DNA from: a virus
Reading direction: 5' to 3' (one strand)
Length of the DNA: 64,000 bases
Virus record (IMG/VR): IMGVR_UViG_3300044712_000083
Coordinates: 1-64,000 of that record
The notes below the pieces were generated by a model. The model was not told the DNA's origin. It was given only the letters and a program-made list of their open reading frames with translations, and made no database searches. A program made the position numbers and the translations under genes. Of this stretch, positions 1 to 64,000 are shown piece by piece (position 1 is the first letter of the stretch; the number at the start of each line of letters is the position of its first letter).

Positions 1-9
1 CACACACAC

Positions 10-270
10 ATGAAAAAGTTATTATTATCTGTAGCTATTGCTACTACATTGTTTTCTTGCTCTCCAAGAGATAGAGCTGTTAAATTAGCTAATGGTTCTA
101 TTGTTAGAGCTGAAGTCACTAATGATGTGCCATATAGTGTTGGTGCTAAGGTATGTATTAGAAGATTTCCTGGTCGTCCGTGGCAAATATGTAATGATGG
201 AGAGATGTTAGATACAACTATCTCATCTATTACACATAAAGTAGGATATGTTTCATCTTATTTAGATTAA
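10..270 (+). CDS. putative lipoprotein, early gene
   Basis: MKK, hydrophobic stretch and LFSC lipobox; CA-rich leader. Confidence 0.7.
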   Translation: MKKLLLSVAIATTLFSCSPRDRAVKLANGSIVRAEVTNDVPYSVGAKVCIRRFPGRPWQICNDGEMLDTTISSITHKVGYVSSYLD

Positions 271-275
271 TCATT

Positions 276-310
276 TAACAGAGTGTCATTCGTGATGCTC
301 TGTTATTTAA
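276..310 (+). terminator. hairpin / intrinsic terminator
   Basis: TAACAGAGTGTCA-TTCG-TGATGCTCTGTTA stem-loop directly after a stop codon. Confidence 0.6.
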
Positions 311-324
311 ACCTTTTATATATT

Positions 325-645
325 ATGAATGCAAAAGAAGAGTTTATTTACCACACAGCTGGTAATGTAGTTAAATGTGCCAGTATTACAATTGGTGATA
401 ATTGGTGGAAAGAAGATGAAGAAACAATAATATATAATCTTCCTGTTGGTTATACACAAGAAGAATATGATGCGTTTCTTCAGTCTATAGATACAGAATA
501 TGATTCTGGCTATGGTGGACAAGAGTTATATGGTACTATATGGTATACAAATGGTACATGGTCTGATAGAGGAGAATATGATGGCTCAGAATGGTGGGAA
601 TATCATATATGTCCAAGTATTCCAGAGAGTTTAATTAAATGCTAA
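325..645 (+). CDS. conserved phage hypothetical protein (YDSGYGGQELYGTIW type)
   Basis: ORF 283..645; ATG at 325 is the likelier start; acidic, aromatic-rich. Confidence 0.75.
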   Translation: MNAKEEFIYHTAGNVVKCASITIGDNWWKEDEETIIYNLPVGYTQEEYDAFLQSIDTEYDSGYGGQELYGTIWYTNGTWSDRGEYDGSEWWEYHICPSIPESLIKC

Positions 646-659
646 TAATATAGCATTAT

Positions 660-754
660 AGTCAGGTAATGTAATGGTAACATAACGAAATGGGAGCACC
701 GAAAGGCAGTACCAATCGCTTGCGTTTATACAGGTTCGATTCCTGTCCTGACTA
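660..754 (+). ncRNA. tRNA-like RNA with non-canonical, expanded anticodon arm
   Basis: Acceptor AGTCAGG/CCTGACT, T8A9, D-arm ATGT-AATGGTA-ACAT and T-arm ACAGG-TTCGATT-CCTGT are all perfect; 46 nt lie between the D and T arms with no 5-bp/7-nt anticodon hairpin. Confidence 0.8.
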
Positions 755-789
755 CTAAAATTATTTATTTACAATCAAATCATACACAC

Positions 790-1017
790 ATGTCAAATTA
801 CATTACACTATATTCTTCCTTATTAGATAAGAGAGGATATGCAAGAAAGTCAGATTGGTTAGAATTTGTATTCAATGACCAATGCACACACATTGAATTT
901 ATTGTTCAAGGTGTTAATTACCGTTTTTCAGATGTCAGCCATTTGCATTTAGAAGAAAGTCTAATGCATGATGAGATATTTGATGATAATTGTTTGTTAG
1001 TCCCTGTAAACATTTAA
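790..1017 (+). CDS. hypothetical protein
   Basis: 75-aa ORF with CATACACAC leader. Confidence 0.65.
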   Translation: MSNYITLYSSLLDKRGYARKSDWLEFVFNDQCTHIEFIVQGVNYRFSDVSHLHLEESLMHDEIFDDNCLLVPVNI

Positions 1018-1021
1018 AAAG

Positions 1022-1192
1022 ATGAATGAGAAATTAATTAATAGAATATTTGTAATAGGAATTACAGTATTGTTATCATTAGCATTTGTACAACTCACTG
1101 TAAGAGGATTTCCTTTTGCAGGAATGGGTTGTCTTATGGCTGCTGTAGCTGTGTTATTTGTAGCTAAAGCAGAAGAGAAAAGGAGTAAATAG
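1022..1192 (+). CDS. small two-TM membrane protein (not in ORF track)
   Basis: MNEKLINRIFVIGITVLLSLAFVQLTVRGFPFAGMGCLMAAVAVLFVAKAEEKRSK*, collinear with neighbours, followed by a terminator. Confidence 0.65.
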   Translation: MNEKLINRIFVIGITVLLSLAFVQLTVRGFPFAGMGCLMAAVAVLFVAKAEEKRSK

Positions 1193-1212
1193 TTTTTCAT
1201 AGTGTATGTTGT

Positions 1213-1250
1213 AAAAAGGGCTAGTCTTATAGATTAGTCCTTTTTTTATT
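1213..1250 (+). terminator. intrinsic terminator
   Basis: AAAAAGGGCTAGTCT-TAT-AGATTAGTCCTTTTTTT. Confidence 0.8.
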
Positions 1251-1272
1251 TCATACACATAATTATTACATT

Positions 1273-1572
1273 ATGGAAACATTAAAATTTGATGATAAGG
1301 TTATATTCAGAGTTGGAAATGAAGTGTTACACTATCAAGTAAAACATAATCATTTAGTTTATCAAGATGAAGATAAATACAATCATAGAGTATTTACTCT
1401 TTTAGAAATGATTACACAAAAAGAAAGATGGGAGTTTGCAAGTAAAATCTATGGTTATCAAGTAGTAGCAGGTGATTGGCCTTGTTTTAGAGTTGATGAT
1501 TACGCAGCAGCTACAGAATTAGTTAAAGCTCTGCATGATTTATGTAATCTACATAATATTAAACTATTGTAA
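1273..1572 (+). CDS. hypothetical protein, paralogue of the C-terminal half of the next gene
   Basis: Shared HNHL...NH..F...IYGY...TE.VKALHD.CN pattern. Confidence 0.8.
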   Translation: METLKFDDKVIFRVGNEVLHYQVKHNHLVYQDEDKYNHRVFTLLEMITQKERWEFASKIYGYQVVAGDWPCFRVDDYAAATELVKALHDLCNLHNIKLL

Positions 1573-1573
1573 G

Positions 1574-2077
1574 ATGGAAGATATAGAGAAATTAAAACTA
1601 GCAAAAGCAACATATTCTGCTGGTACAAAATATCGTTGTGCAGATAATGGTACATCCGAGTTTACAGTAGAAAATCCTGAAAAGTTTAGCATACCAGAAC
1701 CAAGAGTTATTTATGGTGAGGTTGGTAAAGGTTGTATATTCTATAAAGGTAAATGGGCTGAAATCGTAGGTCATGCTCCTTATTTACTTAAGCGTGGTGA
1801 TATAGTTAAGTTCAAGGTCAGAGATCAATCATTCAGATATAAAGTGCTTCATAATCATTTAGAAAATGCAGATGAAACTGGTGCTAATCATGAAATATTT
1901 CAAGCGTTAGGTATGGATTCTGAAGATAAGATGAGATTCTGTGATGATATTTATGGATATGACGCAGAATATGGTGGATTTCCTGAATGCAAAGATGATG
2001 ACTTTGAAGCTTTGACAGAAGTAGTTAAGGCATTGCACGATAAGTGCAATAAGATTAATGTTTATTATGAGGTTTAG
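1574..2077 (+). CDS. two-domain hypothetical protein
   Basis: ORF 1535..2077, likely start MEDIEK at 1574. Confidence 0.8.
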   Translation: MEDIEKLKLAKATYSAGTKYRCADNGTSEFTVENPEKFSIPEPRVIYGEVGKGCIFYKGKWAEIVGHAPYLLKRGDIVKFKVRDQSFRYKVLHNHLENADETGANHEIFQALGMDSEDKMRFCDDIYGYDAEYGGFPECKDDDFEALTEVVKALHDKCNKINVYYEV

Positions 2078-2086
2078 GTTAGGAGT

Positions 2087-2125
2087 AATGGGGAGAGATT
2101 ATATTTCTCCTCATTTTTGTTTGTT
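2087..2125 (+). terminator. intrinsic terminator
   Basis: AATGGGGAGA...TCTCCTCATT followed by a T-rich tail. Confidence 0.65.
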
Positions 2126-2225
2126 TCACTTTTTAAAAAATAAAAATGCAAGAATTTCTATTACAACTAACATGCTTTTTACTGGGAGTAGTAACAGGTA
2201 TGAGAATTCATAGCTTATTAGACAA

Positions 2226-2585
2226 ATGAGAGCTATATTAATTGATGCGTACAACAAAGATGTAAGGGAGGTTACACTTGTTGAAGAGGCTAGTACACTG
2301 GAACAAATGTATGAGCTATTGGACTGTTCAGCTGTAGAATGCGTAGCGTTACCTGGAGGTAATGACCTTTGGGTGAATGAAGAAGGATTATTCTATCTTA
2401 CAAGAGATAGTATGTTCTTTACATACAAAGACACTATGCCTATACATGGGAAAGGTTTGATTTTAGGGTTAGATCGTAATACAGGAGAATGTAAGAGCAC
2501 AAAGCTGAAACTGGAAGATGTTACAGATAGTGTTGACTTTTATTCTATAGATGAAGTACGAGAACTAGTTAAAACAGAGTATTAA
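2226..2585 (+). CDS. DUF3846-like protein
   Basis: LEQMYELL..VE.V.L...DLWVNEEG...P.HG..LILG motif. Confidence 0.65.
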   Translation: MRAILIDAYNKDVREVTLVEEASTLEQMYELLDCSAVECVALPGGNDLWVNEEGLFYLTRDSMFFTYKDTMPIHGKGLILGLDRNTGECKSTKLKLEDVTDSVDFYSIDEVRELVKTEY

Positions 2586-2605
2586 TTTTTTAAATAACAC
2601 ACAAA

Positions 2606-3196
2606 ATGGAGATTACATTCAATCATGAAGGCGTGAAGATTCACGATTCATTCAATTTGACAGAACAACAAGGTAATAGATTAGATTCTGTTATTATGTT
2701 CGAAACTATCGTAGCAGATAGAATTTTAGATGTGCATTACGAGGGAGTTCGTGAAGATGCACCGCGTGAAATCAAGACTAAAACTGGTGTCTTGTCTCGT
2801 TGTATGAAATATGCAACCAATGACCAAGAAGCATTTTACTTGGCTTATGCATTTGTGAACAAACACAATGCTACATTATCTGCATTAGCAGGTTATGAGG
2901 CATTCTCACGAATTTCAGACAAAGATAGTGCATTACACACAGCTTTAATTGAAGGTGCAAAAGAACACTTTGGAGATAAATTCTCTGATGAGCAATTGCA
3001 AGAGAAGCTTGAGGACATGCTTGGTAGCAAAACCAGACCATTTAAGCCTATGAGAAAGCTTATTCGTCAAATAGATGCTTCTAACTATGATTATTCATTG
3101 TTTAAAGCTATGCTAGATGAGGAAGATGGTGACGCATACATTCCTGAACTTATAGAAGACATTATAGAAAATGTCAAGGGAATGAAGGAAGATTAA
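2606..3196 (+). CDS. hypothetical protein
   Basis: 196-aa ORF with ACACACAAA leader. Confidence 0.75.
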   Translation: MEITFNHEGVKIHDSFNLTEQQGNRLDSVIMFETIVADRILDVHYEGVREDAPREIKTKTGVLSRCMKYATNDQEAFYLAYAFVNKHNATLSALAGYEAFSRISDKDSALHTALIEGAKEHFGDKFSDEQLQEKLEDMLGSKTRPFKPMRKLIRQIDASNYDYSLFKAMLDEEDGDAYIPELIEDIIENVKGMKED

Positions 3197-3221
3197 TTTG
3201 TGTGTGTAAAAATGAGGATAA

Positions 3222-3258
3222 GAGAGCAGCATAAACCTAAATGTTGCTCTCATTCTCT
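3222..3258 (+). terminator. hairpin / terminator
   Basis: GAGAGCAGCAT...ATGTTGCTCTC. Confidence 0.55.
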
Positions 3259-3306
3259 AATTAAGCACGTTATAGTTTAATAATTAAGTTAATTAATAAC
3301 AAAGAA

Positions 3307-5265
3307 ATGGAAAAAGTTAAATATTATATACCTGGAATCAAGGTAAAATGCATAAGTGCATATTGTAGAGATGGTGAAATTGCTACTACAGTACGCAAAT
3401 CAGAACTAGGTTCTGGTGTAGTTATCAAATATGATGATGGCTCTGAAGATATAGCTCGTATTGGTCTAGATGATAATTATGATATAGAGTTTATCAATCC
3501 ATCTGATGAACTATTGCAAGAAGCAATGGAGCGTTATCCTGCAGGTTGTTCATTCACATCATTAGGAGGTACAATAATCACTGATTTCAAGCCTCTTTAT
3601 CCACATTACACATTTCGTGACATTTTCATTCAATATACTCTTAGTAATGGTGAAACCAATGATGTTCATGTATATGAGGATGGTAATTGGGCTAATGTAC
3701 AATTACCAAAAACTGATATCAAGGTAGGTGATATGATTCAGATTATATCTCAAACACAGCGTACACATACATCATTTTGTAATGTTAGACCTGACCGAGA
3801 AGGTTTTACATATCATAATGGTTGGAATGCAGATGGTGGTCAGGTTTACAAAGTGTTAGATATTGTTTTCTCAAAAGACACAGGTAAATGGTTCTATCAA
3901 GTTTTAGAAGACCATTGGTATGCTGATGATTCTGTTATTCTTCATAAAGCTCCTGTACCACAATCATCACAAGACGAAGATTGGGAATTCAAAGGAGAGT
4001 TTCCTGAAGAGGGACAATGTAAGATGATATCTATTCCACTTATGGAATATTTACGCAAGACTAGAACTCCAGAAGGAGACCAATCCTTGAAAGACCGTGC
4101 AAAAGCTATTTGCTGGAATCATAAAGGATATTGGTTTGTTTCTCGTAGTTCACAGAAGAAAGAGTACCCACTCGCTTATTTAGAAAGATTTTTCACACAA
4201 CAACCAAAAGAACAACCTATGGAGCCACAAGCCCAACAATTTGATTACACACCACAAGGTGGTTTTCAACTAACTCTTCCTCCTGAAATTGTAGGAACAG
4301 CTTTGAAACAAGCTACAGAAACACATTTCAGAGAGTCTGAGAAAAAGTTTGAGAAGCATCGTGAGGATGTTGCAGCTCTCGTAGAGAAGAAGAAACAAAT
4401 GATTGAGACAGAATTGTATCAAAAGTTTGAGAAAACTATCTCTTGTGAGTTTGTAGAGTTCAAACAGCGTGTTGTAGAAGACTATTTGACTTCTAAGCAA
4501 GTTGTTATTGAGCTAGGACAAGAGAAGAAATATGAATTCTCTCTTGAGGACAAGCATGCAGAATTACCAAAGATGGTAACATTTCTACAGTTGTTTAAGC
4601 AAGCTATGATTGTAGGTCCGTCAGGATCAGGTAAATCAACTATGGCTAAGCAAGCAGCTGAAGTTATGGGACTACGCTATGGTGCATTCTCTTGTAATCT
4701 AGAAGCATCTAAGTCAGAGTTAGTAGGTTTTGCTAACATTGATGGTTATGTAGAATCCTCATTCTTGGATTTCTATGAGAACGGTGGTGTATTCTTGATT
4801 GACGAGTATGATTCTATGTCTCCTTCTATTGCTGTAGTATTAAATGCTGCATTCGATAGAACTGGTATGATTGCTGTACCAAATCGTAAGGGTAAAACTA
4901 TAGCTAAGAAGCACAAAGATTTCTATTGTATTCTAGCTGGTAATACCTGGGGTTCTGGTTCTGTAGAATATCAAGGTCGTGAGATGCAGGATGCTGCATT
5001 CCTAGATCGTTTCAAGATGTGTCGTATCTTCATTGATTATGATGAGAAGCTTGAGAAGAGTATTGCTGGTAAGCATTATCCATTCTTCAAGAAGATTCGT
5101 AATTATGTGAAGAAGAAGGTAGATGGTGAGAACTTCTCAACTCGTTCTATCTATGATGCTTCTGTATTGTTGGAGAATGGCTTTACACAACAAGACATTC
5201 TAACAATGATTTCAGAACATTGGGATGAAGCATTGCGTAAGGACCTTATAACAGCTGTAGCATAA
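3307..5265 (+). CDS. MoxR/CobS-like AAA+ ATPase with long variable N-terminus
   Basis: Walker A GPSGSGKS, Walker B FLIDEYD, AGNTWG, DAAFLDRF arginine finger, STR sensor II. Confidence 0.85.
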   Translation: MEKVKYYIPGIKVKCISAYCRDGEIATTVRKSELGSGVVIKYDDGSEDIARIGLDDNYDIEFINPSDELLQEAMERYPAGCSFTSLGGTIITDFKPLYPHYTFRDIFIQYTLSNGETNDVHVYEDGNWANVQLPKTDIKVGDMIQIISQTQRTHTSFCNVRPDREGFTYHNGWNADGGQVYKVLDIVFSKDTGKWFYQVLEDHWYADDSVILHKAPVPQSSQDEDWEFKGEFPEEGQCKMISIPLMEYLRKTRTPEGDQSLKDRAKAICWNHKGYWFVSRSSQKKEYPLAYLERFFTQQPKEQPMEPQAQQFDYTPQGGFQLTLPPEIVGTALKQATETHFRESEKKFEKHREDVAALVEKKKQMIETELYQKFEKTISCEFVEFKQRVVEDYLTSKQVVIELGQEKKYEFSLEDKHAELPKMVTFLQLFKQAMIVGPSGSGKSTMAKQAAEVMGLRYGAFSCNLEASKSELVGFANIDGYVESSFLDFYENGGVFLIDEYDSMSPSIAVVLNAAFDRTGMIAVPNRKGKTIAKKHKDFYCILAGNTWGSGSVEYQGREMQDAAFLDRFKMCRIFIDYDEKLEKSIAGKHYPFFKKIRNYVKKKVDGENFSTRSIYDASVLLENGFTQQDILTMISEHWDEALRKDLITAVA

Positions 5266-6128
5266 TGCGTATAGTCAAAGAGAATACCAAGATTCTTCAC
5301 ATGTATTTTGATTCTGTTGATGATTTCTTTCAACATAGTGATGCGAAATTACTACAGGAAAAAGGTGTAAGCCATTTACCTAGTAGTAATCAGCGTCACA
5401 TTAGAGAAATCGCTAGAGGAGATGATAAAAGTTGGAGATATGCAGAAGAGAAGAGCAAGGATACTTTTGAGAAGACTAGATTCGATCCTACAAAGGGTAA
5501 AACAATGTGTGCAGATGCTGTCAAGAAAACTATGGCTGATAAGAGCTATAAGAAATTGATGGCTAACGCTATGACATATCGTAGAAAGCCCAAGTTTCAG
5601 GATGTAGGATCTAGACTCTCTGTCCCACGAGCTATAGCTGGTGAGGATAAATACTTTGTTAGTCTCAAAGCTGCAAGAAAACCAACAGTGAAGATTGCAA
5701 TTAACATTTGTGGGAGTGCAAGTGTTAATGCAGCAGCGTTTGCAAGAGTGGCACAAACAGCTATTCCAACCATTTATGCGTTGGAACAAGCTGGTATCAC
5801 CACTGAAGTTTATTATTGTGCGTTTTCTACAAGAACTCACAAAGGCTATACTCACAGTCAACTATCTGTAAAAGTTAAATCAGCCCAACAACGATTCTCC
5901 TGGACATTATTTGCTCCAGTGTTTTGTGTTGGTAGTTATAGAGATAACATCTTTACAGCATGGAGTAATTGTGATATAGATACAGACAGCGGATTAGGTT
6001 GTCCAATGAATGAATCAGATATTCAAAGTAATAATAACTTTGGATATGATTCTGTGATTGGTCTTAATGCTGTAGGTCCTGTAGAGAATGTAGGTTCTAT
6101 CTTTAATAAGATAAAACTAACGAAATAA
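5265..6128 (+). CDS. VWA/CobT-like partner of the AAA+ ATPase
   Basis: TAATG-coupled to the ATPase; KIAINICGSAS MIDAS-like strand; ALEQAGITTEV. Confidence 0.6.
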   Translation: MRIVKENTKILHMYFDSVDDFFQHSDAKLLQEKGVSHLPSSNQRHIREIARGDDKSWRYAEEKSKDTFEKTRFDPTKGKTMCADAVKKTMADKSYKKLMANAMTYRRKPKFQDVGSRLSVPRAIAGEDKYFVSLKAARKPTVKIAINICGSASVNAAAFARVAQTAIPTIYALEQAGITTEVYYCAFSTRTHKGYTHSQLSVKVKSAQQRFSWTLFAPVFCVGSYRDNIFTAWSNCDIDTDSGLGCPMNESDIQSNNNFGYDSVIGLNAVGPVENVGSIFNKIKLTK

Positions 6129-6207
6129 GGTTCAAAAATGGTTAATTTAGAGCTCTTAGACTTTGTTTTTGAGCTCTTTTATTTTTTCACACTTTAAATT
6201 CTACAAA

Positions 6208-6504
6208 ATGAGAATTGTTATTGAAAGATCAGGAAGATCGTTTATTACACACATGGCACACATTGCTATGGCTGGCTTGATGATTTATGGTGCACTTACA
6301 CGAGAAGATCCTATTGGATATATTATATCTACCATGTGGATTATTGTGTCTTATGTACGCTATAACATGAATGTTACTTTAGAATCTGAGCTACAGCATG
6401 TGAAAATGCACATGATGGAAGGTGTACGTAAAGATTTGAAGAAGTTCTTGAAAGAGAATAAAGAGTACTTGATTAATAAAATCAAAGAGCAGGAAGAAGA
6501 ATAA
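6208..6504 (+). CDS. membrane protein
   Basis: Two hydrophobic segments; start reassigned to MRIV. Confidence 0.65.
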   Translation: MRIVIERSGRSFITHMAHIAMAGLMIYGALTREDPIGYIISTMWIIVSYVRYNMNVTLESELQHVKMHMMEGVRKDLKKFLKENKEYLINKIKEQEEE

Positions 6505-6989
6505 TGAGCTATCAACCAGTTAAGTTAATCTACAACTCATACGTACCAGATGAATTACATGTTGGTATGTTGTTTGCTGTGAGTGTTACAGTTAATGAGC
6601 ACTCCTACTTGCATGTTCATGAGCTTGAGAAGCTCCCACGAAATATTGAGAAATATATCGAAGAGAATGGTTATCCAGTCAAGCCCTATTTAGTTAGAGC
6701 TATAGATTCCAATCCTGATATGCCTCCACAACTTGTGGCATTTCCTAATCAACTTGCATACTATGAGCAAGACGGTCAGCTATATGATTTTACAATAGAT
6801 GACATGAACTACATCAGTATGAATGATGATGGATACATTGCATTATACTTTGATGATGAAACAGACCAACCAGTATTGGAGGATAATCTTGTAGTAGTCA
6901 CATCAATGGATAATGTATGGGATGAAGAGGAAGAGGAAGATTTCTCTGATTGGGATGCCACATTACAAGATGGTCTAGATGACCTATAG
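6504..6989 (+). CDS. acidic hypothetical protein
   Basis: ORF with C-terminal DWDATLQDGL tail. Confidence 0.75.
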   Translation: MSYQPVKLIYNSYVPDELHVGMLFAVSVTVNEHSYLHVHELEKLPRNIEKYIEENGYPVKPYLVRAIDSNPDMPPQLVAFPNQLAYYEQDGQLYDFTIDDMNYISMNDDGYIALYFDDETDQPVLEDNLVVVTSMDNVWDEEEEEDFSDWDATLQDGLDDL

Positions 6990-7041
6990 TACACAACAAA
7001 GTTTAATTATTAACAACAAAGTTTTAAAAAACAACAAAGTC

Positions 7042-7800
7042 ATGAAAAAGTCAACATTAGTTACAGGATTTACAAAAGAGAATTTCAAGCAGTGGTTAGG
7101 TAAGAAACCAGTTAGTTTCTTAGCAGGTATCAATAGACCAATTGATCCAGCACAAGTCACCAAATTAGCACAGTCTATAGATGCTATTGGTGTACAGCGT
7201 ACATTAGTTGTAGCAGAATTTGCATTCATTACAGGTAAAAAAGAAATGTATGTAATTGATGGACAACACTTGTACCATGCATTGATGCGTAATGGTTTAG
7301 ATATCCCATATGTAACGGTAGAAATCAAGGACAAGGCTGATCTTGTAGAAAAGATTGCATTGTTGAATGCATCATCAAAGAGCTGGTGTACACAGGATTA
7401 TATCACTGCATGGAGCTGTTTGAAAACAGATTATGTAAAGCTGAATGAGTACTTGAATCGTTATGATATTGAGAAAGCATTAACAGCTAGCATTCTAATG
7501 AATAATGGAACAGATGGTAGTAATACAATCAGAACCATTAAAAAAGGTGAGTTCCAAATCATTAATGAAGAAGGTAATGTTAAGATTCTTGATTATATAA
7601 CTGATTTATTAAAAGTTATTCCTCGTCAGAATCGTGTACAAAACAAATATGTTTGTCGTGAGTTCTTGAGTTTTGTTAGAAGCTGCCCAGATTACAATCA
7701 TGAGCGTTTCATGAATAACATCAAGAAAGTTAAAGATGATTTTAAGTTTGCTACACAGCAAGAGGGACGTTTATCAGATTTCTTTTATAAACTAAAATAA
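7042..7800 (+). CDS. ParB/DndB-like N-terminal domain protein
   Basis: NR.ID...V.KLA.SI...VIDGQHL; start MKKS at 7042. Confidence 0.7.
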   Translation: MKKSTLVTGFTKENFKQWLGKKPVSFLAGINRPIDPAQVTKLAQSIDAIGVQRTLVVAEFAFITGKKEMYVIDGQHLYHALMRNGLDIPYVTVEIKDKADLVEKIALLNASSKSWCTQDYITAWSCLKTDYVKLNEYLNRYDIEKALTASILMNNGTDGSNTIRTIKKGEFQIINEEGNVKILDYITDLLKVIPRQNRVQNKYVCREFLSFVRSCPDYNHERFMNNIKKVKDDFKFATQQEGRLSDFFYKLK

Positions 7801-7808
7801 TTACAATT

Positions 7809-8027
7809 ATGTCTATTAAAACACGCGTAGGAAGAGTGGTTGAAGTTATCAACCAAAACAAAAAGAAAGGTGCAGCTGATACATATGAAGCTGTATTGTT
7901 AAAGAATGATGCAGGGGTGCATGAATTCTTATTCACAAAGGTTGAGTTAGATGTGGCATATTCTCGTGCTCGTAAGAACATTGAGGATACGTTAGAGCAA
8001 AGCTTAATTTCCAAAATTCTAGATTAA
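7809..8027 (+). CDS. hypothetical protein
   Basis: ORF in operon. Confidence 0.7.
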   Translation: MSIKTRVGRVVEVINQNKKKGAADTYEAVLLKNDAGVHEFLFTKVELDVAYSRARKNIEDTLEQSLISKILD

Positions 8028-8260
8028 TGAAGAAGGTTATTCTAATCTTAAGCACTATGGGACTGATGTCCTGTAGTGCTTATAAAATTGAGGTGCGTAA
8101 TAATTACTACACCCCTATGGAAAGAACTGGTCTTACATGGAGAAAACATTGGTTTTCTTTTGAGACAGAACAACCAGCAAGGAATTATGTAGAACAATTA
8201 CGCCAAGAAGCTCGCATTCGTAGAGCAGCACGCAAGAAACATTATATTAGAATCAAATGA
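8027..8260 (+). CDS. putative lipoprotein
   Basis: MKKVILILSTMGLMSC lipobox. Confidence 0.65.
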   Translation: MKKVILILSTMGLMSCSAYKIEVRNNYYTPMERTGLTWRKHWFSFETEQPARNYVEQLRQEARIRRAARKKHYIRIK

Positions 8261-8448
8261 AAAAACACATTGTAGAAGTTACTATAATCATAATGATTTT
8301 ATTTATGATTTTCTGGGCTTATTTGAAGTTTACAGTAACAGAAGAAGTTAAAGTTGAACCGTATCAACCTTATCAACCATTTGCTATTGTTGTACAAGAA
8401 ACAGATTGGGATGGTTACAAAGAGGTCACTAAAATTGTAAGAAAATGA
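8257..8448 (+). CDS. single-TM membrane protein
   Basis: Hydrophobic N-terminus, ATGA overlap. Confidence 0.6.
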   Translation: MKKHIVEVTIIIMILFMIFWAYLKFTVTEEVKVEPYQPYQPFAIVVQETDWDGYKEVTKIVRK

Positions 8449-8879
8449 GAAGAAATCGAATTAAAGAACATCTCACAAATTGTGTGCACTGCGGACATCA
8501 TCATGATCCACAACCTATTATAGAACAATATGATGCTCATGGAAAAACATCCATGAGTTATTATTGTGACAGTTGTAACAAATACAATCGCGTTAAACAA
8601 ACCAAAGAAGGATTGATTAGTTTCAATAGAATTGTAAAGGTAGGAGTGGGTAAGAATAACATGATCCGTGAGCACAGAATGGAGTGTGCATATTGTCAAC
8701 ATCCGATGGAAAAACAAGACTTTCAGTTTCTATTGAAGAAAAGAAATGTTCGCAGAACTGTATGTTCTAAATGTCATAAGCCATTAATAGCTAGACGAAC
8801 ATCTCTTGGATTCTATAGTACAACAAAAGCAGAGTACAAAAAACCATCAGTTAAATCAAAAGAATTATGTCAGAAGTAG
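8445..8879 (+). CDS. double zinc-ribbon protein
   Basis: Four CxxC motifs in two similar halves (EHLTNCVHC..CDSC / EHRMECAYC..CSKC). Confidence 0.7.
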   Translation: MRRNRIKEHLTNCVHCGHHHDPQPIIEQYDAHGKTSMSYYCDSCNKYNRVKQTKEGLISFNRIVKVGVGKNNMIREHRMECAYCQHPMEKQDFQFLLKKRNVRRTVCSKCHKPLIARRTSLGFYSTTKAEYKKPSVKSKELCQK

Positions 8880-9031
8880 AAAAAGCTGAGGAGCTAATGA
8901 ATACCTTCTTTGAGCTTGCCTATGATGCAGCTCAACTTGCACAGGATCAACATGATGAAGATCATGATCCTGCTGGTTTTTTATTTTGGCACAGAGTTAA
9001 AATCTATATTAGAAATCATGAAAGAAAATAA
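8867..9031 (+). CDS. small hypothetical protein (not in ORF track)
   Basis: MSEVEKAEELMNTFFELAY...RNHERK*, fills the gap with overlapping start and stop. Confidence 0.55.
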   Translation: MSEVEKAEELMNTFFELAYDAAQLAQDQHDEDHDPAGFLFWHRVKIYIRNHERK

Positions 9032-9182
9032 GACAGTAACCGTACAATCAGCCTTTCAACATATTGATAATGAGCTGAAAAAAGAGTATATTCGTGATAA
9101 ACAACGATATATGGAGAAATGGGGCTTACGCTCTATTAAAACTAGCACACCTAAAACAGCATTAGAATCATGGCAATGTTAA
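9018..9182 (+). CDS. small hypothetical protein
   Basis: Likely start MKENK within ORF 8910..9182. Confidence 0.5.
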   Translation: MKENKTVTVQSAFQHIDNELKKEYIRDKQRYMEKWGLRSIKTSTPKTALESWQC

Positions 9183-9454
9183 GATATTCTCCACTGATAT
9201 TAAGTGGAATGATAATTGGTTTAGCTTGGGGTTTGTCAAATAACAAAACTCAAAAAGAAACTGAAGCACCTGTTATGTCTAAATGTGATAGTTTAGTTTT
9301 GGCTAATGATTCGTTGTCTAGAAAATTGGAAGTAGCAAACAGACGTGTACAACAATATAAAATAGGCTTATGGTTCTTACGTGATAAGAACAGACAAGCT
9401 TATGACTATGTGATTAATGCTGGTAATCTAAACTTTCAAAACGAATGGCAATAG
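9170..9454 (+). CDS. membrane-anchored coiled-coil protein
   Basis: N-terminal TM; DSL motifs resemble Bacteroidota O-glycosylation sites. Confidence 0.6.
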   Translation: MAMLRYSPLILSGMIIGLAWGLSNNKTQKETEAPVMSKCDSLVLANDSLSRKLEVANRRVQQYKIGLWFLRDKNRQAYDYVINAGNLNFQNEWQ

Positions 9455-9594
9455 TAATAGCAATTGTTCTACTCATCTCTGGGCTTATAGCCTGGAGATG
9501 GGTTGTAGGTATAGCCTACATGCATGAGAATCATCCTGATTATAAGGGTGAAGATTTATTTGGTGAAGATAAACAACAAAATGATGTTAAATAA
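9445..9594 (+). CDS. small membrane protein (HPDYKGEDL type; not in ORF track)
   Basis: MAIVIAIVLLISGLIAWRWVVGIAYMHENHPDYKGEDLFG... Confidence 0.6.
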   Translation: MAIVIAIVLLISGLIAWRWVVGIAYMHENHPDYKGEDLFGEDKQQNDVK

Positions 9595-9757
9595 ACTAAT
9601 TGTAGTAGCACTACTTTGCGCATCTTGTGAAGCACAAGAGCCACCAAAACCAATAAGCGTAGAGAAGCTTACGAAGTCTTATTCTATTAATCATCAACCA
9701 CATACTGGAGTATTTAATCCACAATATTTACCAAACTTAAAATACAATGGAAAATGA
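9581..9757 (+). CDS. putative small lipoprotein
   Basis: MMLNKLIVVALLCASC. Confidence 0.5.
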   Translation: MMLNKLIVVALLCASCEAQEPPKPISVEKLTKSYSINHQPHTGVFNPQYLPNLKYNGK

Positions 9758-10115
9758 ATTTGTAACATACGAGCAAGCATTAGCCTTAAAGGAATTAGGG
9801 TTTGATTGGGGAACTTATGAGCATTATGATTCGCATACAAAAGAAATATGTGACATAATGAAACACGTTCGTGCTCCACTTAAACAACAAGTATTTAGAT
9901 GGTTTAGGGATAGAAGAATATTAGGAGAAGTTAGGCCAATAGATGATTGGAATCATTGGGGGTTCTTAATAAGTGAAAAAGATTGTCAGTCTCCATTCTA
10001 TATTTCTTATTCAACAGATATGGACTTTAAGGAATATTATATCTACGAAGAAGCAGAGAATGCTTGTATAGATAAACTTATAGAAATAGCTAAACAACAA
10101 GACAATGGAAAGTAA
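9747..10115 (+). CDS. conserved Bacteroidota-phage hypothetical protein
   Basis: EFVTYEQALALKELGFD...APLKQQVFRWFR...YEEAE pattern. Confidence 0.75.
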   Translation: MENEFVTYEQALALKELGFDWGTYEHYDSHTKEICDIMKHVRAPLKQQVFRWFRDRRILGEVRPIDDWNHWGFLISEKDCQSPFYISYSTDMDFKEYYIYEEAENACIDKLIEIAKQQDNGK

Positions 10116-10314
10116 ACAAACTGCAGTAGAGTGGCTAATAGACAAAGTAGAAGACCATTTCTGTTTATTACCAGTAGATTTAATTGAACAAGCACAAGAA
10201 ATGGAGAAAAAGCAAAAATATCAAGCCCAAAGAGAAAGTTATGACGAAGGTTGGTTAGAAGCTACACAATACATTTTTAAAAAATATAAAGAACAAGAGG
10301 ATGGAAATTTATAA
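10105..10314 (+). CDS. hypothetical protein (QTAVEWL type)
   Basis: KQTAVEWL...EQAQEMEK motif. Confidence 0.7.
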   Translation: MESKQTAVEWLIDKVEDHFCLLPVDLIEQAQEMEKKQKYQAQRESYDEGWLEATQYIFKKYKEQEDGNL

Positions 10315-10495
10315 CTTTGTATTCCATTATAATCATTACGATGATTTGTGGTATGCCATCCATAGGGATAGGTGGACAGATTATTGGAATGGTGAAAGAG
10401 AAAATAAAGATGGAAAGCCCATCTATTTCTCTACAAGAATGAAAGATTTAGTATATCTAATACAAGAAGATGCAGGTACTCATATACGACATTGA
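10301..10495 (+). CDS. hypothetical protein
   Basis: ORF overlapping the polymerase start. Confidence 0.65.
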   Translation: MEIYNFVFHYNHYDDLWYAIHRDRWTDYWNGERENKDGKPIYFSTRMKDLVYLIQEDAGTHIRH

Positions 10496-12419
10496 AACGA
10501 TGCAGGAGTTCTTCCTGATGAATGTCTGCGAACCTGAAACAAAGGAATGTCACGAGTTTATGGTTAGCAAATGGCATAATAATCTTGATGCAATGGTTAA
10601 GTTCATTGATGATCACAAAGATTTCTATTTTGTTGGCTACAATAACTTACGATTTGACTCACAAGTTGTAGAATGGATTCTTCGTAACTACGATAACTGG
10701 CACCACAAGGACAATCTAGAGATTGCAGCTATGATTGCCCAGAAAGCACAAGATGTTATCCATGATGCAAACTTTGAGGTGTTTCCTGAATACAGAGAAC
10801 AAGATTTGTCATTCAAACAAATAGATCTTTTCAAGGTGAATCACTACGATAATAAGAATCGTATGGTTTCCTTGAAGAGACTAGAGTTTGAGATGGATCT
10901 TGAGAACATCGAAGAGATGCCTATTCACCATAGTAAGGTGAATATGACTCAGGAAGAAATCGAGATCACTCGTGACTATTGCAAGAATGACGTGTTTGCT
11001 ACTTATGAATTCTATAAGATAACTACAGGTCAATGTGATCATCCATTATACAAAGGAAACGATCAGCTACAATTGAGACAGGATATACAAGAAGAGTTTG
11101 GTATTCCTTGTCTTAACTATTCTGATAGTAAGATTGGTGATGAGATGATTAAGAAATACTATTGCCAGGAGAAGAAAATACAATACACAGACTTACCCAA
11201 GAAAGGTTTCTTCAGAAAAGAAATCAAGGTGAAGAACTGTATTGCTCCATATGTTACATTTAAAACTACACAGCTACAGACATTCCTAAAGAAAATGAAA
11301 GGAACTACGCTTGGGCTGCAAGATGATTTTAAAGAGCATATAGATTTCTATGGTAATACTTACTCGTTTATGAAAGGTGGTTTGCACACAGAAAACAAAC
11401 CAGAAATATTTGAAGCAAATGAAGAATATGAGATTATTGACTGGGATGTTTCTAGTTACTATCCTGCTATCATTATCAATAATGGTAAGTATCCCGCTCA
11501 TCTTGGTAAGGAGTTTCTTGAAGGTTATAAACAGATGTTTAATAAGCGTTTGGAACTCAAACCGCAAGCGAAGAAGGATAGAAAGATAGCTGGTATTGTA
11601 GGAGCACTGAAGTTAGCTGTAAACTCTGTCTATGGTAAAAGTTCTGATATGCAGAGCTGGATCTATGACAGACAACTAACTATGTTCACTACTATCACTG
11701 GTGAATTGTCTTTGATGATGCTTATAGAAGCATATGAGTTAGCTGGCATACATGCTATATCTGCTAATACAGATGGTGTAACAATTAGAATTAAGAAAAC
11801 CGACATACCAAAAATGCATGAGATTAATGCTTGGTGGTCACAACTAACAAAATATGAACTTGAACGAACCGACTACGCAAAAATTATCTTCTCAACTGTC
11901 AATGACTATTTGGCGATTAAAACTGATGGAGGAATCAAGAAGAAAGGAGATTTTCTTACTGATTTCGAGTTGCATAAGAATAAGTCTGCTCGTATCGTGC
12001 CTCTTGCTCTTGAACAATTCTTCATCAACGGTACGAGTGTCGCTGATACTATTAACAGTCATAGACATGTGTATGATTTTTGTATGCGTCAAAGAGCTAA
12101 TCGAGATTTCCATTTTGAGGGAAAATCTGAAAAGGGAACGACAATCTATAACAAACTTATTAGGTTTTACGTTTCTAGAACTGGAGAAAAGCTTCTAAAA
12201 GTAAAAAATGCAGATTCTACATCTGGTGCACCACCAGTCTCACAAGTGGAGGCAGGTGAATGGGTAATGACCGTATGTAATAAACTATCTAAAGATCATC
12301 CTATGGATAATATCAATAGAGAGTATTATATAGAACGTGCACAGAAGATGGTGGATAAGATTCTGCTCGGAGGTAGAAAGCCTATCTTCGTAGATCCAAA
12401 TCAATTATCATTATTTTAA
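10470..12419 (+). CDS. polB: family B DNA polymerase with 3'-5' exonuclease
   Basis: Exo motifs YDIET, YNNLRFD, YCKND; polymerase motifs DVSSYYP, KLAVNSVYGK, SANTDG. Confidence 0.93.
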   Translation: MQVLIYDIETMQEFFLMNVCEPETKECHEFMVSKWHNNLDAMVKFIDDHKDFYFVGYNNLRFDSQVVEWILRNYDNWHHKDNLEIAAMIAQKAQDVIHDANFEVFPEYREQDLSFKQIDLFKVNHYDNKNRMVSLKRLEFEMDLENIEEMPIHHSKVNMTQEEIEITRDYCKNDVFATYEFYKITTGQCDHPLYKGNDQLQLRQDIQEEFGIPCLNYSDSKIGDEMIKKYYCQEKKIQYTDLPKKGFFRKEIKVKNCIAPYVTFKTTQLQTFLKKMKGTTLGLQDDFKEHIDFYGNTYSFMKGGLHTENKPEIFEANEEYEIIDWDVSSYYPAIIINNGKYPAHLGKEFLEGYKQMFNKRLELKPQAKKDRKIAGIVGALKLAVNSVYGKSSDMQSWIYDRQLTMFTTITGELSLMMLIEAYELAGIHAISANTDGVTIRIKKTDIPKMHEINAWWSQLTKYELERTDYAKIIFSTVNDYLAIKTDGGIKKKGDFLTDFELHKNKSARIVPLALEQFFINGTSVADTINSHRHVYDFCMRQRANRDFHFEGKSEKGTTIYNKLIRFYVSRTGEKLLKVKNADSTSGAPPVSQVEAGEWVMTVCNKLSKDHPMDNINREYYIERAQKMVDKILLGGRKPIFVDPNQLSLF

Positions 12420-12805
12420 TGGCAGGAACAGAAAAACAACGCGAAGAGATCAACAGGAAGTTGGTCTCTATGCAAATGGAGATGATTGGTCTCACGTATG
12501 AAGATGCTATGAATACACCAGAGTTTTGGCGTGTCTATACATTAACTACAGAACAGAATGAACAATGGCGTAAGAAAGCTTTGTTATTAATCAAGAAGAC
12601 ATTCAAGATTAATTCAACTAAAGCACGTTCTATTATGGATTTCTTTGAGTTGACTTTAGGATTAAGAGTTTATGATCCTGTAAAACCAGTAGAAATGGAG
12701 GATACAACATTTAATACAGTTCCTCCCCCACCAGATTTGTTTTGGACAGTAAAAGAACCTACGTTGTGGGAAAAAATCAAAAACTTTTTTAAATCATGGC
12801 AGTAA
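12419..12805 (+). CDS. hypothetical protein
   Basis: TAATG-coupled ORF. Confidence 0.7.
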   Translation: MAGTEKQREEINRKLVSMQMEMIGLTYEDAMNTPEFWRVYTLTTEQNEQWRKKALLLIKKTFKINSTKARSIMDFFELTLGLRVYDPVKPVEMEDTTFNTVPPPPDLFWTVKEPTLWEKIKNFFKSWQ

Positions 12806-12999
12806 CTTCAACAAAAACAGTTCCTAGTGAATACATGTATGTAGTCAAAGAGCTTAAAGATGGTAAAGAAAGGTTTAGATTACACATGACTGGTGTAGCT
12901 GCAAAGAGATATAAAACAGAGCGTGAAGCTGCACTAGCAGCAGACATGCAACTCCTCAAACAAGGAAAAGAACCTGTTAATATACTCAAACGTAAATAA
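12796..12999 (+). CDS. AP2-like DNA-binding protein
   Basis: YMYV...RFR.....KRYKTEREAALAAD resembles the AP2 beta-beta-beta-alpha consensus. Confidence 0.55.
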   Translation: MAVTSTKTVPSEYMYVVKELKDGKERFRLHMTGVAAKRYKTEREAALAADMQLLKQGKEPVNILKRK

Positions 13000-13059
13000 T
13001 ACCCAAAAGGGTATAAAGTTGCACTATAGTGAAACTTTTATACCTAAAAGGGTATAAAA
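12999..13059. repeat. compound palindrome: two ATACC(C/T)AAAAGGGTAT boxes around a central inverted repeat
   Basis: ATACCCAAAAGGGTAT + AAAGTTGCACTATAGTGAAACTTT + TATACCTAAAAGGGTATA. Confidence 0.75.
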
Positions 13060-13091
13060 AAAGCCTCAGAGAGATCTGGGGCTTTTCTTTT
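13056..13091. terminator. bidirectional terminator
   Basis: AAAAAAAGCCTCAGA-GAGA-TCTGGGGCTTTTCTTTT. Confidence 0.75.
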
Positions 13092-13224
13092 ACACTTCCT
13101 TATCAAGTACCAAAGGCTTCATGTGTTTTCGTTCAGAACGAATGATTGTAGACTTTGAGAACTTAGAGAGTGTAGCTCCTAATGAAGAGCAAATTAGCAT
13201 AACAGCAATTAATAGATGTATCAT
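13090..13224 (-). CDS. counter-oriented 44-aa membrane peptide (not in ORF track)
   Basis: MIHLLIAVMLICSSLGATLSKFSKSTIIRSERKHMKPLVLDKEV*, with an upstream TATCTTTG and a downstream terminator. Confidence 0.6.
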   Translation of the reverse strand: MIHLLIAVMLICSSLGATLSKFSKSTIIRSERKHMKPLVLDKEV

Positions 13225-13241
13225 AGTGTATATTATTTCAA

Positions 13242-13249
13242 CAAAGATA
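13242..13249 (-). promoter_or_regulatory. Bacteroidota sigma-A -7 element
   Basis: TATCTTTG fits TAnnTTTG, 17 nt upstream of the ATG; no clear -33 element. Confidence 0.5.
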
Positions 13250-13343
13250 TGTCAAATAATTGTATTATGCTAATAAGAATTGCATTTTACCAAGAACTTG
13301 ATAAAAGTTCTTTATTTATTCACATTTTAACACAAACACAATT

Positions 13344-13643
13344 ATGGGAGCATCAACCGCAATAGCAATTGCAACAATGGCAGCAGCAAATTCTGCAAAC
13401 AATTATCATCACCACCATCAACCCAGTGCTGATGAGAACGCACAAGCATTAGCTGTAGGATTAGCATTGGTTGCATTACCAATACTATGGATTCTATTTA
13501 CATCTATTAGACAACTGTTTAAAAGAGATAAATACTATAACTTCTTTGACGAAAATGATTTTGCACTAATTTCATTAGCTGTACTTGGAGGATTCGGACT
13601 ATTCATAGCACTTGTAGAAGTAATTTACACATTAATTAAATAA
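13344..13643 (+). CDS. two-TM membrane protein with His tract
   Basis: HHHHH followed by two hydrophobic helices. Confidence 0.7.
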   Translation: MGASTAIAIATMAAANSANNYHHHHQPSADENAQALAVGLALVALPILWILFTSIRQLFKRDKYYNFFDENDFALISLAVLGGFGLFIALVEVIYTLIK

Positions 13644-13647
13644 TACC

Positions 13648-13908
13648 TTGGCAGATATCGCAATGTGTATGGACATGCAATGTCCTATGAAGTTTAGCTG
13701 TTATAGACACACAGCACCATGGAATCCGTTTAGACAAACCATCTTATCGGAATCATCTCGTGAAGAGGGTAAGTTTTATTGTAAAGATTTCTGGGATAAC
13801 ACAGGAAGAACATTAGATGTTAAATTTAAAGAATATCAAACAGATGGCACAGTTCACAAAACACTCCCTAGAAAGAAGGAGAGCAAGAAGAAAGAAGCAA
13901 GCAAGTAG
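13648..13908 (+). CDS. Cys-rich hypothetical protein (DIxMC..CP...CYR)
   Basis: Cys pattern common in phage small proteins; TTG start. Confidence 0.65.
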   Translation: MADIAMCMDMQCPMKFSCYRHTAPWNPFRQTILSESSREEGKFYCKDFWDNTGRTLDVKFKEYQTDGTVHKTLPRKKESKKKEASK

Positions 13909-14095
13909 AAACATGCAAACAGGTGATCAAGCTATTCAAAATGCTTTGGAAAAAGGATACATCACCCAAGAACAAGTGAAGGAGTATTATCAAATGAAAA
14001 AGAAGAAAGAAGCTGATAAACAGAAGCTTAAGAAAGATCTTAAGTTCAAGCGTCCAGCTAGAATATTCACAGGTTTAAACACAAATTCAATGTAA
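13844..14095 (+). CDS. basic hypothetical protein
   Basis: ORF; overlaps the previous gene. Confidence 0.45.
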   Translation: MAQFTKHSLERRRARRKKQASRNMQTGDQAIQNALEKGYITQEQVKEYYQMKKKKEADKQKLKKDLKFKRPARIFTGLNTNSM

Positions 14096-14096
14096 C

Positions 14097-14303
14097 ATGA
14101 ATGCACAAATCAAACAGTCAATAGAGAATATATTAATGTATTCCTTGATAGAAGAACGCAATAGTTTAGAAGAGTTAATCTTCACAAACTTTGATGTAGA
14201 TGTATCTAAATGGTCAGATGAACGTTTATACAATTACTGTATAAATCAAGGCATAGACCACATATGGACAGATTTTCATAACTTAACTTTATTACTAAAA
14301 TAA
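14097..14303 (+). CDS. hypothetical protein
   Basis: ORF in operon. Confidence 0.6.
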   Translation: MNAQIKQSIENILMYSLIEERNSLEELIFTNFDVDVSKWSDERLYNYCINQGIDHIWTDFHNLTLLLK

Positions 14304-14527
14304 TGTACTTAGAAGAAGATTTTGAACACGCAGCAGCCAAAGATTTCGTATATTTGTTGGCTGATGAGATGCTAGATGAGCACCTCCCAAAAATAGAAGT
14401 TGTAGATAAAGATAAAGTATTTAAAGATGAAGATAGACATAAGCGTAGAACAGTTCGAAGATATGATTTCAAAGGGATATACGATGGACATGGTATTCCT
14501 GCTGATGATGATACACGAACAGTATGA
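14303..14527 (+). CDS. hypothetical protein
   Basis: TAATG-coupled ORF. Confidence 0.55.
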   Translation: MYLEEDFEHAAAKDFVYLLADEMLDEHLPKIEVVDKDKVFKDEDRHKRRTVRRYDFKGIYDGHGIPADDDTRTV

Positions 14528-15050
14528 TGTCAAATTAATATCTGAAGACAATCCTAAATTACAAATCTTATGTCAATCCATTCATAGAAAGGGATTGATT
14601 ACAGCAGAGTATAGAATAACAGAAACAGGAACCAAGCTGCTAGAATATCTGAAAGCTAAAACTCGACAGAAGTTCGTGAAGCCTAAGATTTCTGCACAAG
14701 AGTTTGATGACTGGTGGGAAGCTTATCCTGGAACTGATTCCTTCGAGCATGCAGGAAGAAAGTTTCAGGGAAGCCGCTCCCTACGTTCTGGTAAGGAAGA
14801 CTGTAGAGTTAAATTTAATGTCATCTTATCAGAGAAAGAGTATACAGCACAAGAATTGATAGATGCAATGAAACATGATGTTCTATTGAAGAAAGAAGCA
14901 TCTGTTAAAGAGGGAAGAAATAAACTATCGTTTATGCAGAACTCTCTAACATATCTTAATCAAAGAAGTTATGAACCATTCATTGAATTGATTAGAGCTG
15001 GAGTAGAAGTTAAACAATCAACTAAACCCGTAGGAGGAACGGATATATAA
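14427..15050 (+). CDS. putative replication initiator / replisome organiser
   Basis: wHTH-like GLI..Y.ITE.G, FDDWWEAYP and TYLNQ motifs; lies before the helicase. Confidence 0.6.
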   Translation: MKIDISVEQFEDMISKGYTMDMVFLLMMIHEQYDVKLISEDNPKLQILCQSIHRKGLITAEYRITETGTKLLEYLKAKTRQKFVKPKISAQEFDDWWEAYPGTDSFEHAGRKFQGSRSLRSGKEDCRVKFNVILSEKEYTAQELIDAMKHDVLLKKEASVKEGRNKLSFMQNSLTYLNQRSYEPFIELIRAGVEVKQSTKPVGGTDI

Positions 15051-15235
15051 TGGAAGCACAAAGAAGAGCTGATGAATTATTATGGTATGCTGAACAGTAT
15101 GGCTATGATAAAAGAACATCCATAGACATGGTGTTATTTGCTGTGGATAAGATTATTAATTATGGAAACATAGATCGTACAGAAGAAAGTTTCTATTGCG
15201 ATGTTATGGATCAATTAGAAAGGATGAGATCATGA
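15050..15235 (+). CDS. hypothetical protein
   Basis: Coupled ORF. Confidence 0.6.
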   Translation: MEAQRRADELLWYAEQYGYDKRTSIDMVLFAVDKIINYGNIDRTEESFYCDVMDQLERMRS

Positions 15236-16308
15236 GTTTTCAAGATTTAAAAGTAGCAGTTGAAGATGGCTTGAGTGGTAAGAACGGTGGTATTCCTATG
15301 GGGTTCGATAGATTGAACAGATACATTGGTATCAGGAAGTCTATGTATACTCTTGTAGGTGGACTAACTGGTTCTGGTAAAACTTCATTCATCGATGATG
15401 CGTATGTACTAAATCCATTTGATTGGTCTATTAGCCCAGAGGGACAAACCTCTGGGATTAATCTAAAGATCATCTATAGATCAATGGAGCGTAGTAGAAC
15501 CTACAAGTATGCTAAATGGATTAGTAGGAAAATATTCCTAGATCACGGTGTGATCATTCCTGTAAGCAAGATGCTAGGTTGGACTGATAAGATGACTCAT
15601 GATGAACATGATTTGTTCTTACAGTATGAAGAGTATGGTGAGTTGATGAAAGAAAAAATTACTATCATCGATGGACCAGAGAATCCTGTAGGTATAGCAA
15701 AAGAACTCAAAGACTATGCTTTAGAACGTGGTGAAGTTATTCAGATGGATAAATGGAATAAGAAATATGTTCCTAATGATCCTAGTGAAATAACTCTTGT
15801 AGTGATTGACCATATTGGTTTGTTAAAACTAACAAAGGATCATCCTACAAAGAAACAATCTATAGATAAGATGTCTGATGAATTGCGTTATGCCCGTGAC
15901 TTCTATGGTTATTCACCAGTGGTAGTTAGTCAGTTCAATCGTGACATTGCTAATCCAATGCGTATTAAGAATGGTGATGTTGAACCACAATTGGAGGATT
16001 TCAAAGAGTCAAGTTCTACACAAGATGACGCTGATGTAGTGTTAGCATTATTTGATCCTATGCGTTATAAGGTTGAAGATCCAAGTGGATATCAACTAGA
16101 TAGACTAAAGGATGAATATGGTGCAAAGTATTTCAGATCACTACGACTAATTAAGAATAGTTATGGTGAAGATGATGTACGAATAGGCTTAGGCTTTCTT
16201 GGTCAAATTGGTATGTTCAAAGAGCTACCAAGGAAAAAAGATATGACTGAGTCTGATTATGAATCTGTAGTAAATAAAACATTTTTCTTACAACATGGGA
16301 GATATTAG
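15232..16308 (+). CDS. dnaB: DnaB-like replicative helicase
   Basis: GIPMGF, GGLTGSGKT, VVIDHIGLL, SQFNR, QDDADVV. Confidence 0.9.
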   Translation: MSFQDLKVAVEDGLSGKNGGIPMGFDRLNRYIGIRKSMYTLVGGLTGSGKTSFIDDAYVLNPFDWSISPEGQTSGINLKIIYRSMERSRTYKYAKWISRKIFLDHGVIIPVSKMLGWTDKMTHDEHDLFLQYEEYGELMKEKITIIDGPENPVGIAKELKDYALERGEVIQMDKWNKKYVPNDPSEITLVVIDHIGLLKLTKDHPTKKQSIDKMSDELRYARDFYGYSPVVVSQFNRDIANPMRIKNGDVEPQLEDFKESSSTQDDADVVLALFDPMRYKVEDPSGYQLDRLKDEYGAKYFRSLRLIKNSYGEDDVRIGLGFLGQIGMFKELPRKKDMTESDYESVVNKTFFLQHGRY

Positions 16309-17389
16309 AGATCAACTACAGCTAGAAGCTACAGAAGCATATCTAGCTGGTAATCCCAAAACTTGCTTTAATATTAGTGTTAGGTTTGGTAAAACCAGAC
16401 TTGGCATTATGATTATGCAAGCTTTGAAGTCAAAGCGTGTTCTCATTCTTTATCCTGAAGTAAATATTAAAAAAGCTTGGGAGGATGAGTTTGAGAAAAT
16501 GGGATGGAGACCTGAAGAGGTTGTCTATTCTACATACATATCACTAATTAAACAGAGTGATGAAGTGTATGATTTTATAGTTGGTGACGAGATACACAAG
16601 GCATCAGAGAATGCGTTGTTTAATCTAGATAACCTGTTACATAGCAATAGAAGATTCTTGGGCTTGTCTGGTACATACTCAGATAAGACAAAGTATGAGC
16701 TATGGGAGTATTGTAGATTGAGAATCAGTCATGAATACAATACAGAAGCAGCTATCGAAGATAACATCGTAGCTAACTATGAAGTAAATGTAGTTACATT
16801 TAATGTAGATGCACACAATCAGTATCTCAAGAAAACAAAGACTAAACAGTGGATGACCACAGAGGTGAAAGAGCTTGCTTATTTGACCAAAGTGCTAGAC
16901 ACTGCTAAAGCTAGTGGTAGAGATATGAAGTTCCCTGCATTAAACAGGATGCGATTTATTAATAAACTACCATCTCTTAAAAGAAATACACAAATCCTAA
17001 TGCATCATTTAAAAGATAAGCGTTATCTATTATATGGAGCAGATACAGATTTTGTAGATGGGCTGGGAATTCCTACACATCATTCCAAGAATATCAAGGA
17101 AGACAATCTTAAGAAGTTTCAAGATGGTGAGATTAATCAGCTCGGTTTAGTACAACTTGCTTCACAAGGAGTAACTTTCAAAAATTTAGACACAGTTATA
17201 ATCACAAATATTAACTCTAATTCAGAAAATTTATTCCAGAAGTTAGGTCGTACTTTACTTCAAGAAGCATCCAAAGTCTCTCAAATATACATCCTTTGCA
17301 CAGAAGAAGAGTTCCAAAAAAAGTGGCTTTTCAAAGCGTTACAGGACATTCCGAGAGAAAAAATTACGTTTAAGAATTTTAATTATTGA
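16295..17389 (+). CDS. superfamily 2 helicase
   Basis: RFGKT, DEIH, LSGT, QKLGR motifs. Confidence 0.85.
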   Translation: MGDIRDQLQLEATEAYLAGNPKTCFNISVRFGKTRLGIMIMQALKSKRVLILYPEVNIKKAWEDEFEKMGWRPEEVVYSTYISLIKQSDEVYDFIVGDEIHKASENALFNLDNLLHSNRRFLGLSGTYSDKTKYELWEYCRLRISHEYNTEAAIEDNIVANYEVNVVTFNVDAHNQYLKKTKTKQWMTTEVKELAYLTKVLDTAKASGRDMKFPALNRMRFINKLPSLKRNTQILMHHLKDKRYLLYGADTDFVDGLGIPTHHSKNIKEDNLKKFQDGEINQLGLVQLASQGVTFKNLDTVIITNINSNSENLFQKLGRTLLQEASKVSQIYILCTEEEFQKKWLFKALQDIPREKITFKNFNY

Positions 17390-17438
17390 AATTAATTACG
17401 TAAATTAGATGTATTAAATAACAACAAAATAACTAAAT

Positions 17439-18110
17439 ATGAGCTCAAAGTTAATCGGGGTTGTAGGGCCTACAGGAACGGGAAAATCCACATCCATCAA
17501 GCACCTAGATCCAAAGGAAACGTACATCATCAATGTAGCAAAGAAAGAACTACCTTTCAAAGGTTCTGAAAAACTGTACAACACAGAGAATAAGAACTAT
17601 GCAGAATTAGATGACGCAGTTGATATCTCACGTAGATTACGTGCTATATCAGACAAGGCACCACACATTAAGAATATCGTGATTGAGGATTCAAACTACA
17701 TCATGGGTTTCAATATGGTTGCACGTGCTACAGAAAAAGGTTACGAAAAGTTTACAATTATGGCGAGAGACATGGTAGATTTATTCCGTGAAGCTCGTAA
17801 CTTGCGTGACGATTTGAAAGTGTTCTACTTTACACATCCAGAAACTGTTGAAGACGCTGGTGAGATTGTAGGATACAAAATCAAAACTGCTGGTAAGTTG
17901 ATTGACAATCAAATTGTATTAGAGGGATTGCTTACAATCTGTTTATATACAAACATTGAAGAATCAAAAGATGGTACCGTTACTTATAGCTTTGTAACTA
18001 ATCGCTATAGAAAGTATCCAGCAAAGAGTCCTGATGGAATGTTTCCTGAAATCTTGATTCCTAACAATTTGCAACAAGTTGCAGATATTATTGATGAGTA
18101 TTACAAATAA
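17439..18110 (+). CDS. AAA_24 / Sak4-like P-loop ATPase
   Basis: GPTGTGKS, IVIED, THPE, AKSP. Confidence 0.8.
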   Translation: MSSKLIGVVGPTGTGKSTSIKHLDPKETYIINVAKKELPFKGSEKLYNTENKNYAELDDAVDISRRLRAISDKAPHIKNIVIEDSNYIMGFNMVARATEKGYEKFTIMARDMVDLFREARNLRDDLKVFYFTHPETVEDAGEIVGYKIKTAGKLIDNQIVLEGLLTICLYTNIEESKDGTVTYSFVTNRYRKYPAKSPDGMFPEILIPNNLQQVADIIDEYYK

Positions 18111-18138
18111 ATTATAAACAAATAAACAAAAACAAAGT

Positions 18139-18999
18139 ATGGCTATTACAGGTTCAAAAAGAGAGTCTCTAGAGACAAAAGAGTTTGCTAAGAAGGTAGG
18201 TTTATTCGAAGCAAAGGTTATTGCAATCAACCCTGATGCAGAGTGGTACAATGATGTGTTGGGTATGCAATTGAAAGAAGATAGTAAGGCTACTGTCTAT
18301 CTAGGAGTAACAGATGAGGGAGTTAAAACTCTACGTGTTGATGTGTGGTTACAAGACATCAAGACTTCTGACAAGTTCAAGGTAGCGTTCTATCTAAAAG
18401 ACAAACCTGTTATCAGTAAGTCTGGCAAGACACAATTTATCACAGACCAATGTTCTACAACTTATGCAGACAGTGAAGATTATTTACCAACTTGGTTCAC
18501 AAAACGTGAATATCACGTGTGTAGAGAAGGCGAAGCTGAATTATGTTCTTTCTTGGCAACATGGACTAACATCAACTTCTATGAAGACTCTGAAGCTCAA
18601 ATATTATTAGAGTGGAAAGACTTGATGAAGGGAAATGTTTCTGAATTGCGTGATCAGATTGATGAATGCACTAAAGAAACAGTTGTAGCAATGGCTACAG
18701 TTAAGACTGTTGAGACAGCAGATGGTGTTAAAGAATATCAATCTGTATTTAACAAGGCATTCATGCCAGGTTATGGATTACGTCAAATCAGACAGATTAA
18801 TGTAGATAAGATGTACATTGATCGCATTACTAGAAAACCATCTAAAGAATTGAAGATGTATGACAGATTCATTCTTAAGATTGCAGGAGAGTATGGTTGC
18901 AAAGAATTCTATACATTCAATGAATTAAAAGAATACAATGCAGCTGATAACTTCGTAGCATCTGATAAAGTTATTTCAGATGATGGAGATGATTTTTAA
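18139..18999 (+). CDS. putative ssDNA-binding/replication protein
   Basis: KVIAINP motif, acidic DDGDDF tail, position between ATPase and primase. Confidence 0.55.
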   Translation: MAITGSKRESLETKEFAKKVGLFEAKVIAINPDAEWYNDVLGMQLKEDSKATVYLGVTDEGVKTLRVDVWLQDIKTSDKFKVAFYLKDKPVISKSGKTQFITDQCSTTYADSEDYLPTWFTKREYHVCREGEAELCSFLATWTNINFYEDSEAQILLEWKDLMKGNVSELRDQIDECTKETVVAMATVKTVETADGVKEYQSVFNKAFMPGYGLRQIRQINVDKMYIDRITRKPSKELKMYDRFILKIAGEYGCKEFYTFNELKEYNAADNFVASDKVISDDGDDF

Positions 19000-19024
19000 A
19001 TCAAGCGTTTATACACTGACAGCA

Positions 19025-19062
19025 GAGCCCATTCTATTTTAGTTTGGGCTCTCTTTTTCTTA
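19025..19062 (+). terminator. intrinsic terminator
   Basis: GAGCCCA...TGGGCTC followed by TCTTTTT. Confidence 0.7.
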
Positions 19063-19076
19063 AACCAAACAAAGTT

Positions 19077-20081
19077 ATGATAAAAGGAGAAAAAAGAGTC
19101 AGTTTATCAAAGGAGGCTATACTTAGTAAGATAACACCATATGACATATTCAGGTATTATATGCCTAATACTAAATGGAGTTTGAATGTTACAACACATT
19201 CACCGTTCAGACAAGATAAGAGACCATCATTTGTTATAGGTAACAGAGATAGTACAATTCTTTTCATAGATTTCGCAGATTCTACGAAGAAAGGTGATTG
19301 CTTTAAGTTTGTACAGCTATTGTATAATATTCCTTTGTCAGAAGCAATGAGACTCATTGACAGAGATTTCGGTCTTGGTATTGTACACAAGACAAATGTA
19401 GGAGAGTATCAACGTATTATTTCTGAATACAAAGCTCCAGAGATTATTGTAGAAAAGAAATATGCCAAGATACAGGTAGTAACCAGGAACTTTACAAACG
19501 CAGAGTTAGAATATTGGAATCAGTATCATCAGGATATAGATGATTTGAGAGCCAATAATGTTTATGCTGTTAAGAAAGTATATCTTAATAGAGAACAAGT
19601 AATTCTGCGAGAGAAAGAGATGGTGTTTGGCTATCTATACGGTGATAGATGGAAGATCTATAAACCATATGCAGATAAACAGTTTAAGTGGGTACCAAAT
19701 AACGTACCTATCACTGCTATGGATGGACTAGAAAACATCAAAGACTGTAAGGTAGCATTCATTAACAAGTCAAAGAAGGATTACATGGTGATGAAGAAGT
19801 TGTTTCCATGTAGTTGTGCAGTTCAGAATGAGGGTATAGGATGTTTCTCTGATGAGAATGTTCAGTATCTAAAAGACAACTCTAGATTCCAAGTGCTATC
19901 GTTTGATGCAGATGGACCAGGAGTTAAGAATTCTAAACTAATCACAAAGAAGTTTGGATTTGACTATTGTAATGTACCCAGAAAGTATTTAATAGAAGGT
20001 ATCAAGGATTGGGCTGACTTAGCAAAAGCCCATGGTATGGAACCAATAGAACAGTATTTACAAAAGAGAAAATTAATTTAA
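19077..20081 (+). CDS. dnaG: DNA primase (TOPRIM)
   Basis: SPFRQDKRPSF, GDCF, KSKKD, FDADGPG, KDWAD. Confidence 0.85.
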   Translation: MIKGEKRVSLSKEAILSKITPYDIFRYYMPNTKWSLNVTTHSPFRQDKRPSFVIGNRDSTILFIDFADSTKKGDCFKFVQLLYNIPLSEAMRLIDRDFGLGIVHKTNVGEYQRIISEYKAPEIIVEKKYAKIQVVTRNFTNAELEYWNQYHQDIDDLRANNVYAVKKVYLNREQVILREKEMVFGYLYGDRWKIYKPYADKQFKWVPNNVPITAMDGLENIKDCKVAFINKSKKDYMVMKKLFPCSCAVQNEGIGCFSDENVQYLKDNSRFQVLSFDADGPGVKNSKLITKKFGFDYCNVPRKYLIEGIKDWADLAKAHGMEPIEQYLQKRKLI

Positions 20082-20093
20082 ACAATCACAATT

Positions 20094-20453
20094 ATGGGAA
20101 GATATTATTCAGGAGATATAGAAGGTAAGTTTTGGTTTGCAGTGCAAAGCTCTACAGTAGGAGAACGCTTTGGCTGTGTAGAACAAGATCCAGGTACAAT
20201 TGACTATTACATTGGTGAGGAGGATAAAGATCAAATCATCGATGAGCTCAAAGCAATTGAAGAAAAGCTTGGAGATGAATTAAAGAAGTTTCATGATTTC
20301 TTTAATAAGCACGGTAGTTACAATGACGAGAAGCTAAAGGAAGCAGGCTTAGATATTAGTTTACTACAAGACTATGCAGACTATGGTTTTGGTCAGAAGT
20401 TATTGAAGTGTGTAGAAGAAAATGGTGAATGTAATTTTACAGCAGAATTATAA
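20094..20453 (+). CDS. conserved aquatic-phage hypothetical protein
   Basis: MGRYYSGDIEGKFWFAVQSS N-terminus. Confidence 0.75.
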   Translation: MGRYYSGDIEGKFWFAVQSSTVGERFGCVEQDPGTIDYYIGEEDKDQIIDELKAIEEKLGDELKKFHDFFNKHGSYNDEKLKEAGLDISLLQDYADYGFGQKLLKCVEENGECNFTAEL

Positions 20454-21172
20454 TGGATTTTGAAAAGTTTAAAGACAAGCTCCACGAGAGCTGGCATGAG
20501 AAACTTCGACCATTTATAGAGAGCGAAGAATGTGATAAGATTTATGCATTCTTAAAGTCAGAGAGTAAGAGGGGCAAGATGATTGTCCCTCAATCTCATG
20601 ACGTGTGGAGATGTTTCAAAGAAACTCCACTGCCTGAAGTAAAGGTAGTTATTGTAGGTATGTGTCCATATCATACAATGACTAGAAAGGGAGAAGTTAT
20701 TGCAGATGGATTATTGATGGGTTGTAGCTATACAGGTTATATGCAGCCTACACTTGATCAATTCTATGGAGGTATAGAAAGAGAACTATATCAGGGATTA
20801 GCATTAGATAGACACAAGAACCCCGATGTTAGCTTTTTAGCTCATCAAGGCGTGTTAATGTTTAACGCAGCCCTAACTACAGAATTGAACAAGGCTGGTG
20901 CTCACCAAGAGTTGTGGGAACCATTTGTTAAATACCTATTTGAGAATGTATTTCAGTTTTCTGGAATACCATTTGTATTCTTGGGTAAAGATGCAGGTAA
21001 GACAGCTAAATATCTTACAGGTTTTGATTGGCAGTTTCCTGTTAGTCATCCAGCCTCCGCATCATACAAGAATGCAGAATGGGATACAGAGGGTACATTT
21101 GGTAAAGTGAACACACTAATTAAACAAAACAACGGTTTTGAAATAGACTGGTTAGAAAAAATAGAGATATGA
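20453..21172 (+). CDS. ung: uracil-DNA glycosylase family 1-like
   Basis: VKVVIVGMCPYH, ADGL, QGVLMFN.ALT, SHPA. Confidence 0.85.
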   Translation: MDFEKFKDKLHESWHEKLRPFIESEECDKIYAFLKSESKRGKMIVPQSHDVWRCFKETPLPEVKVVIVGMCPYHTMTRKGEVIADGLLMGCSYTGYMQPTLDQFYGGIERELYQGLALDRHKNPDVSFLAHQGVLMFNAALTTELNKAGAHQELWEPFVKYLFENVFQFSGIPFVFLGKDAGKTAKYLTGFDWQFPVSHPASASYKNAEWDTEGTFGKVNTLIKQNNGFEIDWLEKIEI

Positions 21173-21441
21173 CAAAGTTTAAAGAATTTGATTTCTACTC
21201 AGATGAGAAGAAAACTATATGGTATCGCGTGCATTTTACAGTGAGAGCTGAAACAGAAGAAGAAGCTATGCATATTGCTAAAGAAATGTTTGATAAACAA
21301 GACTACGGTGATGCAGATTATGAACAACTGACAGACACTGTAGAAGATATGTCTGTTGGTGATAACGGTATGGAAACTAGAGAATTGTTTAAATACCCAA
21401 ATGGTGATTATGTTAAGAACAATTTAGACTTAAAGTGGTAA
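21169..21441 (+). CDS. hypothetical protein
   Basis: V.AETEEEA motif ORF. Confidence 0.7.
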   Translation: MTKFKEFDFYSDEKKTIWYRVHFTVRAETEEEAMHIAKEMFDKQDYGDADYEQLTDTVEDMSVGDNGMETRELFKYPNGDYVKNNLDLKW

Positions 21442-21448
21442 TTCTTTG

Positions 21449-21456
21449 TATATTTG
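21449..21456 (+). promoter_or_regulatory. Bacteroidota -7 promoter element
   Basis: TATATTTG upstream of the HNH gene. Confidence 0.55.
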
Positions 21457-21474
21457 TGACATATATAACACATT

Positions 21475-21879
21475 ATGGCTAAGCGTGCAACAACTCCTAA
21501 GACTAGAAACTCTGGAACAATGACAGAATCAGCGTTCTGGAGTTTCATTAGGAGTGCTTTAAGACAGAAGTCTAGATGGTGGAAACCTATAACAGAATGT
21601 AAAGCGAAAGCTAAACGTGTGTATAAAGGACCATTGAAGAGACAGAAGTTTGAATATCAGTGTAACCAATGTAAAGGTTGGTTTCCAGAGAAGAAAATAA
21701 ATGTAGACCACATTGTGCCAGCAGGTACACTAACTTGTGCTCAAGATCTTCCAGCTTTTGTAGAACGATTGTTCTGCGAAGTGGATAATCTACAAGTGTT
21801 GTGTGAACCCTGTCACGATATTAAAACCCAAAATGAAAATGGACGGAGAAAAAGAAGTCGCAAGAATCTCGATAAATAA
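21475..21879 (+). CDS. HNH endonuclease
   Basis: CNQC...VDHIVP...NLQVLCEPCH. Confidence 0.85.
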   Translation: MAKRATTPKTRNSGTMTESAFWSFIRSALRQKSRWWKPITECKAKAKRVYKGPLKRQKFEYQCNQCKGWFPEKKINVDHIVPAGTLTCAQDLPAFVERLFCEVDNLQVLCEPCHDIKTQNENGRRKRSRKNLDK

Positions 21880-22099
21880 GACACAATCTTTTACAGAGAT
21901 TTGGTATGAAGGAAGTGTAACTTTTGAAGGAAAGGAACACAGTTTCTGGCTTGTAGATCCTAGAGGAAAGGATCCAGAAGGTAGAGAGTATGGTATAGAG
22001 GTAAGATGGTGGTTCAAACAAGTACCACGTGAGGTGCGAGCAATGCACGATACAATTGTAGAAGCTTATAAAGAAATGAAAGATGATAACAAGAAGTGA
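21833..22099 (+). CDS. hypothetical protein
   Basis: ORF 21803..22099; ATG at 21833 or 21839. Confidence 0.65.
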   Translation: MKMDGEKEVARISINKTQSFTEIWYEGSVTFEGKEHSFWLVDPRGKDPEGREYGIEVRWWFKQVPREVRAMHDTIVEAYKEMKDDNKK

Positions 22100-23120
22100 G
22101 AAAGAGTATAGAGCTGTCCAAATGGATAGCTCTTCTAGTCTAAAGGAGTTTTCTGTAGACAGAAAGAAATATCACAAGAAGTATATTCTTGGTGAGAAGG
22201 TAGAAGATGATGAGAACAAAGCTGCTGTTATGGGCAGAGTTGTAGAAACATTGTTGTTAGAACCAGAATTGTTTGAGAGTAGATTTCATATGTCTACTTG
22301 TGAAGGTGCACCAACAGGATTGATGAATGATTTTGTGGAAGCACTGTACAAAAGAACGCTAGAAGCTACAGATGTATTTGGTAAAGTTGCTAGAACATTT
22401 GAAGACATTTCTAAAGATGCTTATACAGATTCAGGATTCAAAATCAAATATGAGGCTGTAATGAACAAGTTTATTGGTTCTGAGGCTGAGACATATTATG
22501 ATGAGATAAGAGTTGTCAGAGCTAAAGGATTAACTGTTGTAACAGCTAATGACATGAACAACGCTGAGCGTATTGTTAATGAGCTTAGAAACAACTTTGT
22601 CACTAAGGATATTGTCAATCAAAACAAGAGCTCTCGTTATGATGTATACAATCAGTATCAGATAGAAGGATTTAATCTTATGGGTTTAGAGTGTAAAGGC
22701 ATGATGGATAAGATTATTGTAGATCACCAAGAGAAAACTTTACAAATCTACGATCTGAAATGTACTTGGTCTGTTGAAAATTTCTACGAAGAATATTATC
22801 TTTATAGAAGAGCTTACATTCAGGCATATGTATATTGGGTAGCAGGATTAGATATTGTAAAACATCTTGAACTAAGTGGTTATACAGTATTAGCTCCTAA
22901 ATTTATTGTTTGCGATAGTACAAACTATATGAACCCACTCATCTATACATTAAACACAGAAGATCTAGAAGAGGCTGTAATGGGATTCACGCATAAGGGT
23001 AGAACATATCCAGGTGTGGCACAGATTATAGCAGATTTAATTTGGGCTAAAAAGACAGACACATGGAATATTTCCAAGAGTCGTTATGAGTTAGGAGGAG
23101 TTGTAAACATTAAACAGTAA
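22083..23120 (+). CDS. PD-(D/E)XK exonuclease (RecE/Exo VIII-like)
   Basis: SSSLK, G..VE..LLEP, CKGMMD, YDLK, YIQAYVY. Confidence 0.8.
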   Translation: MITRSEKEYRAVQMDSSSSLKEFSVDRKKYHKKYILGEKVEDDENKAAVMGRVVETLLLEPELFESRFHMSTCEGAPTGLMNDFVEALYKRTLEATDVFGKVARTFEDISKDAYTDSGFKIKYEAVMNKFIGSEAETYYDEIRVVRAKGLTVVTANDMNNAERIVNELRNNFVTKDIVNQNKSSRYDVYNQYQIEGFNLMGLECKGMMDKIIVDHQEKTLQIYDLKCTWSVENFYEEYYLYRRAYIQAYVYWVAGLDIVKHLELSGYTVLAPKFIVCDSTNYMNPLIYTLNTEDLEEAVMGFTHKGRTYPGVAQIIADLIWAKKTDTWNISKSRYELGGVVNIKQ

Positions 23121-23126
23121 AGAGTT

Positions 23127-23684
23127 ATGAACATTGATAAAACAATCACTAGCATTTTTATAGTGCCAACCTTGAAAATAGATAAGGAAGAGTTAAAGAA
23201 ACAAGGGTTTATCAATGGTTTTAGTATTGATGGAGAGCGAGATGTACAGTATAAAGATGCTGTATATCTCCTTTTCAAACCTACTGACCTAGATAAGTTT
23301 AGAGTATTTCTAGAGGAGCAACAACAAAGTAGGAAAGATATACTAGATGACTATGATTATCCAGATAAACATGTCGTAGTAGTATATCAATTAGATAAGA
23401 AATGGAAGAAAGATTTTGCATTGATCAAAGAAGGTTCGTATTCTAAAACTTCTAAGAAATTTCAAGAACTTTTTCCAAAGACCATTAAGCTTGTAAGACA
23501 CGGTATTACCATCGAAAGAACATCTGTCCAGTATAGAATATTCAATAAGACAGAAGATCTTCGAGACTATTGGGAAGATAGATTAGATGTAATATTTACA
23601 GACGATATGGAAATGTGGGATGGTTTTCATCCAGAGAATGAAACATTAACGTTAGAAAAATTAAAACAAGAAGAAACAGTATGA
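23127..23684 (+). CDS. conserved crAss-like hypothetical protein
   Basis: T.TS.FI.P, YLLF, G.YSK.S motifs. Confidence 0.7.
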   Translation: MNIDKTITSIFIVPTLKIDKEELKKQGFINGFSIDGERDVQYKDAVYLLFKPTDLDKFRVFLEEQQQSRKDILDDYDYPDKHVVVVYQLDKKWKKDFALIKEGSYSKTSKKFQELFPKTIKLVRHGITIERTSVQYRIFNKTEDLRDYWEDRLDVIFTDDMEMWDGFHPENETLTLEKLKQEETV

Positions 23685-24088
23685 CAGGTAAAGAAATCTT
23701 AGATGCTAATCCAAAAGCAGCATCTTTAATCCACGATTATTATTTGAATAGAATGCTTGATGCATTAGAAGATGATAAGTTTCCAAAAAACTTTAAAGAC
23801 TTTGCAAGAGAAAGAGGTCTTCCTTTCGATAACATTATAGCAATGGTAGAAACCAATCCAAGACAGCTAATAGATTTCTTTGATGATGAAGATATCTATA
23901 TTAATGTTACACGCTATGTAGCATCGATAGATGGTAAGCCATATTGTATTCTAGATCACAACTCTACAGTTAAGTCAAAGAATGTATTTGAGACTAGAAA
24001 AGAGGCTGAATTAGAAGGTGTAAAACTAGCTATTGAGTTGCTAGAAAAGAAACTAAATTCGTTAGAGGAAACTAACGAAGAAAGTTAA
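23681..24088 (+). CDS. hypothetical protein
   Basis: LIDFFD..IYI, TRKEAE motifs. Confidence 0.7.
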   Translation: MTGKEILDANPKAASLIHDYYLNRMLDALEDDKFPKNFKDFARERGLPFDNIIAMVETNPRQLIDFFDDEDIYINVTRYVASIDGKPYCILDHNSTVKSKNVFETRKEAELEGVKLAIELLEKKLNSLEETNEES

Positions 24089-24115
24089 TCTGAATTTTAA
24101 AAATTGTTTGTTTAT

Positions 24116-24152
24116 AAGGGTTTGCATTGGTAATTTGCAAACCCTTTCTTTT
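24116..24152 (+). terminator. intrinsic terminator
   Basis: AAGGGTTTGCA...TGCAAACCCTT followed by TCTTTT. Confidence 0.7.
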
Positions 24153-24174
24153 AAAATTTAAACATAAAAAACAT

Positions 24175-26073
24175 ATGGACTTAGGCTTAGAAGCTCTATC
24201 AAAAATCACTACTTTTAGTAAGTATGCCAAGTATATTCCTAGCAAGCAACGAAGAGAAACTTGGGATGAAATTGTCAATCGTTATGAGGACATGATGATT
24301 GCAAAATACCCACTGATGACACAAGCAATTGTAGAAACAGCAAAGATGATCCGTGAGAAAAAGATCTTACCATCTATGCGTGCTCTACAGTTTGCAGGTC
24401 CAGCAGCTGAGGTGAACAACGCCAGAATCTACAACTGTTGTTATCTTCCTATCGATAGTATTCATAGCTTCTCAGAGTCTATGTTTCTATTATTAGGTGG
24501 TACAGGTGTAGGTTATTCAGTACAAACACACCACGTTAATCAACTACCAGAGATCAAGCGTCCTACAAAGTCTCGCAACTATCTTATAGAAGATTCTATT
24601 ATGGGATGGGCTGATGCTGTTAAGATGTTAATGAAAGCTTATTTAGCTGGAGGAACGATGCCTAAGTTTGACTTCCGTGCTATTCGTGAGAAAGGTGCTA
24701 CATTGGTAACAGCAGGTGGTAAAGCACCAGGTCCTGAGCCATTAAAGCTATGCCTAGCACACGTTCAAGCTATCCTTGATAGAAAGCATGATGGAGAGAA
24801 ATTAACAAGCTTAGAATGCCACGACATCATGTGTCACATTGCTAACTCTGTGTTAGCTGGTGGTATCCGTAGAAGTGCTATGATTTGTTTGTTTGATCAT
24901 GACGATGAGTCTATGATTACATCTAAGTATGGTAACTGGTGGGAAACTAATGAGCAACGTGGACGTGCTAATAACTCTGCTGTATTAAAGCGTGGAGAGA
25001 TTAGTGAAGAACAATTCAAAGCTCTATGGAAACGTGTAGAAGCATCAGGATCAGGAGAACCAGGATTGTATTGGACTAACAACTTAGACTGGGGAACTAA
25101 CCCATGTTGTGAGATTGCTCTACGTCCTTATCAGTTCTGTAATCTATGTGAAGTAAATGTATCTGATGTTGTAGACCAAGAAGATTTGAATGCTCGTGTA
25201 GCAGCAGCTGCTTTCTTTGGTACTCTACAAGCTGGGTTCTTTGACTTCCATTACTTACGTCCTATTTGGGCTAAGACTACACAGAAAGATGCTCTATTGG
25301 GTATTGGTATGACAGGTATTGGATCAGGAGAAATATTGAAGTATGACTTGGAGATTGCTGCTGAGGTAGCAAAGAATGTCAATAGACTTATCTCTGCTAA
25401 GATTGGTACAAACGAAGCAGCTCGTATCAATTGTATCAAACCTTCAGGTACTACAAGTCTTGTGTTAGGTACAGCTTCTGGTATCCATGCTTGGCACAAT
25501 GATTTCTATTTACGTACAATGCGATTCAACAAAAATGAAGATATTGCTGTATATTTGATGGAGAATCATCCAGAGTTATGTGAAGATGATGTGTTACGTC
25601 CTAATGATACAGTTTGTGTACGTATTCCAGTGAAAGCACCAGAAGGTTCTATCTTACGTACTGAGACAGCTATAGATACGCTTGAGCGTGTTAAGCATTT
25701 CTCTGACAAGTGGATCAAGGCAGGACACGTTAATGGTGATAACACTCACAACGTATCAGCTACTATCTCTATTGATAGCAATAGAACATATGACACTATT
25801 CTTCCTAACAAAGGAGCTGGTACATATGATGAGTGGGAAGTTGTAGGTGAATGGATGTGGTTGAATCGTGATTCTTATAATGGTCTATCTGTACTACCTT
25901 ATTGGGGTGGAACATATCAACAAGCACCGTTTGAAGATATTACAGAAGAAGAATATAATAAACGTATTGTTACACTTAAAGAATTAGATTTGACCAATGT
26001 CACAGAAGCAAACGACAATGTTGAATTCGGACAAGTTGCCGCCTGTGCAGGAGGAGCTTGTGCCACAGAATAA
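24175..26073 (+). CDS. nrdJ: class II (B12-dependent, monomeric) ribonucleotide reductase
   Basis: YNCC, GGTGVG, GGIRRSA, TNPCCEI, KPSGT, C-terminal ACAGGAC; no beta-subunit gene nearby. Confidence 0.9.
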   Translation: MDLGLEALSKITTFSKYAKYIPSKQRRETWDEIVNRYEDMMIAKYPLMTQAIVETAKMIREKKILPSMRALQFAGPAAEVNNARIYNCCYLPIDSIHSFSESMFLLLGGTGVGYSVQTHHVNQLPEIKRPTKSRNYLIEDSIMGWADAVKMLMKAYLAGGTMPKFDFRAIREKGATLVTAGGKAPGPEPLKLCLAHVQAILDRKHDGEKLTSLECHDIMCHIANSVLAGGIRRSAMICLFDHDDESMITSKYGNWWETNEQRGRANNSAVLKRGEISEEQFKALWKRVEASGSGEPGLYWTNNLDWGTNPCCEIALRPYQFCNLCEVNVSDVVDQEDLNARVAAAAFFGTLQAGFFDFHYLRPIWAKTTQKDALLGIGMTGIGSGEILKYDLEIAAEVAKNVNRLISAKIGTNEAARINCIKPSGTTSLVLGTASGIHAWHNDFYLRTMRFNKNEDIAVYLMENHPELCEDDVLRPNDTVCVRIPVKAPEGSILRTETAIDTLERVKHFSDKWIKAGHVNGDNTHNVSATISIDSNRTYDTILPNKGAGTYDEWEVVGEWMWLNRDSYNGLSVLPYWGGTYQQAPFEDITEEEYNKRIVTLKELDLTNVTEANDNVEFGQVAACAGGACATE

Positions 26074-26080
26074 GGTTGTG

Positions 26081-26194
26081 ATGTCACGTGAGTTCCTCTC
26101 TAGTAGAGGGACTTGCTGTGGCAACATGTGTAGAGAATGTCCATACTATCCGAGACACACTGCGGGGACAACTCAAAAATATTATTTTCCATAG
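26081..26194 (+). CDS. DUF5522-like Cys-rich peptide
   Basis: FLSSRGTCCGNMCRECPY. Confidence 0.6.
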   Translation: MSREFLSSRGTCCGNMCRECPYYPRHTAGTTQKYYFP

Positions 26195-26223
26195 TGAATT
26201 TAATTTGATTGTGAAAGGAGTAC

Positions 26224-26263
26224 AAATAGCCTAGGTGTTTTACGTCTAGGCTATTTCTTTTTT
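26224..26263 (+). terminator. intrinsic terminator
   Basis: AAATAGCCTAGG...CTAGGCTATTT followed by a T-tract. Confidence 0.8.
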
Positions 26264-26308
26264 AATGAATATTTCGTAAATTTACATATAACAAAAAAGA
26301 ACTAAATC

Positions 26309-27379
26309 ATGGCTAAAAAGCAAACAGGAGAGCCTTCGGGCAAATCGAAGTTAGAGGATGCATTGGAATCCTTAAACAAGAAGTATGGTGTAGGAACGGT
26401 ACTTACATTAAACACAAAAGCGTATGGAGAATACGATTTAATTTCAACAGGATCTATAGGATTTGATCATGTTGTGTTAGGTGTAGGAGGTTTTGTCAAA
26501 GGCAAACTCTACGAACTTATGGGATGGGAGGGTTCAGGTAAGTCTACAATCTGTGGACATGCTGTAGCTAACTGTCAAAAGAATGGAGGTAAAGTATTAT
26601 ACATCGATGGCGAGCATGCTGTAGATAAGAAATACTTTCAAGCATTAGGGGTAGATGTAGATGCAATGTTACTAGCTCAGCCATCTTGTGGTGAGGAAGG
26701 TTTCAATATTGCTCTAGAGTTAATCAACACAGGAGAGATTGATCTTGTTATCATTGACTCAGATTCATCATTGATTCCTAAGAAAATCTTAGATGGTGAT
26801 GTAGGTGATTCTAATATTGGTCGTAAGGCTAAGTTGAATAGCGATACATATCCTAAGATGAAAACTGCACTAGCTAGAAACAACACGTGTGCTATCGTAG
26901 TTAGTCAGTATCGTGAGAAGATTGGTGTAATGTTTGGTAATCCTACTACAACTCAAGGCGGTCATGCATTAAAGTATGGTGCTGATGTTCGTATAGAAGT
27001 TACCAAGTCAGCAGCTAAGGATGGTGATTTCCAATATGGTAATGTTACTAAACTTAAGTCTGTAAAGAATAAGATGTCTCCTCCTTATAGACTAGCTCAG
27101 TTCGAGGTGGTGTATGGTGAAGGTATTGATCGCATTGGTGAAATCTTAGTATTATCTAATGAGTTTGAAATCTTACGCAAGTATGGTAAGACTATCACTT
27201 ATAACGAAACAAAGTATGACATTGATGAATTCAGAACTTTGCTAGAAGACAACGAAGAATTCTTTGACAAATTACGTCAAGATATTATTAACAAAATTAA
27301 TCAAACAGAAATCCCTGCAGAGGAAGAACAACAAGAAGAAGAAACTACAGAGGATAACACTTTAACTTTATTTGAATAA
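26309..27379 (+). CDS. recA: RecA recombinase
   Basis: ISTGS, GWEGSGKS, IDGEHA, QYREKIGVMFGNPTTTQGGHALK, KNK. Confidence 0.95.
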   Translation: MAKKQTGEPSGKSKLEDALESLNKKYGVGTVLTLNTKAYGEYDLISTGSIGFDHVVLGVGGFVKGKLYELMGWEGSGKSTICGHAVANCQKNGGKVLYIDGEHAVDKKYFQALGVDVDAMLLAQPSCGEEGFNIALELINTGEIDLVIIDSDSSLIPKKILDGDVGDSNIGRKAKLNSDTYPKMKTALARNNTCAIVVSQYREKIGVMFGNPTTTQGGHALKYGADVRIEVTKSAAKDGDFQYGNVTKLKSVKNKMSPPYRLAQFEVVYGEGIDRIGEILVLSNEFEILRKYGKTITYNETKYDIDEFRTLLEDNEEFFDKLRQDIINKINQTEIPAEEEQQEEETTEDNTLTLFE

Positions 27380-27810
27380 TGAAAGTAAACTTTAAAAAAC
27401 TAAATGACAAGGCTGTAAAGCCTAAGTTTGGTAAGCCAGGAGATGCAGGTGCAGATCTTGTAGCTACATCAGTGGAATGGATATCATTGTATCAAGTTGT
27501 ATATGGTACAGGATTAGCTGTAGAAATACCAGAAGGAATGGTGGGATTAATTTTCCCACGTTCCTCTATACGCAACTACGATTTAAGAATGAGTAACTCT
27601 GTTGGAGTAATTGACTCAGGTTATAGAGGAGAAATAATGGTAACATTCAATGCTGACCAACTTGATCCTGTATTTGCTAGAAAGTATGAAGTGGGTGATC
27701 GTATTGCTCAGTTAGTAATTGTACCTGTACCATTGATACAGTATGTAGAAGTAGATGAACTATCAGAAACTCAAAGAGGAGAAGGAGGACATGGAAGCAC
27801 AGGTAAATAA
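27379..27810 (+). CDS. dut: trimeric dUTPase
   Basis: AGADL, PRSS, GVIDSGYRGEI, RIAQL, RGEGGHGSTG. Confidence 0.95.
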   Translation: MKVNFKKLNDKAVKPKFGKPGDAGADLVATSVEWISLYQVVYGTGLAVEIPEGMVGLIFPRSSIRNYDLRMSNSVGVIDSGYRGEIMVTFNADQLDPVFARKYEVGDRIAQLVIVPVPLIQYVEVDELSETQRGEGGHGSTGK

Positions 27811-28009
27811 GGAAATGGTTAACCATCCTGATCATTATCAGGGTGCTAAGACAGAAGTTATAGACATCATAGAAGACTATAACTTAGGGTTTTCATTAGG
27901 CAATGCTATTAAATACATCCTTAGAGCTGATAAGAAAGGTAATAAGAAACAAGATCTTGAGAAAGCCTTGTGGTACATTAATAGAGAACTATCTAAATTT
28001 AAAGGATGA
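27791..28009 (+). CDS. DUF3310 (T7 gp1.7-like nucleotide kinase family)
   Basis: VNHPDHY, GNAIKYILRA.KK, DLEKALWY. Confidence 0.85.
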   Translation: MEAQVNKEMVNHPDHYQGAKTEVIDIIEDYNLGFSLGNAIKYILRADKKGNKKQDLEKALWYINRELSKFKG

Positions 28010-28419
28010 AAACATGCAGCGTAGAAGGCTGTGAGAATAAAGTTTGGTCAAAGGGTTTATGTCTTAATCATATTAAGCGTAAACCCTTACCTGCTTCTAG
28101 ACAGCTTGGTATTAATACAAGAGTTAAATCTTTTGCAGACAAGGAAAAGATTAATATAATGCGTGCGTTCTTTGTAGAAATATGGAAAAAGAGAAGACAT
28201 TATTCAGAGGTGAGTGATACTTACTTAGGTTCTGAACCAATGTCAACTTACTTTCATCATATACTACCGAAAGAAAAGTATCCTGAAGCTTGCTTGGATG
28301 AGGAAAATATTATACTTTTGACATTAGAGGAACACTCTAACGTAGAAGCAGATATGTATCGCTACGAAGAGGTAAATAAAAGAAGGGAGTTATTAAAACA
28401 AACTTATGACAGAGCCTAA
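28006..28419 (+). CDS. HNH-like nuclease with N-terminal zinc finger
   Basis: CSVEGC...GLC..H; HHILPK...ENIILL..EEH. Confidence 0.7.
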   Translation: MKTCSVEGCENKVWSKGLCLNHIKRKPLPASRQLGINTRVKSFADKEKINIMRAFFVEIWKKRRHYSEVSDTYLGSEPMSTYFHHILPKEKYPEACLDEENIILLTLEEHSNVEADMYRYEEVNKRRELLKQTYDRA

Positions 28420-29056
28420 CAGAGTAAGAAAACAGGAAATTAAGTATAGCGTAACTCTAAATGAAGAACAGAAAGTCGCTAAACAACTAATTATAGACAA
28501 TCAAATTGTGATTGTAACAGGTAGAGCTGGTTCAGGAAAGAGTCTAGTGTGTGCACAAGCTGCACTAGACTTCTTAATGAAGAAACAATGTGATCATCTA
28601 TACGTAACACGTGCAACTATAGAAGTGGGTAACTCCCTGGGATATCTTCCAGGATCTCTAGATGAGAAGTTTAATCCTTATTTAGAAGCATTCCAAGAAA
28701 ACTTAGTTAAGTGTTACGATAAAGTGAAGATTCAGTCTTTAGTTAAAGATGAAAAGATTGTAGCCTACCCAGTGCAGTTCATTCGTGGTAAGACCATCGA
28801 TGATATATTAGTTGTAGAGGAAGCACAAAACCTTACAAAGGCAGAGATGCTTGCCATTCTAACCAGACTTGGTAAAACAGGAAAGATTATTGTGAATGGT
28901 GACAATGAGCAAAAGGACATTAAGGATAGCTATAACGGACTTAGTTATGCTATTGATCTCTCTAAGAAGATTAATGGTATTAAATGGATTAAACTAAAAG
29001 AGAACCATCGTAGTGATCTTGTAGGACAGATTTTAGATTATGAATATAACAATTAA
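28406..29056 (+). CDS. phoH: PhoH-like ATPase
   Basis: GRAGSGKS, LGYLPG, FIRG.T, EEAQN, TRLG, GD..QKD, HRS. Confidence 0.92.
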   Translation: MTEPNRVRKQEIKYSVTLNEEQKVAKQLIIDNQIVIVTGRAGSGKSLVCAQAALDFLMKKQCDHLYVTRATIEVGNSLGYLPGSLDEKFNPYLEAFQENLVKCYDKVKIQSLVKDEKIVAYPVQFIRGKTIDDILVVEEAQNLTKAEMLAILTRLGKTGKIIVNGDNEQKDIKDSYNGLSYAIDLSKKINGIKWIKLKENHRSDLVGQILDYEYNN

Positions 29057-29067
29057 ACAATAAACCA

Positions 29068-29400
29068 ATGACACAACAAGTTTATACAGACTTAGAGAGT
29101 CACAAAACCAAACCAACAATGATGACAAATCAATTCTTCTACACTCGTAAAGAGGGTGACAAAGAGTTTACAGACTCTTTTAATGTAAACAAAGTAATTC
29201 GTACAGTACAATTAGCTGAAGATGATCTATTAGTATTGATGGATGACATGCATGAGCGTACTATGGAACAACCTAACATCGATCTTAAGACTAACAAAGT
29301 AAAAGGTGTTATTCGTAAGCGTGATGTTTACCAATCAGAGATTCACTTATCAGGTGATGATATTGCAAACTTTAAAAAACTAACAAACATTTCATTCTAA
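29068..29400 (+). CDS. hypothetical protein
   Basis: ORF in operon. Confidence 0.7.
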   Translation: MTQQVYTDLESHKTKPTMMTNQFFYTRKEGDKEFTDSFNVNKVIRTVQLAEDDLLVLMDDMHERTMEQPNIDLKTNKVKGVIRKRDVYQSEIHLSGDDIANFKKLTNISF

Positions 29401-29687
29401 TGGCAGATTTTAAACAACTTCGTGGTAACAGATTGTTACTAGACCTTCCTAAAAAAGAAGAAGGTAAACTTATTGTAGACGAGAATACAAAAGAAGCTCT
29501 TGAGAAAGAGATGATGCAGAAGCTTAACAAGCTTGTAGTGTATGCTGTAGGTGATCTTGTACAAGACATCAAACCAGGTGATGAGATTTTAGTAGATCCA
29601 TCATCATTAAGCAAGTCACCAGTGATTCCTATCAATGGAGAAAATAAATTATTAGTATCTCCATTCGATGTAATTCTCGTTTGGTAA
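29400..29687 (+). CDS. groES: GroES-like co-chaperonin
   Basis: LRGNRLLL..., VYAVG..V.DIKPGDEILV, DVIL. Confidence 0.7.
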   Translation: MADFKQLRGNRLLLDLPKKEEGKLIVDENTKEALEKEMMQKLNKLVVYAVGDLVQDIKPGDEILVDPSSLSKSPVIPINGENKLLVSPFDVILVW

Positions 29688-29698
29688 AATTTAATAAA

Positions 29699-30274
29699 AT
29701 GTCAAACAGTTTTTCTGATTTCTTTTTCAAAGATCTTGCACTGCATAACTCAGGAGAAAGAAAATACATGACTGACAAAGGTGATACTCACAATTATATA
29801 AGAGGGTATTACAATGACGAGTTTAGTAATCTACAATATGCTCCTATTAAATTATTAGAAATAGGTTTAGCATATTGTGGATCTGCTAAGCTATGGCGTG
29901 ATTGGTTTGTCAATGCTGAAATTAGTGTTATAGAATATGATGCTGGTTTAATTAAAGAAATAGAAGGAGTTAATATAACACTTGCTAGTGCGTATGAACA
30001 GCAAACATTAGATATGTATGCTGATAATCACTTTGATTATATCATTGATGATGGTCCTCACACCTTAGAGTCACAGATTTATTCTGTTGAAAACTGGATA
30101 CATAAAGTAAAAGATGGCGGTAAACTAATTATAGAAGACATAGCCTCCACAGAAGCATTACAAGAACTGATTAAACATACAAACTATCCTTATAAGATTG
30201 TAGACTTAAGACAATCAGCACCAAATAGATTTGATGATTTGATTCTTGAGATTACTAAAATAAAAACAGAATGA
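29699..30274 (+). CDS. class I SAM-dependent (sugar O-)methyltransferase
   Basis: TDK..H.Y...Y, LLEIG, FDYIIDDGPH, GGKLIIED. Confidence 0.85.
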   Translation: MSNSFSDFFFKDLALHNSGERKYMTDKGDTHNYIRGYYNDEFSNLQYAPIKLLEIGLAYCGSAKLWRDWFVNAEISVIEYDAGLIKEIEGVNITLASAYEQQTLDMYADNHFDYIIDDGPHTLESQIYSVENWIHKVKDGGKLIIEDIASTEALQELIKHTNYPYKIVDLRQSAPNRFDDLILEITKIKTE

Positions 30275-31275
30275 TTAAGGTTATAAAAGCTATCTATGGA
30301 GGAAAAGATGTAAAAGATATTATCGAGAGTAGGTATATTCAAGATGACACTATACGAATTTCTATAAATAATGAATCTTTTGATGGAGATCCAATGGTTG
30401 GTGTTGTAAAAACATTAGAAATTGAACTAGATCACGATGGTCAAACAATCGTCTATTCGGCTAATGAAGGAGAAAATTATATCTATCCTATGCAAAAGCA
30501 TACGCAGGTAAATACACTTGTATTAACTAGTTGTAATAGAATAGACCAAATATTATTTGCTATTGCTGTTAATAAAGAGATTATTAAAGAAGATTTTAAT
30601 CTTGTTGTCGCAGATTGTTCTACACCTCATTTAGATCCTTATAGTGGAATTAATATGCACAAAAGTGATGATCCCTATAATCTAATCAATGATCAAAACT
30701 ATAATCCAAATTGGACTATGGTTGAGGAATACGTTAGAACTATTCCTAAGATTAAAGAATTTAAAATCATTCACGTTGATCCTAGAATGAGTAAACAAAT
30801 AGGAGAAGCTCATCTAGTAGGCTTAGGACTTACTGCAGCAGCATTGATGGGTAGTAAATATGCTATCAAACTTACAGGTGTATGTCATTTAAAATATGAC
30901 ATCTTTCAAAAGTTTGGTGAGTATATTGGAGATGCAGGAGTAGCTACATGGAGAAGATCAGGTTTTGGTAATCAGAAATCAACTAGAGTATTTATGGGAA
31001 AACCAGATGAGTTAACTATAGCGTTAATGAAAGCTGGTTACTATGGATGGGTTTATGAATACGATTTTATAGAACGTAAATTAGAAAAGGTGGTTAACAC
31101 ATATATTGACAAGTGTAACCACATGAATCTAGATGAACGAGATATTATAGTAGATGAGGGAATTGCTAGAACAGATCATAGAGAAGTTTTAACTAAGAAC
31201 TTAGAGAAACATGGCTTGTTAGATAGTCAAGACCCTTGGATTAGAAAATTTTTAGAAGGAAATATTTGGTACTAA
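30271..31275 (+). CDS. putative glycosyltransferase with N-terminal lectin-like domain
   Basis: N-terminal AIYG..DV...GDP..GVVKTL; then LTSCNR, VVADCS, KYAIKLTG (GT-A-like). Confidence 0.55.
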   Translation: MIKVIKAIYGGKDVKDIIESRYIQDDTIRISINNESFDGDPMVGVVKTLEIELDHDGQTIVYSANEGENYIYPMQKHTQVNTLVLTSCNRIDQILFAIAVNKEIIKEDFNLVVADCSTPHLDPYSGINMHKSDDPYNLINDQNYNPNWTMVEEYVRTIPKIKEFKIIHVDPRMSKQIGEAHLVGLGLTAAALMGSKYAIKLTGVCHLKYDIFQKFGEYIGDAGVATWRRSGFGNQKSTRVFMGKPDELTIALMKAGYYGWVYEYDFIERKLEKVVNTYIDKCNHMNLDERDIIVDEGIARTDHREVLTKNLEKHGLLDSQDPWIRKFLEGNIWY

Positions 31276-31276
31276 T

Positions 31277-32065
31277 ATGAAAAAAGTAAGCTTTGTATGC
31301 ACATCATACAGAAGATTCTATTGCGTAAGAAGAATCTTATCACAATTCTACGCACAAACATACCCTAATGTTGAATTAATATTGTTTAATACAGATGTAG
31401 AACATCCATTTGTACTAGAGCATGAAAATCCTAACATTATTGTTGTAAATAATGCAACTGATTATATCACAAGAGAACCATATAAGAACAGAGGACAAAT
31501 CTGTAGAGATGCTGTTACACACGCCACAGGTGATTATTTCATGTTAGCTGATGATGATGACGTGTATTTACCTTGGCATATACAGCAAGCTGTAGAAGGT
31601 ATAGAAGAACTGGGAACAGATGCTTGGAAACCAGAGTATAGTTTCTTTGCTGCTCCAGGTAAAGTGGAGTTAGTAATGAATACTATGGAAGCTGCAGTGA
31701 TTGTAAAGATGGAAAGAATTCGTGAGATTGGATTTCGCAGTGATCTTACAGGATATGAGGGATTATCATGGTATACACAGCTTCGTGACGAAGGGCAGTT
31801 AGATGAACACAACAAGAACTATCTACCATCTTATTGTTTTAACTGGAGTGATCCTAGCGAAGTAGCAGGACATAAACAATCAGGTGATATCAACAATCCT
31901 GATAACTTTGAGAATCATAAAAAATCATCAGGTGATTACGCCAAAGGTCCATTAGAAACTATTAGTTATGATGAACTACACAGCTTCTATAAACCTTATT
32001 ATGATTTCATTAGGAATAATCCAGATAAGATTAATCAAGAGTACAAAGAACGTTACTTTCAATAA
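31277..32065 (+). CDS. GT2-family glycosyltransferase
   Basis: VSFVC.SY.R, QTYPNVELI, ATGDYF..ADDDD. Confidence 0.85.
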   Translation: MKKVSFVCTSYRRFYCVRRILSQFYAQTYPNVELILFNTDVEHPFVLEHENPNIIVVNNATDYITREPYKNRGQICRDAVTHATGDYFMLADDDDVYLPWHIQQAVEGIEELGTDAWKPEYSFFAAPGKVELVMNTMEAAVIVKMERIREIGFRSDLTGYEGLSWYTQLRDEGQLDEHNKNYLPSYCFNWSDPSEVAGHKQSGDINNPDNFENHKKSSGDYAKGPLETISYDELHSFYKPYYDFIRNNPDKINQEYKERYFQ

Positions 32066-32068
32066 AAG

Positions 32069-32096
32069 AAAAAGGGAGCCAAATGGTTCCCTTTTT
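32069..32096. terminator. bidirectional terminator at the convergence of the two arms
   Basis: AAAAAGGGAGCC-AAAT-GGTTCCCTTTTT. Confidence 0.85.
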
Positions 32097-32131
32097 ACTT
32101 ACCAAAACACACAAAAATGAAAAACAAAAAT

Positions 32132-32287
32132 CTATTTAGATAGTCTTTTCTGCTTCATAGGAAGCATAGGACTCTTTAATCTTTTAGGAGTGTCTGCTTC
32201 TCTCATGAAGTTATTCTTAGGAGAAGGATTAGGTACTTTAGGTGCCTTACGTGGTTTACCTGATTTCTTAGCGTTACCTGATGTCAT
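32132..32287 (-). CDS. 51-aa basic peptide (not in ORF track)
   Basis: MTSGNAKKSGKPRKAPKVPNPSPKNNFMREADTPKRLKSPMLPMKQKRLSK*. Confidence 0.65.
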   Translation of the reverse strand: MTSGNAKKSGKPRKAPKVPNPSPKNNFMREADTPKRLKSPMLPMKQKRLSK

Positions 32288-32288
32288 A

Positions 32289-32978
32289 TTATCTATTGTT
32301 TAAAATAAAGTTAAGCACTTCTGGTGATATAAACCAACTATCGTGCATTGATATTTCAGGAATTACATGGATGTATCCTTTGCTCTTTAATAAATCAATC
32401 ACTGGTTGTTTAGTGTGAGTATCATTATGTTCTATTGTCAATACATTAAACTTACGAGAGAAATCATAAGCTTCTAAAATCAATTGCTCTGTCCCCTCAG
32501 TGTCAATAGATAAATAATCTATAATAGCGGGACAATTGTGTTTATCTAACAGATCATTAAGTGAAATAGTTTTAACTGTATAAGTTTCACCATGTGTTTT
32601 TCTATGATCACTCCAGTAATCTCCAACAGAATGCTCAGTTATTCCTGATATACATGGCATGTTGGCAACTTGTGTAAATTCTATTTCATCTCCTGTTATA
32701 TCAGATACACATAATGTATCAATTGTAGATGTTCTTATTCGTTTGAGATGCTTATTATAATACTCAAGAGGCTCAACTAATAAACCATTCCAATTATAAT
32801 ATGTTTCAAGAAGAAATGTATTACTTAACATCACTCCATCACAAGCTCCAAATTCTAAGAAGTATTTAGGAGATTCTCCCAAACAAAACAAAGCAAAAAC
32901 ATCTTGTTTCAATTGAGAATATGATTCATAGTTTTTACTAAATGCTAAAAACTTATCACCAATTACCTTATCAATCAT
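32289..32978 (-). CDS. FkbM-family methyltransferase
   Basis: SQ..QD, FLEFGACDG..SNT, W.GLLVEP, IDYLSIDTEG.E, TIEHN. Confidence 0.88.
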   Translation of the reverse strand: MIDKVIGDKFLAFSKNYESYSQLKQDVFALFCLGESPKYFLEFGACDGVMLSNTFLLETYYNWNGLLVEPLEYYNKHLKRIRTSTIDTLCVSDITGDEIEFTQVANMPCISGITEHSVGDYWSDHRKTHGETYTVKTISLNDLLDKHNCPAIIDYLSIDTEGTEQLILEAYDFSRKFNVLTIEHNDTHTKQPVIDLLKSKGYIHVIPEISMHDSWFISPEVLNFILNNR

Positions 32979-34225
32979 ATCTTTTTGGTATTATCTGTAG
33001 TCCAAACTCTACTAAGTAGATGATTAGTGAAACAGTTGTTCATTTTCTCTAGCAACATTAGTAAAAGCTGTTTATTAGGTTGAATGTTAAAATACTTTAA
33101 CAAATCAATGGCAACTTCTATTGCCTCTTGTTGAACTTTTACAATCTGTAAATCGTGTTCACAAGATAATCTTTTTATTCCTGAATCATCCCAGCTACTT
33201 ATAGCACCTACATCCAATAGATTTAGTTTCTCACAAGCATCTGTTTTAACATTCAGCCATTCTTCAAAACCAGATGCATTTCTAGCAATAGAACTATAGT
33301 TCATCGATACTGGTCCAGTTAGATAGATCATTCCAGGAGTTGGTAAGTTTGTTCTTATTAAGAATGATTCTAAAGACTTACCACTTCCTTGAACATCAAC
33401 TATTGTTCTGCAACCATCTATGATTTGTTCTTGAAAGTATTTTACAAATGCATCGCTTGCATCTGCATAACATTGTCTAGATGTTTGATACTCTATAGCA
33501 TCTCCTCCAACAACAGCTTTATATATAGTTAGCCAGTTTGCAGAAGTTCTATATGTAAAAGCAAGAGGTTCATCAGGAAGTTCCAACGATGCTAGTGCTA
33601 AAGTTGGAATGTTTAAACCAGCTTGATCATTCCAAATTAGTTTATTAGAATCTCTATAAGGACAACTAAGTCTAGTCATTCTCATCCAACAAGCTAGTTC
33701 TACATCTAGTTTAGATGTTTCTAATTCTACATCATTGAATGCGTGATCTGTATAAAACTCAACATTAATTCCCTTTTCTCTAGGAACTAACACATCTGAT
33801 CTAAGATTATCACCTACATGTAAGTCAGGACGTTCTATCTTATCCCAAATCCAACCATCCCATTTACCTCCCCAAGTTACATAAACTTTAACATCTTTAG
33901 TTAAACCACAAGATCTAAGTAAATCTGTTACTTGTTCTACAGAAAGATACATATCAGATACAATGATGTCTCCATCATTGACTCTATTCATGTTTTCTAC
34001 TATAGGAAATAGATGTTCTTTCTCAATCTGTAGTTCAATGTTCTTATCAATCCCTGGAAGACGATTGTAAATATCATCATATGTACCATTGGATTGTTTT
34101 TCTGCCTCTATTCTAAGCTCTGTAAAGTCTGAAATACCTAATTGTTTTCCTACTTCATTGAATACACTGTGAGGATGTACATATCTTCTAGCAATTAATG
34201 TATCAAAACAATCCCAAGATGTCAT
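32975..34225 (-). CDS. HAD-superfamily hydrolase of glycan-locus type
   Basis: SWDCFDTLIAR, VSDMYL, HVGDN..SD. Confidence 0.8.
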   Translation of the reverse strand: MTSWDCFDTLIARRYVHPHSVFNEVGKQLGISDFTELRIEAEKQSNGTYDDIYNRLPGIDKNIELQIEKEHLFPIVENMNRVNDGDIIVSDMYLSVEQVTDLLRSCGLTKDVKVYVTWGGKWDGWIWDKIERPDLHVGDNLRSDVLVPREKGINVEFYTDHAFNDVELETSKLDVELACWMRMTRLSCPYRDSNKLIWNDQAGLNIPTLALASLELPDEPLAFTYRTSANWLTIYKAVVGGDAIEYQTSRQCYADASDAFVKYFQEQIIDGCRTIVDVQGSGKSLESFLIRTNLPTPGMIYLTGPVSMNYSSIARNASGFEEWLNVKTDACEKLNLLDVGAISSWDDSGIKRLSCEHDLQIVKVQQEAIEVAIDLLKYFNIQPNKQLLLMLLEKMNNCFTNHLLSRVWTTDNTKKI

Positions 34226-34857
34226 AATAGTTTTTTAATTATATCATTTAGATACATGTTATCCTCATGATTTGAATAATCGCCACCTTCATCCTGCGTA
34301 ACTGTTGTAAGATTTACAAACATTAGGTTTCTACCATTAATTAATCTATGTGATCGATAACCTGTTACGTAATGATGTACTGCAATTATTTTAAAATTGG
34401 TTGTATGTTTTTCAAAAAACTGAGATAACAATAAAGCATCCTTAATAGATGCAGTTATATCAGAGTCTTTATTTGGGTAGATTATTAAAAATGTTTTTTG
34501 TTCATCAGAAGAAAGTAGATCTCTGAATCTTTCTACACATCTTTTATAATAATTATAGGCATCATCATCCATCATTGGATCACGATGCCTAAATATTATA
34601 TGCTTTTCAGGCTTTGGATTATCCTGTAATAACGGAGCATAGAAATCATGTTGACAACACTCGTGGTCATCCCAATGATTATCTATTTTACAATATTGTT
34701 CTCTATTAAGAAAGGTTTTAAAGTCATCCTCTATACAATGTTTGATCATTTCAGATCTACTATTCATCCAATCAAAGGGAAAAGATTCAACTTTTAGTCC
34801 TTGATATTTAAATATTGCAGCAGAATGGCAACCTTGTCCTAAAGAACAATACCTCAT
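34222..34857 (-). CDS. DUF1796 papain-like protein
   Basis: SLGQGC, SFPFDW, F.H, Y.RCVERF. Confidence 0.8.
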   Translation of the reverse strand: MRYCSLGQGCHSAAIFKYQGLKVESFPFDWMNSRSEMIKHCIEDDFKTFLNREQYCKIDNHWDDHECCQHDFYAPLLQDNPKPEKHIIFRHRDPMMDDDAYNYYKRCVERFRDLLSSDEQKTFLIIYPNKDSDITASIKDALLLSQFFEKHTTNFKIIAVHHYVTGYRSHRLINGRNLMFVNLTTVTQDEGGDYSNHEDNMYLNDIIKKLL

Positions 34858-35078
34858 TAGTTACAACCGTACTTACATTTCCCCATTTTAGCACCATTCT
34901 TAGCCATCTTAGTAGCACCTAGTTGCTTATCTTTTGTAAGAGAAGCTTTGCCTTTAGAACCAGCTAATGCATTCTTTTGTACTTTAGTGTACGCACCTTT
35001 AGGATCTACAGGTCCAACACGTTTTGTAGAGGCTGTCATTCCTTTAAGACTACCTCCTGATTTCTTTGCTGTTGCCAT
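34857..35078 (-). CDS. small basic protein
   Basis: Lys/Gly-rich; coupled stops and starts. Confidence 0.65.
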   Translation of the reverse strand: MATAKKSGGSLKGMTASTKRVGPVDPKGAYTKVQKNALAGSKGKASLTKDKQLGATKMAKNGAKMGKCKYGCN

Positions 35079-35084
35079 GATTAT

Positions 35085-35459
35085 TTATTTTTTAACTTTA
35101 CCACCATTCTTTTGGAAACCCATCTTGTTTCTTACAGGTGTAGGAAGTTTCTTTAAACCTGGTTTACCAGCAGGAACAGGCTTTAAAGAAGCACCATTTG
35201 CAGCTTTCTTAATCATTCCACCTTTTTTCATTGGTGATTTTTTAACTGCAACTTTGCTAACATTATCTCTTTTAGCATCTCTTGCTTTTTGTTCTTTTTC
35301 CATTTGAATAGTGGTTTCATAATTATCTCCACCACCTGGTGTACGAGGAAAACGTTTTTCATAAGACTCTGGATAAAAGTCTGCAGGAGTTTGGTAACGT
35401 TTAGCAGGTTTACTTTTAACTACAGTACCTGTTTGAGCTTTTTTAATTGCTTTTGCCAT
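35085..35459 (-). CDS. basic protein with KxGG/AxxG repeats
   Basis: AQTG, MKKGG, AANG, QKNGG. Confidence 0.7.
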   Translation of the reverse strand: MAKAIKKAQTGTVVKSKPAKRYQTPADFYPESYEKRFPRTPGGGDNYETTIQMEKEQKARDAKRDNVSKVAVKKSPMKKGGMIKKAANGASLKPVPAGKPGLKKLPTPVRNKMGFQKNGGKVKK

Positions 35460-35463
35460 TGTA

Positions 35464-35610
35464 TTATTTCTTTTTAGATTGAGCTTTAATTTTCTTTTCC
35501 TGCTTTAACATAGCAGCTGTAGGTTTCTTACCAGATCCCTTATTAGCACGGATGTTATCCCATAGTCCTCTACGAGATGTTGATCCGTCCTTACGTTTTA
35601 ACATTTCCAT
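35464..35610 (-). CDS. 48-aa basic peptide, GLWDNIRA type (not in ORF track)
   Basis: MEMLKRKDGSTSRRGLWDNIRANKGSGKKPTAAMLKQEKKIKAQSKKK*. Confidence 0.65.
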   Translation of the reverse strand: MEMLKRKDGSTSRRGLWDNIRANKGSGKKPTAAMLKQEKKIKAQSKKK

Positions 35611-35852
35611 TTGCGTAAAGATTTATTGATACGAGAATTAGGATCGTTAGCTGTCTTAGCAGACGTTAGTTTCTTTTTCATACCTGACATCCTAGCACAG
35701 AATGATTTCTTGCGAGGACCACCTTCAGGTTGTGGAGCTTTTAAACCAGGCTTACCTGGATTAGCTTTATTGTAGGATGCTCTACCTTTTGCGTTGAGGC
35801 CACCAGAAGGATTCTTACCTTCTTTTCTTTGCCATGCTGGACTTTTTGCCAT
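35598..35852 (-). CDS. DUF6321-like basic protein
   Basis: MAKSPAWQRKEGKNPSGGLN...RKKSFCARM...SLRKWKC. Confidence 0.75.
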   Translation of the reverse strand: MAKSPAWQRKEGKNPSGGLNAKGRASYNKANPGKPGLKAPQPEGGPRKKSFCARMSGMKKKLTSAKTANDPNSRINKSLRKWKC

Positions 35853-36150
35853 AGTTAGGATTTTCTCTGTGCCACTTCTTGACTGAAGCAACACCTTGTT
35901 TAACAGTTTTAGCTTTAGCTTTGTTAGTGAGATTGATTTTATCCCACTTACCTGCAGGAATACCAGCTGTATGATCTACAACTATATCTCCTTTATCACC
36001 TATCCCTCTATCGGTGGTCTTTTTAAATACTTTATGTGTTTGTCCGCCAACTTTAACAATAGCTTTACCACCGTTCTTTAGTGTAGAACCTTTAAACTGT
36101 CCTTTCTTTTTAATTAAAGGACCATCAGGAACGGGTGTAAACTTTTTCAT
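35815..36150 (-). CDS. basic hypothetical protein
   Basis: ORF containing LKNGG and IVVDH. Confidence 0.65.
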   Translation of the reverse strand: MKKFTPVPDGPLIKKKGQFKGSTLKNGGKAIVKVGGQTHKVFKKTTDRGIGDKGDIVVDHTAGIPAGKWDKINLTNKAKAKTVKQGVASVKKWHRENPNYGKKSSMAKKRR

Positions 36151-36308
36151 TATTTACCAGCTTTACGAGCTCTGCCCATTGCTTTAAATGTCTTAGCTAA
36201 AGCTTTACGTTTTGGTGTACACGTAGCTTTAGTCATAGGAGTGCAGTATCCTTTATGTTTAGGATTGACTGCTCCTTGAATCCAGTTCTTCTTTGATGCT
36301 TTTGCCAT
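36150..36308 (-). CDS. 52-aa basic peptide (not in ORF track)
   Basis: MAKASKKNWIQGAVNPKHKGYCTPMTKATCTPKRKALAKTFKAMGRARKAGK*, TAATG overlap. Confidence 0.65.
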   Translation of the reverse strand: MAKASKKNWIQGAVNPKHKGYCTPMTKATCTPKRKALAKTFKAMGRARKAGK

Positions 36309-36495
36309 ACCTATGATAGGTTAAATTGGGTTTTACTATAATATCTTTATGAGTAAATTGCCAGAGCTCCCCAGTGGCATTGATGATTATCGTATAGATA
36401 GTGTCAGTCTCATGACCATAATCTAAAACCAACCAAACGATTCCATCACCTTTAGGTGTAGTGACTTCTAATCGATTGGCTGGTTCATAGATCAT
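36259..36495 (-). CDS. conserved hypothetical protein
   Basis: V.TPKGDG...LDYG.E......TGE.W motif. Confidence 0.7.
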   Translation of the reverse strand: MIYEPANRLEVTTPKGDGIVWLVLDYGHETDTIYTIIINATGELWQFTHKDIIVKPNLTYHRYGKSIKEELDSRSSQS

Positions 36496-36542
36496 ATAGT
36501 TTGTTTTTAAAGTGCAGTTCTATGTCTGAGCATAGTTGGGCA

Positions 36543-36800
36543 CTATTGTTCTGGAACTTCTACAACAGAACCGTTTTCAACAGCTTCTGCTAATGTAGCT
36601 TCCATGATTTGACTAGCTTTTTCAGCTAATAAGATACGTTGTGCTTCTTCTGTAGACAAAATTGCACGTAATGAGTTTAAAAGAATACCAAAATCATTTC
36701 CTGATAATACAAATTCTGAGTCAATTGCCCAAGTGTATTTCTTATTTGGATCAAATGTTGGTGTTTCTTGAACTTCTGGTTCGTCTTTTACAATCTCCAT
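36543..36800 (-). CDS. acidic hypothetical protein
   Basis: ORF with A-rich leader. Confidence 0.7.
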   Translation of the reverse strand: MEIVKDEPEVQETPTFDPNKKYTWAIDSEFVLSGNDFGILLNSLRAILSTEEAQRILLAEKASQIMEATLAEAVENGSVVEVPEQ

Positions 36801-36857
36801 GTTTGTTATTTATTTTGGTTTGTGTAAAAGTAAATGGAATATTTTAGAATTGCAAGA

Positions 36858-38216
36858 TTATTTAAAAACTTTTCTTTCATGCCACAACTGACCATAATGA
36901 GGCATGTTTCTATTATGGTATATAATACTAAAGTGATTATTTAATTTTTTTACAATCAGGGGTTTTTTACGTTTATCAACAATAAACATACCCATCATCT
37001 CAATATTATCCAATGTTTTAGTTTTACCAGATACACCGATGTAGATAGGAGATTTAGGATTATTATAAACAACCTCACAAAATGCACGTCCTAAAACACG
37101 AGGACCTGTTACATCTAATGTATTGAATCCATATAACTTATTATCAATATTATGTTTAGAAAGTTCTATAGCTCGTTTTACAATAACGTCTCCTGCTTTA
37201 CTACACATAAATGCATTATATAAAGCATTAGGAGCTTCAGGTGTATCCACTGCAAACACCCTATCCATGTCTTCAATAATCTCATCAAATGGTACTAATA
37301 TTACTTGAGAGAAATCATTGTAACATCCTCCATGTCTATGTAGAATCAAGTATCTCCAGAAATCAGCTTTGTATGCTGTAGGAACAAGACTATTATAAGT
37401 TGCTAAATATTCTTCACCATAGTAATCTCTGATGTAATTTTCACAATCTGCATCAGAGAAATAGAACAACTGATATCCAGGATTTTTTTCCATCATATCA
37501 TAATAGATGAGCTTCATCACATTAGGAAGAGCATCTTCAGACATAGGACCTGTTCTAAATATCCATTTAGGAATACCATCCTCTCTCCACTCTTTGCCTT
37601 TGAAATCTTGATATGTTCTTATAGGATTATACCATTGATTAGGTTTGTAGTATTGATTCATGTTAGTAAACTTTGGATAGATTCCATTGTTCTCTAATAT
37701 GTTAGCAACCATTACATCTTCTAATGGATACTGTTTACCATCTGCTTGAGCTATACATTCTATAGCTTTTCTAGAAACAATATAACTTAGTCCACCCTCA
37801 CACCAGTCAGAGATTTCACCTTCATAAGGTTTGTCATTCCAATAATGACCTTCACATCTTCCTATATGGTGATTACGATTAATCATGTGCTTACCAGCAA
37901 TCATTCCCATATAGTCTGTGAGTTCGAAATCAATCTCTTTAATAAGAGTCATATCCTCATCCAATTTATGGAAGTGAGTATATGAATCAAATACAGAGTT
38001 CTCACTGATAAACTTAAACATAGATGCTACCTTATCAGGAAGTCCGCAATAAGAGTCATCACAATTTAGTTTAATTACATCACCCTCATAAGAGTTATCT
38101 TCATATCCACCAACTACAACAACATAGTCAGTAAATGAGCTACTAACTTTATCTAGTGTAGCTTGTAGATTATCTTGGTGTGTGATAAATACTTTTAATA
38201 TCTTGTTGGTTTGCAT
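36858..38216 (-). CDS. bifunctional glycosyltransferase (GT31-like N-terminus + GT32/OCH1-like C-terminus)
   Basis: DSY.GLPDK, KLDED, GG.SY..S, EDVMV; then IPKWI, AYKADFWRY.IL...GG.Y.D, TGP..L. Confidence 0.85.
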   Translation of the reverse strand: MQTNKILKVFITHQDNLQATLDKVSSSFTDYVVVVGGYEDNSYEGDVIKLNCDDSYCGLPDKVASMFKFISENSVFDSYTHFHKLDEDMTLIKEIDFELTDYMGMIAGKHMINRNHHIGRCEGHYWNDKPYEGEISDWCEGGLSYIVSRKAIECIAQADGKQYPLEDVMVANILENNGIYPKFTNMNQYYKPNQWYNPIRTYQDFKGKEWREDGIPKWIFRTGPMSEDALPNVMKLIYYDMMEKNPGYQLFYFSDADCENYIRDYYGEEYLATYNSLVPTAYKADFWRYLILHRHGGCYNDFSQVILVPFDEIIEDMDRVFAVDTPEAPNALYNAFMCSKAGDVIVKRAIELSKHNIDNKLYGFNTLDVTGPRVLGRAFCEVVYNNPKSPIYIGVSGKTKTLDNIEMMGMFIVDKRKKPLIVKKLNNHFSIIYHNRNMPHYGQLWHERKVFK

Positions 38217-38221
38217 ATAGT

Positions 38222-38503
38222 TTATAATGTTATCTCAAAAGAAATAACAGCATTGGTTTTAATACTCTTACTCATGTTCAACTTAATCTGAAACTGATTA
38301 TGAAACTTAAACAGCTCCTCTATCAAAGCATTTGTATACTTTGGTAGAGAAGGTGCAAGTCTAAACGTATAAGATTTAGGATGTTTAGTTATTTCCATAG
38401 TTGATAACTCATCTACAGAATCGATAACACCTTCTAGATGTGCAAAGTATAGCTCATCATTATGGGGCATTATCTTTGGAAAAAACTTTTTACTAATTTG
38501 CAT
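38222..38503 (-). CDS. hypothetical protein
   Basis: Coupled ORF. Confidence 0.65.
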   Translation of the reverse strand: MQISKKFFPKIMPHNDELYFAHLEGVIDSVDELSTMEITKHPKSYTFRLAPSLPKYTNALIEELFKFHNQFQIKLNMSKSIKTNAVISFEITL

Positions 38504-38925
38504 TAGCTCAATGTTAGTAGGTATTTAGTTGTAGCTGCTTTTCCAGACAAGCTTTGAGCAACATTTTCAATGTCAGGCATATTGTTTGTAGCTCCGTAGT
38601 TCTGCAGTTGCTTAGCAAACGCCATTAACTCAGACACCACTTGCTCAGATACACCTGGAGCATAATCTTTCAATTGTCCTGGATTACCAATCTTAGCACG
38701 AGTACCTGAGTAGCCCATGATCTTCTCAATAATCTCATCTTTGAAATCAAAGACAGCATCGTACAATCCACCTAAAGCCTGGTGCTCTGCATAAGAACGT
38801 GTGGCCCAGTGCAAGTTATGTAGTTGTAGTTCAAAGTATGTTAGCTTTGTAGCAATAACATCAGGAGAAAGATCTCCTGACGCACTGCTTAGCATTTCTT
38901 GTGGGAATAATGATTTTAATGCCAT
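38503..38925 (-). CDS. Dps/ferritin-like (DUF5856-type) protein
   Basis: LHNLHW.T.SYAEHQAL..LYD.....D...E; YLLTL end. Confidence 0.8.
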   Translation of the reverse strand: MALKSLFPQEMLSSASGDLSPDVIATKLTYFELQLHNLHWATRSYAEHQALGGLYDAVFDFKDEIIEKIMGYSGTRAKIGNPGQLKDYAPGVSEQVVSELMAFAKQLQNYGATNNMPDIENVAQSLSGKAATTKYLLTLS

Positions 38926-38937
38926 GTTGTTTAAATA

Positions 38938-39402
38938 TTAGAAGCACTGAGTACAGCTGTAAATGTATGTAGCAGTTCCTCCAGTTGTATTCCAGTAGCA
39001 GTTAGAGTACTGCGGAGATTCCGAAAACAAAAGAGAAAAACCATAGACATTTATATTAAATGGAATAGTTAATGCAGCATCTTCCCAAAGAGTTGTCCAA
39101 TCTGCAAGAGTGCTACTTTGTGTATATCCAATAGAAGTCTGTGGGTTAATGTTATTACATGCATCTGAACTATTTGCATAACTTGTTATTACCCATGCTG
39201 TAGGTTGATTTCCACCACCACCACTGTGACTAGTTGATGTAGTTGTTGTACTAGGATTAGATCCTCTATAGTACATAGGAATTTCTCTCCAGTTACCATT
39301 CTTTGGTTTGGAGGTTCTAAACACAGGTGATCCTGATACTACACGACCTGTACCGTCAGTTTGCACATATGCTTTTAATTTTGGTGTTATATTATTTGCC
39401 AT
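38938..39402 (-). CDS. modular Thr-rich virion-associated protein, family A
   Basis: LKAYVQTDGTGRVVSGS...WREIP head, STTTTSTS linker, variable tail. Confidence 0.75.
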   Translation of the reverse strand: MANNITPKLKAYVQTDGTGRVVSGSPVFRTSKPKNGNWREIPMYYRGSNPSTTTTSTSHSGGGGNQPTAWVITSYANSSDACNNINPQTSIGYTQSSTLADWTTLWEDAALTIPFNINVYGFSLLFSESPQYSNCYWNTTGGTATYIYSCTQCF

Positions 39403-39423
39403 TTTCTATATCTTATTTAATTA

Positions 39424-39825
39424 TTATACACAGTTATAAACACTTAATACACCACCAGCATTAACTAAATACTTGGTCATAAGATCAGAAATAACCAATC
39501 CTGTTGTAACAGGTGTAGTTAGTGCACTATCAGTAAATACACTAATTCCTGCAGCTAATGTTGACGAAGATGAATAGAATGTTATGTTAGCTGAAATTGT
39601 AGTATTACATGCATCAGTTACATTATCCCAGTAGCCTTTAGTAAATGATGTAGGGGCTGCTGTGGTAGTTGTTGATGTAGTATCATTACAACAGTTATAA
39701 GTAGGAATTTCAAACCAACGTCCAACACGTGGTCTGTTCTTTCTCAGAATCAGGCTGCCTGCAACAACCCTTCCGCTACCATCGTAGCGAACAAATGCTT
39801 TTAATTTCTTCTGATTATTAGCCAT
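39424..39825 (-). CDS. modular Thr-rich virion-associated protein, family A
   Basis: LKAFVRYDGSGRVVAGS...WFEIP head and TTSTTTT linker. Confidence 0.75.
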   Translation of the reverse strand: MANNQKKLKAFVRYDGSGRVVAGSLILRKNRPRVGRWFEIPTYNCCNDTTSTTTTAAPTSFTKGYWDNVTDACNTTISANITFYSSSSTLAAGISVFTDSALTTPVTTGLVISDLMTKYLVNAGGVLSVYNCV

Positions 39826-39830
39826 TTTGA

Positions 39831-40850
39831 TTAATAGTTTAAATTGTATTTTTCTTTAAGTTCTATAAGTTTAGATACGTAGAAATGAGTACCAAGTCTC
39901 TTGCTACGCTCATCAGTATATACTGTCATCATATGAGGATCTGTAAAAGGATCTGTTCCACCGTGGTATTTACCTTTATAGAATGTTGGAACATCACCCA
40001 TGTAATCACCAACCATTCCAGCATTATGAAATATACCTAACTTATCAACTTTTTCTATAGAATCAGAAGCCCAAGAGAATTCCATTTCAGGAATCACCTT
40101 TGTATCATCTCCTCTACGCCATAAGTTCCATAGAACTGCCCACATATCTGCACACCAACTTTGAAAACCTTTATCTTCACTTTCAAAGAATTCTCGATTA
40201 ATACTCATTAAATAAACTCTAATAGAAATACAATCTTCCATTACATGTTTCCAGAAGTCTGCATCAATATTCTTTAATAGATATTGAGCTCCTCCTGAAT
40301 CATCATTAGATTTTTCAGCAATGAAACGTGTAATACCACAAAGATTTGTTGTCTCTTCTAGAATATCACGTTGTTTGTATTCTTCTAGTTTATCAGGTAG
40401 AACATCTCTTTCTTTACTATCAAAGTAACGAGCGTTGATGTAGCTATTAGTATCTGATAAATAGTGTACATCATCATCTACATACTGATCAATGTTGAAC
40501 TTCTCTGTAAAGTATACATCACAATCACAATAGAACAATGCTTTTTCTTTCATCTCAGGATGATCCTGGAAGTAACGCATTAATGTGTATGGACGTAAGA
40601 CAGAAACGTAGATTCCTAACATCTCACTGATTGTATTATCTTCATCCTTATAGAAAGCAAACTCTGCTTCTGGATATAAGTCTACAATCTTTTGCCATTT
40701 GTCATTAGGCTCTCTGAAATGTGGAGTAAAGACTAGCACAATTGCTTTGTCTGAATGTCCTAGCTTTCTTAATGATTCTAGCCATAAATGCACTTGCCAT
40801 GTAAAATATACATCGTCTGGCTGTGCACAGATAAATTTAAGATCCCTCAT
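39831..40850 (-). CDS. GT-A glycosyltransferase resembling peptidyl-serine galactosyltransferase / HPAT (GT96/GT95)
   Basis: YFTWQ (cf. YFDWQ), LRP (cf. NKP), DCD DxD motif, WCADMW (cf. WxxEMY), late His. Confidence 0.65.
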   Translation of the reverse strand: MRDLKFICAQPDDVYFTWQVHLWLESLRKLGHSDKAIVLVFTPHFREPNDKWQKIVDLYPEAEFAFYKDEDNTISEMLGIYVSVLRPYTLMRYFQDHPEMKEKALFYCDCDVYFTEKFNIDQYVDDDVHYLSDTNSYINARYFDSKERDVLPDKLEEYKQRDILEETTNLCGITRFIAEKSNDDSGGAQYLLKNIDADFWKHVMEDCISIRVYLMSINREFFESEDKGFQSWCADMWAVLWNLWRRGDDTKVIPEMEFSWASDSIEKVDKLGIFHNAGMVGDYMGDVPTFYKGKYHGGTDPFTDPHMMTVYTDERSKRLGTHFYVSKLIELKEKYNLNY

Positions 40851-40876
40851 GTAGTTAGTTGTTTTATTTTTTAATT

Positions 40877-41680
40877 TTATACAGATCCTACTTGTAATGA
40901 TCCTTCATATCCTACAAATGGATTAAGTGTAGAGTAATTAGCTCCGCTGTTTGTAGCATTATGACCATTACCACTATTGTCAGTTAATTCTGCAGTGATG
41001 TTTGTTCCTTGGAAGATTAATAATTTAGTAGTAGGTAGAGCAGCTAACGGTGCAGTTGGTACAGATCCACTAAATGGTGCTGTATACACTGCAGAATCTG
41101 TCCATCTAAAATTGCTTAGATATCCATTTATGTAAGAGTCTGGCTCATTACCATATCCAATGGTTAATGGTAAGCCTGAGCTAGATATAGATGTAGACCA
41201 TGATGATGTAGCTAATTCATAACCATCAATATACATATACACTAAACTACCATTACCTACAATAGCAATGTGATGCCAACCTCCTACTAAGTTGATTCCT
41301 AAGCTACCAGGAGTTCCTGCTATTAGTGGACTACCGTTGCCCCAGAAGTAAATAACAGAGGCACCACCTTCAATAGAAATAGCGTTAGGAGCAGGATATG
41401 CACCAAAGCTGTAGACACGTGGAAATCCATTTGGATTAGCCATGTTCAAGAAGAACTCAATTGTAAAGTCTCCTGAAATATCAAAGTCCGTACTAGCAGC
41501 GATGCCTATATTGCCAGGAGGCGTTGGAGCAATTGTAGTAGTTGTAGTAGTAGTAGGATTTACATACACAGGATTATTATACATCACACGTGTAAGACTC
41601 TCCAATTGCTTAGAGATGTCCCAAAGCAATGCTGCCTTAGTGCTAGATGGTTGTCCTATCTGTTTTGAAGGTATTGCCAT
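40877..41680 (-). CDS. modular Thr-rich protein, family B, with LamG/ConA-like domain
   Basis: MAIPSKQIG..LLW.ISKQLE head, TTTTTTT linker, DFTIEFF...WHHIAIV...YIDG...L.IG. Confidence 0.8.
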   Translation of the reverse strand: MAIPSKQIGQPSSTKAALLWDISKQLESLTRVMYNNPVYVNPTTTTTTTIAPTPPGNIGIAASTDFDISGDFTIEFFLNMANPNGFPRVYSFGAYPAPNAISIEGGASVIYFWGNGSPLIAGTPGSLGINLVGGWHHIAIVGNGSLVYMYIDGYELATSSWSTSISSSGLPLTIGYGNEPDSYINGYLSNFRWTDSAVYTAPFSGSVPTAPLAALPTTKLLIFQGTNITAELTDNSGNGHNATNSGANYSTLNPFVGYEGSLQVGSV

Positions 41681-41684
41681 GATC

Positions 41685-42182
41685 TTAAGGAGTATATGAT
41701 GGTAATGTAAATAACTTTACTGTATATAACACTTGAAGTTGAGTAACGTCAATGTCTTCACCAAATGAAAAAGATACCAATTGATCTGTTACTGAAGTTT
41801 GAATACCAGCTGCTGATTCATTAGATCTATTATTCTCACCCTGTAAATTTTTCGAAAAAATTCCAGAGTTTGCACCAAACCACAAAGTGCCTGTAGAATT
41901 ACCAAATACAGGATTAGAAGTATTAGCAATCATTGAATATTCAATAATTCCTCCTGATGATTGAGATAAGTCTACTGTAAGAAATGGAGATCCATCCTGT
42001 AACCCAATCCAAGCTCCTGAGAATGTCTCAATCTTAGCACCAGCGTTATCACCACTTGATACGTTTAATAATGTCTTCTTACTATTATAAGTGACGCTTG
42101 TCAAACTCTCTAACTGCTTAGAGATTTGCCACAACAGATTTTCTTCTGTTCCCCAACCTACTTGTTTAGATGGTATAGCCAT
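41685..42182 (-). CDS. modular protein, family B
   Basis: MAIPSKQVG..LLWQISKQLESLT head with an unrelated C-terminal domain. Confidence 0.75.
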   Translation of the reverse strand: MAIPSKQVGWGTEENLLWQISKQLESLTSVTYNSKKTLLNVSSGDNAGAKIETFSGAWIGLQDGSPFLTVDLSQSSGGIIEYSMIANTSNPVFGNSTGTLWFGANSGIFSKNLQGENNRSNESAAGIQTSVTDQLVSFSFGEDIDVTQLQVLYTVKLFTLPSYTP

Positions 42183-42201
42183 GATAAATTTATTTTATAT
42201 T

Positions 42202-43419
42202 TTAATTTGTAGTTATAAGTGCTCCTCTTGCTTGAAGAGTTGCTTTGTCTATTAATCCTTGTCCTGTTGGAGCTGCGTTTGTTCCACCATCTAGTACTAC
42301 ACTATGACTTGGTCCAAATAACGTTGTACCATTTGTACCATCTAAGCTTACAAGTAATGCAAGTATACCATTTACAGATGCCTCATCTAACGCATTAGAT
42401 GAAAAAACAATTTGAATATCGTCTATTCTTTTAATTGTACCAATTACACCTAGTGATAGTGATGTCAATAATGAATTATATGCTATTGAAATACCGCCAT
42501 AAATATTAACAACTGTTGGTGGAACTGTAATACTTGTTACTAATGTATTTTCTATTATAAATGAATTAATAGCAGTTACATTAGGAAGATCAATTGTTAA
42601 TGTTGAAATCTCATAATTTAGCTCAACACCAAAAGTAGTTACTAGAGGGAAAGATAAAGTTGTTCCTTTATATCCTATAAGTGTTAAATTAGTAACATTA
42701 GGAAAATTAGTTGAGGTTAAATCTGTAATAGGTACATTACTATTATCCATAACTAATCTAACTGTAGAAGCATCTGATGATACTGTTGTGAACAAAGGTG
42801 CATTAGCAATATCAAGATCAAATACTGTATCAGATAAAACAACACTTGTTAATGCTGGTGCATCAGTAATTACAAGAAGTGAGGTATATGATGGTAATGA
42901 TAAAGATTGTAGACTAGTAGCACCTTGAATAATACGATTTTGACCTCCTGCACTAACCAAATTAGGAGCACTAATTGTAGTGAGAGAAGTTAAATTATAA
43001 AATTCAAAATTACTAGCAATTGTAACAACTGATGGTAAATTTATTGTAGTTAAATTTAAATAATCAGTAAGAGAAATACTTCCTAATAAAGTTATTCCTG
43101 GGAATGTAATAGAACTTACGGTTTCTGCAGCACCATTACCAAGACTACCAGCATCTCCAGTAATATATGGAAGTGTACGACTCTGAGCAATTTTAGTTCC
43201 TCCTGTTGAAGCAGAATCTGCTGCAGTAATCTGAGTTAGAATATCTACAGTTAATGTATTGATAGCCCCCACTGTACTAAACGTAACTGTAGGATCCGCA
43301 GCAGGAATACCAGAAGAAATTATAGTGTCAACTACAGAATCAAGACTAAGCTCACCCTTTACAGGTTTGTCAGTGTTCTTCCATAAACCACTCTTAATAT
43401 AAATATTAGACTTAGCCAT
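42202..43419 (-). CDS. LRR / receptor-L-like solenoid fibre protein
   Basis: Repeated LTTI.LP.(L/V)..I units. Confidence 0.7.
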   Translation of the reverse strand: MAKSNIYIKSGLWKNTDKPVKGELSLDSVVDTIISSGIPAADPTVTFSTVGAINTLTVDILTQITAADSASTGGTKIAQSRTLPYITGDAGSLGNGAAETVSSITFPGITLLGSISLTDYLNLTTINLPSVVTIASNFEFYNLTSLTTISAPNLVSAGGQNRIIQGATSLQSLSLPSYTSLLVITDAPALTSVVLSDTVFDLDIANAPLFTTVSSDASTVRLVMDNSNVPITDLTSTNFPNVTNLTLIGYKGTTLSFPLVTTFGVELNYEISTLTIDLPNVTAINSFIIENTLVTSITVPPTVVNIYGGISIAYNSLLTSLSLGVIGTIKRIDDIQIVFSSNALDEASVNGILALLVSLDGTNGTTLFGPSHSVVLDGGTNAAPTGQGLIDKATLQARGALITTN

Positions 43420-43441
43420 GATAAATTTTTGTTAAATATTA

Positions 43442-43449
43442 CAAATATA
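43442..43449 (-). promoter_or_regulatory. Bacteroidota -7 promoter element
   Basis: TATATTTG upstream of 43419, with TTG about 17 nt further upstream. Confidence 0.55.
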
Positions 43450-43528
43450 TGTTACTTTAAATGATATGCAATAGAATACTATAAATTCAGATTAACGTAT
43501 TTGATTACACCATCTCTAATTAAATTAG

Positions 43529-44719
43529 TTATAGATTGATCTTGGTACCGATCATACTCATGAATGTTACTGGTACGCTTGTGTTTGTACTCAAACTAAC
43601 CTTCAATCCACAGTTGAATCTAAACCTTTTACTCAATGCTACATCAAATCCAGAGCCTGTTAATATACCCACATCCTTTGTCAGTGAGTTAGAAACATAG
43701 ATATCTGGAGACATAGATAAGTATTTATTCACTTTGAATGGTCTAGTGTAAAATGCCATCAAGCCATTACCAAACTCTCCTGTGTATGTTAATGCGTAGT
43801 TGAAACCTGTAACTCCTTTACCTATTGGTTTAATAACAGCTGCTGTAGCAAACGCTATTGTGTTACCTTGTAGATAAACTCCTGTTAAACCGTAGTTGAA
43901 AATAGCCTTACCCATCTTTGTGTATCTTGCAGACAGAGCAAACTGGTTAAAGCTACTCCATATCATAGATGTAAGTCCGTAAGACACGTTACCAAGCAGT
44001 GAGGACTGTGATGCCCCCAGTGATATGATAGCACTAAAAGGACTATCAGGTCCGCCAAGCATAGTAAGGTCAGAGCTGTAAACAATAGGATTAAGCTTAG
44101 CAGCAGCTTTGTTGGAAGCCTTAGAAGACTTCTTATCATCACTCTTTTTCTCTTTAGACTCACTTTTACTTTCTGATTTCTCTTCAGATTTAGATGAACT
44201 TTCTTCACTTTTAGACGAACTTTCACTAGAACTACTTGATTCTGAGCTACTTGAGCTTGAAGAATTAGACGAACTATTAGACGAACTAGTAGTAGGTGCA
44301 GGAGTAGAAGCTACTGCTGATGAAGTGGCAGCACTTGTAGCAGATGCTGTAGCACTACTAGTTGCAGCAGCTGTGGCAGCTTGTGTTGCTTGGGCAGTTG
44401 CTTGCTGTGTAGCTTGTTGTGTTGCCTGAGCAACAGCTTGGGTTACAGCCTGAGTAATTATTACGGTTGTAGTTGTAGTTTGTGGACAAGGCGTAGAGTT
44501 AATCATATTAATCCACGCTGTTAAAGCTCCTGTTGTTATGTCATCAGCTGTAACAACTCTAGCTTGTCCTCTATAAACTATAGTAACTGTCCCATTATTT
44601 AGTGGAACAGTTACTGTTAGTACTTGCCCAGAACACGGATCTACATACACTTGTGTTAGAACTTGAGCACTCGCTAAGTTAAAACACAATAACAGTATGA
44701 AGGTCCATATCCATTTCAC
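43529..44719 (-). CDS. signal-peptide protein with S/T/A/Q-rich stalk and C-terminal beta-barrel-like domain
   Basis: Sec signal (ASA-Q), Cys pair, low-complexity linker, alternating amphipathic beta-strands. Confidence 0.7.
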   Translation of the reverse strand: MKWIWTFILLLCFNLASAQVLTQVYVDPCSGQVLTVTVPLNNGTVTIVYRGQARVVTADDITTGALTAWINMINSTPCPQTTTTTVIITQAVTQAVAQATQQATQQATAQATQAATAAATSSATASATSAATSSAVASTPAPTTSSSNSSSNSSSSSSSESSSSSESSSKSEESSSKSEEKSESKSESKEKKSDDKKSSKASNKAAAKLNPIVYSSDLTMLGGPDSPFSAIISLGASQSSLLGNVSYGLTSMIWSSFNQFALSARYTKMGKAIFNYGLTGVYLQGNTIAFATAAVIKPIGKGVTGFNYALTYTGEFGNGLMAFYTRPFKVNKYLSMSPDIYVSNSLTKDVGILTGSGFDVALSKRFRFNCGLKVSLSTNTSVPVTFMSMIGTKINL

Positions 44720-45057
44720 TATTTAGGATCAATCTTAATAGTAGAGTCGATAGCTACCTGAGAACGTTTCAATTGTAACATCTCTTCTTGGTAGTCCCAC
44801 TTAGCTTCAAGAGCTTTGATTTTTTGGCGAGCCTTAATCTTAGCACGCATCTTGAAAATCTTTCCTTCAATCTTGGAAATCTTTACATAACGTGCAGCAG
44901 GATCTTCTTCTGTCAACTTAACAATCTCCAACTTGTGTTCTAAGTTAGAGATACGAGTTTGATACATAGGAATCTTAGCTCCTTGGTAGATTCTGTATGC
45001 AGGATATGCACTCATCACTAGTGCAATAGAACCTGCAATAATTAATTTTTCTAACAT
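44719..45057 (-). CDS. membrane-anchored coiled-coil protein
   Basis: N-terminal TM, basic helix. Confidence 0.65.
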   Translation of the reverse strand: MLEKLIIAGSIALVMSAYPAYRIYQGAKIPMYQTRISNLEHKLEIVKLTEEDPAARYVKISKIEGKIFKMRAKIKARQKIKALEAKWDYQEEMLQLKRSQVAIDSTIKIDPK

Positions 45058-45065
45058 GGTATTGG

Positions 45066-45791
45066 TTATTTAGTGAAAATCTTTTTCTTAATCATGCGTA
45101 CCACAATTTTACTAGTAGCATCTTCAAGTGCTTTCTTAGTCGTTGTACCAATTGTGGATTGATTAAACTTAACATCAGTAAAGTTAGCATCGTTCATTAA
45201 AGTTGCTTCTCTGGTAGTCTGAGCTGTACCCAAACCTGAACCAGTGAAGTACGCTCCAGTCTCAGCGTCTACAAATCTAACTTGTAAACCTAGACGAGTT
45301 ACTACAGTTTGTTTAACTCCGTTCTTCAAAGATACGGATTCATCTTCAGAAACGGAAAAATCATACACCTCAATATATACAAAATATTTTGCAAGTCTGA
45401 TTTTACCTCTTCCATCAAGTTTGTCTTCAGTGATCCCCTTTTGAGATGCCTGAAACTGCTTGACCATTCGGTTCTTGATCTCAGCTTTATCTTCAGTAAA
45501 TATAAATCGGTTGGTTTCTTCTAGGTATTCTACAACTATATTAGTGACACCAAGACCCACTCTTTTGTCTTTGAGTTCTGGATAAGAAGCATAGACATCT
45601 TCATTGATACCAAGAGATAAGAGTTGAATAGGAATGGTTGGGCCGTCATAATCCATCAATGAGTCTATGTTAATCTTCTTTTCAAAGGAAGCTGTGTAGC
45701 TTTCTGTCTTAGTTGTAGCAATCTGACCACTAACTTTGTACGTTAGTGATAAGCTCAATAATAAACTGAATAATAAGCTTAATCTCTTCAT
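45066..45791 (-). CDS. CsgG-family (curli transport/TolB_N-like) protein
   Basis: Signal peptide; GVTNIVVEYL..TNRF.F.E, VYDFSV, LGLQVRFVDAETG....GSG.G, KKALEDA. Confidence 0.7.
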   Translation of the reverse strand: MKRLSLLFSLLLSLSLTYKVSGQIATTKTESYTASFEKKINIDSLMDYDGPTIPIQLLSLGINEDVYASYPELKDKRVGLGVTNIVVEYLEETNRFIFTEDKAEIKNRMVKQFQASQKGITEDKLDGRGKIRLAKYFVYIEVYDFSVSEDESVSLKNGVKQTVVTRLGLQVRFVDAETGAYFTGSGLGTAQTTREATLMNDANFTDVKFNQSTIGTTTKKALEDATSKIVVRMIKKKIFTK

Positions 45792-45819
45792 ATAGTTTTC
45801 TCATTAAGAGGGGGTTTCG

Positions 45820-46131
45820 TTACCACTGTGGCTCCTCTTTCAGAGCCTCTTTTTCTGTTTTCTTTTTAGGAGCAGCCTCCTTTTCTTTAATAATAACTGT
45901 CTTACCAGCAGGAGCTGCTGATTGTTGTTGAGAGTTATTAGTAGTGATATTGATTACAGGAGCAGGTGCTGATACAGCAGCAGGTTGAGCAGCCTCAGCA
46001 GCTTTCTCTTCTCCACCACCAAATAACTGTGAACCTAAATAAGCTCCACCAGCTGTTACAATTGTTCCTACAGTTCCTACTATAGTCTTGACCAATCCTG
46101 ACCAAGTACCATCATTGTGTTCGTCTGACAT
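45820..46131 (-). CDS. small membrane protein with Ala/Pro/Gln linker
   Basis: Gly-rich TM segment, PVINIT, NSQQQ. Confidence 0.65.
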   Translation of the reverse strand: MSDEHNDGTWSGLVKTIVGTVGTIVTAGGAYLGSQLFGGGEEKAAEAAQPAAVSAPAPVINITTNNSQQQSAAPAGKTVIIKEKEAAPKKKTEKEALKEEPQW

Positions 46132-46487
46132 TATCGTTTAATAATTAAAGGTTTTTTAATAGATACACCAGCTACATCAGTTAATGTGATGTCATATAAT
46201 CCATCAGGTAGATCTGCAAGATCGTACACTCTGGTTACAATCTCTTCCTCAGCTGTCAAAGGAAGAGTTTTAGTTGGATCAGATTGACCAAACTCATATA
46301 CTTGTACAGAATACTTTGCTCCTGTAGTTACATTATACATGACTGTAATTTTTGTTCCTTGTGCCATTACACTAAGGATATTTGTTTTATTTGTAGGATT
46401 AGCACCTAGGTTTATCTCAGGTGCAGGCAATTCTACATCAGCACACGCTGTGAGAAACAGCGATGCGATCATTATTAATTTTTTCAT
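46131..46487 (-). CDS. lipoprotein with T9SS-CTD-like Ig fold
   Basis: LTAC lipobox; DLADLPDGLYDITL....KKPLIIK. Confidence 0.65.
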   Translation of the reverse strand: MKKLIMIASLFLTACADVELPAPEINLGANPTNKTNILSVMAQGTKITVMYNVTTGAKYSVQVYEFGQSDPTKTLPLTAEEEIVTRVYDLADLPDGLYDITLTDVAGVSIKKPLIIKR

Positions 46488-46499
46488 TATAGAACTAAG

Positions 46500-48230
46500 T
46501 TAGAAGTTGTTGTATCCTGTAAGTTTAATCTTGTCTGTATTCAGGCTAATAGATAACTGTACACCTTTAGAGTCAGCAGCATCCATGATAGGGCTAACCT
46601 TGATGAATGTATTGATGTCCAATCCATTCTGTAATGCTGTAAAGCGTAACTTGAATGGAATAATATCACCTTCTACAGGAGCATTCAATTGCTGATCTAA
46701 TGCACCAAACTTGATATAACCTGTACCTTTGTTAGCAAACACATACCATTTGTTAGGTAGCTCATTCTTTAACTCTTCAAACTTAATCTTGCTCTCATCA
46801 TAAGAGAACTGGAACTGTAGAGCACCTACCTTGTTTCCATTTGTGGAAACTTTTACAGGGATCTCAATAGAGTTAGATGTCACTACAGTGTTTGTTAAGT
46901 TAACTGTAATAGGAGCTACAGCAATTGTTCTATTAACTACACCTGCACCAGCTTGTGTAACAGATGATGAGTGTGACTTATTGATGTCACCAAACAATAG
47001 ATAACTAATGTTGATAGTCTCAGGATTACCCATTTGAGGTAATGTAGTATATGAATAGAATGTAGGTCCTACAGGAAAGTTTGTAATCCAATCAGCTGGT
47101 GTAGCATTATTGTAAGAAGACTTCTTGAATGTCATCATGCTCATCCAACCATTAGATCCTACAGTGTAACCTGCTGGTAGTACAGTGAGCTGATCTACGT
47201 TTACAACTTGTGCAAACAAACGAGTCAAGTCACCACCATCTAATGCACCACTTCTATTAACATCAGCAGCTTTATATCCCGCACCACTAGTGATAACTGT
47301 GTTCTTGAATGTACCATCTAAGTTCTGTGAAATGAATTCAGACTGAGCAGCTGTGTAGTCAGAGGTTGTAATAGCAGAGTTGTATAAGTTTTGGATATGA
47401 TCCATGTTATACATAGCCAAGATCTTGTACTGTGTACTAGGAGTTAATAAACTATCAATAACATTTACAGTTCCTGTAGCTGTTACATCAAACAAAGGTC
47501 CTTGGTTAGTTGTAGCATTAATGAACGCTACCTTCATTTTAGTAGGATCAATGTTAGGACTCAAGTCAACAGTAGCCTTTACATACTTAGTAGCATCAGG
47601 ATTCTGTGTAATAACTGTAGTTAGAGGAATCTCCATCAATGTAGAACCAGAAGAACCATTCTGATTGAATGACGCAGCAAAGTTCATCTTGATAGGATCC
47701 CACGAGTTACCTACAGCTGTAGGCTTTAATCTAAATCGTAGAACTAATAAACGATCATAGTTACCGTAAGGTAGAGGATTAGGAGATGCCCAGTTTAAAT
47801 ACGCACGAACAATAGTCTTAGGTCCCCCTTGTGTAAATGTGTAGTTAGAATACTGATAGTTAATATTACCATTAGTAGTTGTGTTCTGTTGCGTAGAGTT
47901 CCAATTATAACCAGGATATTGATAGAATGTAAAATCAATTGCGGAACCTGCAGGAAGAACGCCACCATTACCACCAGTGCCAGTGTGGTTAATAGAAATT
48001 AATTCAAACGCAGCATTGTTGTATTCAAAATCAAAGTAGAGTGCACGTGATGTTGTGTTACCATTTCCGTTCATTTGAACAATAACATCAAACTCATCAC
48101 CTTTGTCAATCACACCACCACCAATATCAAATTTAGTAGAATCAGAAGCAAGCTTTAATTTAACATCTTGAGCATAAGAATGTCCAGTTAATAGCGCAAA
48201 AAACTGGACAATTAGGAGGAGTTTTTTCAT
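46500..48230 (-). CDS. secreted protein with cohesin-like and dockerin-like domains
   Basis: Signal peptide; KGDEF.V...FDFEY cohesin-like, AADVNRSGALDGGD EF-hand, GDIN, second cohesin-like IPV.V...ALQFQFSYD. Confidence 0.7.
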   Translation of the reverse strand: MKKLLLIVQFFALLTGHSYAQDVKLKLASDSTKFDIGGGVIDKGDEFDVIVQMNGNGNTTSRALYFDFEYNNAAFELISINHTGTGGNGGVLPAGSAIDFTFYQYPGYNWNSTQQNTTTNGNINYQYSNYTFTQGGPKTIVRAYLNWASPNPLPYGNYDRLLVLRFRLKPTAVGNSWDPIKMNFAASFNQNGSSGSTLMEIPLTTVITQNPDATKYVKATVDLSPNIDPTKMKVAFINATTNQGPLFDVTATGTVNVIDSLLTPSTQYKILAMYNMDHIQNLYNSAITTSDYTAAQSEFISQNLDGTFKNTVITSGAGYKAADVNRSGALDGGDLTRLFAQVVNVDQLTVLPAGYTVGSNGWMSMMTFKKSSYNNATPADWITNFPVGPTFYSYTTLPQMGNPETINISYLLFGDINKSHSSSVTQAGAGVVNRTIAVAPITVNLTNTVVTSNSIEIPVKVSTNGNKVGALQFQFSYDESKIKFEELKNELPNKWYVFANKGTGYIKFGALDQQLNAPVEGDIIPFKLRFTALQNGLDINTFIKVSPIMDAADSKGVQLSISLNTDKIKLTGYNNF

Positions 48231-48745
48231 TATAAGAGTTTATTAATCAGGGTGTTACAAGACTTTTTCAAAGCGGCACTTAGGTTGGTTTGATTAAATT
48301 TGCCTCCATCATCAATGACCAGTGCAGCCATTGATACTTCTTCAGCAGACTCTTCTACTATTACTGTCTTTTTTACTTTATTATCTTCAATCAACTGACC
48401 TCTCATACGTATTACTACAGCATCAGAGTTGCGATGGAATACAGATAAATTAGTTTGCGTTTTGAGAACATCTAAGTACAGTAGTTCAATCTTTATTTCT
48501 TTACTAGCATCATCAGAGATATCATATCCTTCTTCTTGTAAGAACTCCTCCATAATGTTCTTAACTCCAAACGCTAAGTTTCTATTACCAGCCATCTGTC
48601 CCATTACAATTCTATTGTTAACAGGTGCAACCTTAATAGGATTGTCTGGTTTAGTGAAGTGTTTAAATATGTATACAGCCTGGATAGCCAGTGATGATCC
48701 TACAATCATGGATACGATAGCGTAGGTAATAGTAAATAGTTTCAT
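48230..48745 (-). CDS. membrane-anchored CsgG/LptE-like protein
   Basis: N-terminal TM; FGVKNIMEEFL...FNQT..SAALKK parallels the CsgG-like gene. Confidence 0.55.
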   Translation of the reverse strand: MKLFTITYAIVSMIVGSSLAIQAVYIFKHFTKPDNPIKVAPVNNRIVMGQMAGNRNLAFGVKNIMEEFLQEEGYDISDDASKEIKIELLYLDVLKTQTNLSVFHRNSDAVVIRMRGQLIEDNKVKKTVIVEESAEEVSMAALVIDDGGKFNQTNLSAALKKSCNTLINKLL

Positions 48746-48759
48746 GAGATTGGTTGTTT

Positions 48760-48787
48760 AAAAAAAGCAGGATATTATCTACCCTGC
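48760..48787 (-). terminator. intrinsic terminator after the lysis cassette
   Basis: GCAGG...CCTGC followed by T7 on the minus strand. Confidence 0.7.
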
Positions 48788-48906
48788 CCTCTGTATTTCT
48801 TCTTCACTGATTTATCTTTCGGTCCTGCAGACTTAGCATGTTTGCCCTTACGTCTTACACCAAAGATAATCTTCTTAGATTCTGAAGATCCTTTTGCTTT
48901 TGCCAT
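48775..48906 (-). CDS. 43-aa basic peptide, KKYRGQG type (not in ORF track)
   Basis: MAKAKGSSESKKIIFGVRRKGKHAKSAGPKDKSVKKKYRGQGR*, TAATG overlap with the lysin. Confidence 0.7.
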   Translation of the reverse strand: MAKAKGSSESKKIIFGVRRKGKHAKSAGPKDKSVKKKYRGQGR

Positions 48907-49769
48907 TATTTTAGAAGGTTATAGTATTCAATAAAATGTTTCTGTCTGTCAGCTAATCCAATAGTTCCACCGTTAACACGTTTAGTTACAGAAGTAACTG
49001 TAGCGTTATCAGCTCCTTTGTCACAAATAGCCCATAGCTTATTACTGTTAAAGAAGAATGCTGCGGAGGCTAAAGGATATTTAGTTGCTACTAAATCTGG
49101 ATCAGCTAGAATATTCTCAGGAACTGTAGCATCAAACTTAGTGTAGTTGTCTTTACCAGTTAACTGAATATATCCTCTTCCTCTAAATTTATATCCATCT
49201 CCTGAAGATTCAGGCCCATTACCCATACGACTAGCGTAAACACGGTTAGCAATTTTTTCAGGTTTACGTTCATAAGCATTTGCAAGTGCTGCAGTTGGGA
49301 AGTATTTTTTAAATATACCTAATAGTCCTTTGGCAGAATAGTTTAAGTTCTCACGAACAGCTTTCCAGTTACCACTCTCATGTCCACATTGTGACAAGAA
49401 GTGAGCAAGACGTAAGTTGTTTGTAATACCAAAACGTGCAGCTGTATCAGGAATCTGTGCAATAACTGCATCAGGTATATGTCCTTTTAATTTATCTAAT
49501 TTGAATCCAGAGTTGTTAGGGATAACTACAGGTGCTGGTGCTGGTGCAGCTTGCACAGGAGCAGGGGCTGCTTGAGGAAGAGCCTCAATACCAAGCTTAG
49601 CTAATGTAAATGGACCAGCGATACCATCAGCCTGTAAGCCATTAGCTTTTTGCCATGCAATTAAAGCAGCTTCAGTCTTAGGACCAAACTTACCAATAGC
49701 TTCTACACCAAGCTTCTCTTGTAACTTAACAACTAATGGACCTTCGTCACCTCTACGTAATGTTGCCAT
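48906..49769 (-). CDS. endolysin: PG_binding_1 + GH19 catalytic domain
   Basis: LRRGDEG..V..LQ, ADGIAGP.T; AHFLSQCGHES, ENLNYS, FRGRGYIQLTGKDNY, VNGG..GL.DR. Confidence 0.92.
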   Translation of the reverse strand: MATLRRGDEGPLVVKLQEKLGVEAIGKFGPKTEAALIAWQKANGLQADGIAGPFTLAKLGIEALPQAAPAPVQAAPAPAPVVIPNNSGFKLDKLKGHIPDAVIAQIPDTAARFGITNNLRLAHFLSQCGHESGNWKAVRENLNYSAKGLLGIFKKYFPTAALANAYERKPEKIANRVYASRMGNGPESSGDGYKFRGRGYIQLTGKDNYTKFDATVPENILADPDLVATKYPLASAAFFFNSNKLWAICDKGADNATVTSVTKRVNGGTIGLADRQKHFIEYYNLLK

Positions 49770-50001
49770 TGTATTTCTTTTTCTTAGATGGTTTCTTTTT
49801 CTTAGGAGTAACAACCACTGCTTCACCAGCAATCTTTTCTGCAACAGCTTCAGGAATTTCTACAATTGGAGCTTTCTCAGGCTCTACAATTGGTTCTAAT
49901 TTTGATTCATCCACAGCTAAGTTAGCTTTATATGCAGGAGCAATTGGAGTTTGTTCTTTCTTTCCAAAAAGTAAAGAACGTAAAAAGTTTAAAAATTTCA
50001 T
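49753..50001 (-). CDS. small lysis-cassette protein
   Basis: Amphipathic N-terminus, basic tail. Confidence 0.6.
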   Translation of the reverse strand: MKFLNFLRSLLFGKKEQTPIAPAYKANLAVDESKLEPIVEPEKAPIVEIPEAVAEKIAGEAVVVTPKKKKPSKKKKYNGNIT

Positions 50002-50618
50002 TATTTTTTTAGTTTGATTTTAAAATAAGATTGGATACCATAGGTAATCGATCCATCAACATTCACGCCAACTTTTGCACCGATTATCTGATCCTTTTTG
50101 GTTTTGTATAGAAGACCACCTTCTACACCACTGAAAGAAGACATACTTCGCATGTTAATTCCACCCCCTACATAAACCTGTCTTTGAGGTTCTGCATATT
50201 TAGTTATGGTCATTGTTTCCTTAACTATAGGAATCTTGAAGTTATCTTTGGTAGTACGTTTGCCAAGTTTGTTTTCAGACACAGTGTCTGTAACTTGAAT
50301 GTATCCGTGTGTACCAACTTTAATAGAGTCTTTATAAACACGTTTAGATGCATAGTTCTTAACCAATGCATCATATTGTTTCTTCAACCCATTGTAATTT
50401 GTATCAGGTTGATATTTTGTAACCAACACTTCGTGGTTTACAGGAATCTCATGTACAATAGGAACCTCTTTAACAATAGTTTTTTCGTGCACTTCCCATG
50501 TAGTATCGTGTACAACTAATGTATCTGGACCTTTTACACCTTCATGCTTAGAATTGTTATAGAAATATATAACTAATGTGCCAAGAATGATGATGATTGC
50601 TAATGTTAGTTTTTTCAT
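50001..50618 (-). CDS. putative spanin-like membrane protein
   Basis: N-terminal TM, DT-rich stalk, C-terminal beta-strands; inside the lysis cassette. Confidence 0.5.
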   Translation of the reverse strand: MKKLTLAIIIILGTLVIYFYNNSKHEGVKGPDTLVVHDTTWEVHEKTIVKEVPIVHEIPVNHEVLVTKYQPDTNYNGLKKQYDALVKNYASKRVYKDSIKVGTHGYIQVTDTVSENKLGKRTTKDNFKIPIVKETMTITKYAEPQRQVYVGGGINMRSMSSFSGVEGGLLYKTKKDQIIGAKVGVNVDGSITYGIQSYFKIKLKK

Positions 50619-50626
50619 AAGAGATG

Positions 50627-50932
50627 TTATCCCTCTTCGTAAGGGGCTGGTTGTTCATTCTTATCACCAGCTTCTCCTTTTGTTTTCTTTCCCATGACGT
50701 TCTCAACGCCAGAGATACCAAAACAACCAAGAACAATGATGGTTAAAGAATTAAATACGTAATCGTTAAGAACCAATTCTTTTCCATAGTATCCTGTAAC
50801 TAAATCTACAGTAACTACAATAAGCATAAACAAGAATGCGATAGCTCCAATGATGGACTTCTCATTCCAATCGTTATCATCTTTAAAAATGCTGAAGAAA
50901 GATTCTTTAGGATCTTCAATTAAATGTTTCAT
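50627..50932 (-). CDS. putative holin
   Basis: Two TM segments, upstream of the endolysin. Confidence 0.6.
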   Translation of the reverse strand: MKHLIEDPKESFFSIFKDDNDWNEKSIIGAIAFLFMLIVVTVDLVTGYYGKELVLNDYVFNSLTIIVLGCFGISGVENVMGKKTKGEAGDKNEQPAPYEEG

Positions 50933-51206
50933 ATTTTTTAGGGGTTAGGTCATTATCATTCATCACTGCAACAACCTCATGCATATTTACCTGCTTAGGT
51001 AATTTAGATGGAGGCATTGGTACTTTATACGATGTCTTATATACTTCTCTCTCTAGTCCTTCTATACGTACCACTGTACCAGCAGACACTTCAATTAACT
51101 TATCAACCTTAGTATTCAATGTATTTAATTGATAGCTAAACCAACCAAACACTCCTACAACAGCATAGGATAGAGCATTGTCTTTTAAGTCTTGAAAAGA
51201 GGCCAT
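50916..51206 (-). CDS. single-TM coiled-coil protein (holin/antiholin-like)
   Basis: TM followed by LNTKVDKL...RIEGLE coiled coil. Confidence 0.55.
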   Translation of the reverse strand: MASFQDLKDNALSYAVVGVFGWFSYQLNTLNTKVDKLIEVSAGTVVRIEGLEREVYKTSYKVPMPPSKLPKQVNMHEVVAVMNDNDLTPKKYETFN

Positions 51207-51213
51207 AGGTATA

Positions 51214-51327
51214 GAAAAACCATAGAATCCCCAGCCTTTTCAGGAGGGGATCTATGTAGTTTAACAAAAAGAGAGAATGAAAAATCTTAGGAGGATTCCG
51301 AAGAGTTGAAGTTGGTAGGAAACTTCT
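51214..51327 (-). ncRNA. candidate ~110-nt small RNA / lysis-operon leader
   Basis: Own promoter, 5' hairpin GAAGTT/AACTTC, anti-AUG tract and 3' terminator hairpin with U5; no ORF. Confidence 0.55.
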
Positions 51328-51331
51328 GTAG

Positions 51332-51363
51332 CAAATATATGTAAGCTAAATTAAATAAGCAAG
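51332..51363 (-). promoter_or_regulatory. Bacteroidota sigma-A promoter
   Basis: CTTG-N20-TATATTTG. Confidence 0.65.
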
Positions 51364-51378
51364 TAAATTATATAAAAT

Positions 51379-51807
51379 TTATGAAACTAACTTAAATAAC
51401 ACTACATAATTGTCATTGGTGGTAACGCTTTCTAAATCTGAGATAGATAGAGGAGTGTATTCAATTTCTTTCTTCTCATTTAATAATTCTGTATAGCGTT
51501 GTTGAAGTTCAATAAACTTTGGATTGATTTTAGTTTTAGCTTCATCTTCAAACATCTCAACAGTTATATTACCATCTTCTTTTTCTTCACCGTATTCTTT
51601 AATTAACTCAGTTTTTAATTTATCAAGAATTTCTTTTTCTTTTACTAATTCAGTAGCAATTTTTGATAAACGATACTTAGTTGCAAGATTAAGTTTCTCT
51701 TTGAGGAAACCTTCCACAACTCTTTGATTTGTTTGGGGATCTGTAAATCCGTTCAACTCAGCTTCTAATGTAAGAATCTCAGCTAATGATAATTCAATTT
51801 GTGCCAT
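51379..51807 (-). CDS. putative tail-fibre chaperone
   Basis: Acidic helical protein (KYRL.K...LIKEYG...ELLNE) downstream of the fibre. Confidence 0.55.
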   Translation of the reverse strand: MAQIELSLAEILTLEAELNGFTDPQTNQRVVEGFLKEKLNLATKYRLSKIATELVKEKEILDKLKTELIKEYGEEKEDGNITVEMFEDEAKTKINPKFIELQQRYTELLNEKKEIEYTPLSISDLESVTTNDNYVVLFKLVS

Positions 51808-51829
51808 TTTTATTTAGTTAGTTTATTTG

Positions 51830-51837
51830 CAAATATA
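51830..51837 (-). promoter_or_regulatory. Bacteroidota -7 promoter element
   Basis: TATATTTG upstream of 51807. Confidence 0.5.
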
Positions 51838-51842
51838 TAAAA

Positions 51843-54800
51843 TTAATAATAAGTAAACGAAAGTTGGGAAGCATCTCTCGCAAATATCATAATAGTCGCA
51901 GCAGCTTTAAATCCGCCAGCTCCAGTACCCGTTGTTGCTGTAATTATATATCCGTTTCCATCAGTATTCATTTCTCTTTGATATCCACCAACATTATTAC
52001 CTCCAAACCACTGTAAGTCAAAATATTTATCAACATGAACACCACTTCCATCACTCCATCCTCCAAATTGATATGCTACTCCAGAACCTGTACTTGCTGC
52101 TGAATTTGGAGGATAGTTGTCAAAGTTTAATCCAAAAATAAATCCAGTAAAGTAGTTATTTACCCCTGCGTATATTTTTACAAATTTAGTAGAGCCAACC
52201 TTGTTAACTGAATGGCTAACCATCTTCATACCAGCCACGTTGGTATCTACACCTCTAAATCCAACAGGTCCAAATAAATCTAAACCACCAGTATATCCTG
52301 AGCCATTATTATTCATTCTTACCATCCAATAAGAAGAACTATTTAACATACCAGCATAACCAGGTTCGCTATATAATCCTAATAATGAAGTACCTCCATA
52401 TGCATTTCTTAGCCATAATCTAGGGTATCCACCAGTAGCTCCTATATTCCAATCATTTGAACTTGTTGAATAAAAGTGGTTTGTGGTTGCTTGATTATAT
52501 AGTCCAGTTCCAGAATTGTTATTTCTTAACCATCCATTAGCATAGATATCAAAAAATGTTGGGCTACTACCAGTTGCTAAATTTTGATTAATGGAATATG
52601 CAGTGATATTACTTGCGTTACCAGAAATACTTATTCCCCAAGTCCCTGTAGCACCAGTTCCATTTGTTGGAACATATGTACTATTGTCATAAGAGATAGT
52701 AGTACCCGATGCCTTTACAAATCCTGTACCATTTAAAACAGTTCCAGCAGGTATTGTCCAGCTTCTATCTGCTGATAGATCATAAGCTGTACCATTGATT
52801 GTAAGTGTACGAGAAGTTGGTACTTTATTATTAAATGTAGTCCAGTCAGCAGCAGATAATGCTCCTCTGTTAGATGCACTAGCTGTAGGTACATTTAATG
52901 TAATTACAGGCGTTGTAGTTCCGTTTGCTACAGATGATGATATATCTGTACCTGTAGTTCCAATTGTAAGAGCTGCTACAGATGTAACAGTTCCTGTGTT
53001 AGATGTATAACCGTTAGGGTTAGATGCAGGATAGTAAGCTGTTGTATCTAGTGCAAACGTATTAGGTCCTGTCATCTTTACAAATGATTCAGAAACAAAA
53101 GCTAGTGTTGCTAAAGATGTTAAATTTGCAGAACCTGCCTGTTTACTATTGAAAGTGTTCCAATCAGTTGAACTTAAATAACCATCAGTTGATGTAGTAG
53201 ATTGTGTAATAGAGAATGTTCTATTAGCACTTAGATTACCACCACCTTGTAGAGGAGCTGTAGTGGATATAGTTATAGCTGCATTTGCAGGAGTGTATCC
53301 TAATACACCAGAAATAGATTTATTTACCCACAACTGATTACCTGAAATAGTCTCTAAGAATAATCCTTGACCATCTGTTTTAGGAGCAGTGATTAATACA
53401 TCATGTATTTCATTTAACTCAAAACCATTCTGGATGTTTACAAAGATTTCACCATTGTTAGATTGCTTTCTTGTAACAACACCGATGTAAACCATGTGAG
53501 CAGGAGCTACAGGTTTGTTAGCTAGTCCATATAATAATGTACCATTAGGTCCTAACCATACAGGATCCCCCGCAGCGTTTGCAGCAGATGTATTTAGTCC
53601 TGTAACTAAACCATAAGTTACACATTTAACAATATCATTTAATGCACCACCTGTCTCAAGTAAACCGAATGTTTTAGACGATCCTGCTTCTGTTAAGTTT
53701 GAAGATGCTACAACAATTATATTAGTACCATCTGCGCCAGAAACATACACTGGTGTTCCTTTTGTTAAAGCTGCGCCTAACTTAACTTCATTTTTAACTT
53801 GAGTAGCATAGTTATCAATCCATTGTGTATTGTAGTCTGTAGCATCAATTTTAGCTAAGATTTGTCCAGCAGTACCACCAGTAGGTAATGCACCTCCAGT
53901 AGAAATAGTCCACGTTCTATCTGCTGATAAATCATATGATGTACCATTAATAGTTAATGTGCGAGTTGTTGGTACATATCCAGCTAATGCTGCACTAGTA
54001 ATATAACCAGCAGGGTTTGTAGAATTATATGGTGTATAACCTAACGCACCTGTAATATCTCCTGATGAGAGTGTCACAGCTCCTGTACGCGTATTGAATG
54101 ACGTAACACCACCTTGATATTGAGGAATATTTAATACACCAGTTATATTATCATATGTAGCTGCACCAGATGTTCCAGTTGTTGTAAGAGAGATAGCTGT
54201 ACGAGCACGAGCAGGAGTGTAATATAAGTTAGTTAATCCTTCAGGAATATCAGAAGATGCTAACGATACAGCACCTGTCTGACCATTAACAGATACAACA
54301 GCATCTGTATTATCTACTTGTTGCCAAGCTGTACCATCAAAGATAATCCAGTCACCTAAATTCCAGTCTGAGATACCATCAATAGTTGTAGATCCAGGAA
54401 CAGAAACAATATAATACCATCCTGTTGTACCTACACCAGATGTGATAGTTGGCGTATTTGTAGAAGCATTCCAAGTTCCTTTGTAGATAGAGCCGCCAAT
54501 CAAACCATTGATTTGATTCTGCACTTTACCAAATGCTTCTAGAATGCTATCTGTAGCAACTACAGAACCACCAGTAATATTAATACCTGTCAATACTTTG
54601 CCAGTAACAGCAGAGTTAGATAGAGTGACGTTAGCAGAACCAGGTCCTGATGCAGAAGCTTCTCCTGTTAAATCAGTGATATAATTACCAGCAGCCTGTT
54701 TACTGTTAAACGTATTCCAATCTGTAGAAGAAAGATATCCGTCTGTAGATATACTAGCTTGAGAAATTGTAATATTAGGAGTAGTTCCTCCTGAAGAAGC

Positions 54801-55859
54801 TAATGGAGCAGAAGCTGTAACACCTGTAACAGATCCTGTGTTTGTAGCAGCTACTGTAAAGTTTGGATAGGATCCAGTAACATTAATACCCGTACCAGCA
54901 GCAATAGATACAACTTGATCAGGTGCTGTGTTAGTAATAGTAATGTTAGGAGTTGTAGCAGGATTAGTTACACTAACAGAAATACCTGTACCTGCTGTAG
55001 CAGATACGTTAGTTACACTACCTCCACCAGGAAGTGTCCAAGATCTATCAGCTTGAAGAGTTTGTGTAATACCATTAATAGTGATAGTTCTTGTATTAGG
55101 TACAGGTGTGAATCCTAATGCAGAGTTAATATCAAGACCTGTAACAGGTGTAGCACCTGTAACTAATCCTTTTGCATTAACCTTAAATTTTAAAAAAGTG
55201 TTATTTGTATAAACATTTAGGTTAACATCATTCAATGTTAATGTTGTTGTAGATCCCGTTGATCCACTACCATATACATCTCCTGTGAACGATAGAACAG
55301 AAGACGGTAAGCTAATAGCTGTAGAAGTTACAGCAGTAACTCTACCTTTAGAGTCCACTGTAATACGTGGTACATGTGTACCATCTCCATATATTCCAGG
55401 ATTACTATTTACACTAGCTAACGTAGCAACAGCTGTCCCTGGACCAGATGCAACAACATCTCCAGATAAGTTTGTAATATATGCACCTGCAACTTGATAA
55501 GGTGTAGAGTCTAATGTACCATCTCCTTTTAGAAACTCAGAAGCTGTACCACCAGCTGTAGCAAGTTTAGAACCAATGATTGGACCAACAAACGATAATG
55601 TGAAATTACCACCAATGGTTGTATCTTCAATCAACGAACCACCAAGCTTAACTGGCTGACCAGGAGATAGTTGCACAACACCGTTGGTAAATATATATCC
55701 AACATGAGAATCTCCAAACTTAGCATCTATCTTTTGTAGAGCAGTTTGAATAGAATCATTTTGAGTAATACCAGTGTATGTCAAAGTGTTACCTTCGTAG
55801 AACACGCAGGTAGAGTTCAATATAACTGGGCACATATCAGCCGTGCATAATATATCCAT
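51843..55859 (-). CDS. tail fibre protein
   Basis: G/T/S-rich; repeats RTLTING..YDLSADR.WT (x3) and GYLSSTDWNTFNSKQ (x2); start MDILC. Confidence 0.85.
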   Translation of the reverse strand: MDILCTADMCPVILNSTCVFYEGNTLTYTGITQNDSIQTALQKIDAKFGDSHVGYIFTNGVVQLSPGQPVKLGGSLIEDTTIGGNFTLSFVGPIIGSKLATAGGTASEFLKGDGTLDSTPYQVAGAYITNLSGDVVASGPGTAVATLASVNSNPGIYGDGTHVPRITVDSKGRVTAVTSTAISLPSSVLSFTGDVYGSGSTGSTTTLTLNDVNLNVYTNNTFLKFKVNAKGLVTGATPVTGLDINSALGFTPVPNTRTITINGITQTLQADRSWTLPGGGSVTNVSATAGTGISVSVTNPATTPNITITNTAPDQVVSIAAGTGINVTGSYPNFTVAATNTGSVTGVTASAPLASSGGTTPNITISQASISTDGYLSSTDWNTFNSKQAAGNYITDLTGEASASGPGSANVTLSNSAVTGKVLTGINITGGSVVATDSILEAFGKVQNQINGLIGGSIYKGTWNASTNTPTITSGVGTTGWYYIVSVPGSTTIDGISDWNLGDWIIFDGTAWQQVDNTDAVVSVNGQTGAVSLASSDIPEGLTNLYYTPARARTAISLTTTGTSGAATYDNITGVLNIPQYQGGVTSFNTRTGAVTLSSGDITGALGYTPYNSTNPAGYITSAALAGYVPTTRTLTINGTSYDLSADRTWTISTGGALPTGGTAGQILAKIDATDYNTQWIDNYATQVKNEVKLGAALTKGTPVYVSGADGTNIIVVASSNLTEAGSSKTFGLLETGGALNDIVKCVTYGLVTGLNTSAANAAGDPVWLGPNGTLLYGLANKPVAPAHMVYIGVVTRKQSNNGEIFVNIQNGFELNEIHDVLITAPKTDGQGLFLETISGNQLWVNKSISGVLGYTPANAAITISTTAPLQGGGNLSANRTFSITQSTTSTDGYLSSTDWNTFNSKQAGSANLTSLATLAFVSESFVKMTGPNTFALDTTAYYPASNPNGYTSNTGTVTSVAALTIGTTGTDISSSVANGTTTPVITLNVPTASASNRGALSAADWTTFNNKVPTSRTLTINGTAYDLSADRSWTIPAGTVLNGTGFVKASGTTISYDNSTYVPTNGTGATGTWGISISGNASNITAYSINQNLATGSSPTFFDIYANGWLRNNNSGTGLYNQATTNHFYSTSSNDWNIGATGGYPRLWLRNAYGGTSLLGLYSEPGYAGMLNSSSYWMVRMNNNGSGYTGGLDLFGPVGFRGVDTNVAGMKMVSHSVNKVGSTKFVKIYAGVNNYFTGFIFGLNFDNYPPNSAASTGSGVAYQFGGWSDGSGVHVDKYFDLQWFGGNNVGGYQREMNTDGNGYIITATTGTGAGGFKAAATIMIFARDASQLSFTYY

Positions 55860-55905
55860 GGTATGCAATTAAATTTTAATATAAAAATACGGAATTGTGT
55901 TGAGT

Positions 55906-55935
55906 TGTAGGATAGTTATAGAAAACTATCCTACA
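55906..55935. promoter_or_regulatory. 12-bp inverted repeat between the cargo and fibre genes
   Basis: TGTAGGATAGTT-N6-AACTATCCTACA without a U-tract. Confidence 0.5.
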
Positions 55936-55943
55936 TAATATAG

Positions 55944-58900
55944 CTATCGCATATTGTTCTCTGCCTGAATTGTAATATCAAATTCTTTAGCAAAGTCATT
56001 ACTAAATGATGCACCTAAGTTAATCACTGGTTTGAAACCTGGAGTTAACTTCATCAATGTTTTAATAGGGTAAACTTTCTTTCTAACTTCTTCAGGAGTT
56101 GTTTCTGCATCAAAATCTTGTCCTGTAATTTCTTGACCTAATTGTCCAGCAAACTTAAATACGTCTGCAAACAATCCTAATGCAGGAAGTTTATCTCCAG
56201 AAAGAATACGCTCAATCTCCATAGGGTTATAGAAGAATGAAAGCTCATCTGTAAACTTGTTCAGCATACGTTCTGTGTAACGCTTAGCGTTCTTCGTAGC
56301 TTTATCATCATCATCGTCTGGAGCAATCAAACCAAATCCACCTGTGAACAAGATTGTCATCAATGTAAATAATATACCAAGCTCTTTAATCTGATTACGA
56401 AGGTTGTTTACAATCATATCAGTGAAATCAGCTTTGGACATATTCATCTCTGTTCCTGTACGATCTTTCCACTCTTTCTTATACTTAAGGAATAGCTCAT
56501 CAATGATCGCCATACCCTTCTCATTAGCAGTTAGAATGTTAGTGATGTTAGAGGATAAGTCACGAACACTAGTTACCCATACAGTTGTTAATAATCTAAG
56601 ACGACCTATATCATATCTTTCTCCAGTTACTTTTCCTGTTACAGGATCAATACGTACAGAGAAGTCATCACTTGTTTTCTTGAACTCTGAGAAACGTACA
56701 TCAACAAGACGAGGAATCCAGTTTTGGAATACCATCGCACTTCTTGCCCAGATGTTCATACCTGCTTTATTAATATCACCGTTAGATAAGTTACCCGTGA
56801 TACTTCTAGCAATGTTTCTTGATAGATTAGTTAGACGTTGTGTCTCATCTAAGTTATTCAAGTCTAATCCAGGGATAACAAGCTTACCGTTTTCTAAACG
56901 TTTAGTAACCCACATGGACTTTGTCTTCTTAAGCTCCTCAATCTCTTCATTAATTTTTTTCTTACTTTCTCTGTATAGAGCAGAAGAGTCAGCTCTGTTC
57001 TGATACTTAGCACTCACATACTGTTTGATATTAACAATGTTACCATCAACAACCATGGAGTTCTTCATCAATGTCAAGAACACAGCTTTATCAATAAACT
57101 CTTCGGGCTTTCTCATGAAGAACATTAACATGTCTCCAAGGTTAGCTCTAGTAAGTGCTGAGATACCTGCCTCCTCATATAGCTTCTTAAACGGACTATC
57201 TTTAAGTGGCATGAATGTTTCCATCAATTGAACGAATGTTTCTGCACTTTCTTCATTTTGAAATATACCACTCATTAAATCAGCCTCACTACTTAAGAAC
57301 TCTCTACTTTTAAAGTATGTACCAGCTAATGCAGACATCTGAATGTTTGCACCAAATAAGTTGGCAAGACCAGAGAACGGATCAAGACCTAATGCTTTCA
57401 ACTGATACCACTTATTGATCTTCTCCATTGTCTTAACTGCAGACAAAGGTGTAGGATTCTCTTTGTACACTTCTCTACCAGCAGCCTTGTTAATCAATCG
57501 CTTAATGATATTCATAGGATTACCTATAGCAGTATCTGCATCAGATAAAGGATATCTTTGCTGTAACACTAATGCTTTGTAGAAGTTATCATACGTCTCA
57601 GTGTTTTCTTTATTCTCTGTAGTAATAACTACTGGTGTACCATCTTCTTTAGTAACAACGTCACCAAGTCTAGTTGTTTGTAAGTGTCCTTTGAACTCTT
57701 CAATTGTACTAAGTAGTTTCAACTGACCAGACACTTCTTTCAAATACTTGTACTTCTGTACGTGTTGAATATATAACACCAAGTTTGCAAAGATGTCCTC
57801 ACTAATTTGTGAAAAGTCTGTAGTATCACCAGCTTCTTTCTTTGTAAAGTCTTTGGTGTAGTATTTAGGAATACCGTTCTCAATCTGTTGTGTAAATTGG
57901 TTAATCTCACCAAGTCCAACATCTTTAGATGTAATTCTTAAATCATCTCCAATCTTACCTAAGTTCTCATAGAAATTAGCAATAGCAGAACCCACACCAT
58001 CAAATGCAACCTCCTCAGCCATAGTCTTAGCAACAAATGGTAAGAAGGTTTTCTTAATCATGTTACTAATGTATCCTTCTTCTGCAGCAATATTGTTTAC
58101 TTTCTCAATAAAGTTATAGAGCTTTAATAATCCTGGATCCTGCATAATTCTTTTGTATTCTTCTGAATACCATTTCTCAAGAGGATGACGCTTAACAATA
58201 TAGTTATTCCAACCATCAAAGTCTACACGGTCAATATCATATTTACGTTTCTGTTGTTCAATTAAGAACTTTCTACGTTTGATAGTCTCATCGTCATTAC
58301 CTGGATTGTTTCTTTCTATAGATTTTATTTGTCTATCAAGAACTTCAGCAGCCTCTTTCTTATAAGCTTCTACATCAATATTATTTAGTAACCAGTTCTT
58401 ATCTCCACCTTCTGGATCATTAGCATTCTTATCAACAGCCTCACGGAATTCTTTAGTATAAACATATACTAAGTTATTCATTCTCTTACCCTCATCATCT
58501 TTTTGATAGATGCTTCTAATCTTCTCCATGACGTTACCACCTTCCATCAGTTCTTTTCTGATTTCCAATAGTTCATTAACTAAAGCAATGCCATCTTTAG
58601 AAGCTTTATTTTCTGCAGCTTGTGTAACCTTAAATAAGATTTGTAAAGACTTCGAACCTAAGTCAGATACTCCACGGAACCAAGAGCTAATACCTTTGAT
58701 TACAGCTTCTGGATCCATCAATCCACCAACTAAGTTTCTCCATCCAATATACTTATCACCAAACCCGCCTTTACCTATTAATAACTTCTTAACACTTTGT
58801 TGAGTTCTAGCAATAGCACTTGCTTCTAATGTAAGTTCTTCTAATACACGTTTTCTTTCTGCAACTTGTTTCTTCTCCTCTTTAGTCTTAGCACTTTCTG

Positions 58901-61469
58901 CTAACTCATCTGTATAAATAAGATTACCTAATTTGACAGCAACATCTTTGAATCTATCAGATGTTTTGATAAATAATCTCATTTCATCAGAAAACTCTGA
59001 TAATTGTTTATCAGTTAATGACTTATCAAATACATCTCTGTCTTTGTATAGTAAGTTGTATTCATTGATGATACGCTCACCAGTGTTTCTTATATTACGA
59101 ATAACCTGAACAAGCTCACTTAGATCACCAGCTGTTTGTGTAATACGAATAGCTCTACTAAGAAGTGCAAGTCTTTCTTTTCTTAAGTCACGATCTTCTT
59201 CTTTAACTTCTTCTTGTTCTGTCATTTTATATAACAATACAAGATCCGCTACAACTTCATCAAGATCAGTATCACCTGTAGATTCTAATTCTTCAGATAC
59301 TGGCAATAAGTATAACTCATTCTCAACATCAATTCTACTAGCATCAACATCTCCAATAGAAATACTAGATAAACGTAAATCTGATTCAGGATCTTTTCTA
59401 TCCTTACGCTTGAACTCCATAGCAATTGGAATAGCTCTCACCATACCAAAGTCCTCAACTCCATATTGCTCACGCAAGATTTGACGATATCTACTCAACT
59501 GAATACCAAATGCACCTTGCTTAAACCAAGCAACATCATCTTGATCATTCTTAATGTGCATGAACTTCCAGTCAAGGATGTGTGTCTTACCAGAAGGTTC
59601 TATAGCTAAGAAGTCAATTGTACCAGCCTCATCTGCAATAGGATCATAGATTACAACCTCAGATAAGATTAATGTATCTTTATCAAGTGTATCTATTAAT
59701 TCTAAATAGTAGTTCTCTAGTTCTTCATACATTCCATATGAAGGAAGATTAATCTCTTCTTGACTAGGAGCTTCTAAAGGTTTTGTTCTTCTAGTTCCAT
59801 CTTCATTAAAGTATCTTCTATGGATTTCTTCTAAGTCTAAGTGACCAGCAATACCATAAGTTCTCTTTAATTCATTGAACTTCTTCTCTATGTCTGTAAA
59901 CTCTTTTTTAGGAAACTTCTTATTATACCAAGCTTTAACACGGTCTGTTACACGATTAGCAATTTTCTTAGCACTAGCTTGATTCTCATACCAGTTAGTA
60001 GCTTCTTCTGTATCTAATAGAATAGGATCAGCCTTTTCATCAGAGTATTTCTTTTTAATAAGATTCTTTGTATCCTCGATGTTCTTTATAATTTGCTCTT
60101 GAGCAGCAGTTACTGACTTCTGATAGAATACACCATTTGCTTGTAATTGATCTACAGTACCAATGTCTCCTGTAATAATCTGTTGAGCAGCCTCCTCAAA
60201 CAAAGACATATCTGTCTTACGATATTGTCCATTGATGAAATCCATAATAGCATTCCACCATCTACGAATCATAGACAGGTTCTCTCTTTCAAGAAGCTCT
60301 GGGTATTGTTGTGAGTTGTCTAGGCTATTGATTATAACCTCAGCGATCAATTTATCTACAGCTTCCTTCTTGATCTTACGAATATCAGGTTTACCATTTG
60401 GTAACTGATAGTCTGGATCATTCTTGTAGGCTTCTAGCACTTCTTTATAGATGGCAAAGCGATCAATCTTAGAGATCATTTCTGTTACCATAGAAGGATT
60501 CATGATCTCTATCATTGCTGTAGCAACGTGCACAACCTCTTCTGTTAATGCTTGTCCTTCTTTACCATCAGCAATAGCAATAACACGTCTTACTAAGTCA
60601 GCAAGACCAGTGATATCATTACGCTTAAGTCCAGTTGATTTCATGTAATCAGATAACTTCTGGATAGGTACACCCATCTTCTCAGCTATCTTCTTAAGTT
60701 TTTCTAAAGCTTGCTCAGATGCTACAGACTGACGCATTGGTCCTTTCTTCTGATAGGATGTAGCAGAAGAAGCTGATTTATTAGTTGCTACAAACTTTCT
60801 AAATCCTTCTATATCTTTTGCAGAACCTAGTATATGAATTTGTTCTGGATCAAATACAGTGACATCATTCTTTGTTACCTTCTCACCATTAACATTATAC
60901 TTAATTGGTAGAATTATAGAATCTTTTTTAGCTGCCTTTAATCTTTTTTCATTTGGTGAAGTAGGACTACCAAATTTTTTTTCACGCATTTCATCAAAGC
61001 CTTCTATTGTTGGTACTATAGTATATGGAGATTTAACATCTAAGATTGCTTGATATACTCTTCCTTTTCCATCTTCACCAATATAAGAAGAAGTTATTCT
61101 TTTACTAGGTGTAAAAAATATACCAGATGTAGTTCCATTAGATGGATCACTCATCTCCCAACCTTCTGAAAATGGCTTTTTAAAAACTTCAATATTAGTA
61201 GCTTTACTTCCGTGATATAAAATATCTTTTACTTGACTATCAGGAAAGATAGTATCTAAGTATGCAGAGTATTCTTCTTCATCACCAATCTCAGCTAGTT
61301 CAGGAGTAGATGAGAATACACTAGCTACTCCTGGTTTAACTGTTGGTATATATTCTTCTTGAGGAACTTCTCCTTCATATATATCCCATAGGAAATATGC
61401 TATATCGTTTCCTCTAGCTGCTACTAACTGATTCCAAGAATCTAAATTTTTATTTGGACAAGTTGCCAT
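55944..61469 (-). CDS. large virion cargo/ejection protein with ART-like, zincin-like and PD-(D/E)XK domains
   Basis: LYHGS...GIFFT...VY.AILD; EEVVH; GTIDFLAI...ILDWK; TM segment near the C-terminus. Confidence 0.75.
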   Translation of the reverse strand: MATCPNKNLDSWNQLVAARGNDIAYFLWDIYEGEVPQEEYIPTVKPGVASVFSSTPELAEIGDEEEYSAYLDTIFPDSQVKDILYHGSKATNIEVFKKPFSEGWEMSDPSNGTTSGIFFTPSKRITSSYIGEDGKGRVYQAILDVKSPYTIVPTIEGFDEMREKKFGSPTSPNEKRLKAAKKDSIILPIKYNVNGEKVTKNDVTVFDPEQIHILGSAKDIEGFRKFVATNKSASSATSYQKKGPMRQSVASEQALEKLKKIAEKMGVPIQKLSDYMKSTGLKRNDITGLADLVRRVIAIADGKEGQALTEEVVHVATAMIEIMNPSMVTEMISKIDRFAIYKEVLEAYKNDPDYQLPNGKPDIRKIKKEAVDKLIAEVIINSLDNSQQYPELLERENLSMIRRWWNAIMDFINGQYRKTDMSLFEEAAQQIITGDIGTVDQLQANGVFYQKSVTAAQEQIIKNIEDTKNLIKKKYSDEKADPILLDTEEATNWYENQASAKKIANRVTDRVKAWYNKKFPKKEFTDIEKKFNELKRTYGIAGHLDLEEIHRRYFNEDGTRRTKPLEAPSQEEINLPSYGMYEELENYYLELIDTLDKDTLILSEVVIYDPIADEAGTIDFLAIEPSGKTHILDWKFMHIKNDQDDVAWFKQGAFGIQLSRYRQILREQYGVEDFGMVRAIPIAMEFKRKDRKDPESDLRLSSISIGDVDASRIDVENELYLLPVSEELESTGDTDLDEVVADLVLLYKMTEQEEVKEEDRDLRKERLALLSRAIRITQTAGDLSELVQVIRNIRNTGERIINEYNLLYKDRDVFDKSLTDKQLSEFSDEMRLFIKTSDRFKDVAVKLGNLIYTDELAESAKTKEEKKQVAERKRVLEELTLEASAIARTQQSVKKLLIGKGGFGDKYIGWRNLVGGLMDPEAVIKGISSWFRGVSDLGSKSLQILFKVTQAAENKASKDGIALVNELLEIRKELMEGGNVMEKIRSIYQKDDEGKRMNNLVYVYTKEFREAVDKNANDPEGGDKNWLLNNIDVEAYKKEAAEVLDRQIKSIERNNPGNDDETIKRRKFLIEQQKRKYDIDRVDFDGWNNYIVKRHPLEKWYSEEYKRIMQDPGLLKLYNFIEKVNNIAAEEGYISNMIKKTFLPFVAKTMAEEVAFDGVGSAIANFYENLGKIGDDLRITSKDVGLGEINQFTQQIENGIPKYYTKDFTKKEAGDTTDFSQISEDIFANLVLYIQHVQKYKYLKEVSGQLKLLSTIEEFKGHLQTTRLGDVVTKEDGTPVVITTENKENTETYDNFYKALVLQQRYPLSDADTAIGNPMNIIKRLINKAAGREVYKENPTPLSAVKTMEKINKWYQLKALGLDPFSGLANLFGANIQMSALAGTYFKSREFLSSEADLMSGIFQNEESAETFVQLMETFMPLKDSPFKKLYEEAGISALTRANLGDMLMFFMRKPEEFIDKAVFLTLMKNSMVVDGNIVNIKQYVSAKYQNRADSSALYRESKKKINEEIEELKKTKSMWVTKRLENGKLVIPGLDLNNLDETQRLTNLSRNIARSITGNLSNGDINKAGMNIWARSAMVFQNWIPRLVDVRFSEFKKTSDDFSVRIDPVTGKVTGERYDIGRLRLLTTVWVTSVRDLSSNITNILTANEKGMAIIDELFLKYKKEWKDRTGTEMNMSKADFTDMIVNNLRNQIKELGILFTLMTILFTGGFGLIAPDDDDDKATKNAKRYTERMLNKFTDELSFFYNPMEIERILSGDKLPALGLFADVFKFAGQLGQEITGQDFDAETTPEEVRKKVYPIKTLMKLTPGFKPVINLGASFSNDFAKEFDITIQAENNMR

Positions 61470-61470
61470 A

Positions 61471-64000
61471 TTAACAGATTAAATCATTTAGAATTTTACC
61501 AATTTCCTTTATGGAGAAGCCAGCAGCTAGTAAGTTCTCTGCAGTTACATCAGCTTTATTCCAAGGCTTACCTCTTAATAGAACTGTTTCTTCAGCAGTA
61601 GGATTCTCAACTACAGCATCTCCTTGATCACCGCGTAATTCATCTCTAACTTCCATAATTATTTTTGAGAATCTTCCTTTATCTTGTTCTACACCACCAA
61701 GCTTATGTGTAATTTCCATGTTGCCTGTTTCTAATAACTTCTCTAACTTGTCTGGATTCTGAGTGAATGATTCAGTCATTAACTTCTTCATCACTTTGTT
61801 GTAAGCACCATCCCACTGTTTAGTGTTCAAGTCTTTGATTCCTTCACCAATCTTCTTAGCGTTGTAACCATTTGCTTTAACTAATGAATCTAAAGTCTTT
61901 TGCTGATCAGCAGTTAGTTTACGAGTCTTTAAGTAACTGTTTGTATATAACAATTTAGATGCTTGTAATGCTCCTTCTACAGTTAAGAATACTTTATACT
62001 TTCCTGCAATTAATGTACGGAAACGCTTAAAGGCAAAGTTACTTAAATCTTTGTATTCTCCACTAGTAAACATTACATTTATTTTTTCAACATCTTCTGT
62101 CTGCTCATTCTGTACAGGAGTTCCTAAAGACTTGTCAAAATAGTAAAGTACATTCTCATCTGTAACTTCTGATTTAGAAATACGTTGACCTTTGCTGTTC
62201 TGTGCATTTACAACTTTGATGTATCCATTGTCAATTACAGAAGCTCTATTTGTGTCATAGTATTCATTAGCTCTGAAACCATCACCCAAAGCATTGATCA
62301 TCTTATAGATGTAGCTCTTGTATGTTTTACCATCACTACCAATGTTTGTTCTCATGTAAGGTTTTCCATCTGCATCTTTAACACGTTGGAACAATCCTTT
62401 ATATATAAATGAATAGTCTCCTTTAGCTCTCATTGCAAACTTCTGCTTTGATGTAAGCTTAGGATCTTCCCATGTATATGTAATCACATCACTATTAGAC
62501 TCTTTGCTAAATGCAGAGATCTTAATGATCATTGGTAAGTTCTTGAATGCTACAGCTTGCTTCACTGATTTAGGAAGGATAAGATCAGGATTAAACTTAC
62601 GACCTGTAGCTTCACTAACTTTATACTTACCACGCTTAGTAGGTACAACATCGCTATTGTTCCAGTTGTTTCTTTGGAAAGCATTCATTGTATAGAAATC
62701 ATCCAAGTTTGTCATCTTATCAATCTTAGATAAGGCAGCATTGTAGATATCTGTAAAGTCCTCATAAGGAAGTAAAGATGTAAATGAAATAGGAGATGAT
62801 GTAAGACCTGACTGTAGAACAGCTACGTTAACTAAGTTCTTGTATAGATCTTCGTTCTCTCTTCCTTTCAAATAATTCTTGATCTCTTCAAATGCATAGA
62901 TGATTTGGTTTTGATCGTACACCTTGTTATCCTTATTGATAATCTGAATGTTATATACGTTGCTACCATCTTGATCAATGGAAGTCATACGTAACGAGTT
63001 GATTACCTGATTGTTATAAAGATCATGAGTTGGATTAGCTTTAACTTCATTCACAAAGTTCATCATCTTATTAGCAAAGTTTTCCTTATCGCTAATTAAT
63101 AACTCAGGAATAAACGCTGCCATATTACCATCAACTTGTACAGCCCAGTCAAATAAACTCTTAACTGCCATCTGTGCAACCTTAGTAAAGTCTCTATCTG
63201 ACATATCTACATATGGCTCAAGAACACGGTGCATCAACGGTCTAATGTTTCCTGAATCAGAGATTAGGAACTTAGCAAGACCATCTCTAATTTCTTTGAT
63301 GTAGTCATATAGATTTTTGATGAATGATTCTTCCATCAACATATCTACACCAGGAACAACTGTACCCTCACTGTTTAATGATGAGAACATTGTACCTTGA
63401 GCTTTGTCAAGTTGCATTTGCTTCTTGAATACAATGAATGGATCATTGATTGTAGCTGTGTCAAAGTTAGAACCTTGTGTCACTTGATATAAGTGATTAG
63501 CCATTCTAGCATACTTCAAGAACTCCTTCAACATGTATCTCTGCTCAGCTTTCTCTGATGAAGTAAGTTTAGAAACTTTCTTACCAACTAAACCTGCAAG
63601 AGTATCCGCATCAGGAATCTTTGTAGATTTCTCTGACATAGTAGAAGAGTAATCATTTAGAGTATCTTCTAATACACCATCATTGAACAACCAACTATAT
63701 CCTTGGCTTTCTAACTTACGTAAGAAGTCACGAATGATTGGTTGGTTCATGAACATAGCTACATCACGAATAGGTACACCAGCCTTAACTAAGAACATCC
63801 AAGTGGAGGCTACGTTAGGAGTAGCACCAAGTTCCATAATCCATGGACCTTTTGCAATATCCACATAACCATCAATGAACTGTCCTAAGATGTCAGAGAT
63901 GTATTCTTTAGCTTTGTTCTTAATCATTGACAAAGTAACAACCTTTCCTAATGTAGGATGATCAACTTCATTCTTCATCTCAAAGTTAATCACACCATCT
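61471..64000 (-). CDS. C-terminal part of a crAss-like virion RNA polymerase-type protein with a NADAR-like domain (5' end outside the window)
   Basis: IS..L.QF.D.YVDIAK.PWI..L motif typical of the crAss RNAP C-terminal region; LSNF...TVE.A.Q..K...AKK.G...W...M...F.QN...LL.TG; catalytic DxDxD not in the window. Confidence 0.65.
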   Translation of the reverse strand, partial: DGVINFEMKNEVDHPTLGKVVTLSMIKNKAKEYISDILGQFIDGYVDIAKGPWIMELGATPNVASTWMFLVKAGVPIRDVAMFMNQPIIRDFLRKLESQGYSWLFNDGVLEDTLNDYSSTMSEKSTKIPDADTLAGLVGKKVSKLTSSEKAEQRYMLKEFLKYARMANHLYQVTQGSNFDTATINDPFIVFKKQMQLDKAQGTMFSSLNSEGTVVPGVDMLMEESFIKNLYDYIKEIRDGLAKFLISDSGNIRPLMHRVLEPYVDMSDRDFTKVAQMAVKSLFDWAVQVDGNMAAFIPELLISDKENFANKMMNFVNEVKANPTHDLYNNQVINSLRMTSIDQDGSNVYNIQIINKDNKVYDQNQIIYAFEEIKNYLKGRENEDLYKNLVNVAVLQSGLTSSPISFTSLLPYEDFTDIYNAALSKIDKMTNLDDFYTMNAFQRNNWNNSDVVPTKRGKYKVSEATGRKFNPDLILPKSVKQAVAFKNLPMIIKISAFSKESNSDVITYTWEDPKLTSKQKFAMRAKGDYSFIYKGLFQRVKDADGKPYMRTNIGSDGKTYKSYIYKMINALGDGFRANEYYDTNRASVIDNGYIKVVNAQNSKGQRISKSEVTDENVLYYFDKSLGTPVQNEQTEDVEKINVMFTSGEYKDLSNFAFKRFRTLIAGKYKVFLTVEGALQASKLLYTNSYLKTRKLTADQQKTLDSLVKANGYNAKKIGEGIKDLNTKQWDGAYNKVMKKLMTESFTQNPDKLEKLLETGNMEITHKLGGVEQDKGRFSKIIMEVRDELRGDQGDAVVENPTAEETVLLRGKPWNKADVTAENLLAAGFSIKEIGKILNDLIC

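Follow-up and report, generated by a model that had tools for sequence, protein, structure and literature searches.

A tRNA-shaped element with a replaced anticodon arm in an uncultured phage, and related elements in environmental viruses

Genomic setting and anatomy of the element

The window analysed here comprises the first 64 kb of a 114,191-bp IMG/VR virus record that carries terminal repeats and is rated complete. The genome encodes a DnaB-like helicase, a DNA polymerase and a ribonucleotide reductase, and its DNA recurs mainly in freshwater metagenomes; phage and host are both uncultured. Across the whole 114-kb genome a single tRNA-like gene was tallied, a 95-nt element on the + strand at 660-754. 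The element and its surroundings are laid out as follows.

283..645, +: upstream gene, T5.067 homologue (phrog_3972, PHROG E = 4.6e-26); likely true start at 322
640..655, +: small hairpin TGCTA/TAGCA spanning the upstream stop codon, 4 nt 5' of the element (sequence reading)
660..666, +: 5' strand of the acceptor stem, AGTCAGG, preceded by T at -1; near-invariant in the family and compensated where it varies
667..683, +: U8 (T667) and A9 (A668), then the D arm ATGT/AATGGTA/ACAT, which is not of the leucine-tRNA type
684..729, +: middle of 46 nt, standing where a tRNA has its anticodon arm and variable loop; weak in structure and confined to this phage lineage
730..746, +: T arm ACAGG/TTCGATT/CCTGT, whose stem covaries across the family
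747..754, +: 3' strand of the acceptor stem, CCTGACT (747-753), and discriminator A754
755..763, +: conserved trailer CTAAAATTA, the end of a repeated 3' module
790..1017, +: small downstream gene of 75 aa, of no known family
1213..1245, +: intrinsic terminator

The element begins 14 nt past the upstream stop codon and ends 35 nt ahead of the next gene. Between positions 1 and 1400 of the + strand, the only terminator-like sites are the one at 1213-1245 and a weak 5-bp match at 31-44, far upstream of the element. Because the single strong terminator of this interval lies at 1213-1245, the element is probably carried within a multi-gene transcript.

The upstream protein is 50% identical to the T5.067 homologue of phage DT57C; its family numbers more than 2,100 homologues, and a Pfam domain is present in none of them. 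This family has a strongly conserved core (approximately Y-G-G-Q...R-G-E-Y-D-G-S-E-W-W), and the AlphaFold model of the window's protein (pLDDT 84.7) found no match in a PDB search at E of at most 0.001. A T5.067-like gene followed by a tRNA or tRNA-like RNA is seen in T5, DT57C and two viral loci described below (L158 and L159). As a fixed partner of such RNAs the upstream gene was ruled out, since six IMG/VR contigs with homologues 50-56% identical have neither a tRNA nor a tRNA-shaped frame with a replaced interior (hereafter, shell) within 1.5 kb.

Searches of the whole genome for an integrase (tyrosine integrases included), a tRNA_int_endo splicing endonuclease, RtcB and Ro60 (TROVE) found none of them, and a gene for a CCA-adding enzyme is likewise absent. 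Within the window, no antisense match to the middle (684-729) was found, and, in a check on the putative Bacteroidota host, the full -33/-7 promoter pattern occurs once, below chance expectation. The motif ACAGCAA has 20 sites in the whole window against 12.3 expected, a count reached by none of 100 shuffles; none of the copies lies within 4 kb of the element.

The likeness of the element to a tRNA exceeds chance, with an Rfam RF00005 score of 48.8 bits (gathering score 29; E = 2e-7 over the 64-kb window). All 16 stem pairs of the acceptor, D and T arms are intact, bearing out the first-pass annotation, which had described the three arms as perfect. The acceptor strands 660-666 and 747-753 pair in seven of seven Watson-Crick positions, ATGT (669-672) forms four pairs with ACAT (680-683) around the D loop AATGGTA with its GG, and ACAGG (730-734) forms five pairs with CCTGT (742-746) around the T loop TTCGATT. 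The bases that build the elbow are all present (U8, A14, A15 opposite U at 729 in the manner of A15 with U48, GG and TTCGA), as is an A at position 26. A754 is followed by CTAAA, so that CCA is not encoded and the 3' end reads ACTA rather than ACCA, as had also been noted.

Between the D and T arms lie the 46 nt reported initially (684-729), of which the RF00005 alignment skips 35 nt where 11 are expected. Direct reading found no 5-bp stem closing a 7-nt loop in any register of this interval. ARAGORN, which had been expected to make no proper tRNA call, called nothing on the element, and the same tool calls intron-bearing tRNAs in other, giant-virus loci. The absence of an anticodon loop, already part of the first description, is thus solid, and without a 5-bp/7-nt anticodon hairpin the element would be unable to read codons.

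A canonical anticodon exposed by a removable intron had been named in advance as the finding that would speak against a non-decoding RNA. The version that can be drawn is a tRNA-Pro with anticodon GGG after removal of a 24-nt insert (696-719) at position 37/38: a stem of 685-689 with 721-725 leaves the loop A-U-GGG-A-U, with U33 and A37 in place and a variable loop of 4 nt, and DT57C does have a tRNA-Pro after the homologous upstream gene. However, the stem contains an A.G mismatch, no motif of 3-nt bulge, 4-bp helix and 3-nt bulge can be drawn, ARAGORN rejects the element as it stands, and the phage has neither splicing endonuclease nor RtcB. The tmRNA genes of its relatives point to bacterial hosts, in which we know of no 24-nt tRNA intron. 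Nor does the element have specific similarity to the tRNA-Pro of T5 or DT57C, and the middles of related elements (roughly 15-120 nt) hold no consistent anticodon. We regard a decoding tRNA-Pro as very improbable.

The middle had been drawn as a long GAAA-capped hairpin. Its complementary blocks are there (AACG 684-687 with CGTT 723-726, TGG 691-693 with CCA 712-714, and CC-GAAA-GG at 699-706), but the fold lacks thermodynamic support. The minimum-energy structure of 684-729 (-9.3 kcal/mol, z = -0.69) is equalled in stability by 49 of 200 shuffles and pairs differently from the drawing, which is the minimum-energy fold only when 691-714 is taken alone (-3.4 kcal/mol, z = 0.04). The hairpin is therefore drawable and just a possibility.

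No copy of the middle was found in IMG/VR with several sequence probes. One 16-mer from it (GGGAGCACCGAAAGGC) matched nothing but a coding region, which was set aside as a chance hit. The D arm (AUGUAAUGGUAACAU) differs from the leucine-tRNA-type arm of most related elements (GGCGGAAUUGGUAGACGC), and no other IMG/VR contig combines the window's 5' strand with the window's D arm. An identical D arm (ATGTAATGGTAACAT) occurs in an otherwise unrelated 93-nt, intron-bearing tRNA-Gly(UCC) on contigs of giant-virus bins (L002:5117-5209, L004:3667-3759 and L006:9512-9604).

A family of tRNA-shaped frames and selection on their fold

A search with the acceptor strands, and then with the T arm and 3' strand, uncovered many viral contigs that share AGTCAGGT at the 5' side and ACAGGTTCGAWTCCTGTCCTGACTA-C at the 3' side around quite different interiors. 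The family frame can be written as 5' AGUCAGGU ... ACAGGUUCGAWUCCUGUCCUGACUA-C. A covariance model (R1) built on the acceptor and T pairs only, with the window sequence in its seed, matched 179 copies of 67-172 nt in 100 viral loci that had themselves been picked by RNA pattern. The window element scores 75.5 bits on R1, partly by construction as a seed member, and its share in the frame is also visible directly. Copies often stand in arrays between small genes, with at least 12 in ~5 kb at one locus (L036).

For an unbiased set, loci were fetched via a neighbouring AAA+ protein, independently of any RNA pattern; at E of at most 0.001 they hold 14 R1 copies, each on the same strand as the genes. 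In their acceptor and T stems, 167 of 167 alignment cells are standard pairs, and 10 of the 12 pairs have changed on both sides, a result equalled by none of 500 shuffles; sliding the partner by one column lowers pairing to about 50%. The D stems vary as well (GCG/CGC, GTG/CAC, GCTT/AAGC, GCGT/ACGC, GTTT/AAAC and GCTC/GAGC, with ATGT/ACAT in the window) while GG is retained in the loop, and an alignment fitted to no structure has double changes in three of four D pairs. The alignment of a second model, R2, was left out of the D-stem counts because it placed long middles inside the D loop.

This covariation is a pattern that a role in DNA only would not require, and it indicates that selection on the RNA fold maintains the frame. 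A covariance-model search for arms covarying around a variable middle was the check proposed beforehand; random decay of the stems, the outcome named as speaking against selection, is not what the homologues display, since they keep their stems. The near-invariance of the frame sequence itself could also stem from DNA-level recombination or gene conversion, and not from RNA function alone.

Several further traits recur across the family. Of 30 short members, 29 have A as discriminator, and T at -1 is conserved in the rows aligned with their flanks. About a third of the family has non-leucine-type D arms with compensated stems, so that the leucine type is a majority trait and not a strict one. 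A phage leucine tRNA is the probable ancestor of the frame, whose A1-U72 start, D arm and A73 recur in a tRNA-Leu(UAA) of a related locus (L138).

The family was rare outside viral contigs: among 185,579 species genomes it occurred on only five metagenome-bin contigs and in no isolate genome, from which we conclude that the frame is not a host tRNA. This distribution, together with the lack of a tyrosine integrase and the presence of both tRNA halves, excludes a phage attachment site. GenBank phages gave only generic T-arm matches and none to the family, and full-text literature searches found no description of it (PMC10690425 mentions only generic tRNA-like candidates). Standard annotation handles these elements poorly, as ARAGORN misses them and Rfam would mislabel them as tRNA.

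Some shells and arrays have additional features. A 138-nt shell (L133:8740-8877) with a long middle has what appears to be a further hairpin inside the D loop, so that the anticodon position is not the only site of insertion. In the L036 array, a promoter-like module with a -33/-7 pattern of Bacteroidota type (TTTGG..ATTAAAATATTA.ACATATCTTTGTATT) recurs at ~7320-7359, 7944-7985 and 10730-10769, ahead of small genes and one shell. Between two shells of another locus (L127:3436-3515) there are two ACAGCAA motifs, one of them in the loop of a GGAGA/TCTCC stem.

Exchange of the interior and variation at the locus

Three related loci were compared with the window. L158 has an upstream protein 90% identical to that of the window and a 19-nt spacer with one base changed (T659 to C, the last base before the element). 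The element that follows there is 102 nt long; its D arm is of the leucine type, its middle is unrelated to that of the window element, and similarity to the window resumes at the T arm. L159, with an upstream protein 74% identical, keeps the spacer identical though the interior again differs, and carries a 155-nt element there and a 130-nt element further on. L129 has a different upstream region and interior, and is ~88% identical to the window from the T arm through the downstream gene, so that the orthologue of the 75-aa gene stands behind a different shell; homology restarts exactly at the T arm.

These breakpoints indicate that the interior, here the D arm and the 46-nt middle, is swapped as a cassette between phages at an orthologous locus, even where the flanking gene is 90% identical. 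What the window adds to the family is a single-copy shell in which the D arm has been exchanged too, and a three-way replacement at one orthologous locus.

Breakpoints at the frame would also suit a role solely in cis, in which RNase P/Z punctuation separates mRNAs, the shell perhaps serves as a DNA recombination linker as well, and the middle is filler without function in trans. Several other observations would fit such a role: the short distances to both neighbouring genes with no terminator in between, the energetically unstructured and unique middle of the window element, and the range of 67-172 nt, which implies that the middle is not constrained in length. Filler should drift, however, and some middles are held more tightly than frames across distant phages. 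The middles of L036:8263 and L133:9502 are about 93% identical while compensated changes set their frames apart in the acceptor, D and T stems, and short middles recur among L043, L036, L008 and L045 and again among L040, L031 and L029. Middles can, on this comparison, be more strongly conserved than frames and are not always junk. A recombination linker, moreover, would need neither D-stem covariation nor G18/G19, U8 and A14. We consider a purely cis-acting shell unlikely, if worth keeping in mind.

The presence of the element is not uniform among close relatives. L128 has only a marginal R1 match (21.6 bits, E = 0.026, in a search with E up to 0.1), L137 has none at E up to 0.1, and the shell at L131:3890-3975 carries a surplus C in the 3' strand of its acceptor (CCTCGACT) and is probably a decaying copy. 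On this pattern, the element is dispensable. The same facts, together with its status as sole copy in its genome and a middle that is unique and weakly folded, would be expected of a decaying pseudo-tRNA, an idle hitchhiking remnant of a shell or tRNA. Against such decay stand the 16 of 16 intact stem pairs, the retained tertiary-contact bases and the absence of any listed difference inside the element in three metagenomes whose flanks vary; we judge it improbable.

Those three freshwater metagenomes were compared through strain variants of the locus. The element itself has 0 to 2 differences, whereas the ~350 nt before it carry 8-10 and the ~135 nt after it carry 6. One contig (X2) is an exact match over 660-765; another (X3) has 11 differences over 300-759, the 10 listed all lying at or before 659; and a third (X5) has 16 over 314-889, the 14 listed all lying outside 660-757. 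The low variation is consistent with purifying selection and not decisive.

Summed contig depth over 708-775 exceeds that of neighbouring bins by up to about 50x in X3 and about 2-4x in X2 and X5, and loose contig ends at 726-730 and 757-765 bound the repeated 3' module, which is common to many other contigs. In one of two RNA libraries with sequence from this stretch (X23; assembled contigs, with DNA carry-over possible), one contig covers 557-707 and a second, subject to the same possibility of carry-over, links an L131-type middle to window-like downstream sequence.

Comparison with known RNAs and candidate roles

The closest published analogues are RNA1 and RNA2 of phage T5 and rnaC and rnaD of phage T4. 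T5 RNA1 and RNA2 (NC_005859, 30501-30644 and 32959-33083) are annotated as 'tRNA-like stable RNA with unknown functions'. Visual inspection indicates that they share with the window element tRNA-like ends and an elbow, with an insert of ~70 nt replacing the anticodon arm, and they too lie in an early region among small genes. The D arm of RNA1 is of the leucine type; RNA2 matches the element in T-arm sequence (CAGGTTCGAATCCTGT) and stands just downstream of T5.067, the gene whose homologue precedes the element. In contrast, their acceptor stems differ from that of the element, both are missed by the Rfam tRNA model at E of at most 0.01, and no cassette-like exchange has been reported for them. 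On R1, part of RNA2 scores 27.1 bits, within the range of ordinary T5 tRNAs, and RNA1 scores 10.7 bits. We therefore treat the T5 RNAs as analogues and not as demonstrated homologues.

T4 rnaC and rnaD (species 1 and 2; NC_000866, 70908-71171) are small stable RNAs within a phage tRNA cluster. In our reading, rnaC combines a canonical T arm with an acceptor stem that is only partly paired (five of seven pairs), and it scores 19.5 bits on R1. Unlike the element, rnaC and rnaD have imperfect acceptor pairing, are missed by the Rfam tRNA model and do not share the frame sequence. A decoding RNA with resemblance to the shell family is the class II tRNA-Leu(UAA) at L138:13640-13726, which combines the A1-U72 start and A73 with the D arm GGTGGAACTGGTAGACAC and a similar acceptor, ACTTAGG. 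This tRNA possesses a variable arm and an anticodon stem of 5 bp with a loop of 7 nt, all of which the window element lacks, along with the leucine-type D arm.

Taken together, we think it rather probable that 660-754 belongs, as a single copy, to a large, uncatalogued phage family of non-decoding tRNA-shaped RNAs, with a frame selected for its fold, an exchanged interior and processing of its ends. The frame would consist of the acceptor stem, the T arm, an elbow-forming D arm, A73 and a C at position 74. The initial proposal of selection for a non-decoding tRNA mimic with intact elbow and acceptor gains support from the recurrent frame, the compensatory changes in acceptor, T and D stems and the replaced middles. 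The roles suggested along with it (a nuclease decoy, an RNase P/Z processing signal or a stable scaffold) are putative.

Such an RNA might be made in four steps. It would be transcribed within an early multi-gene RNA ending at 1213-1245. Host RNase P may then cleave between U659 and A660, and RNase Z or an equivalent after A754 or C755, possibly followed by CCA addition, which would depend on host enzymes, the phage having none of its own for this step. We infer this excision from the frame's retention of the acceptor, the T arm, the elbow and the conserved T at -1, which is the leader base preferred by RNase P. Cleavage would release a stable L-shaped RNA of ~95 nt and sever the upstream mRNA from the downstream mRNA. 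In the last step the frame may serve as a handle for processing and stability, and the middle as the working part acting on a partner.

This division of labour has a laboratory counterpart. In the engineered 'tRNA scaffold' attributed to Ponchon and Dardel in 2007, foreign RNA reportedly takes the place of the anticodon arm, and the frame is said to give end processing and protection from nucleases. The scaffold is a laboratory design, and natural shells may work in the same mode by analogy. A function for the middle of the window's copy is likewise putative and argued from analogy, as this middle is no more stable than shuffles and is absent elsewhere in IMG/VR.

A more speculative extension, to which we give limited credence, is that shells form a natural 'display library', in which a nuclease-resistant frame presents exchangeable RNA modules that bind or mislead host factors as an RNA-based counter-defence. 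Targets might be, for example, tRNA-targeting defence nucleases, synthetases or modification enzymes, and an arms race would then have left its trace in the exchange of interiors between near-identical phages.

The stable tRNA-like RNAs of T4 and T5, described decades ago and still lacking an assigned function, here have a counterpart in a very large modular family of environmental phages. If the middles are working modules, the shells would represent a new class of phage small RNA and a natural precedent for tRNA-scaffolded RNA expression. If they are not functional, the shells would still mark a definite place in phage early regions where genes are shuffled and transcripts processed.

Other tRNA mimics without a decoding anticodon arm include the tRNA-like domain of tmRNA and the YrlA/Y RNAs. 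YrlA has a permuted topology and a closed acceptor. A Y RNA or YrlA acting with Ro60 was rejected for this locus, as the 114-kb genome has no TROVE match and the element has an open acceptor. The element also differs from tmRNA in having neither a G3.U70 pair nor a tag reading frame. Phage tmRNA genes do adjoin shell arrays, at L133:9619-10057 (Rfam 61.5 bits) and L136:10123-10594 (48.2 bits; cut-off 47), and the reading frame of the former ends ...AVAA-stop.

Follow-up and report, generated by a model that had tools for sequence, protein, structure and literature searches.

A pre-terminator element of a phage genome with complementarity to the start region of a distant counter-oriented gene: a candidate 3'UTR-derived anti-start RNA

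Organisation of the element, its genome and the 44-aa gene

A small open reading frame (ORF) of 56 aa, which encodes a small, putatively membrane-located protein with two hydrophobic segments, lies at positions 1022 to 1192 of the + strand. Its stop codon TAG (1190-1192) is followed by a short 3'UTR that contains an unpaired anti-start element at 1194 to 1212 on the + strand, hereafter site A. Positions 1197-1212 of this element read TCATAGTGTATGTTGT and can pair with the start region of a distant minus-strand gene of 44 aa (gene B), and positions 1194-1206 can pair with the start region of the next gene. An intrinsic terminator occupies 1213 to 1249 of the + strand and comprises a 15-pair stem with a 3-nt loop (hairpin 1213-1245) and a subsequent T run. 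The order of stop codon (1192), site A and terminator is as given in the preliminary description. Downstream of the terminator, a 99-aa gene at 1273 to 1572 on the + strand (gene 1273) has no PHROG assignment, and homologues of this gene are present in the related genomes G1, G4 and G8.

The window, namely the whole stretch of 64,000 nt that was analysed, covers the initial 64 kb of a 114,191-bp virus record that bears direct terminal repeats. The window's genome is designated G0, and its relatives are labelled G1-G8, G10, G14 and L017. The G+C content of the window is 35%, and genes are directed along the + strand up to approximately 32 kb and along the minus strand past this point. Nucleotide matches to the window were not found among deposited phages, and no cultured relative is evident, the phage DNA polymerase sharing no more than 33% identity with the deposited ones. 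Among 100 gene leaders, which are rich in A and poor in G, only 5 carry a Shine-Dalgarno (SD)-like core. The sequence TAnnTTTG is the -7 promoter element of Bacteroidota; the few SD cores, the A-rich leaders and a TAnnTTTG box before the 44-aa gene are presumably the marks of a Bacteroidota-type host. In the left part of the window, the stretch 660-754 scored 48.8 bits (E 4.8e-8, whole model) against the tRNA model of Rfam, and ARAGORN reported no tRNA in the window.

In folds of the transcript, the seed is unpaired and lies directly upstream of the intrinsic terminator, which is how 3'UTR-derived small RNAs are laid out. Opening of 1197-1212 cost 0.7-2.9 kcal/mol in fragments of 57-150 nt ending at 1249 and 6.5 kcal/mol in the whole ORF transcript with the same end. 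The locus, consisting of a small membrane ORF, a short UTR and a terminator, was present in every relative examined; a diverged ORF of 57-58 aa occupies an equal position and layout there, with substitutions that fit the + frame, and the terminator at 1213-1249 is kept, with variants, in all relatives having the locus. The UTR is formed by TTTTCATAG and a subsequent GTGTA-like stretch in G0, G1, G2, G3, G4 and G8, and is unrelated to the TTTTCATAG type in L017, G5, G6 and G7. A 67-aa minus-strand ORF (997-1200) that starts at site A was considered as a real gene and rejected; it is closed after 4-10 codons in G4 and G1, and the + frame instead shows conservative changes in the relatives. Searches of known RNA families gave no match at site A or site B (the start region of gene B), and searches of PHROG gave no family for the 44-aa protein, the 56-aa protein and five neighbours.

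Several minor observations concern stretches of the site-A type. The TAG within TTTTCATAG is out of frame in G0 and in frame with the small ORF at five site-A loci of relatives (L083, L085, L084, L095 and L239), where it lies two or three sense codons past the TGA or TAA stop; this TAG may be a former stop codon or a back-up stop. A third copy of TTTTCATAG, followed by a hairpin, is located at 114016-114024 of the G0 record, at the right end and outside the window, and reads as the reverse complement of an ATGAAAA start; it may mark where a minus-strand gene begins. A 37-aa Cys-rich + strand ORF (26081-26194, with a CCGNMCREC stretch) fills the gap after a 648-aa gene that ends at 26073. The stop codon of this ORF is the TAG of TTTTCCATAGTGAAT, a site-A-like stretch before a strong terminator (26187-26265) that is kept in relatives G2 and G3. 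The element at 26187 has TTTTCCATAGTG in common with site A, and the TAG there may be no more than the stop of the 37-aa ORF.

Gene B occupies 13090 to 13224 on the minus strand, with its start codon visible as CAT at 13222-13224 of the + strand, and is the only credible minus-strand gene within the first 32 kb. The gene is real and conserved: seven related viral contigs encode a protein with 91-95% identity to it, and most of the DNA differences are silent. The product consists of a hydrophobic N-terminal segment and a basic tail that is unusually conserved, and might serve as a membrane anchor that has a specific partner in the cytoplasm, or as a short lipoprotein. The protein family comprises 66 clusters at 90% identity, all of 41-50 aa and none carrying a name. 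Alignment of 16 members revealed that C12, G16, S20, K21, R29, R32, H34, P37, L38 and D41 are invariant; in the family, as represented by gene B and loci L255-L272, the invariant Cys follows 11 hydrophobic residues and an R-x-x-R-x-H-x-x-P-L-x-x-D tail is conserved. No relatives of the 44-aa protein were found in bacterial and archaeal species genomes.

Site B (13221 to 13236, minus strand) covers the predicted 5' leader, the AUG and the first base of codon 2 of this gene and is the putative target of site A; the + strand reads TCATAGTGTATATTAT there, and the opening energy of the site is 1.4 kcal/mol. A TAnnTTTG box of the Bacteroidota -7 promoter type, TATCTTTG, is found at 13243 to 13250 on the minus strand, 17 nt upstream of the ATG. 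The box takes the form TATCTTTG or TATTTTTG in B leader types 1-3 and TAnnTTTC in type 4. The transcription start of gene B is predicted from the position of this consensus box. On the other side of the gene, a two-way terminator at 13055 to 13091, acting on both strands and composed of an A run, a 9-pair hairpin (13062-13083) and a T-rich run, serves the + strand unit and the 44-aa gene and is invariant in 8 relatives. The B cassette has its own promoter box and terminator, both conserved; it is present in some close relatives, missing from G3 and L017, and resembles an accessory insert. Between the B promoter box and the next + strand gene, a block of approximately 50 nt (13277-13330) is almost invariant in 8 relatives, the flanking genes of which differ. 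This block contains a perfect 8-bp inverted repeat at 13292-13312 (AAGAACTT-GATAA-AAGTTCTT) and may be an operator or promoter element for the divergent region.

Complementarity within one genome and among relatives

Comparison of 1197-1212 with 13221-13236 confirmed an identity of 14/16, and at both mismatches site A has G where site B has A, as the preliminary description had reported. Owing to these G-versus-A differences, site-A RNA and the minus-strand mRNA could be joined by 14 Watson-Crick and 2 G-U pairs, and the complementarity of all 16 positions to the leader and AUG of the 44-aa mRNA was verified. Within a single genome, this match is not beyond chance. The shuffled control that had been proposed for it went against the match: the 16-mer had 3 hits at no more than 3 mismatches versus 1.67 expected, and 23 of 100 shuffles reached 3. 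Every intergenic segment was also scanned against every start region for ungapped helices of Watson-Crick and G-U pairs with a score of at least 33, and helices of A-B quality numbered up to several per genome. Five such helices occurred in G4, one of them being the A-B pair of G4 itself, and the best other pair in G0 scored 32. In G14, a coding region can form a helix of 17 bp (score 36) with the B leader by chance. The two sites were further considered as copies of a multi-copy motif or promoter, and this candidate was rejected: the degenerate motif TCATA-N0-3-GTRTA had 4 copies versus 4.7 expected, and TCATACACA had 3 copies versus 1.3 expected. The count of the degenerate motif thus indicates that sites A and B are not members of a common repeat.

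Across relatives, the A-B complementarity appears to exceed chance. When the B start region was compared with both strands of the whole genome, site A ranked first in G0 (score 33, next 25), in G4 (33, next 25) and in G1 (29, next 26); these three genomes represent two sequence versions. In the reverse scan from site A, B was the best partner in the same three genomes, and no start region of the other ORFs of at least 45 aa scored above 26 in G0, 24 in G4 and 23 in G1. The B leader occurs in five types, with type 1 in G0 and type 2 in G1, G2 and G4. Types 1 and 2 differ by length changes immediately upstream of the ATG, and the differences of site A between G0 and G1/G4 mirror them, thereby keeping a long helix in each genome: 16 bp in G0 (-20.3 kcal/mol), 14 bp in G1 (-17.4 kcal/mol) and 17 bp in G4 (-19.9 kcal/mol). 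The co-conservation that had been put forward as a check was thus borne out as co-variation between two phage lineages. Duplex energies were -20 to -21.6 kcal/mol for cognate sites versus -10.3 to -11.9 kcal/mol for sites swapped between G0 and G1/G4. In a crude simulation of 20,000 trials, in which either site was changed randomly by edits like those observed in kind and number, a helix of at least 33 was retained in 1e-4 and 5e-5 of the trials. All four distinct A/B differences are G in A and A in B and give G-U wobbles, and wobble pairing is still possible with the target variants from metagenomes (A>G in L248 and C>U in L253). In both lineages, the helix spans from approximately 2 nt past the transcript start predicted from the box to the first base of codon 2. 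With no more than two independent sequence versions to compare, the co-variation comes down to a single set of changes within a short stretch of low complexity; additional pattern scans over viral contigs yielded no new site-A versions.

In favour of the pairing, the homologous UTR of L017, in which B is missing, lacks the motif although the gene and terminator are retained. In other relatives, the two elements do not match or occur together consistently. In G2, B is present and a G>T change in site A leaves 10 bp (-13.5 kcal/mol). In G3 and G8, the TTTTCATAG-type UTR is kept and B is missing (G3 is a 30% fragment that covers the expected place of B, and G8 is 88% complete), which points to another reason for keeping site A. 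Both loci are present in G7 (complete), G5 and G6 and show no complementarity (6-7 bp), and B is present with its partner absent in G10 (91% complete) and G14 (complete). It follows that the 44-aa gene can do without site A.

Alternative explanations for the match

We consider it improbable that the match is without function. On that view, a pre-terminator stretch rich in G and U would resemble an ordinary CA-rich leader with its AUG by coincidence or through a short duplication of long ago, and the co-variation would be an alignment artefact of short low-complexity sequence in two lineages only. This explanation agrees with the expectation of A-B-quality matches within a genome, with the inconsistent co-occurrence of A and B, with the damaged site A of G2 and with the TACACTATG-type leaders, which are common among unrelated phage contigs. 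If the pairing is not real, a 16-bp start-codon match in one AT-rich phage genome weighs little. The explanation does not sit well with site A being the top partner in three genomes, the gap of approximately 9-10 kcal/mol between cognate and swapped duplexes, the simulated retention of approximately 1e-4, the wobble compatibility of every A/B difference, and the lack of excess copies of the degenerate motif (4 versus 4.7 expected). A link at the DNA level, in which the sites are direct repeats bound by one DNA-binding protein or substrates of recombination, would also relate A to B; in one form of it, site B would be an operator at the B transcription start and site A a roadblock ahead of the terminator. 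The repeats are indeed direct, site B overlaps the predicted transcription start of the 44-aa gene, and sites co-evolving with one protein would likewise stay alike. This link is nevertheless highly improbable: the sites are non-palindromic in relatives and exist in two copies only, mirrored length changes are unlikely inside a protein site, and a one-way G-versus-A pattern would be meaningless for a DNA site.

Masking of the next gene in cis is judged rather unlikely, and it is a serious rival to trans pairing. In a read-through RNA, 1194-1206 would pair with 1266-1278 (TACATTATGGAAA, the start region of gene 1273, + strand), or 1203-1209 (GTGTATG) would pair with CATACAC (1252-1258, + strand), with the terminator as the tip and the next gene masked; such masking may replace the trans model or act beside it. 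The 7-bp pairing across the terminator had been noticed in the preliminary description and is present in the MFE fold of the read-through RNA (1150-1330). The longer pairing, absent from that description, forms a helix of 13 bp (11 Watson-Crick and 2 G-U) that was likewise seen in the MFE fold. The structure could be opened by a ribosome that finishes the upstream ORF, the stop of which lies 2 nt before the element, and thereby melts the helix (translational coupling), or it could be avoided by a transcript begun within it, as happens in T4 for genes e, soc and 49; the match to site B would then be a by-product of two alike start regions. For site A, the start region of gene 1273 ranks 1 of 53 among + strand start regions and second overall, behind B. 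Opening of the seed costs 9.4 kcal/mol in the read-through RNA versus approximately 1-3 kcal/mol in the terminated RNA. The cis pairing amounts to 10-11 bp in G1, G4 and G8 and to 7 bp in G2 and G3, whose next gene differs; TTTTCATAG is retained in G3 and G8, which lack B, and pairs over 7-10 bp with the next gene there. Masking of start regions is documented for T4 (PMC3014915). Against these points, the A-B helix is the stronger one wherever both occur, the energies of cis versus A-B being -14.1 versus -20.3 kcal/mol in G0, -8.8 versus -17.4 in G1, -12.3 versus -19.9 in G4 and -8.4 versus -13.5 in G2. The cis helix also leaves 1207-1212 unused, the 3' half of site A that co-varies with B, and its score in G1 (19) is unexceptional among start regions. 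No TAnnTTTG box was found within 1213-1272, inside the cis structure, which may nevertheless carry a phage-specific promoter. Masking by pre-terminator segments as a genome-wide rule was tried and rejected; 11 other terminator-containing gaps rank 3 to 59, and the site-A gap alone of the 12 stands out.

Proposed action in trans and related systems

Our best explanation, held tentatively and at somewhat less than even confidence, is that site A acts in trans as a 3'UTR-derived anti-start RNA, represses the 44-aa gene and is restricted to one clade of these phages. Transcripts terminated at this locus, or 3' fragments cut from them, would carry at their 3' end an unpaired G/U-rich seed, then the terminator hairpin and a U tail, the anatomy known from 3'UTR-derived small RNAs. 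The seed would pair in trans at the extreme 5' end of the mRNA from the 44-aa gene, which stands alone in its orientation, and the duplex would extend over the entire predicted leader and through the AUG to the first base of codon 2. Because start regions here are without SD and depend on an open A-rich leader, this duplex should block ribosome loading, and it would perhaps destabilise the B mRNA. Early transcription from the left end would in this manner turn down B, which would run from its own host-type promoter. The complementarity, the open state of both sites in folds, the conservation of the target gene and the co-variation between lineages are observed, and we infer the production of both RNAs, their ends, the repression and its timing. 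Site A could also serve two start regions, as a cis gate on the next gene and, as a 3' fragment, as a trans silencer of B; this combined role is doubtful. If true, it would constitute a phage-encoded antisense circuit in a Bacteroidota-type phage, and the natural G0 and G4 versions would be two non-cross-reacting pairs.

The trans antisense reading of the preliminary description thus holds in its real complementarity, conserved target gene, unpaired seed by the terminator and co-variation, and fails in its likening to a type I toxin-antitoxin pair. B occurs without a site-A partner in G7, G10, G14, G5 and G6, and the A-type UTR occurs without B in G3 and G8. The element is not at the putative toxin locus and lies 12.0 kb from B in G0 and 11.2-18.4 kb from it in relatives. 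Two defining type I features are therefore lacking, given the 12-kb distance and the separate occurrence, and a putative site-A RNA would have, in the manner of the antisense RNAs of such systems, complementarity over 16 bp to the B leader and AUG. Sites A and B accordingly do not appear to be a type I pair, and the regulator would be lineage-restricted and not an obligate antitoxin. One source on the phylum range of type I systems lists none for Bacteroidota (PMC12390103). RalR/RalA, a type I toxin-antitoxin pair of the rac prophage, has a 16-nt complementarity that is thought to inhibit translation (PMC4041452) and resembles A-B in being encoded by a phage or prophage and in the 16 nt over which a trans RNA is complementary to its partner mRNA. 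RalR is a shown toxin (DNase) and RalA has shown, Hfq-dependent antitoxin activity, whereas a toxin and an antitoxin in A-B would be putative; furthermore, the A-B RNA is located 12 kb away within the 3'UTR of another gene, and its parts do not co-occur across relatives.

If real, the pairing would mean that a phage uses the tail of an early mRNA as a small RNA against its own gene in a host group without SD pairing, and the natural G0-type and G4-type versions form a ready compensatory set. The target is of interest in itself, as it belongs to a widespread family of 44-aa membrane proteins with an invariant cysteine and a conserved basic tail. The kind of regulation is already known, with the RalA/RalR pairing among its examples: trans-acting small RNAs such as FopS and GibS of Bacteroides thetaiotaomicron occlude start regions (PMC11697453). 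Site A shares with them a short unpaired seed adjoining a terminator hairpin, pairing at the translation start of the target and predicted repression, in a host group without Shine-Dalgarno use (the host type being inferred here). It differs from FopS and GibS in being phage-encoded, in having as its single strong target a phage gene on the opposite strand, in being a predicted RNA, and in its G/U-rich seed with a CAU anti-start.

The cis helix has its own counterpart. Start regions of the T4 genes e, soc, 49 and I-TevI are sequestered in long transcripts (PMC3014915), and there, as in the pairing of 1194-1206 with 1266-1278, an upstream read-through segment base-pairs around the start codon of the following gene; unlike in T4, the helix of site A spans a terminator hairpin, has no promoter found inside and competes with a stronger trans partner. 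[quoted passage not shown] Site A resembles icaR in the pairing of a 3'UTR motif with a ribosome-binding region and differs from it in that SD is not involved and the partner is the start region of another gene.

Follow-up and report, generated by a model that had tools for sequence, protein, structure and literature searches.

A soluble phage glycosyltransferase encoded among threonine-tract proteins and its probable role in cytoplasmic O-glycosylation

The DNA analyzed here, a 64-kb window (positions 1 to 64,000 of IMG/VR record IMGVR_UViG_3300044712_000083), is part of the complete 114-kb genome of an uncultured phage. Five open reading frames, all on the minus strand and spaced by 4–26 nt, occupy positions 38938–42182. 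One of them (39831..40850) codes for a 339-aa protein of the phrog_4417 family, predicted to be a soluble GT-A glycosyltransferase with D109-C-D111, His275 and Lys292 at its active site. Next to it lie the genes of a 133-aa modular protein (39424..39825), in which a conserved 45-aa N-terminal head (type A) is joined to a Cys-bounded C-terminal domain by a TTSTTTT linker, and of its 154-aa paralogue (38938..39402; 40% identity), which has an STTTTSTS linker. On the other side, a 267-aa protein (40877..41680) consists of a 37-aa N-terminal head (type B), a TTTTTTT linker and a Laminin_G_3/concanavalin-like lectin domain (Pfam PF13385, E 6e-13); matches of this LamG domain to PHROG baseplate wedge and virion structural families were also obtained. 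The fifth product, a 165-aa protein (41685..42182), has head B in common with the 267-aa protein (65% identity over 37 aa) and carries no Thr tract. The same is true of an adhesin-like, 405-aa BspA-type leucine-rich-repeat protein (42202..43419, minus strand; Pfam LRR_5, E 4e-7) encoded beyond it.

Further glycosyltransferases are encoded within the window. A 452-aa protein (36858..38216, minus strand) combines Galactosyl_T and Gly_transf_sug domains (PF01762, E 8e-9; PF04488, E 1.5e-8). Since relatives of the 339-aa enzyme are elsewhere fused to GT2 and Gly_transf_sug domains in one polypeptide, the 452-aa enzyme is a possible glycan extender. Likewise, a 229-aa protein (32289..32978, minus strand), a putative methyltransferase by a weak match (phrog_8156, E 4.5e-6), possibly methylates the sugar, because other relatives are fused to Methyltransf_24 domains.

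The initial annotation had pointed to Thr-rich linkers in three proteins around the enzyme and to a lack of signal peptides. All three linkers were found, and no signal-peptide-like or transmembrane hydrophobic stretch is present in the enzyme or its neighbours (maximal Kyte-Doolittle 19-residue mean of 1.46). Apart from the Thr tract, the flanking proteins are mutually unrelated. The tracts are encoded by mixed ACT/ACA/ACC/TCA/AGT codons, which indicates selection at the protein level. In an AlphaFold2 model of the 133-aa protein, whole-chain confidence is low (pLDDT 58); the 45-aa head, with three strands, is the sole confident part (pLDDT about 85), and the Thr tract is predicted to be disordered (pLDDT about 40). 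A Foldseek search of viral models with this protein returned a single homologue, from Virus NIOZ-UU157. Genome-wide, tracts are carried by 6 of about 118 genes, up to ca. 58 kb away from the enzyme, and three of the four nearest neighbours of the enzyme carry one (chance probability about 3e-4). The tracts had also been placed on virion decoration proteins. This agrees with the largest Thr-tract protein of the genome (2244 aa), which matches PHROG virion structural families (E 1e-92); the three small neighbours are candidate acceptors that may end up on the virion.

The 339-aa protein is modelled with high confidence (pLDDT 97) as a Rossmann-like alpha/beta/alpha GT-A core, in which D109-C-D111 follows strand 104–107 and H275 lies within strand 273–275, as expected of a DxD motif and a C-terminal His metal ligand. 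The DxD, His and Lys residues are invariant in alignments of 57 and of 28 relatives, and we therefore conclude that the enzyme is under selection. The motifs originally noticed in the protein (YFTWQ, LRP, DCD and WCADMW) are all present and are conserved in the alignment of the 57 relatives, with the consensus YFxWQ, RP, DxD and GFQSWCADMWAVLWNLW. The top structural matches are retaining GT-A enzymes, namely glycogenin, Skp1 AgtA, UGGT, GlyE and the PBCV-1 capsid enzyme A64R, several of them protein glycosyltransferases. LgtC, WbbM and TarP, which act on LPS or teichoic acid, are also among the similar folds. By structure the closest neighbours are GT8 enzymes, and the protein does not group with DNA- or LPS-modifying enzymes, the outcome that had been named beforehand as contradicting a role in protein glycosylation. 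By sequence, Glyco_transf_8 (PF01501) is absent from the weak matches of the 57 relatives, and Pfam (E <= 0.1), NCBIfam and PDB sequence searches with the protein returned no match that would name it; its public entries read "hypothetical protein" or "prophage pi2 protein 34". Judging from the model, we take the protein for a soluble GT-A glycosyltransferase that depends on a metal (DxD/His) and belongs to a large phage family without a name; its nearest folds suggest a retaining mechanism. In genomic contexts drawn from IMG/VR, members of the family are fused to GT2, GT6, GT32-type or methyltransferase (Methyltransf_24) domains, which points to oligosaccharide assembly.

By its motifs, the protein had been likened to the plant and algal peptidyl-serine galactosyltransferase SERGT1/SGT1 and hydroxyproline O-arabinosyltransferases (HPATs). 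HPATs, for which a GT-A-like fold has been predicted (PMC8476585), belong to CAZy family GT95, and their Pfam family, PF23452, is the named sequence family nearest to the phage enzyme by weak matches and language-model neighbours: it ranks first for 2 of the 57 relatives (E 0.012, a weak match), and of the 30 named ESM-Atlas clusters closest to the enzyme, 22 have 10–58% of their members labelled with it. The PF23452 model did not match the 339-aa protein itself (the Pfam gathering cut-off of 23.9 bits was not reached), found nothing in the genome translated in six frames (E <= 10), and gave no reportable score for 20 relatives tested one by one. Longer homologues of the enzyme, when searched, proved to be phage and bacterial fusions only. 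For the SERGT1/HPAT label there are thus weak signals.

The co-occurrence of the enzyme with poly-Thr genes across phages, proposed earlier as a check, was borne out in several lineages. Among close relatives, the enzyme gene is followed in most of 80 loci by one or more genes of the head-A family, whose products have Thr tracts 7 to about 50 residues long. Tract lengths vary widely, and the enzyme region is hypervariable, with cassettes exchanged between conserved flanks. Some of these head-A proteins consist of the head and a Thr tract and nothing more; others have no tract, which counts against the coupling. Distant relatives (26–31% identity) were sampled in 12 isolate phages from eight genera, mostly with Gram-positive hosts. 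In 10 of the 12 (phiFL1A, phiCTP1, iLp84, vB-SscS-F1, VPE25, MA9V-3, bIL285, 1706, Bromius and TPWB06), poly-Thr is encoded within 6 kb of the enzyme, usually as C-terminal tails of major capsid or major tail (tail-tube) proteins, otherwise in small ORFs abutting the enzyme gene. The enzyme of isolate phages, strictly lytic and temperate alike, is encoded within the head or tail morphogenesis module. In a third lineage, the order Thr-tract protein, enzyme, radical-SAM/SPASM protein is kept in about 26 of 28 informative loci; a radical SAM gene is absent from the present genome, and this triad is therefore not applicable here.

Phages that infect the same hosts and lack the enzyme (phiFL3A, phiFL4A, bIL309) have no Thr tract anywhere. 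Against the coupling, the Lactobacillus phages SAC12B and LP65, deep-branching carriers of the enzyme, contain no run of seven Thr codons genome-wide. Several unlinked genes per enzyme-carrying genome bear tracts and, together with neighbours that are unrelated save for the tract, this makes it more likely that the enzyme acts in trans on a tag. To gauge the association in a sample not selected for the enzyme, IMG/VR loci with nine consecutive ACN codons were scanned. The enzyme was found in 9 of 118 such loci, always on the same strand as the Thr-tract gene and abutting it, but in none of 117 poly-Pro and 118 poly-Ser loci (0/235; Fisher p = 4e-5). We conclude that the association is specific for Thr, and not Ser or Pro, codon runs. 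The remaining 109 poly-Thr loci lack this enzyme family; thus, the tract does not require the enzyme. A functional link between a soluble phage glycosyltransferase and the Thr tracts of phage proteins is strongly supported by comparative genomics across independent lineages. A search of the literature on phage poly-threonine glycosylation, HPAT in phages, and "prophage pi2 protein 34" revealed nothing relevant.

In many phages unrelated to one another, the family is found next to Thr-tagged proteins of the capsid, tail and fibres, and its most likely function is therefore to coat phage proteins with sugar. The best reading of the sequence data, to which we assign a probability of roughly 0.65, is that the enzyme O-glycosylates Thr linkers and tracts of phage proteins in the cytoplasm. 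It would act late in infection, inside the host cell, and move a sugar from a nucleotide-sugar to hydroxyl groups of the poly-threonine tracts, priming a glycan rather than extending one; other glycosyltransferases of the same block may then lengthen it. The Thr acceptor, like the sugar, is inferred, and association alone does not fix the acceptor atom. The substrates in the present phage would be disordered linkers that join a conserved N-terminal head to variable, adhesin-like C-terminal domains, as well as the tracts of the 2244-aa virion structural protein, and the outcome would be a mucin-like, protease-resistant, hydrated stalk or coat.

Among the alternatives, the one that survives best, though we consider it improbable, is that the enzyme glycosylates phage proteins outside the tract, or adds only to a glycan that a host enzyme or another phage enzyme has primed, the tracts being plain flexible linkers that chance to be found on the same surface-exposed proteins. 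The abundance of Thr/Ser-rich linkers in loci without the enzyme (the 109 of 118 above) and the head-A neighbours devoid of a tract are in keeping with this, as is the fold match to GlyE, a GT8-type enzyme that lengthens the glycan of the pneumococcal serine-rich-repeat protein pathway and does not prime it. However, the tract is the only feature common to neighbours as different as capsid, tail-tube, fibre-like giant and small modular proteins; several neighbours offer nothing but a head and a tract; and the association is specific for Thr codon runs.

Somewhat less probable still is that the enzyme acts on a glycan of the host envelope or on its lipid-linked precursor (LPS, capsule or teichoic acid), for instance to prevent superinfection or assist release, its neighbours being lectin-like proteins that bind these glycans. 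The activities of LgtC, WbbM and TarP, the LamG and BspA-LRR binding domains encoded nearby, and the additional glycosyltransferases of the window would suit such a role, but the enzyme has no membrane segment and, in lytic and temperate phages, belongs to late head/tail operons and not to moron or lysogeny regions. Modification of the envelope would also leave unexplained the link to Thr codons and the absence of tracts from enzyme-free phages. We regard as very unlikely that the adjacency is a by-product of recombination, with ACN runs acting as hot spots for a mobile glycosyltransferase cassette in the absence of any functional link. The swapped cassettes of the hypervariable region and the wide spread of tract lengths could be seen this way, but tracts in several unlinked genes as distant as 58 kb, their mixed codons, their absence from same-host phages without the enzyme, and the invariant catalytic residues speak against it.

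Decoration of 5-hydroxymethyl-pyrimidines by glycosyltransferases is well known in phages, and the least likely alternative is that the enzyme glycosylates hypermodified phage DNA against restriction. VPE25, which carries a homologue, does have glycosylated cytosines, but its DNA glucosylation is attributed to a separate T4 beta-glucosyltransferase homologue (PMC4999554), and the family is located in structural modules of ordinary temperate phages. In the complete genome studied here, no match to Thymidylat_synt (hydroxymethylase type), DNA_methylase (C5 methyltransferase) or Tet_JBP dioxygenase was found, the last being a weak absence as the control gave no signal in any control genome; with no genes to supply an acceptor base, DNA was rejected as the target in the present phage.

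O-glycosylation of Thr tracts may be one instance of a broader scheme, for which we see the odds as about even: poly-threonine would serve as a genetically encoded glycosylation tag that can be carried from protein to protein and is recognized by a single dedicated, hitherto unannotated glycosyltransferase family, present in phages whose hosts are Bacillota, Bacteroidota and Actinomycetota. A Thr run added to any phage protein, be it a capsid, tail-tube, fibre or small modular adhesin protein, would lead to its being sugar-coated in the host cytoplasm; in the present phage, the docking head and the exchangeable binding domains would thereby be linked by mucin-like stalks. If true, virion glycosylation is widespread and not a mycobacteriophage curiosity, and glycan coats are to be expected not only on abundant phages of the environment but also on dairy and clinical phages that have been studied closely, among them Lactococcus 1706 and bIL285, Enterococcus phiFL1A and VPE25-like therapy candidates, and phages of staphylococci and Lactobacillus. 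Such coats would matter in phage therapy for antibody recognition and clearance, as well as for protease stability and adhesion to mucus or host surfaces; they would also affect how cryo-EM density, and mass discrepancies seen in virion proteomics, are interpreted. The enzyme and its tag would also make a compact pair with which to O-glycosylate recombinant proteins in the cytoplasm. The prediction is directly testable in cultivable phages by standard methods.

Phage particles are, to our knowledge, generally regarded as unglycosylated. The experimentally demonstrated exceptions named in PMC12363180 and PMC11256854 are a few mycobacteriophages (Che8, Corndog and Myrna), whose virion O-glycosylation these sources credit to Freeman et al. 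2023 (Cell Host Microbe 31:1216). In the proposal described there, a glycan coat would arise when glycosyltransferases encoded by the phage modify its capsid and tail proteins in the cytoplasm, much as we propose here from genes alone. Methyltransferase domains occur in both systems, Che8 gp108 being a GT2–Methyltransf_24 protein. The enzymes themselves, however, belong to different families: Che8 gp108–110 are of GT2, GT2 and GT25 type, and hhalign comparison of gp110 with the family of the 339-aa enzyme gave a probability of 0.07%, no sign of homology. The Che8 glycosyltransferase genes are at the right end of the genome and not inside the structural module, and the Che8 capsid and tail-tube proteins carry no poly-Thr tag. 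GT8-type enzymes (glycogenin, LgtC, GlyE), as well as UGGT (GT24) and Skp1 AgtA, resemble the phage enzyme in fold, but at 7–11% identity there is no sequence-level membership, and the phage family is longer by about 80 residues, among them a helical insertion and the conserved QSWCADMW motif. In the capsid glycosylation of the chlorovirus PBCV-1, a eukaryotic virus (A64R; three-domain A064R), the glycans are N-linked to Asn in atypical sequons, without a homopolymeric tag. Plant HPAT and SERGT1 (GT96) differ in being Golgi type-II membrane proteins that use Hyp or Ser as acceptor, whereas the phage enzyme is soluble, has no signal and would use Thr; yet they prime hydroxyl side chains in repetitive, extended, low-complexity tracts, such as the Ser-Hyp4 of extensin, and in this they resemble the role proposed for the phage enzyme.

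The stretch has a G+C content of ~35% and encodes replication, lysis, and giant virion genes of phage type; it is the opening 64 kb of a 114,191-bp uncultured phage genome that is complete, with direct terminal repeats. Five minus-strand ORFs, spaced by 4-26 nt, make up the block of interest: a 165-aa ORF (41685-42182) with an N-terminal module, head B; a 267-aa ORF (40877-41680) with head B, a T7 run, and a Laminin_G_3 lectin-type domain; the 339-aa glycosyltransferase (39831-40850); and ORFs of 133 aa (39424-39825) and 154 aa (38938-39402), each with a different N-terminal module, head A, followed by a Thr tract, then a C-terminal domain bounded by Cys. The last two are paralogues (40% identity) with a head A of ~45 residues; the 37-residue head B is common to the 267- and 165-aa proteins (65% identity). 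Two Cys (CC) stand at invariant positions of head A, right before the tract. The enzyme and Thr-tract neighbours noticed in the initial annotation are real, and a hydrophobic-stretch check confirmed that the latter have no signal peptides; no signal peptide or membrane segment was found in the enzyme or its four neighbours. Of the genome's ~118 genes, only six have a Thr tract, and of the enzyme's four nearest neighbours, three do (P about 3e-4). The tract codons are mixed, and the Thr run of the 133-aa protein is disordered in the structure model (pLDDT about 40).

The enzyme matched nothing in Pfam or NCBIfam. Its PHROGs match is phrog_4417 (E 1e-51), of unknown function, and public records name the family "hypothetical protein" or "prophage pi2 protein 34". 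An AlphaFold2 model, computed with 57 relatives as input, had a pLDDT of 97.4. The four motifs picked out initially are conserved across the alignment of these relatives, and D109 and D111 (the "DCD" motif), H275, K292, Y81, Y137, Q189, and Q230 show no variation even among relatives at 19% identity; from this conservation, the enzyme appears to be catalytically competent. Pfam HPAT (PF23452) matched neither the protein, nor its genome, nor any of 20 singly tested relatives. It was the top weak family for two of the 57 relatives (E 0.012), and 22 of the 30 closest named ESM-Atlas clusters bear its label. A remote relationship to HPAT is thus possible; membership is not claimed, and the SERGT1/HPAT label proposed initially is weak.

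Eighty IMG/VR loci with enzymes of 65-83% identity were compared; in most, the enzyme gene is followed by one to three genes of the head-A type. Thr tracts in their products range from 7 to about 50 residues, and the C-terminal domains are exchangeable and in some cases repeated in tandem; other products have no more than head and tract. The interval between the enzyme and a conserved DUF5856 gene (38503-38925) is a hypervariable cassette site (38938-39825 in the window; loci L003-L082) that holds these one to three genes, with C-terminal domains swapped, tandemly duplicated, or absent.

An enzyme-independent sample was drawn from IMG/VR loci with nine consecutive ACN codons. The enzyme was present in 9 of 118 such loci (E < 1e-55), and each of the nine has a Thr-tract ORF abutting the enzyme gene on its upstream side, in the same orientation; matched scans for runs of nine CCN or TCN codons yielded the enzyme in 0/117 and 0/118 loci, respectively (Fisher p = 4e-5). 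In a further lineage, a radical-SAM/SPASM protein is fused to, or follows, the enzyme, and in about 26 of the 28 informative loci the gene just upstream encodes a Thr-tract protein. A triad of Thr-tract protein, glycosyltransferase, and radical-SAM/SPASM enzyme of about 342 aa is conserved in IMG/VR loci L205-L249, where the two enzymes are often one fused protein of 658-665 aa. In several other IMG/VR loci, Thr-tract proteins abutting the enzyme end in Cys motifs (CPTCP, CPACG), and a second peptide modification may therefore accompany glycosylation.

The family occurs in 77 isolate-phage records, mostly from phages of Lactobacillus, Enterococcus, Staphylococcus, and Lactococcus. Twelve isolates were sampled before their tract status was known, and ten had poly-Thr within 6 kb of the enzyme: usually the major capsid protein, the major tail protein, or both end in a poly-Thr tail, or small ORFs that abut the enzyme contain it. 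In most of the ten, the enzyme lies inside the head or tail module; in phiFL1A and phiCTP1, it is flanked by the tail-tube gene and the tail chaperones. No run of seven Thr codons was present in the whole genomes of the two exceptions, SAC12B and LP65, which branch deepest in the tree. The homologues in these Herelleviridae (SAC12B is a Lactobacillus phage) retain intact catalytic residues, and their acceptor may be different. Three phages from the same hosts and studies that lack the enzyme (phiFL3A, phiFL4A, bIL309) contained no stretch of five or more Ser/Thr that includes four or more Thr, whichever frame was read. In Enterococcus phage VPE25 (LT615366), an unannotated Thr-rich ORF segment (L086:5750-5990), with three Thr runs separated by VKP, directly follows the putative major capsid gene's stop codon in a different frame; it has the look of a programmed-frameshift extension, by which a fraction of the capsid subunits would gain a poly-Thr tail. 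In Arcanobacterium phage TPWB06, a comparable overlapping Thr-rich ORF follows the major tail gene (L290:5720-5926).

Apart from the tract, the tract-bearing proteins are unrelated to each other, and head A is restricted to this phage group. Outside the window, a 2244-aa protein (genome 87177-93911) matching PHROG virion structural families (E 1e-92) has about a dozen Ser/Thr runs, the longest of 38 residues, and two paralogues of about 210 aa (97474-98088 and 98114-98752) have Thr/Ser runs of 20-32 residues. The paralogues are about 58 kb from the enzyme, and the 2244-aa protein is also far from it.

Taken across lineages, this strong comparative evidence supports the initial interpretation of a soluble enzyme acting on Thr tracts, best read as tag-directed cytoplasmic O-glycosylation. 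The enzyme's substrates would be disordered Thr runs in phage proteins of late expression, and, by analogy with the nearest folds, its mechanism is probably retaining. Conservation of the heads, combined with swapping of the binding domains (LamG, BspA-LRR, Cys-bounded), suggests docking modules, in which case adhesin-like domains would be displayed on glycosylated stalks; the small head-bearing proteins would be on the virion. Other enzymes could plausibly extend the glycan. The window also encodes a two-domain Galactosyl_T and Gly_transf_sug protein (36858-38216), a GT2-like protein, and a putative methyltransferase, and family members elsewhere are fused to GT2, GT6, GT32-type, and methyltransferase domains. 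Adjoining a putative methyltransferase gene and glycosyltransferase genes, at 32975-34857, are genes for a 416-aa protein with an N-terminal HAD-like DxDxT motif (WDCFDTL) and, after it, a DUF1796 papain-like protein; together they may form a sugar-tailoring cluster. Four consecutive small, very Lys-rich basic proteins of 73-124 aa (34857-36150) may be DNA-binding or internal virion proteins.

The enzyme may instead target sites other than the Thr tracts in the same proteins, or act in glycan extension only. Glycosylation of DNA, which is known to be glucosylated in VPE25, is unlikely in this phage: no thymidylate-synthase-type, Tet/JBP, or C5-methyltransferase gene was found in the complete genome, and the VPE25 modification was attributed to a homologue of T4 beta-glucosyltransferase (PMC4999554). 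Recombinational hitch-hiking could yield adjacency of enzyme and tract but does not explain the unlinked tracts or their absence from enzyme-less phages. Modification of a host glycan accounts neither for the Thr specificity nor for why lytic phages carry the gene in late operons.

A literature search found no report tying the phrog_4417 family or poly-Thr tails to phage glycosylation. In function, the closest known system to the proposed modification of Thr tags is virion glycosylation in mycobacteriophages. The Che8 enzymes are of GT2/GT2/GT25 type and unrelated to the phrog_4417 family, and the Che8 capsid and tail proteins are without Thr tags.

Follow-up and report, generated by a model that had tools for sequence, protein, structure and literature searches.

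A seven-gene cassette of putatively exported proteins beside the lysis genes of a phage of Flavobacterium-type bacteria

What does a phage do with seven adjacent genes whose products all appear destined for the envelope of its host? The question is raised by a complete 114-kb phage genome whose hosts are Flavobacterium-type bacteria, of which a stretch of 64,000 nucleotides was analysed (the window). A first-pass annotation had described seven tightly coupled genes, each with a signal peptide, lipobox or transmembrane segment, and all seven ORFs (g1 to g7) are indeed present, packed on the minus strand at 43529-48745. Neighbours overlap by 1 nt at three junctions and are separated by gaps of 8-28 nt at the remainder.

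g1, 48230-48745, minus strand: 171 aa; hydrophobic anchor and small alpha/beta domain
g2, 46500-48230, minus strand: 576 aa; signal peptide, cohesin-like head, calcium loop, C-terminal cohesin
g3, 46131-46487, minus strand: 118 aa; lipoprotein, beta-sandwich resembling a type IX secretion system (T9SS) sorting domain of type A
g4, 45820-46131, minus strand: 103 aa; acidic N-terminus, one membrane helix, Ala/Pro/Gln-rich tail
g5, 45066-45791, minus strand: 241 aa; signal peptide, predicted LptE/PelC/CsgG-fold domain
g6, 44719-45057, minus strand: 112 aa; N-terminal membrane helix, charged heptad-like tail
g7, 43529-44719, minus strand: 396 aa; signal peptide, N-terminal domain, stalk, predicted C-terminal beta-barrel

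The envelope targeting proposed for these products is borne out, in that each carries an export signal; leaders, lipobox and anchors were read from the sequence rather than called by a signal-peptide predictor. g2, g5 and g7 have a signal-peptidase-I type leader followed by Gln, the pattern of the Bacteroidetes Q-rule (PMC5837995), and this Gln recurs in 16/17 g5, 24/29 g2 and 39/53 g7 homologues. A single N-terminal hydrophobic helix is found in g1, g4 and g6, and in many g1 homologues the leader is cleavable with Gln. The g4 family is marked by the conserved motifs PVINI and KTVIIKE and an invariant C-terminal Trp (alignment of 24 homologues). The tail of g6, charged and heptad-like, is probably a coiled coil as judged by eye, giving a topology like that of an i-spanin; tblastn matches to g6 occur in 28 loci and are confined to the phage's own sub-clade.

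The gene-neighbourhood survey suggested with the annotation revealed wide co-occurrence. Relatives of g5, which is conserved more strongly than any other gene here (72% mean pairwise identity), are contained in 319 IMG/VR stretches, and the order g1-g2-g3-g4-g5-(g6)-g7 on one strand is kept in 77 IMG/VR phage loci, counting those with distinct g5 DNA, with g7 in 73 of the 77. This recurrence argues that the grouping is not due to chance. The isolate Flavobacterium phage immuto has counterparts, arranged alike, in gp015-gp018, gp016 corresponding to g4; there the module sits among replication genes, suggesting a different timing. Across 185,579 species genomes we found only 6 matches, all in MAGs, and the cassette thus appears to be phage-specific.

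The region preceding g1 belongs to the lysis genes:

Upstream lysis cassette, 48775-51362, minus strand: same apparent unit as g1 to g7
Promoter-like motif, 51332-51362, minus strand: head of the lysis cassette
gm4, within 48775-51362, minus strand: one membrane helix
gm3, within 48775-51362, minus strand: two helices, holin-like
gm2, within 48775-51362, minus strand: anchor and beta-rich C-terminus
gm1, within 48775-51362, minus strand: ORF
GH19/PG-binding endolysin, 48906-49844, minus strand: PHROG 181 at 2.9e-64; Pfam PG_binding_1 and Glyco_hydro_19
43-aa basic ORF, 48775-48906, minus strand: between endolysin and g1
Hairpin then U-run, 48762-48792, minus strand: between the 43-aa basic ORF and g1

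The cassette comes after the holin-like gene, the endolysin and the basic ORF. The hairpin folds at -15.8 kcal/mol (z -3.65), a value reached by 0/200 shuffles, and ends only about 20 nt before the g1 start codon; therefore, g1 to g7 must be transcribed through it. Moreover, the window contains exactly two copies of the promoter-like 11-mer ACATATATTTG, one at 51332 and one at 43442, which bracket the unit running from the lysis cassette to g7. The link with lysis genes extends to other lineages, in which they are found upstream or downstream of the module, or within it: in 6 loci the holin-like gm3 separates g3 or g4 from g5, and in 6 loci the lysin stands between g5 and g7. In most loci gm2 and the 43-aa basic ORF accompany the lysin, and in the sister contig L148 they accompany a different one.

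The shared apparent transcription unit and this interleaving raise the possibility that the cassette is itself lysis machinery, namely an envelope-spanning complex that follows up the endolysin by weakening or rupturing the outer membrane, with g1, g4 and g6 as inner-membrane anchors, a periplasmic g5, the lipoprotein g3 and the barrel g7: a Bacteroidota-specific functional equivalent of spanins. The system for comparison is the two-component spanin, lambda Rz/Rz1 (PMC6139136). Like spanins, the cassette sits right after the endolysin and includes the inner-membrane-anchored g6 and an outer-membrane lipoprotein, g3, and in a sister phage spanin-like genes stand in for it. This sister contig, L130, is without g1 to g5 and g7 but keeps g6. 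A 30-residue remnant of g1 is left, and at the same junction four small ORFs of membrane, lipoprotein and coiled-coil type take the place of the g1 to g5 block. One of them weakly matches Rz-like spanin PHROGs (E 1.4e-3); homologues of the four are absent from the genome of the phage studied here. A lysis role would explain the association with lysis genes and the spanin-like replacement no less readily than surface masking does.

However, g1 to g7 show no match to spanin or lysis families among the PHROGs, g3 is a beta-sandwich rather than a short proline-rich lipoprotein, and five further, larger proteins are present. Among these is the 576-aa g2, with heads that are swapped between lineages and, in relatives, a T9SS sorting domain; what it would contribute to rupturing a membrane is not apparent. 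Moreover, nothing occupies the cassette position in L148, and neither the cassette nor the spanin-like set is found nearby in L148 and 13 other gm2-bearing contigs; lysis therefore needs neither. Since spanin-like genes (L130) or nothing (L148) can be found in its place, the cassette is accessory. gm2 and the 43-aa basic ORF, because they travel with the lysin even where the lysin differs, are better candidates for the outer-membrane step, and the position of the immuto module also argues against a lysis function. We regard lysis machinery as an unlikely explanation.

The annotation further named g5 and g1 as CsgG-like, noting that CsgG forms an outer-membrane secretion ring, and proposed a phage-built outer-membrane complex or surface polymer that might serve aggregation, receptor masking or exclusion. 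For g5 the resemblance stands at the level of fold. The AF2 models used here are of moderate confidence (mean pLDDT 62.5, for g5, and 65.7). The best Foldseek matches of g5 are CsgG chains (4uv2/6l7a, E 1.6e-7, TM about 0.45), VIA aligns it with CsgG 6lqh over 162 residues (Z 11.6), and its protein-language-model neighbours are CsgG/LpoB clusters (0.93-0.94). It has in common with CsgG (PF03783; 4uv2, 4uv3, 6lqh, 6l7a) the alpha/beta fold and the order of secondary structure, with a helix at the position equivalent to CsgG's second helix, and is likewise an envelope protein encoded beside further exported proteins. However, proteins that form no pore fit g5 equally well (Cj1090c Z 12.3, PelC Z 10.0-10.3, LptE Z 9.3), and from the model we assign it an LptE/PelC/CsgG fold. 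g1 is without the 32-residue helical insert of g5 and matches Pfam Lipoprotein_16/YajG below cut-off (E 9.2e-5); in a set of 1.84 billion proteins its family takes up only 172 representative clusters. The motifs reported as common to g5 and g1 are indeed shared: two colinear segments are aligned by BLASTP (E 0.008 and 0.037), and the family profiles align in hhalign over 116 columns (E 5.4e-4, probability only 30%), which points to distant paralogues.

Membership of the CsgG family, by comparison, could not be upheld for either protein. PF03783 is silent in the genome even at E 10, and when g5 and g1 are compared by hhalign with CsgG proteins of the bacterial family to which the Flavobacterium MAG containing L109 belongs, the result is not significant (E 0.11 and 0.12). 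Neither is lipid-anchored or has a lipobox. Where CsgG has its two membrane hairpins, the segments measure about 14 and 18 residues against about 21 and 26 (manual alignment) and are polar, with invariant Asp and Glu, so that a CsgG-like secretion pore is unlikely. As the annotation had noted, there is no curlin repeat (PF07012) in the whole 114-kb genome; nor is there CsgF (PF10614) or a CsgE-like gene, and a substrate gene is absent. Pelagimyophages carry partial curli clusters, csgG and csgF (PMC7029224), which are likewise phage-encoded exported outer-membrane proteins, including a CsgG type, of unassigned purpose and widespread within one phage group. There, CsgG and CsgF are recognisable by sequence and resemble proteobacterial operons, whereas here the partners are a cohesin/lectin protein, a sorting-domain lipoprotein and a 12-strand barrel, the cluster is tied to lysis genes and its hosts belong to the Bacteroidota.

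The stalked beta-barrel predicted for g7 is supported. An N-terminal domain of about 60 aa with two conserved Cys is followed by a Ser/Thr-rich stalk of about 130 aa (Ala/Thr/Gln, then Ser/Glu/Lys), and AF2 folds residues 212-395 into a 12-strand beta-barrel (barrel pLDDT about 80). Against the NalP translocator VIA gives Z 23.2 (rmsd 2.1, 213 aligned), ahead of EstA (20.9), AIDA-I (20.7), KdgM (20.5) and FapF (19.1); Foldseek finds KdgM (9.4e-7) and FapF (1.6e-6). g7 is thus, on its model, an outer-membrane barrel of the autotransporter/KdgM/FapF type. Its layout of signal peptide, N-terminal domain, linker and C-terminal 12-strand barrel is that of type Va autotransporters (NalP 1uyo, EstA 3kvn, AIDA-I 4mee, Hbp 3aeh) and FapF (5o65), and the model places an Ala/Thr/Gln helix (about residues 83-116; pLDDT 51-61, low) where NalP has its pore helix. 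By contrast with autotransporters, the N-terminal domain is as short as about 60 residues, the helix and the first strand are set apart by about 90 disordered residues, and g7 matches neither Pfam Autotransporter nor another family; the porins KdgM and NanC match the barrel alone just as well. As in PelC-PelB and LptE-LptD (9h80, 5t0z, 5ixm), a protein of LptE fold is encoded directly before a beta-barrel, g7 starting at most 60 nt from the end of g5 in 46/73 loci. However, g5 is not lipidated, no polysaccharide or LPS pathway genes lie alongside, and a 12-strand barrel, compared with LptD, is too narrow for a plug protein.

The annotation of g2 as a cohesin-dockerin protein is correct for the cohesin. 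Residues 453-557 match Pfam Cohesin at 33.4 bits (6e-8) against a cut-off of 24.1, and the N-terminal head is cohesin-like below cut-off (E 0.002). The dockerin is only a weak, half-sized match (Dockerin_1, E 0.006, below cut-off), a single conserved calcium loop of dockerin type (D323-x-N325...D331..D334). Against the PDB, the family profile finds ScaB cohesin (E 0.001) and ScaH dockerin (E 0.022). In other lineages the N-terminal head is swapped for a C-type lectin.

A type VIII-like ring of g5 and g1 that, with g7, exports and anchors a g2 polymer self-assembled through cohesin and dockerin would account for the rank of CsgG in the g5 search, for the amyloid exporter FapF among the best g7 matches and for the two cohesin-like domains and one dockerin-like loop of g2. 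CsgG-OMP beta-barrel fusion lipoproteins also exist in the bacterial family of L109's Flavobacterium MAG, and the pelagimyophage clusters offer a phage precedent. Given the silent PF03783 profile, the missing lipid anchors and curli partners, the polar hairpin-position segments, the equally good non-pore matches and the half-sized dockerin, we consider such a ring improbable.

How, then, might g2 be held at the outer membrane? g3 is a lipoprotein, as annotated, with the lipobox LTAC, whose Cys is unchanged across 26 homologues. The acidic residues that follow this Cys at +3 and +5 (C-A-D-V-E) bear a partial resemblance to the lipoprotein export signal of Bacteroidota (PMC5080379), which however is a consecutive D/E pair, not present in g3. 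Beyond the lipobox, g3 retains by eye the start, middle and end motifs of the T9SS type A sorting domain (TIGR04183 / PF18962), NPTN, GLYD and KKPLIIK, and 5/26 family members match TIGR04183 (best E 2.5e-5), the g3 of this phage falling below threshold. The g2 of this phage has no sorting domain, whereas all five g2 homologues tested match TIGR04183 (E 2e-9 to 2.3e-5), clearing both curated cut-offs. With these bona fide sorting domains, the homologues compare with the T9SS cargo known to be encoded by a phage, 'Cryophage' (PMC7468147), and surface display of g2 gains support from them. hhalign relates g3 to the sorting domains fused to g2 homologues (probability 81%, E 1.2e-5). We read g3 as a lipidated, split-off copy of this domain which, unlike a T9SS sorting domain at a cargo C-terminus, is encoded by itself and brings a lipoprotein signal of its own; we found no description of a lipidated stand-alone sorting-domain gene. 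Moreover, scoring 101 loci with two profiles, one for fused sorting domains and one for g3, gave a separate g3 in 88, a domain fused to g2 in 10 and both in 0, so that all 10 loci with the fusion are without g3 and the 88 with g3 are without the fusion. Such an alternation of fission and fusion implies that g2 and g3 function jointly.

That g3 and the rest of the cassette jam or redirect the host T9SS and gliding apparatus, removing T9SS-dependent adhesins that are phage receptors, seems highly improbable: g3 amounts to a lipid-anchored sorting domain with no cargo, relatives carry genuine sorting domains on g2, and in Flavobacterium many mutants that resist phages map to genes for gliding or the T9SS, but the either/or pattern indicates that g3 serves g2 rather than acting alone, the searches made found no T9SS component resembled by module proteins, and g5, g7 and g1 are left unexplained.

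Taken together, we favour, at a probability of about 0.4, an accessory envelope complex built by the phage that displays a binding protein close to the time of lysis and masks or re-dresses the cell surface. The cassette would be transcribed together with the lysis cassette, and its products exported by the Sec, lipoprotein and outer-membrane insertion pathways of the host to form, in the infected Bacteroidota cell, an assembly that spans periplasm and outer membrane. g7 would form the 12-strand barrel in the outer membrane, with a long stalk that bears a small domain of disulfide type. g5, assisted by its smaller paralogue g1, would be a soluble or ring-forming partner of LptE/PelC/CsgG fold at the periplasmic face of the outer membrane, g5 itself being no pore, and g4 and g6 may tether the assembly to the inner membrane. 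The working subunit would be g2, a binding protein whose head can be exchanged, being cohesin-like here and a C-type lectin elsewhere, completed by the calcium loop and the cohesin. Here g3 would hold g2 at the outer membrane, whereas in other lineages the fused domain may take g2 to the cell surface via the host T9SS.

From synteny and the one fission/fusion pattern we infer a single complex for g1 to g7, and the seven proteins probably assemble in the outer envelope of the infected cell. Its most likely purpose would be to re-dress or mask the surface around lysis, such that other phages may be excluded or progeny may be kept from sticking to debris.

The virus record is complete (114,191 bp, with direct terminal repeats), and the window covers its first 64 kb. 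All seven ORFs that the first-pass annotation had grouped as an envelope module are present. They lie on the minus strand, preceded by a lysis cassette and followed by fibre-like genes, namely an LRR gene and MAIPSKQ paralogues. The features of the region, in descending coordinates, are:

51843-63993: large structural genes, upstream of the cassette
upstream of the cassette, minus strand: gm4, one helix
upstream of the cassette, minus strand: gm3, two helices, holin-like
50001-50618, minus strand: gm2, 205 aa, N-terminal membrane anchor and beta-rich, outer-membrane-protein-like C-terminus, no family match
upstream of the cassette, minus strand: gm1, a further gene of the lysis cassette
upstream of the cassette, minus strand: GH19 endolysin with peptidoglycan-binding domain (PHROG 181, E 2.9e-64)
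48775-48906, minus strand: 43-aa very basic ORF, its ATG overlapping the endolysin stop codon (TAATG)
48230-48745, minus strand: g1, related in sequence to g5
46500-48230, minus strand: g2, cohesin protein
46131-46487, minus strand: g3, lipoprotein
45820-46131, minus strand: g4, membrane-helix protein
45066-45791, minus strand: g5, periplasmic alpha/beta fold
44719-45057, minus strand: g6, membrane-helix protein
43529-44719, minus strand: g7, stalked beta-barrel
42202-43419: LRR protein, fibre-like, downstream of the cassette

The cassette genes overlap by one base at three junctions and are separated by 8-28 nt at the remaining ones. Every product is targeted to the envelope, as had been claimed: g2, g5 and g7 have a signal peptide, g3 has a lipobox, and g1, g4 and g6 have one hydrophobic helix each; these signals were read from the sequence by eye and not by a dedicated predictor. 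Because all seven proteins bear export signals, a virion-protein reading of the cassette was rejected. The leaders of g5, g2 and g7 end just before a glutamine in 16 of 17, 24 of 29 and 39 of 53 homologues, respectively, in keeping with the Bacteroidetes Q-rule (PMC5837995).

A gene-neighbourhood survey showed that the cassette genes do co-occur elsewhere, and that their grouping is far from chance. Relatives of g5 were found on 319 IMG/VR stretches. Among the 77 loci with distinct g5 DNA, g7 is also present in 73, and in nearly all the order g1-g2-g3-g4-g5-(g6)-g7 is preserved along a single strand, g6 being restricted to the sub-clade of the window. Amongst isolate phages, a protein search matched only the immuto phages, in which gp015-gp018 of Flavobacterium phage vB_FspM_immuto are consecutively the cohesin protein, g4, g5 and g7; a nucleotide search of isolates matched nothing but the endolysin. 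The few matches in genome collections are MAG contigs labelled Sediminibacterium, Flavobacterium or Bacteroidetes. Together with immuto and the Q-rule leaders, these labels point to Bacteroidota hosts. A bacterial source of the cassette was considered and rejected: only 6 loci were found in 185,579 species genomes, all of them on MAG contigs resembling binned phage DNA, and thus the cassette was not recently copied from a host operon. PADLOC defence models gave no real matches. From the PHROGs we obtained nothing usable for gm1, gm3, gm4 or the basic ORF, and for the seven cassette proteins only a weak similarity between g3 and the Cor exclusion lipoprotein (E 5.4e-4, residues 1-60), which is a match of signal peptides and was discounted.

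The g2 protein had been described as carrying both cohesin and dockerin. The cohesin stands, since residues 453-557 match PF00963 at 33.4 bits against a cut-off of 24.1 (E 6e-8), whilst the dockerin is half-sized and falls below the cut-off: only the second repeat of PF00404 (profile positions 24-52) is matched, at 17.2 bits against 22.9, and the first repeat is without a calcium loop. A second, N-terminal cohesin-like domain scores 18.8 bits, under the PF00963 cut-off. The dockerin-type calcium loop (D323, N325, D331, D334) is invariant or nearly so across 29 homologues, and the family profile matches ScaB cohesin structures at E 0.001 and the ScaH dockerin at E 0.022, in both cases at the right positions. 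Divergent lineages carry a C-type lectin domain in place of this N-terminal head (in contig L079 at 23.0 bits, the cut-off being 22.6), and immuto gp013 is likewise annotated as a C-type lectin. An exchangeable head on a constant connector suggests that g2 is a ligand-binding subunit, probably glycan-binding. The lectin-headed homologues of contigs L079 (L079:4388-6190 (+)) and L044 (L044:2976-4775 (+)) carry an EPN-type motif and no cohesin-like head; this lineage has a second cohesin-type gene upstream, holds gm3 between g4 and g5, and lacks g3.

Five g2 homologues end in an extra 80-residue domain scoring above the thresholds of TIGR04183 and PF18962, the type A sorting domain of the T9SS (type IX secretion system). 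Against these fused domains g3 aligns with an hhalign probability of 81% (E 1.2e-5), and 5 of 26 g3 homologues match TIGR04183 directly (best E 2.5e-5). The window's own g3 stays under the family threshold and gave no match to the sorting-domain profile; by eye, g3 retains the start, middle and end motifs of the domain. It is a separate 118-aa gene with its own lipobox and does not form the C-terminal end of a Sec-exported cargo. Among the 101 loci whose g2 is full-size, g3 is separate with no fusion in 88, the domain is fused with no g3 in 10, neither is found in 3 and both in none. This distribution is a textbook fission/fusion pattern, in which g3 is probably the sorting domain of g2 turned into a separate gene with its own lipoprotein signal; the pattern also makes it very probable that g2 and g3 act jointly. 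As predicted T9SS cargo, the fused forms would bring g2 to the cell surface at least in those lineages. There is one prior report of phage-encoded T9SS cargo (PMC7468147). No other T9SS cargo was found in this genome. Acidic residues at +3 and +5 after the lipidated cysteine of g3 fit the Bacteroidota surface-lipoprotein export signal (PMC5080379) only partly.

The best-supported statement is structural: a phage-encoded, Sec-exported set, probably co-expressed with lysis genes, would populate the inner membrane, the periplasm, the outer membrane and probably the surface of the infected cell, with g2 as the putative binding subunit and g3 as its anchor. As to what this set is for, we favour a complex that would remodel or mask the surface of the infected cell, to which we give a probability of roughly 40%.

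The lysis genes invite a different reading, in which the cassette would take a direct part in opening the outer membrane. In other lineages they lie upstream of, downstream of or inside the cassette, on the same strand, and immuto has a second annotated endolysin (gp236) ~6 kb downstream of it. At 48762-48792, 3′ of the basic ORF, lies a hairpin with a U-run (-15.8 kcal/mol, z -3.65); since g1 starts only ~20 nt later, transcription of g1-g7 has to pass through this hairpin. Within the 64-kb window the 11-mer ACATATATTTG has exactly two copies, on the minus strand at 51332-51342 and 43442-43452. Both copies are intergenic; the first is upstream of gm4, and the second, which closely follows g7, is upstream of the LRR gene. 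Each lies 20-25 nt after a TTG and includes an element resembling the Bacteroidota -7 element. The 11-mer probably represents a promoter type common to the lysis cassette and LRR fibre gene units, a proposal drawn solely from the identical 11-mer pair and not from the host-type motif TTG-N17-23-TAnnTTTG, whose 6 occurrences in the window show no enrichment over shuffles (9.8).

Natural variants found by searching with gm2 bear on the same question. The 112.9-kb sister contig L130/L131 has the lysis cassette, basic ORF, g6 and fibre genes in common with the window, and is without g7 and the LRR gene. In L130 (IMGVR_UViG_3300042454_000021) a 30-residue remnant of g1 persists at L130:11669-11758, and g1-g5 are replaced by the following:

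L130:11769-13139, plus strand: four small ORFs of 133, 94, 118 and 141 aa

Two of these encode a membrane helix and coiled coil, one a lipoprotein with coiled coil, and one a signal peptide, coiled coil and C-terminal membrane helix. The lipoprotein weakly matches Rz-like spanin PHROGs (E 1.4e-3), and none of the four has a homologue in the window's genome. In a further relative, L148 (114 kb), the holin-like gene and gm2 are accompanied by another lysin and a basic ORF of 45 aa; fibre genes come directly after these, and both the cassette and the spanin-like set are absent. The cassette is likewise absent within 10 kb in thirteen further gm2-bearing contigs. It is therefore dispensable, and its position is a variable slot between lysis and fibre genes, the steadier companions of the lysin being gm2 and the basic ORF.

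A role in lysis is a serious proposition in view of the gene linkage and of the spanin-like replacement in L130. However, relatives with neither set, and the lectin, cohesin and T9SS features of g2, weaken it, and we regard it as unlikely on balance. Within the cassette, g6 (of i-spanin topology) and the lipoprotein g3 are both without a match to spanin PHROGs.

The genes accompanying the lysin merit description in their own right. gm2 always adjoins the holin-like gene and the lysin, occurs also in 14 cassette-less contigs (L142-L155), and is a candidate envelope-spanning, single-chain spanin equivalent of these phages. The basic ORF was found by tblastn in 61 related loci, after the lysin in those inspected, and in L148 comes after another type of lysin (M15-type). 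The motif KK-x-YRGQGR at its C-terminus is conserved. The product does not appear amphipathic, and its sole PHROG match has an E of 0.084. It could be a lysis accessory, such as a cationic peptide that disrupts the outer membrane.

The stalked beta-barrel annotated at g7 was borne out by modelling, with twelve strands behind a disordered stalk. The model comprises an N-terminal domain of four strands and two helices with two conserved cysteines, a low-confidence helix (pLDDT 51-61), a disordered Ser/Glu/Lys stalk and the twelve strands (residues 212-395, pLDDT ~80). The barrel matches autotransporter translocators, namely NalP (Z 23.2, rmsd 2.1), EstA (20.9), AIDA-I (20.7) and Hbp, and also the 12-strand porins KdgM and NanC and the amyloid exporter FapF; no Pfam family was matched beyond low-complexity noise. 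The helix aligns with the NalP pore helix, yet ~90 disordered residues precede strand 1. In autotransporters the N-terminal domain faces outward, whereas in FapF it faces into the periplasm, and g7 may have either orientation. Blocks of Ala/Thr/Gln repeats, poly-Ser and then Ser-Glu-Lys repeats make up the stalk (residues ~83-207), through which the length of g7 varies widely (364-487 aa in IMG/VR loci and as much as 567 aa in metagenome proteins); the stalk may serve as a spacer that is glycosylated or tuned in length. Of the small membrane proteins, g4 combines an acidic N-terminus and a single membrane helix with a tail in which the motifs PVINI and KTVIIKE are conserved and the terminal Trp is invariant. 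The membrane helix of g6 is followed by a charged heptad-like tail, which we read as a putative coiled coil.

The motifs reported as common to g1 and g5 are real. BLASTP recovers two colinear segments (E 0.008 and 0.037), and the family profiles are colinear over 116 columns at E 5.4e-4 by hhalign, with a probability of just 30% and a 32-residue gap at an invariant helical insert of g5. The label "CsgG-like" holds at the level of the LptE/PelC/CsgG/LpoB fold and fails at that of the CsgG family. In favour of the fold, the AF2 model of g5 (pLDDT 62.5) has CsgG chains as its best Foldseek matches (4uv2, E 1.6e-7, probability 1.0, TM 0.38-0.47). Exhaustive structural comparison returned Cj1090c (Z 12.3), CsgG 6lqh (Z 11.6, rmsd 3.7, 162 aligned), PelC (Z 10.0-10.3), LptE (Z 9.3) and FlgT, and an independent protein-language-model search returned CsgG/LpoB clusters at 0.93-0.94. 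Thus g5 has the periplasmic alpha/beta fold of CsgG, a fold common to PelC, LptE, Cj1090c and FlgT. As to the family, neither g1 nor g5 matches PF03783 at E<=1, and a six-frame search of the whole genome found nothing at E<=10, control genomes having matched. Nine CsgG proteins were taken from the bacterial family to which the Flavobacterium MAG with locus L109 belongs; their comparison with the phage proteins by hhalign was not significant (g5 E 0.11, g1 E 0.12), although the short aligned pieces fall at equivalent helices. Sequence searches of the PDB with the g5 and g1 families gave nothing useful.

These comparisons bear on whether the cassette is a true CsgG-type secretion and polymer system. 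All the bacterial CsgG proteins compared carry L-x-x-C-G; a lipobox-like motif is found in 0 of 17 g5 and 1 of 29 g1 homologues, which have leaders of signal-peptidase-I type before Gln instead. The absence of a curlin-repeat gene, already reported, extends to the whole 114-kb genome (PF07012), in which CsgF (PF10614) also has no match. By manual alignment on conserved anchors, the g5 segments at the two membrane-hairpin positions of CsgG span ~14 and ~18 residues against ~21 and ~26; they are polar and include the invariant Asp150 and Glu151, and the monomer model places long strands at 136-196. Given the lack of a family match, lipobox, CsgF and curlin, and these short, polar, acidic segments, we think that g5 is a soluble or ring-forming periplasmic protein and not a pore. 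We consider a CsgG-type system improbable, the fold matches of g5 notwithstanding. That the cassette, with its sorting-domain lipoprotein, interferes with the host T9SS is less probable still.

By far the most conserved cassette gene is g5 (mean pairwise identity 72% against 38-46% for the others), which points to contact with a conserved partner. The family of g1 is small, being confined to 172 representative clusters among 1.84 billion proteins. The sole longer protein found, P0248 (438 aa, from a 5,095-bp metagenome contig), consists of a C-terminal barrel fragment from a TonB-dependent receptor joined to a complete g5 homologue (57% identity). It may be a real fusion or two neighbouring genes merged by gene calling; as it bears no similarity to g7, it does not represent a g5-g7 fusion. 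Of 61 genomes sampled from the family of the Flavobacterium MAG, 9 (L114-L122) encode lipoproteins of 452-481 aa in which a bona fide CsgG domain (PF03783, E 8e-67) is fused to a C-terminal outer-membrane beta-barrel (PF13505, E 2.6e-9). This arrangement parallels the phage g5-g7 gene pair, but in profile comparison homology to the phage proteins was not significant.

A more far-reaching reading, which we hold as possible if doubtful, is a previously undescribed, Bacteroidota-specific, multi-layer envelope apparatus built by the phage. Here g7 with g5 and g1 would form an outer-membrane station that, with the lipidated, split-off g3, places an exchangeable lectin- or cohesin-headed protein on the surface of the dying cell. 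Surface placement would be independent of, or in competition with, the host T9SS, and the apparatus would control the surface during and after lysis, by receptor masking, protection of progeny or opening of the outer membrane. The closest published precedents are the csgG/csgF clusters of pelagimyophages, whose function is unknown (PMC7029224), and the T9SS cargo genes of a cryoconite phage (PMC7468147). The cassette differs from both in composition, in its lack of sequence-level CsgG and CsgF, in its sorting-domain lipoprotein and in its tie to lysis genes. Our literature search found no published description of it.

In the uncultured Flavobacterium-type phages of fresh and marine waters, few conserved blocks of exported proteins are as widespread as this cassette. 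Across lineages one of its proteins keeps an identity of 58-96%, which suggests that it contacts a conserved host component. To our knowledge, very little is known of how Bacteroidota phages breach or modify the host envelope, and for the most part classical spanins cannot be recognised in these phages. A probable T9SS sorting domain in the form of a separate lipoprotein could reveal how sorting domains are recognised. Moreover, the core genes are present in an isolate, immuto on Flavobacterium sp. LMO8, which makes their function directly testable. Should receptor masking or outer-membrane opening prove true, the cassette would represent a new mechanism for phage exclusion or lysis.
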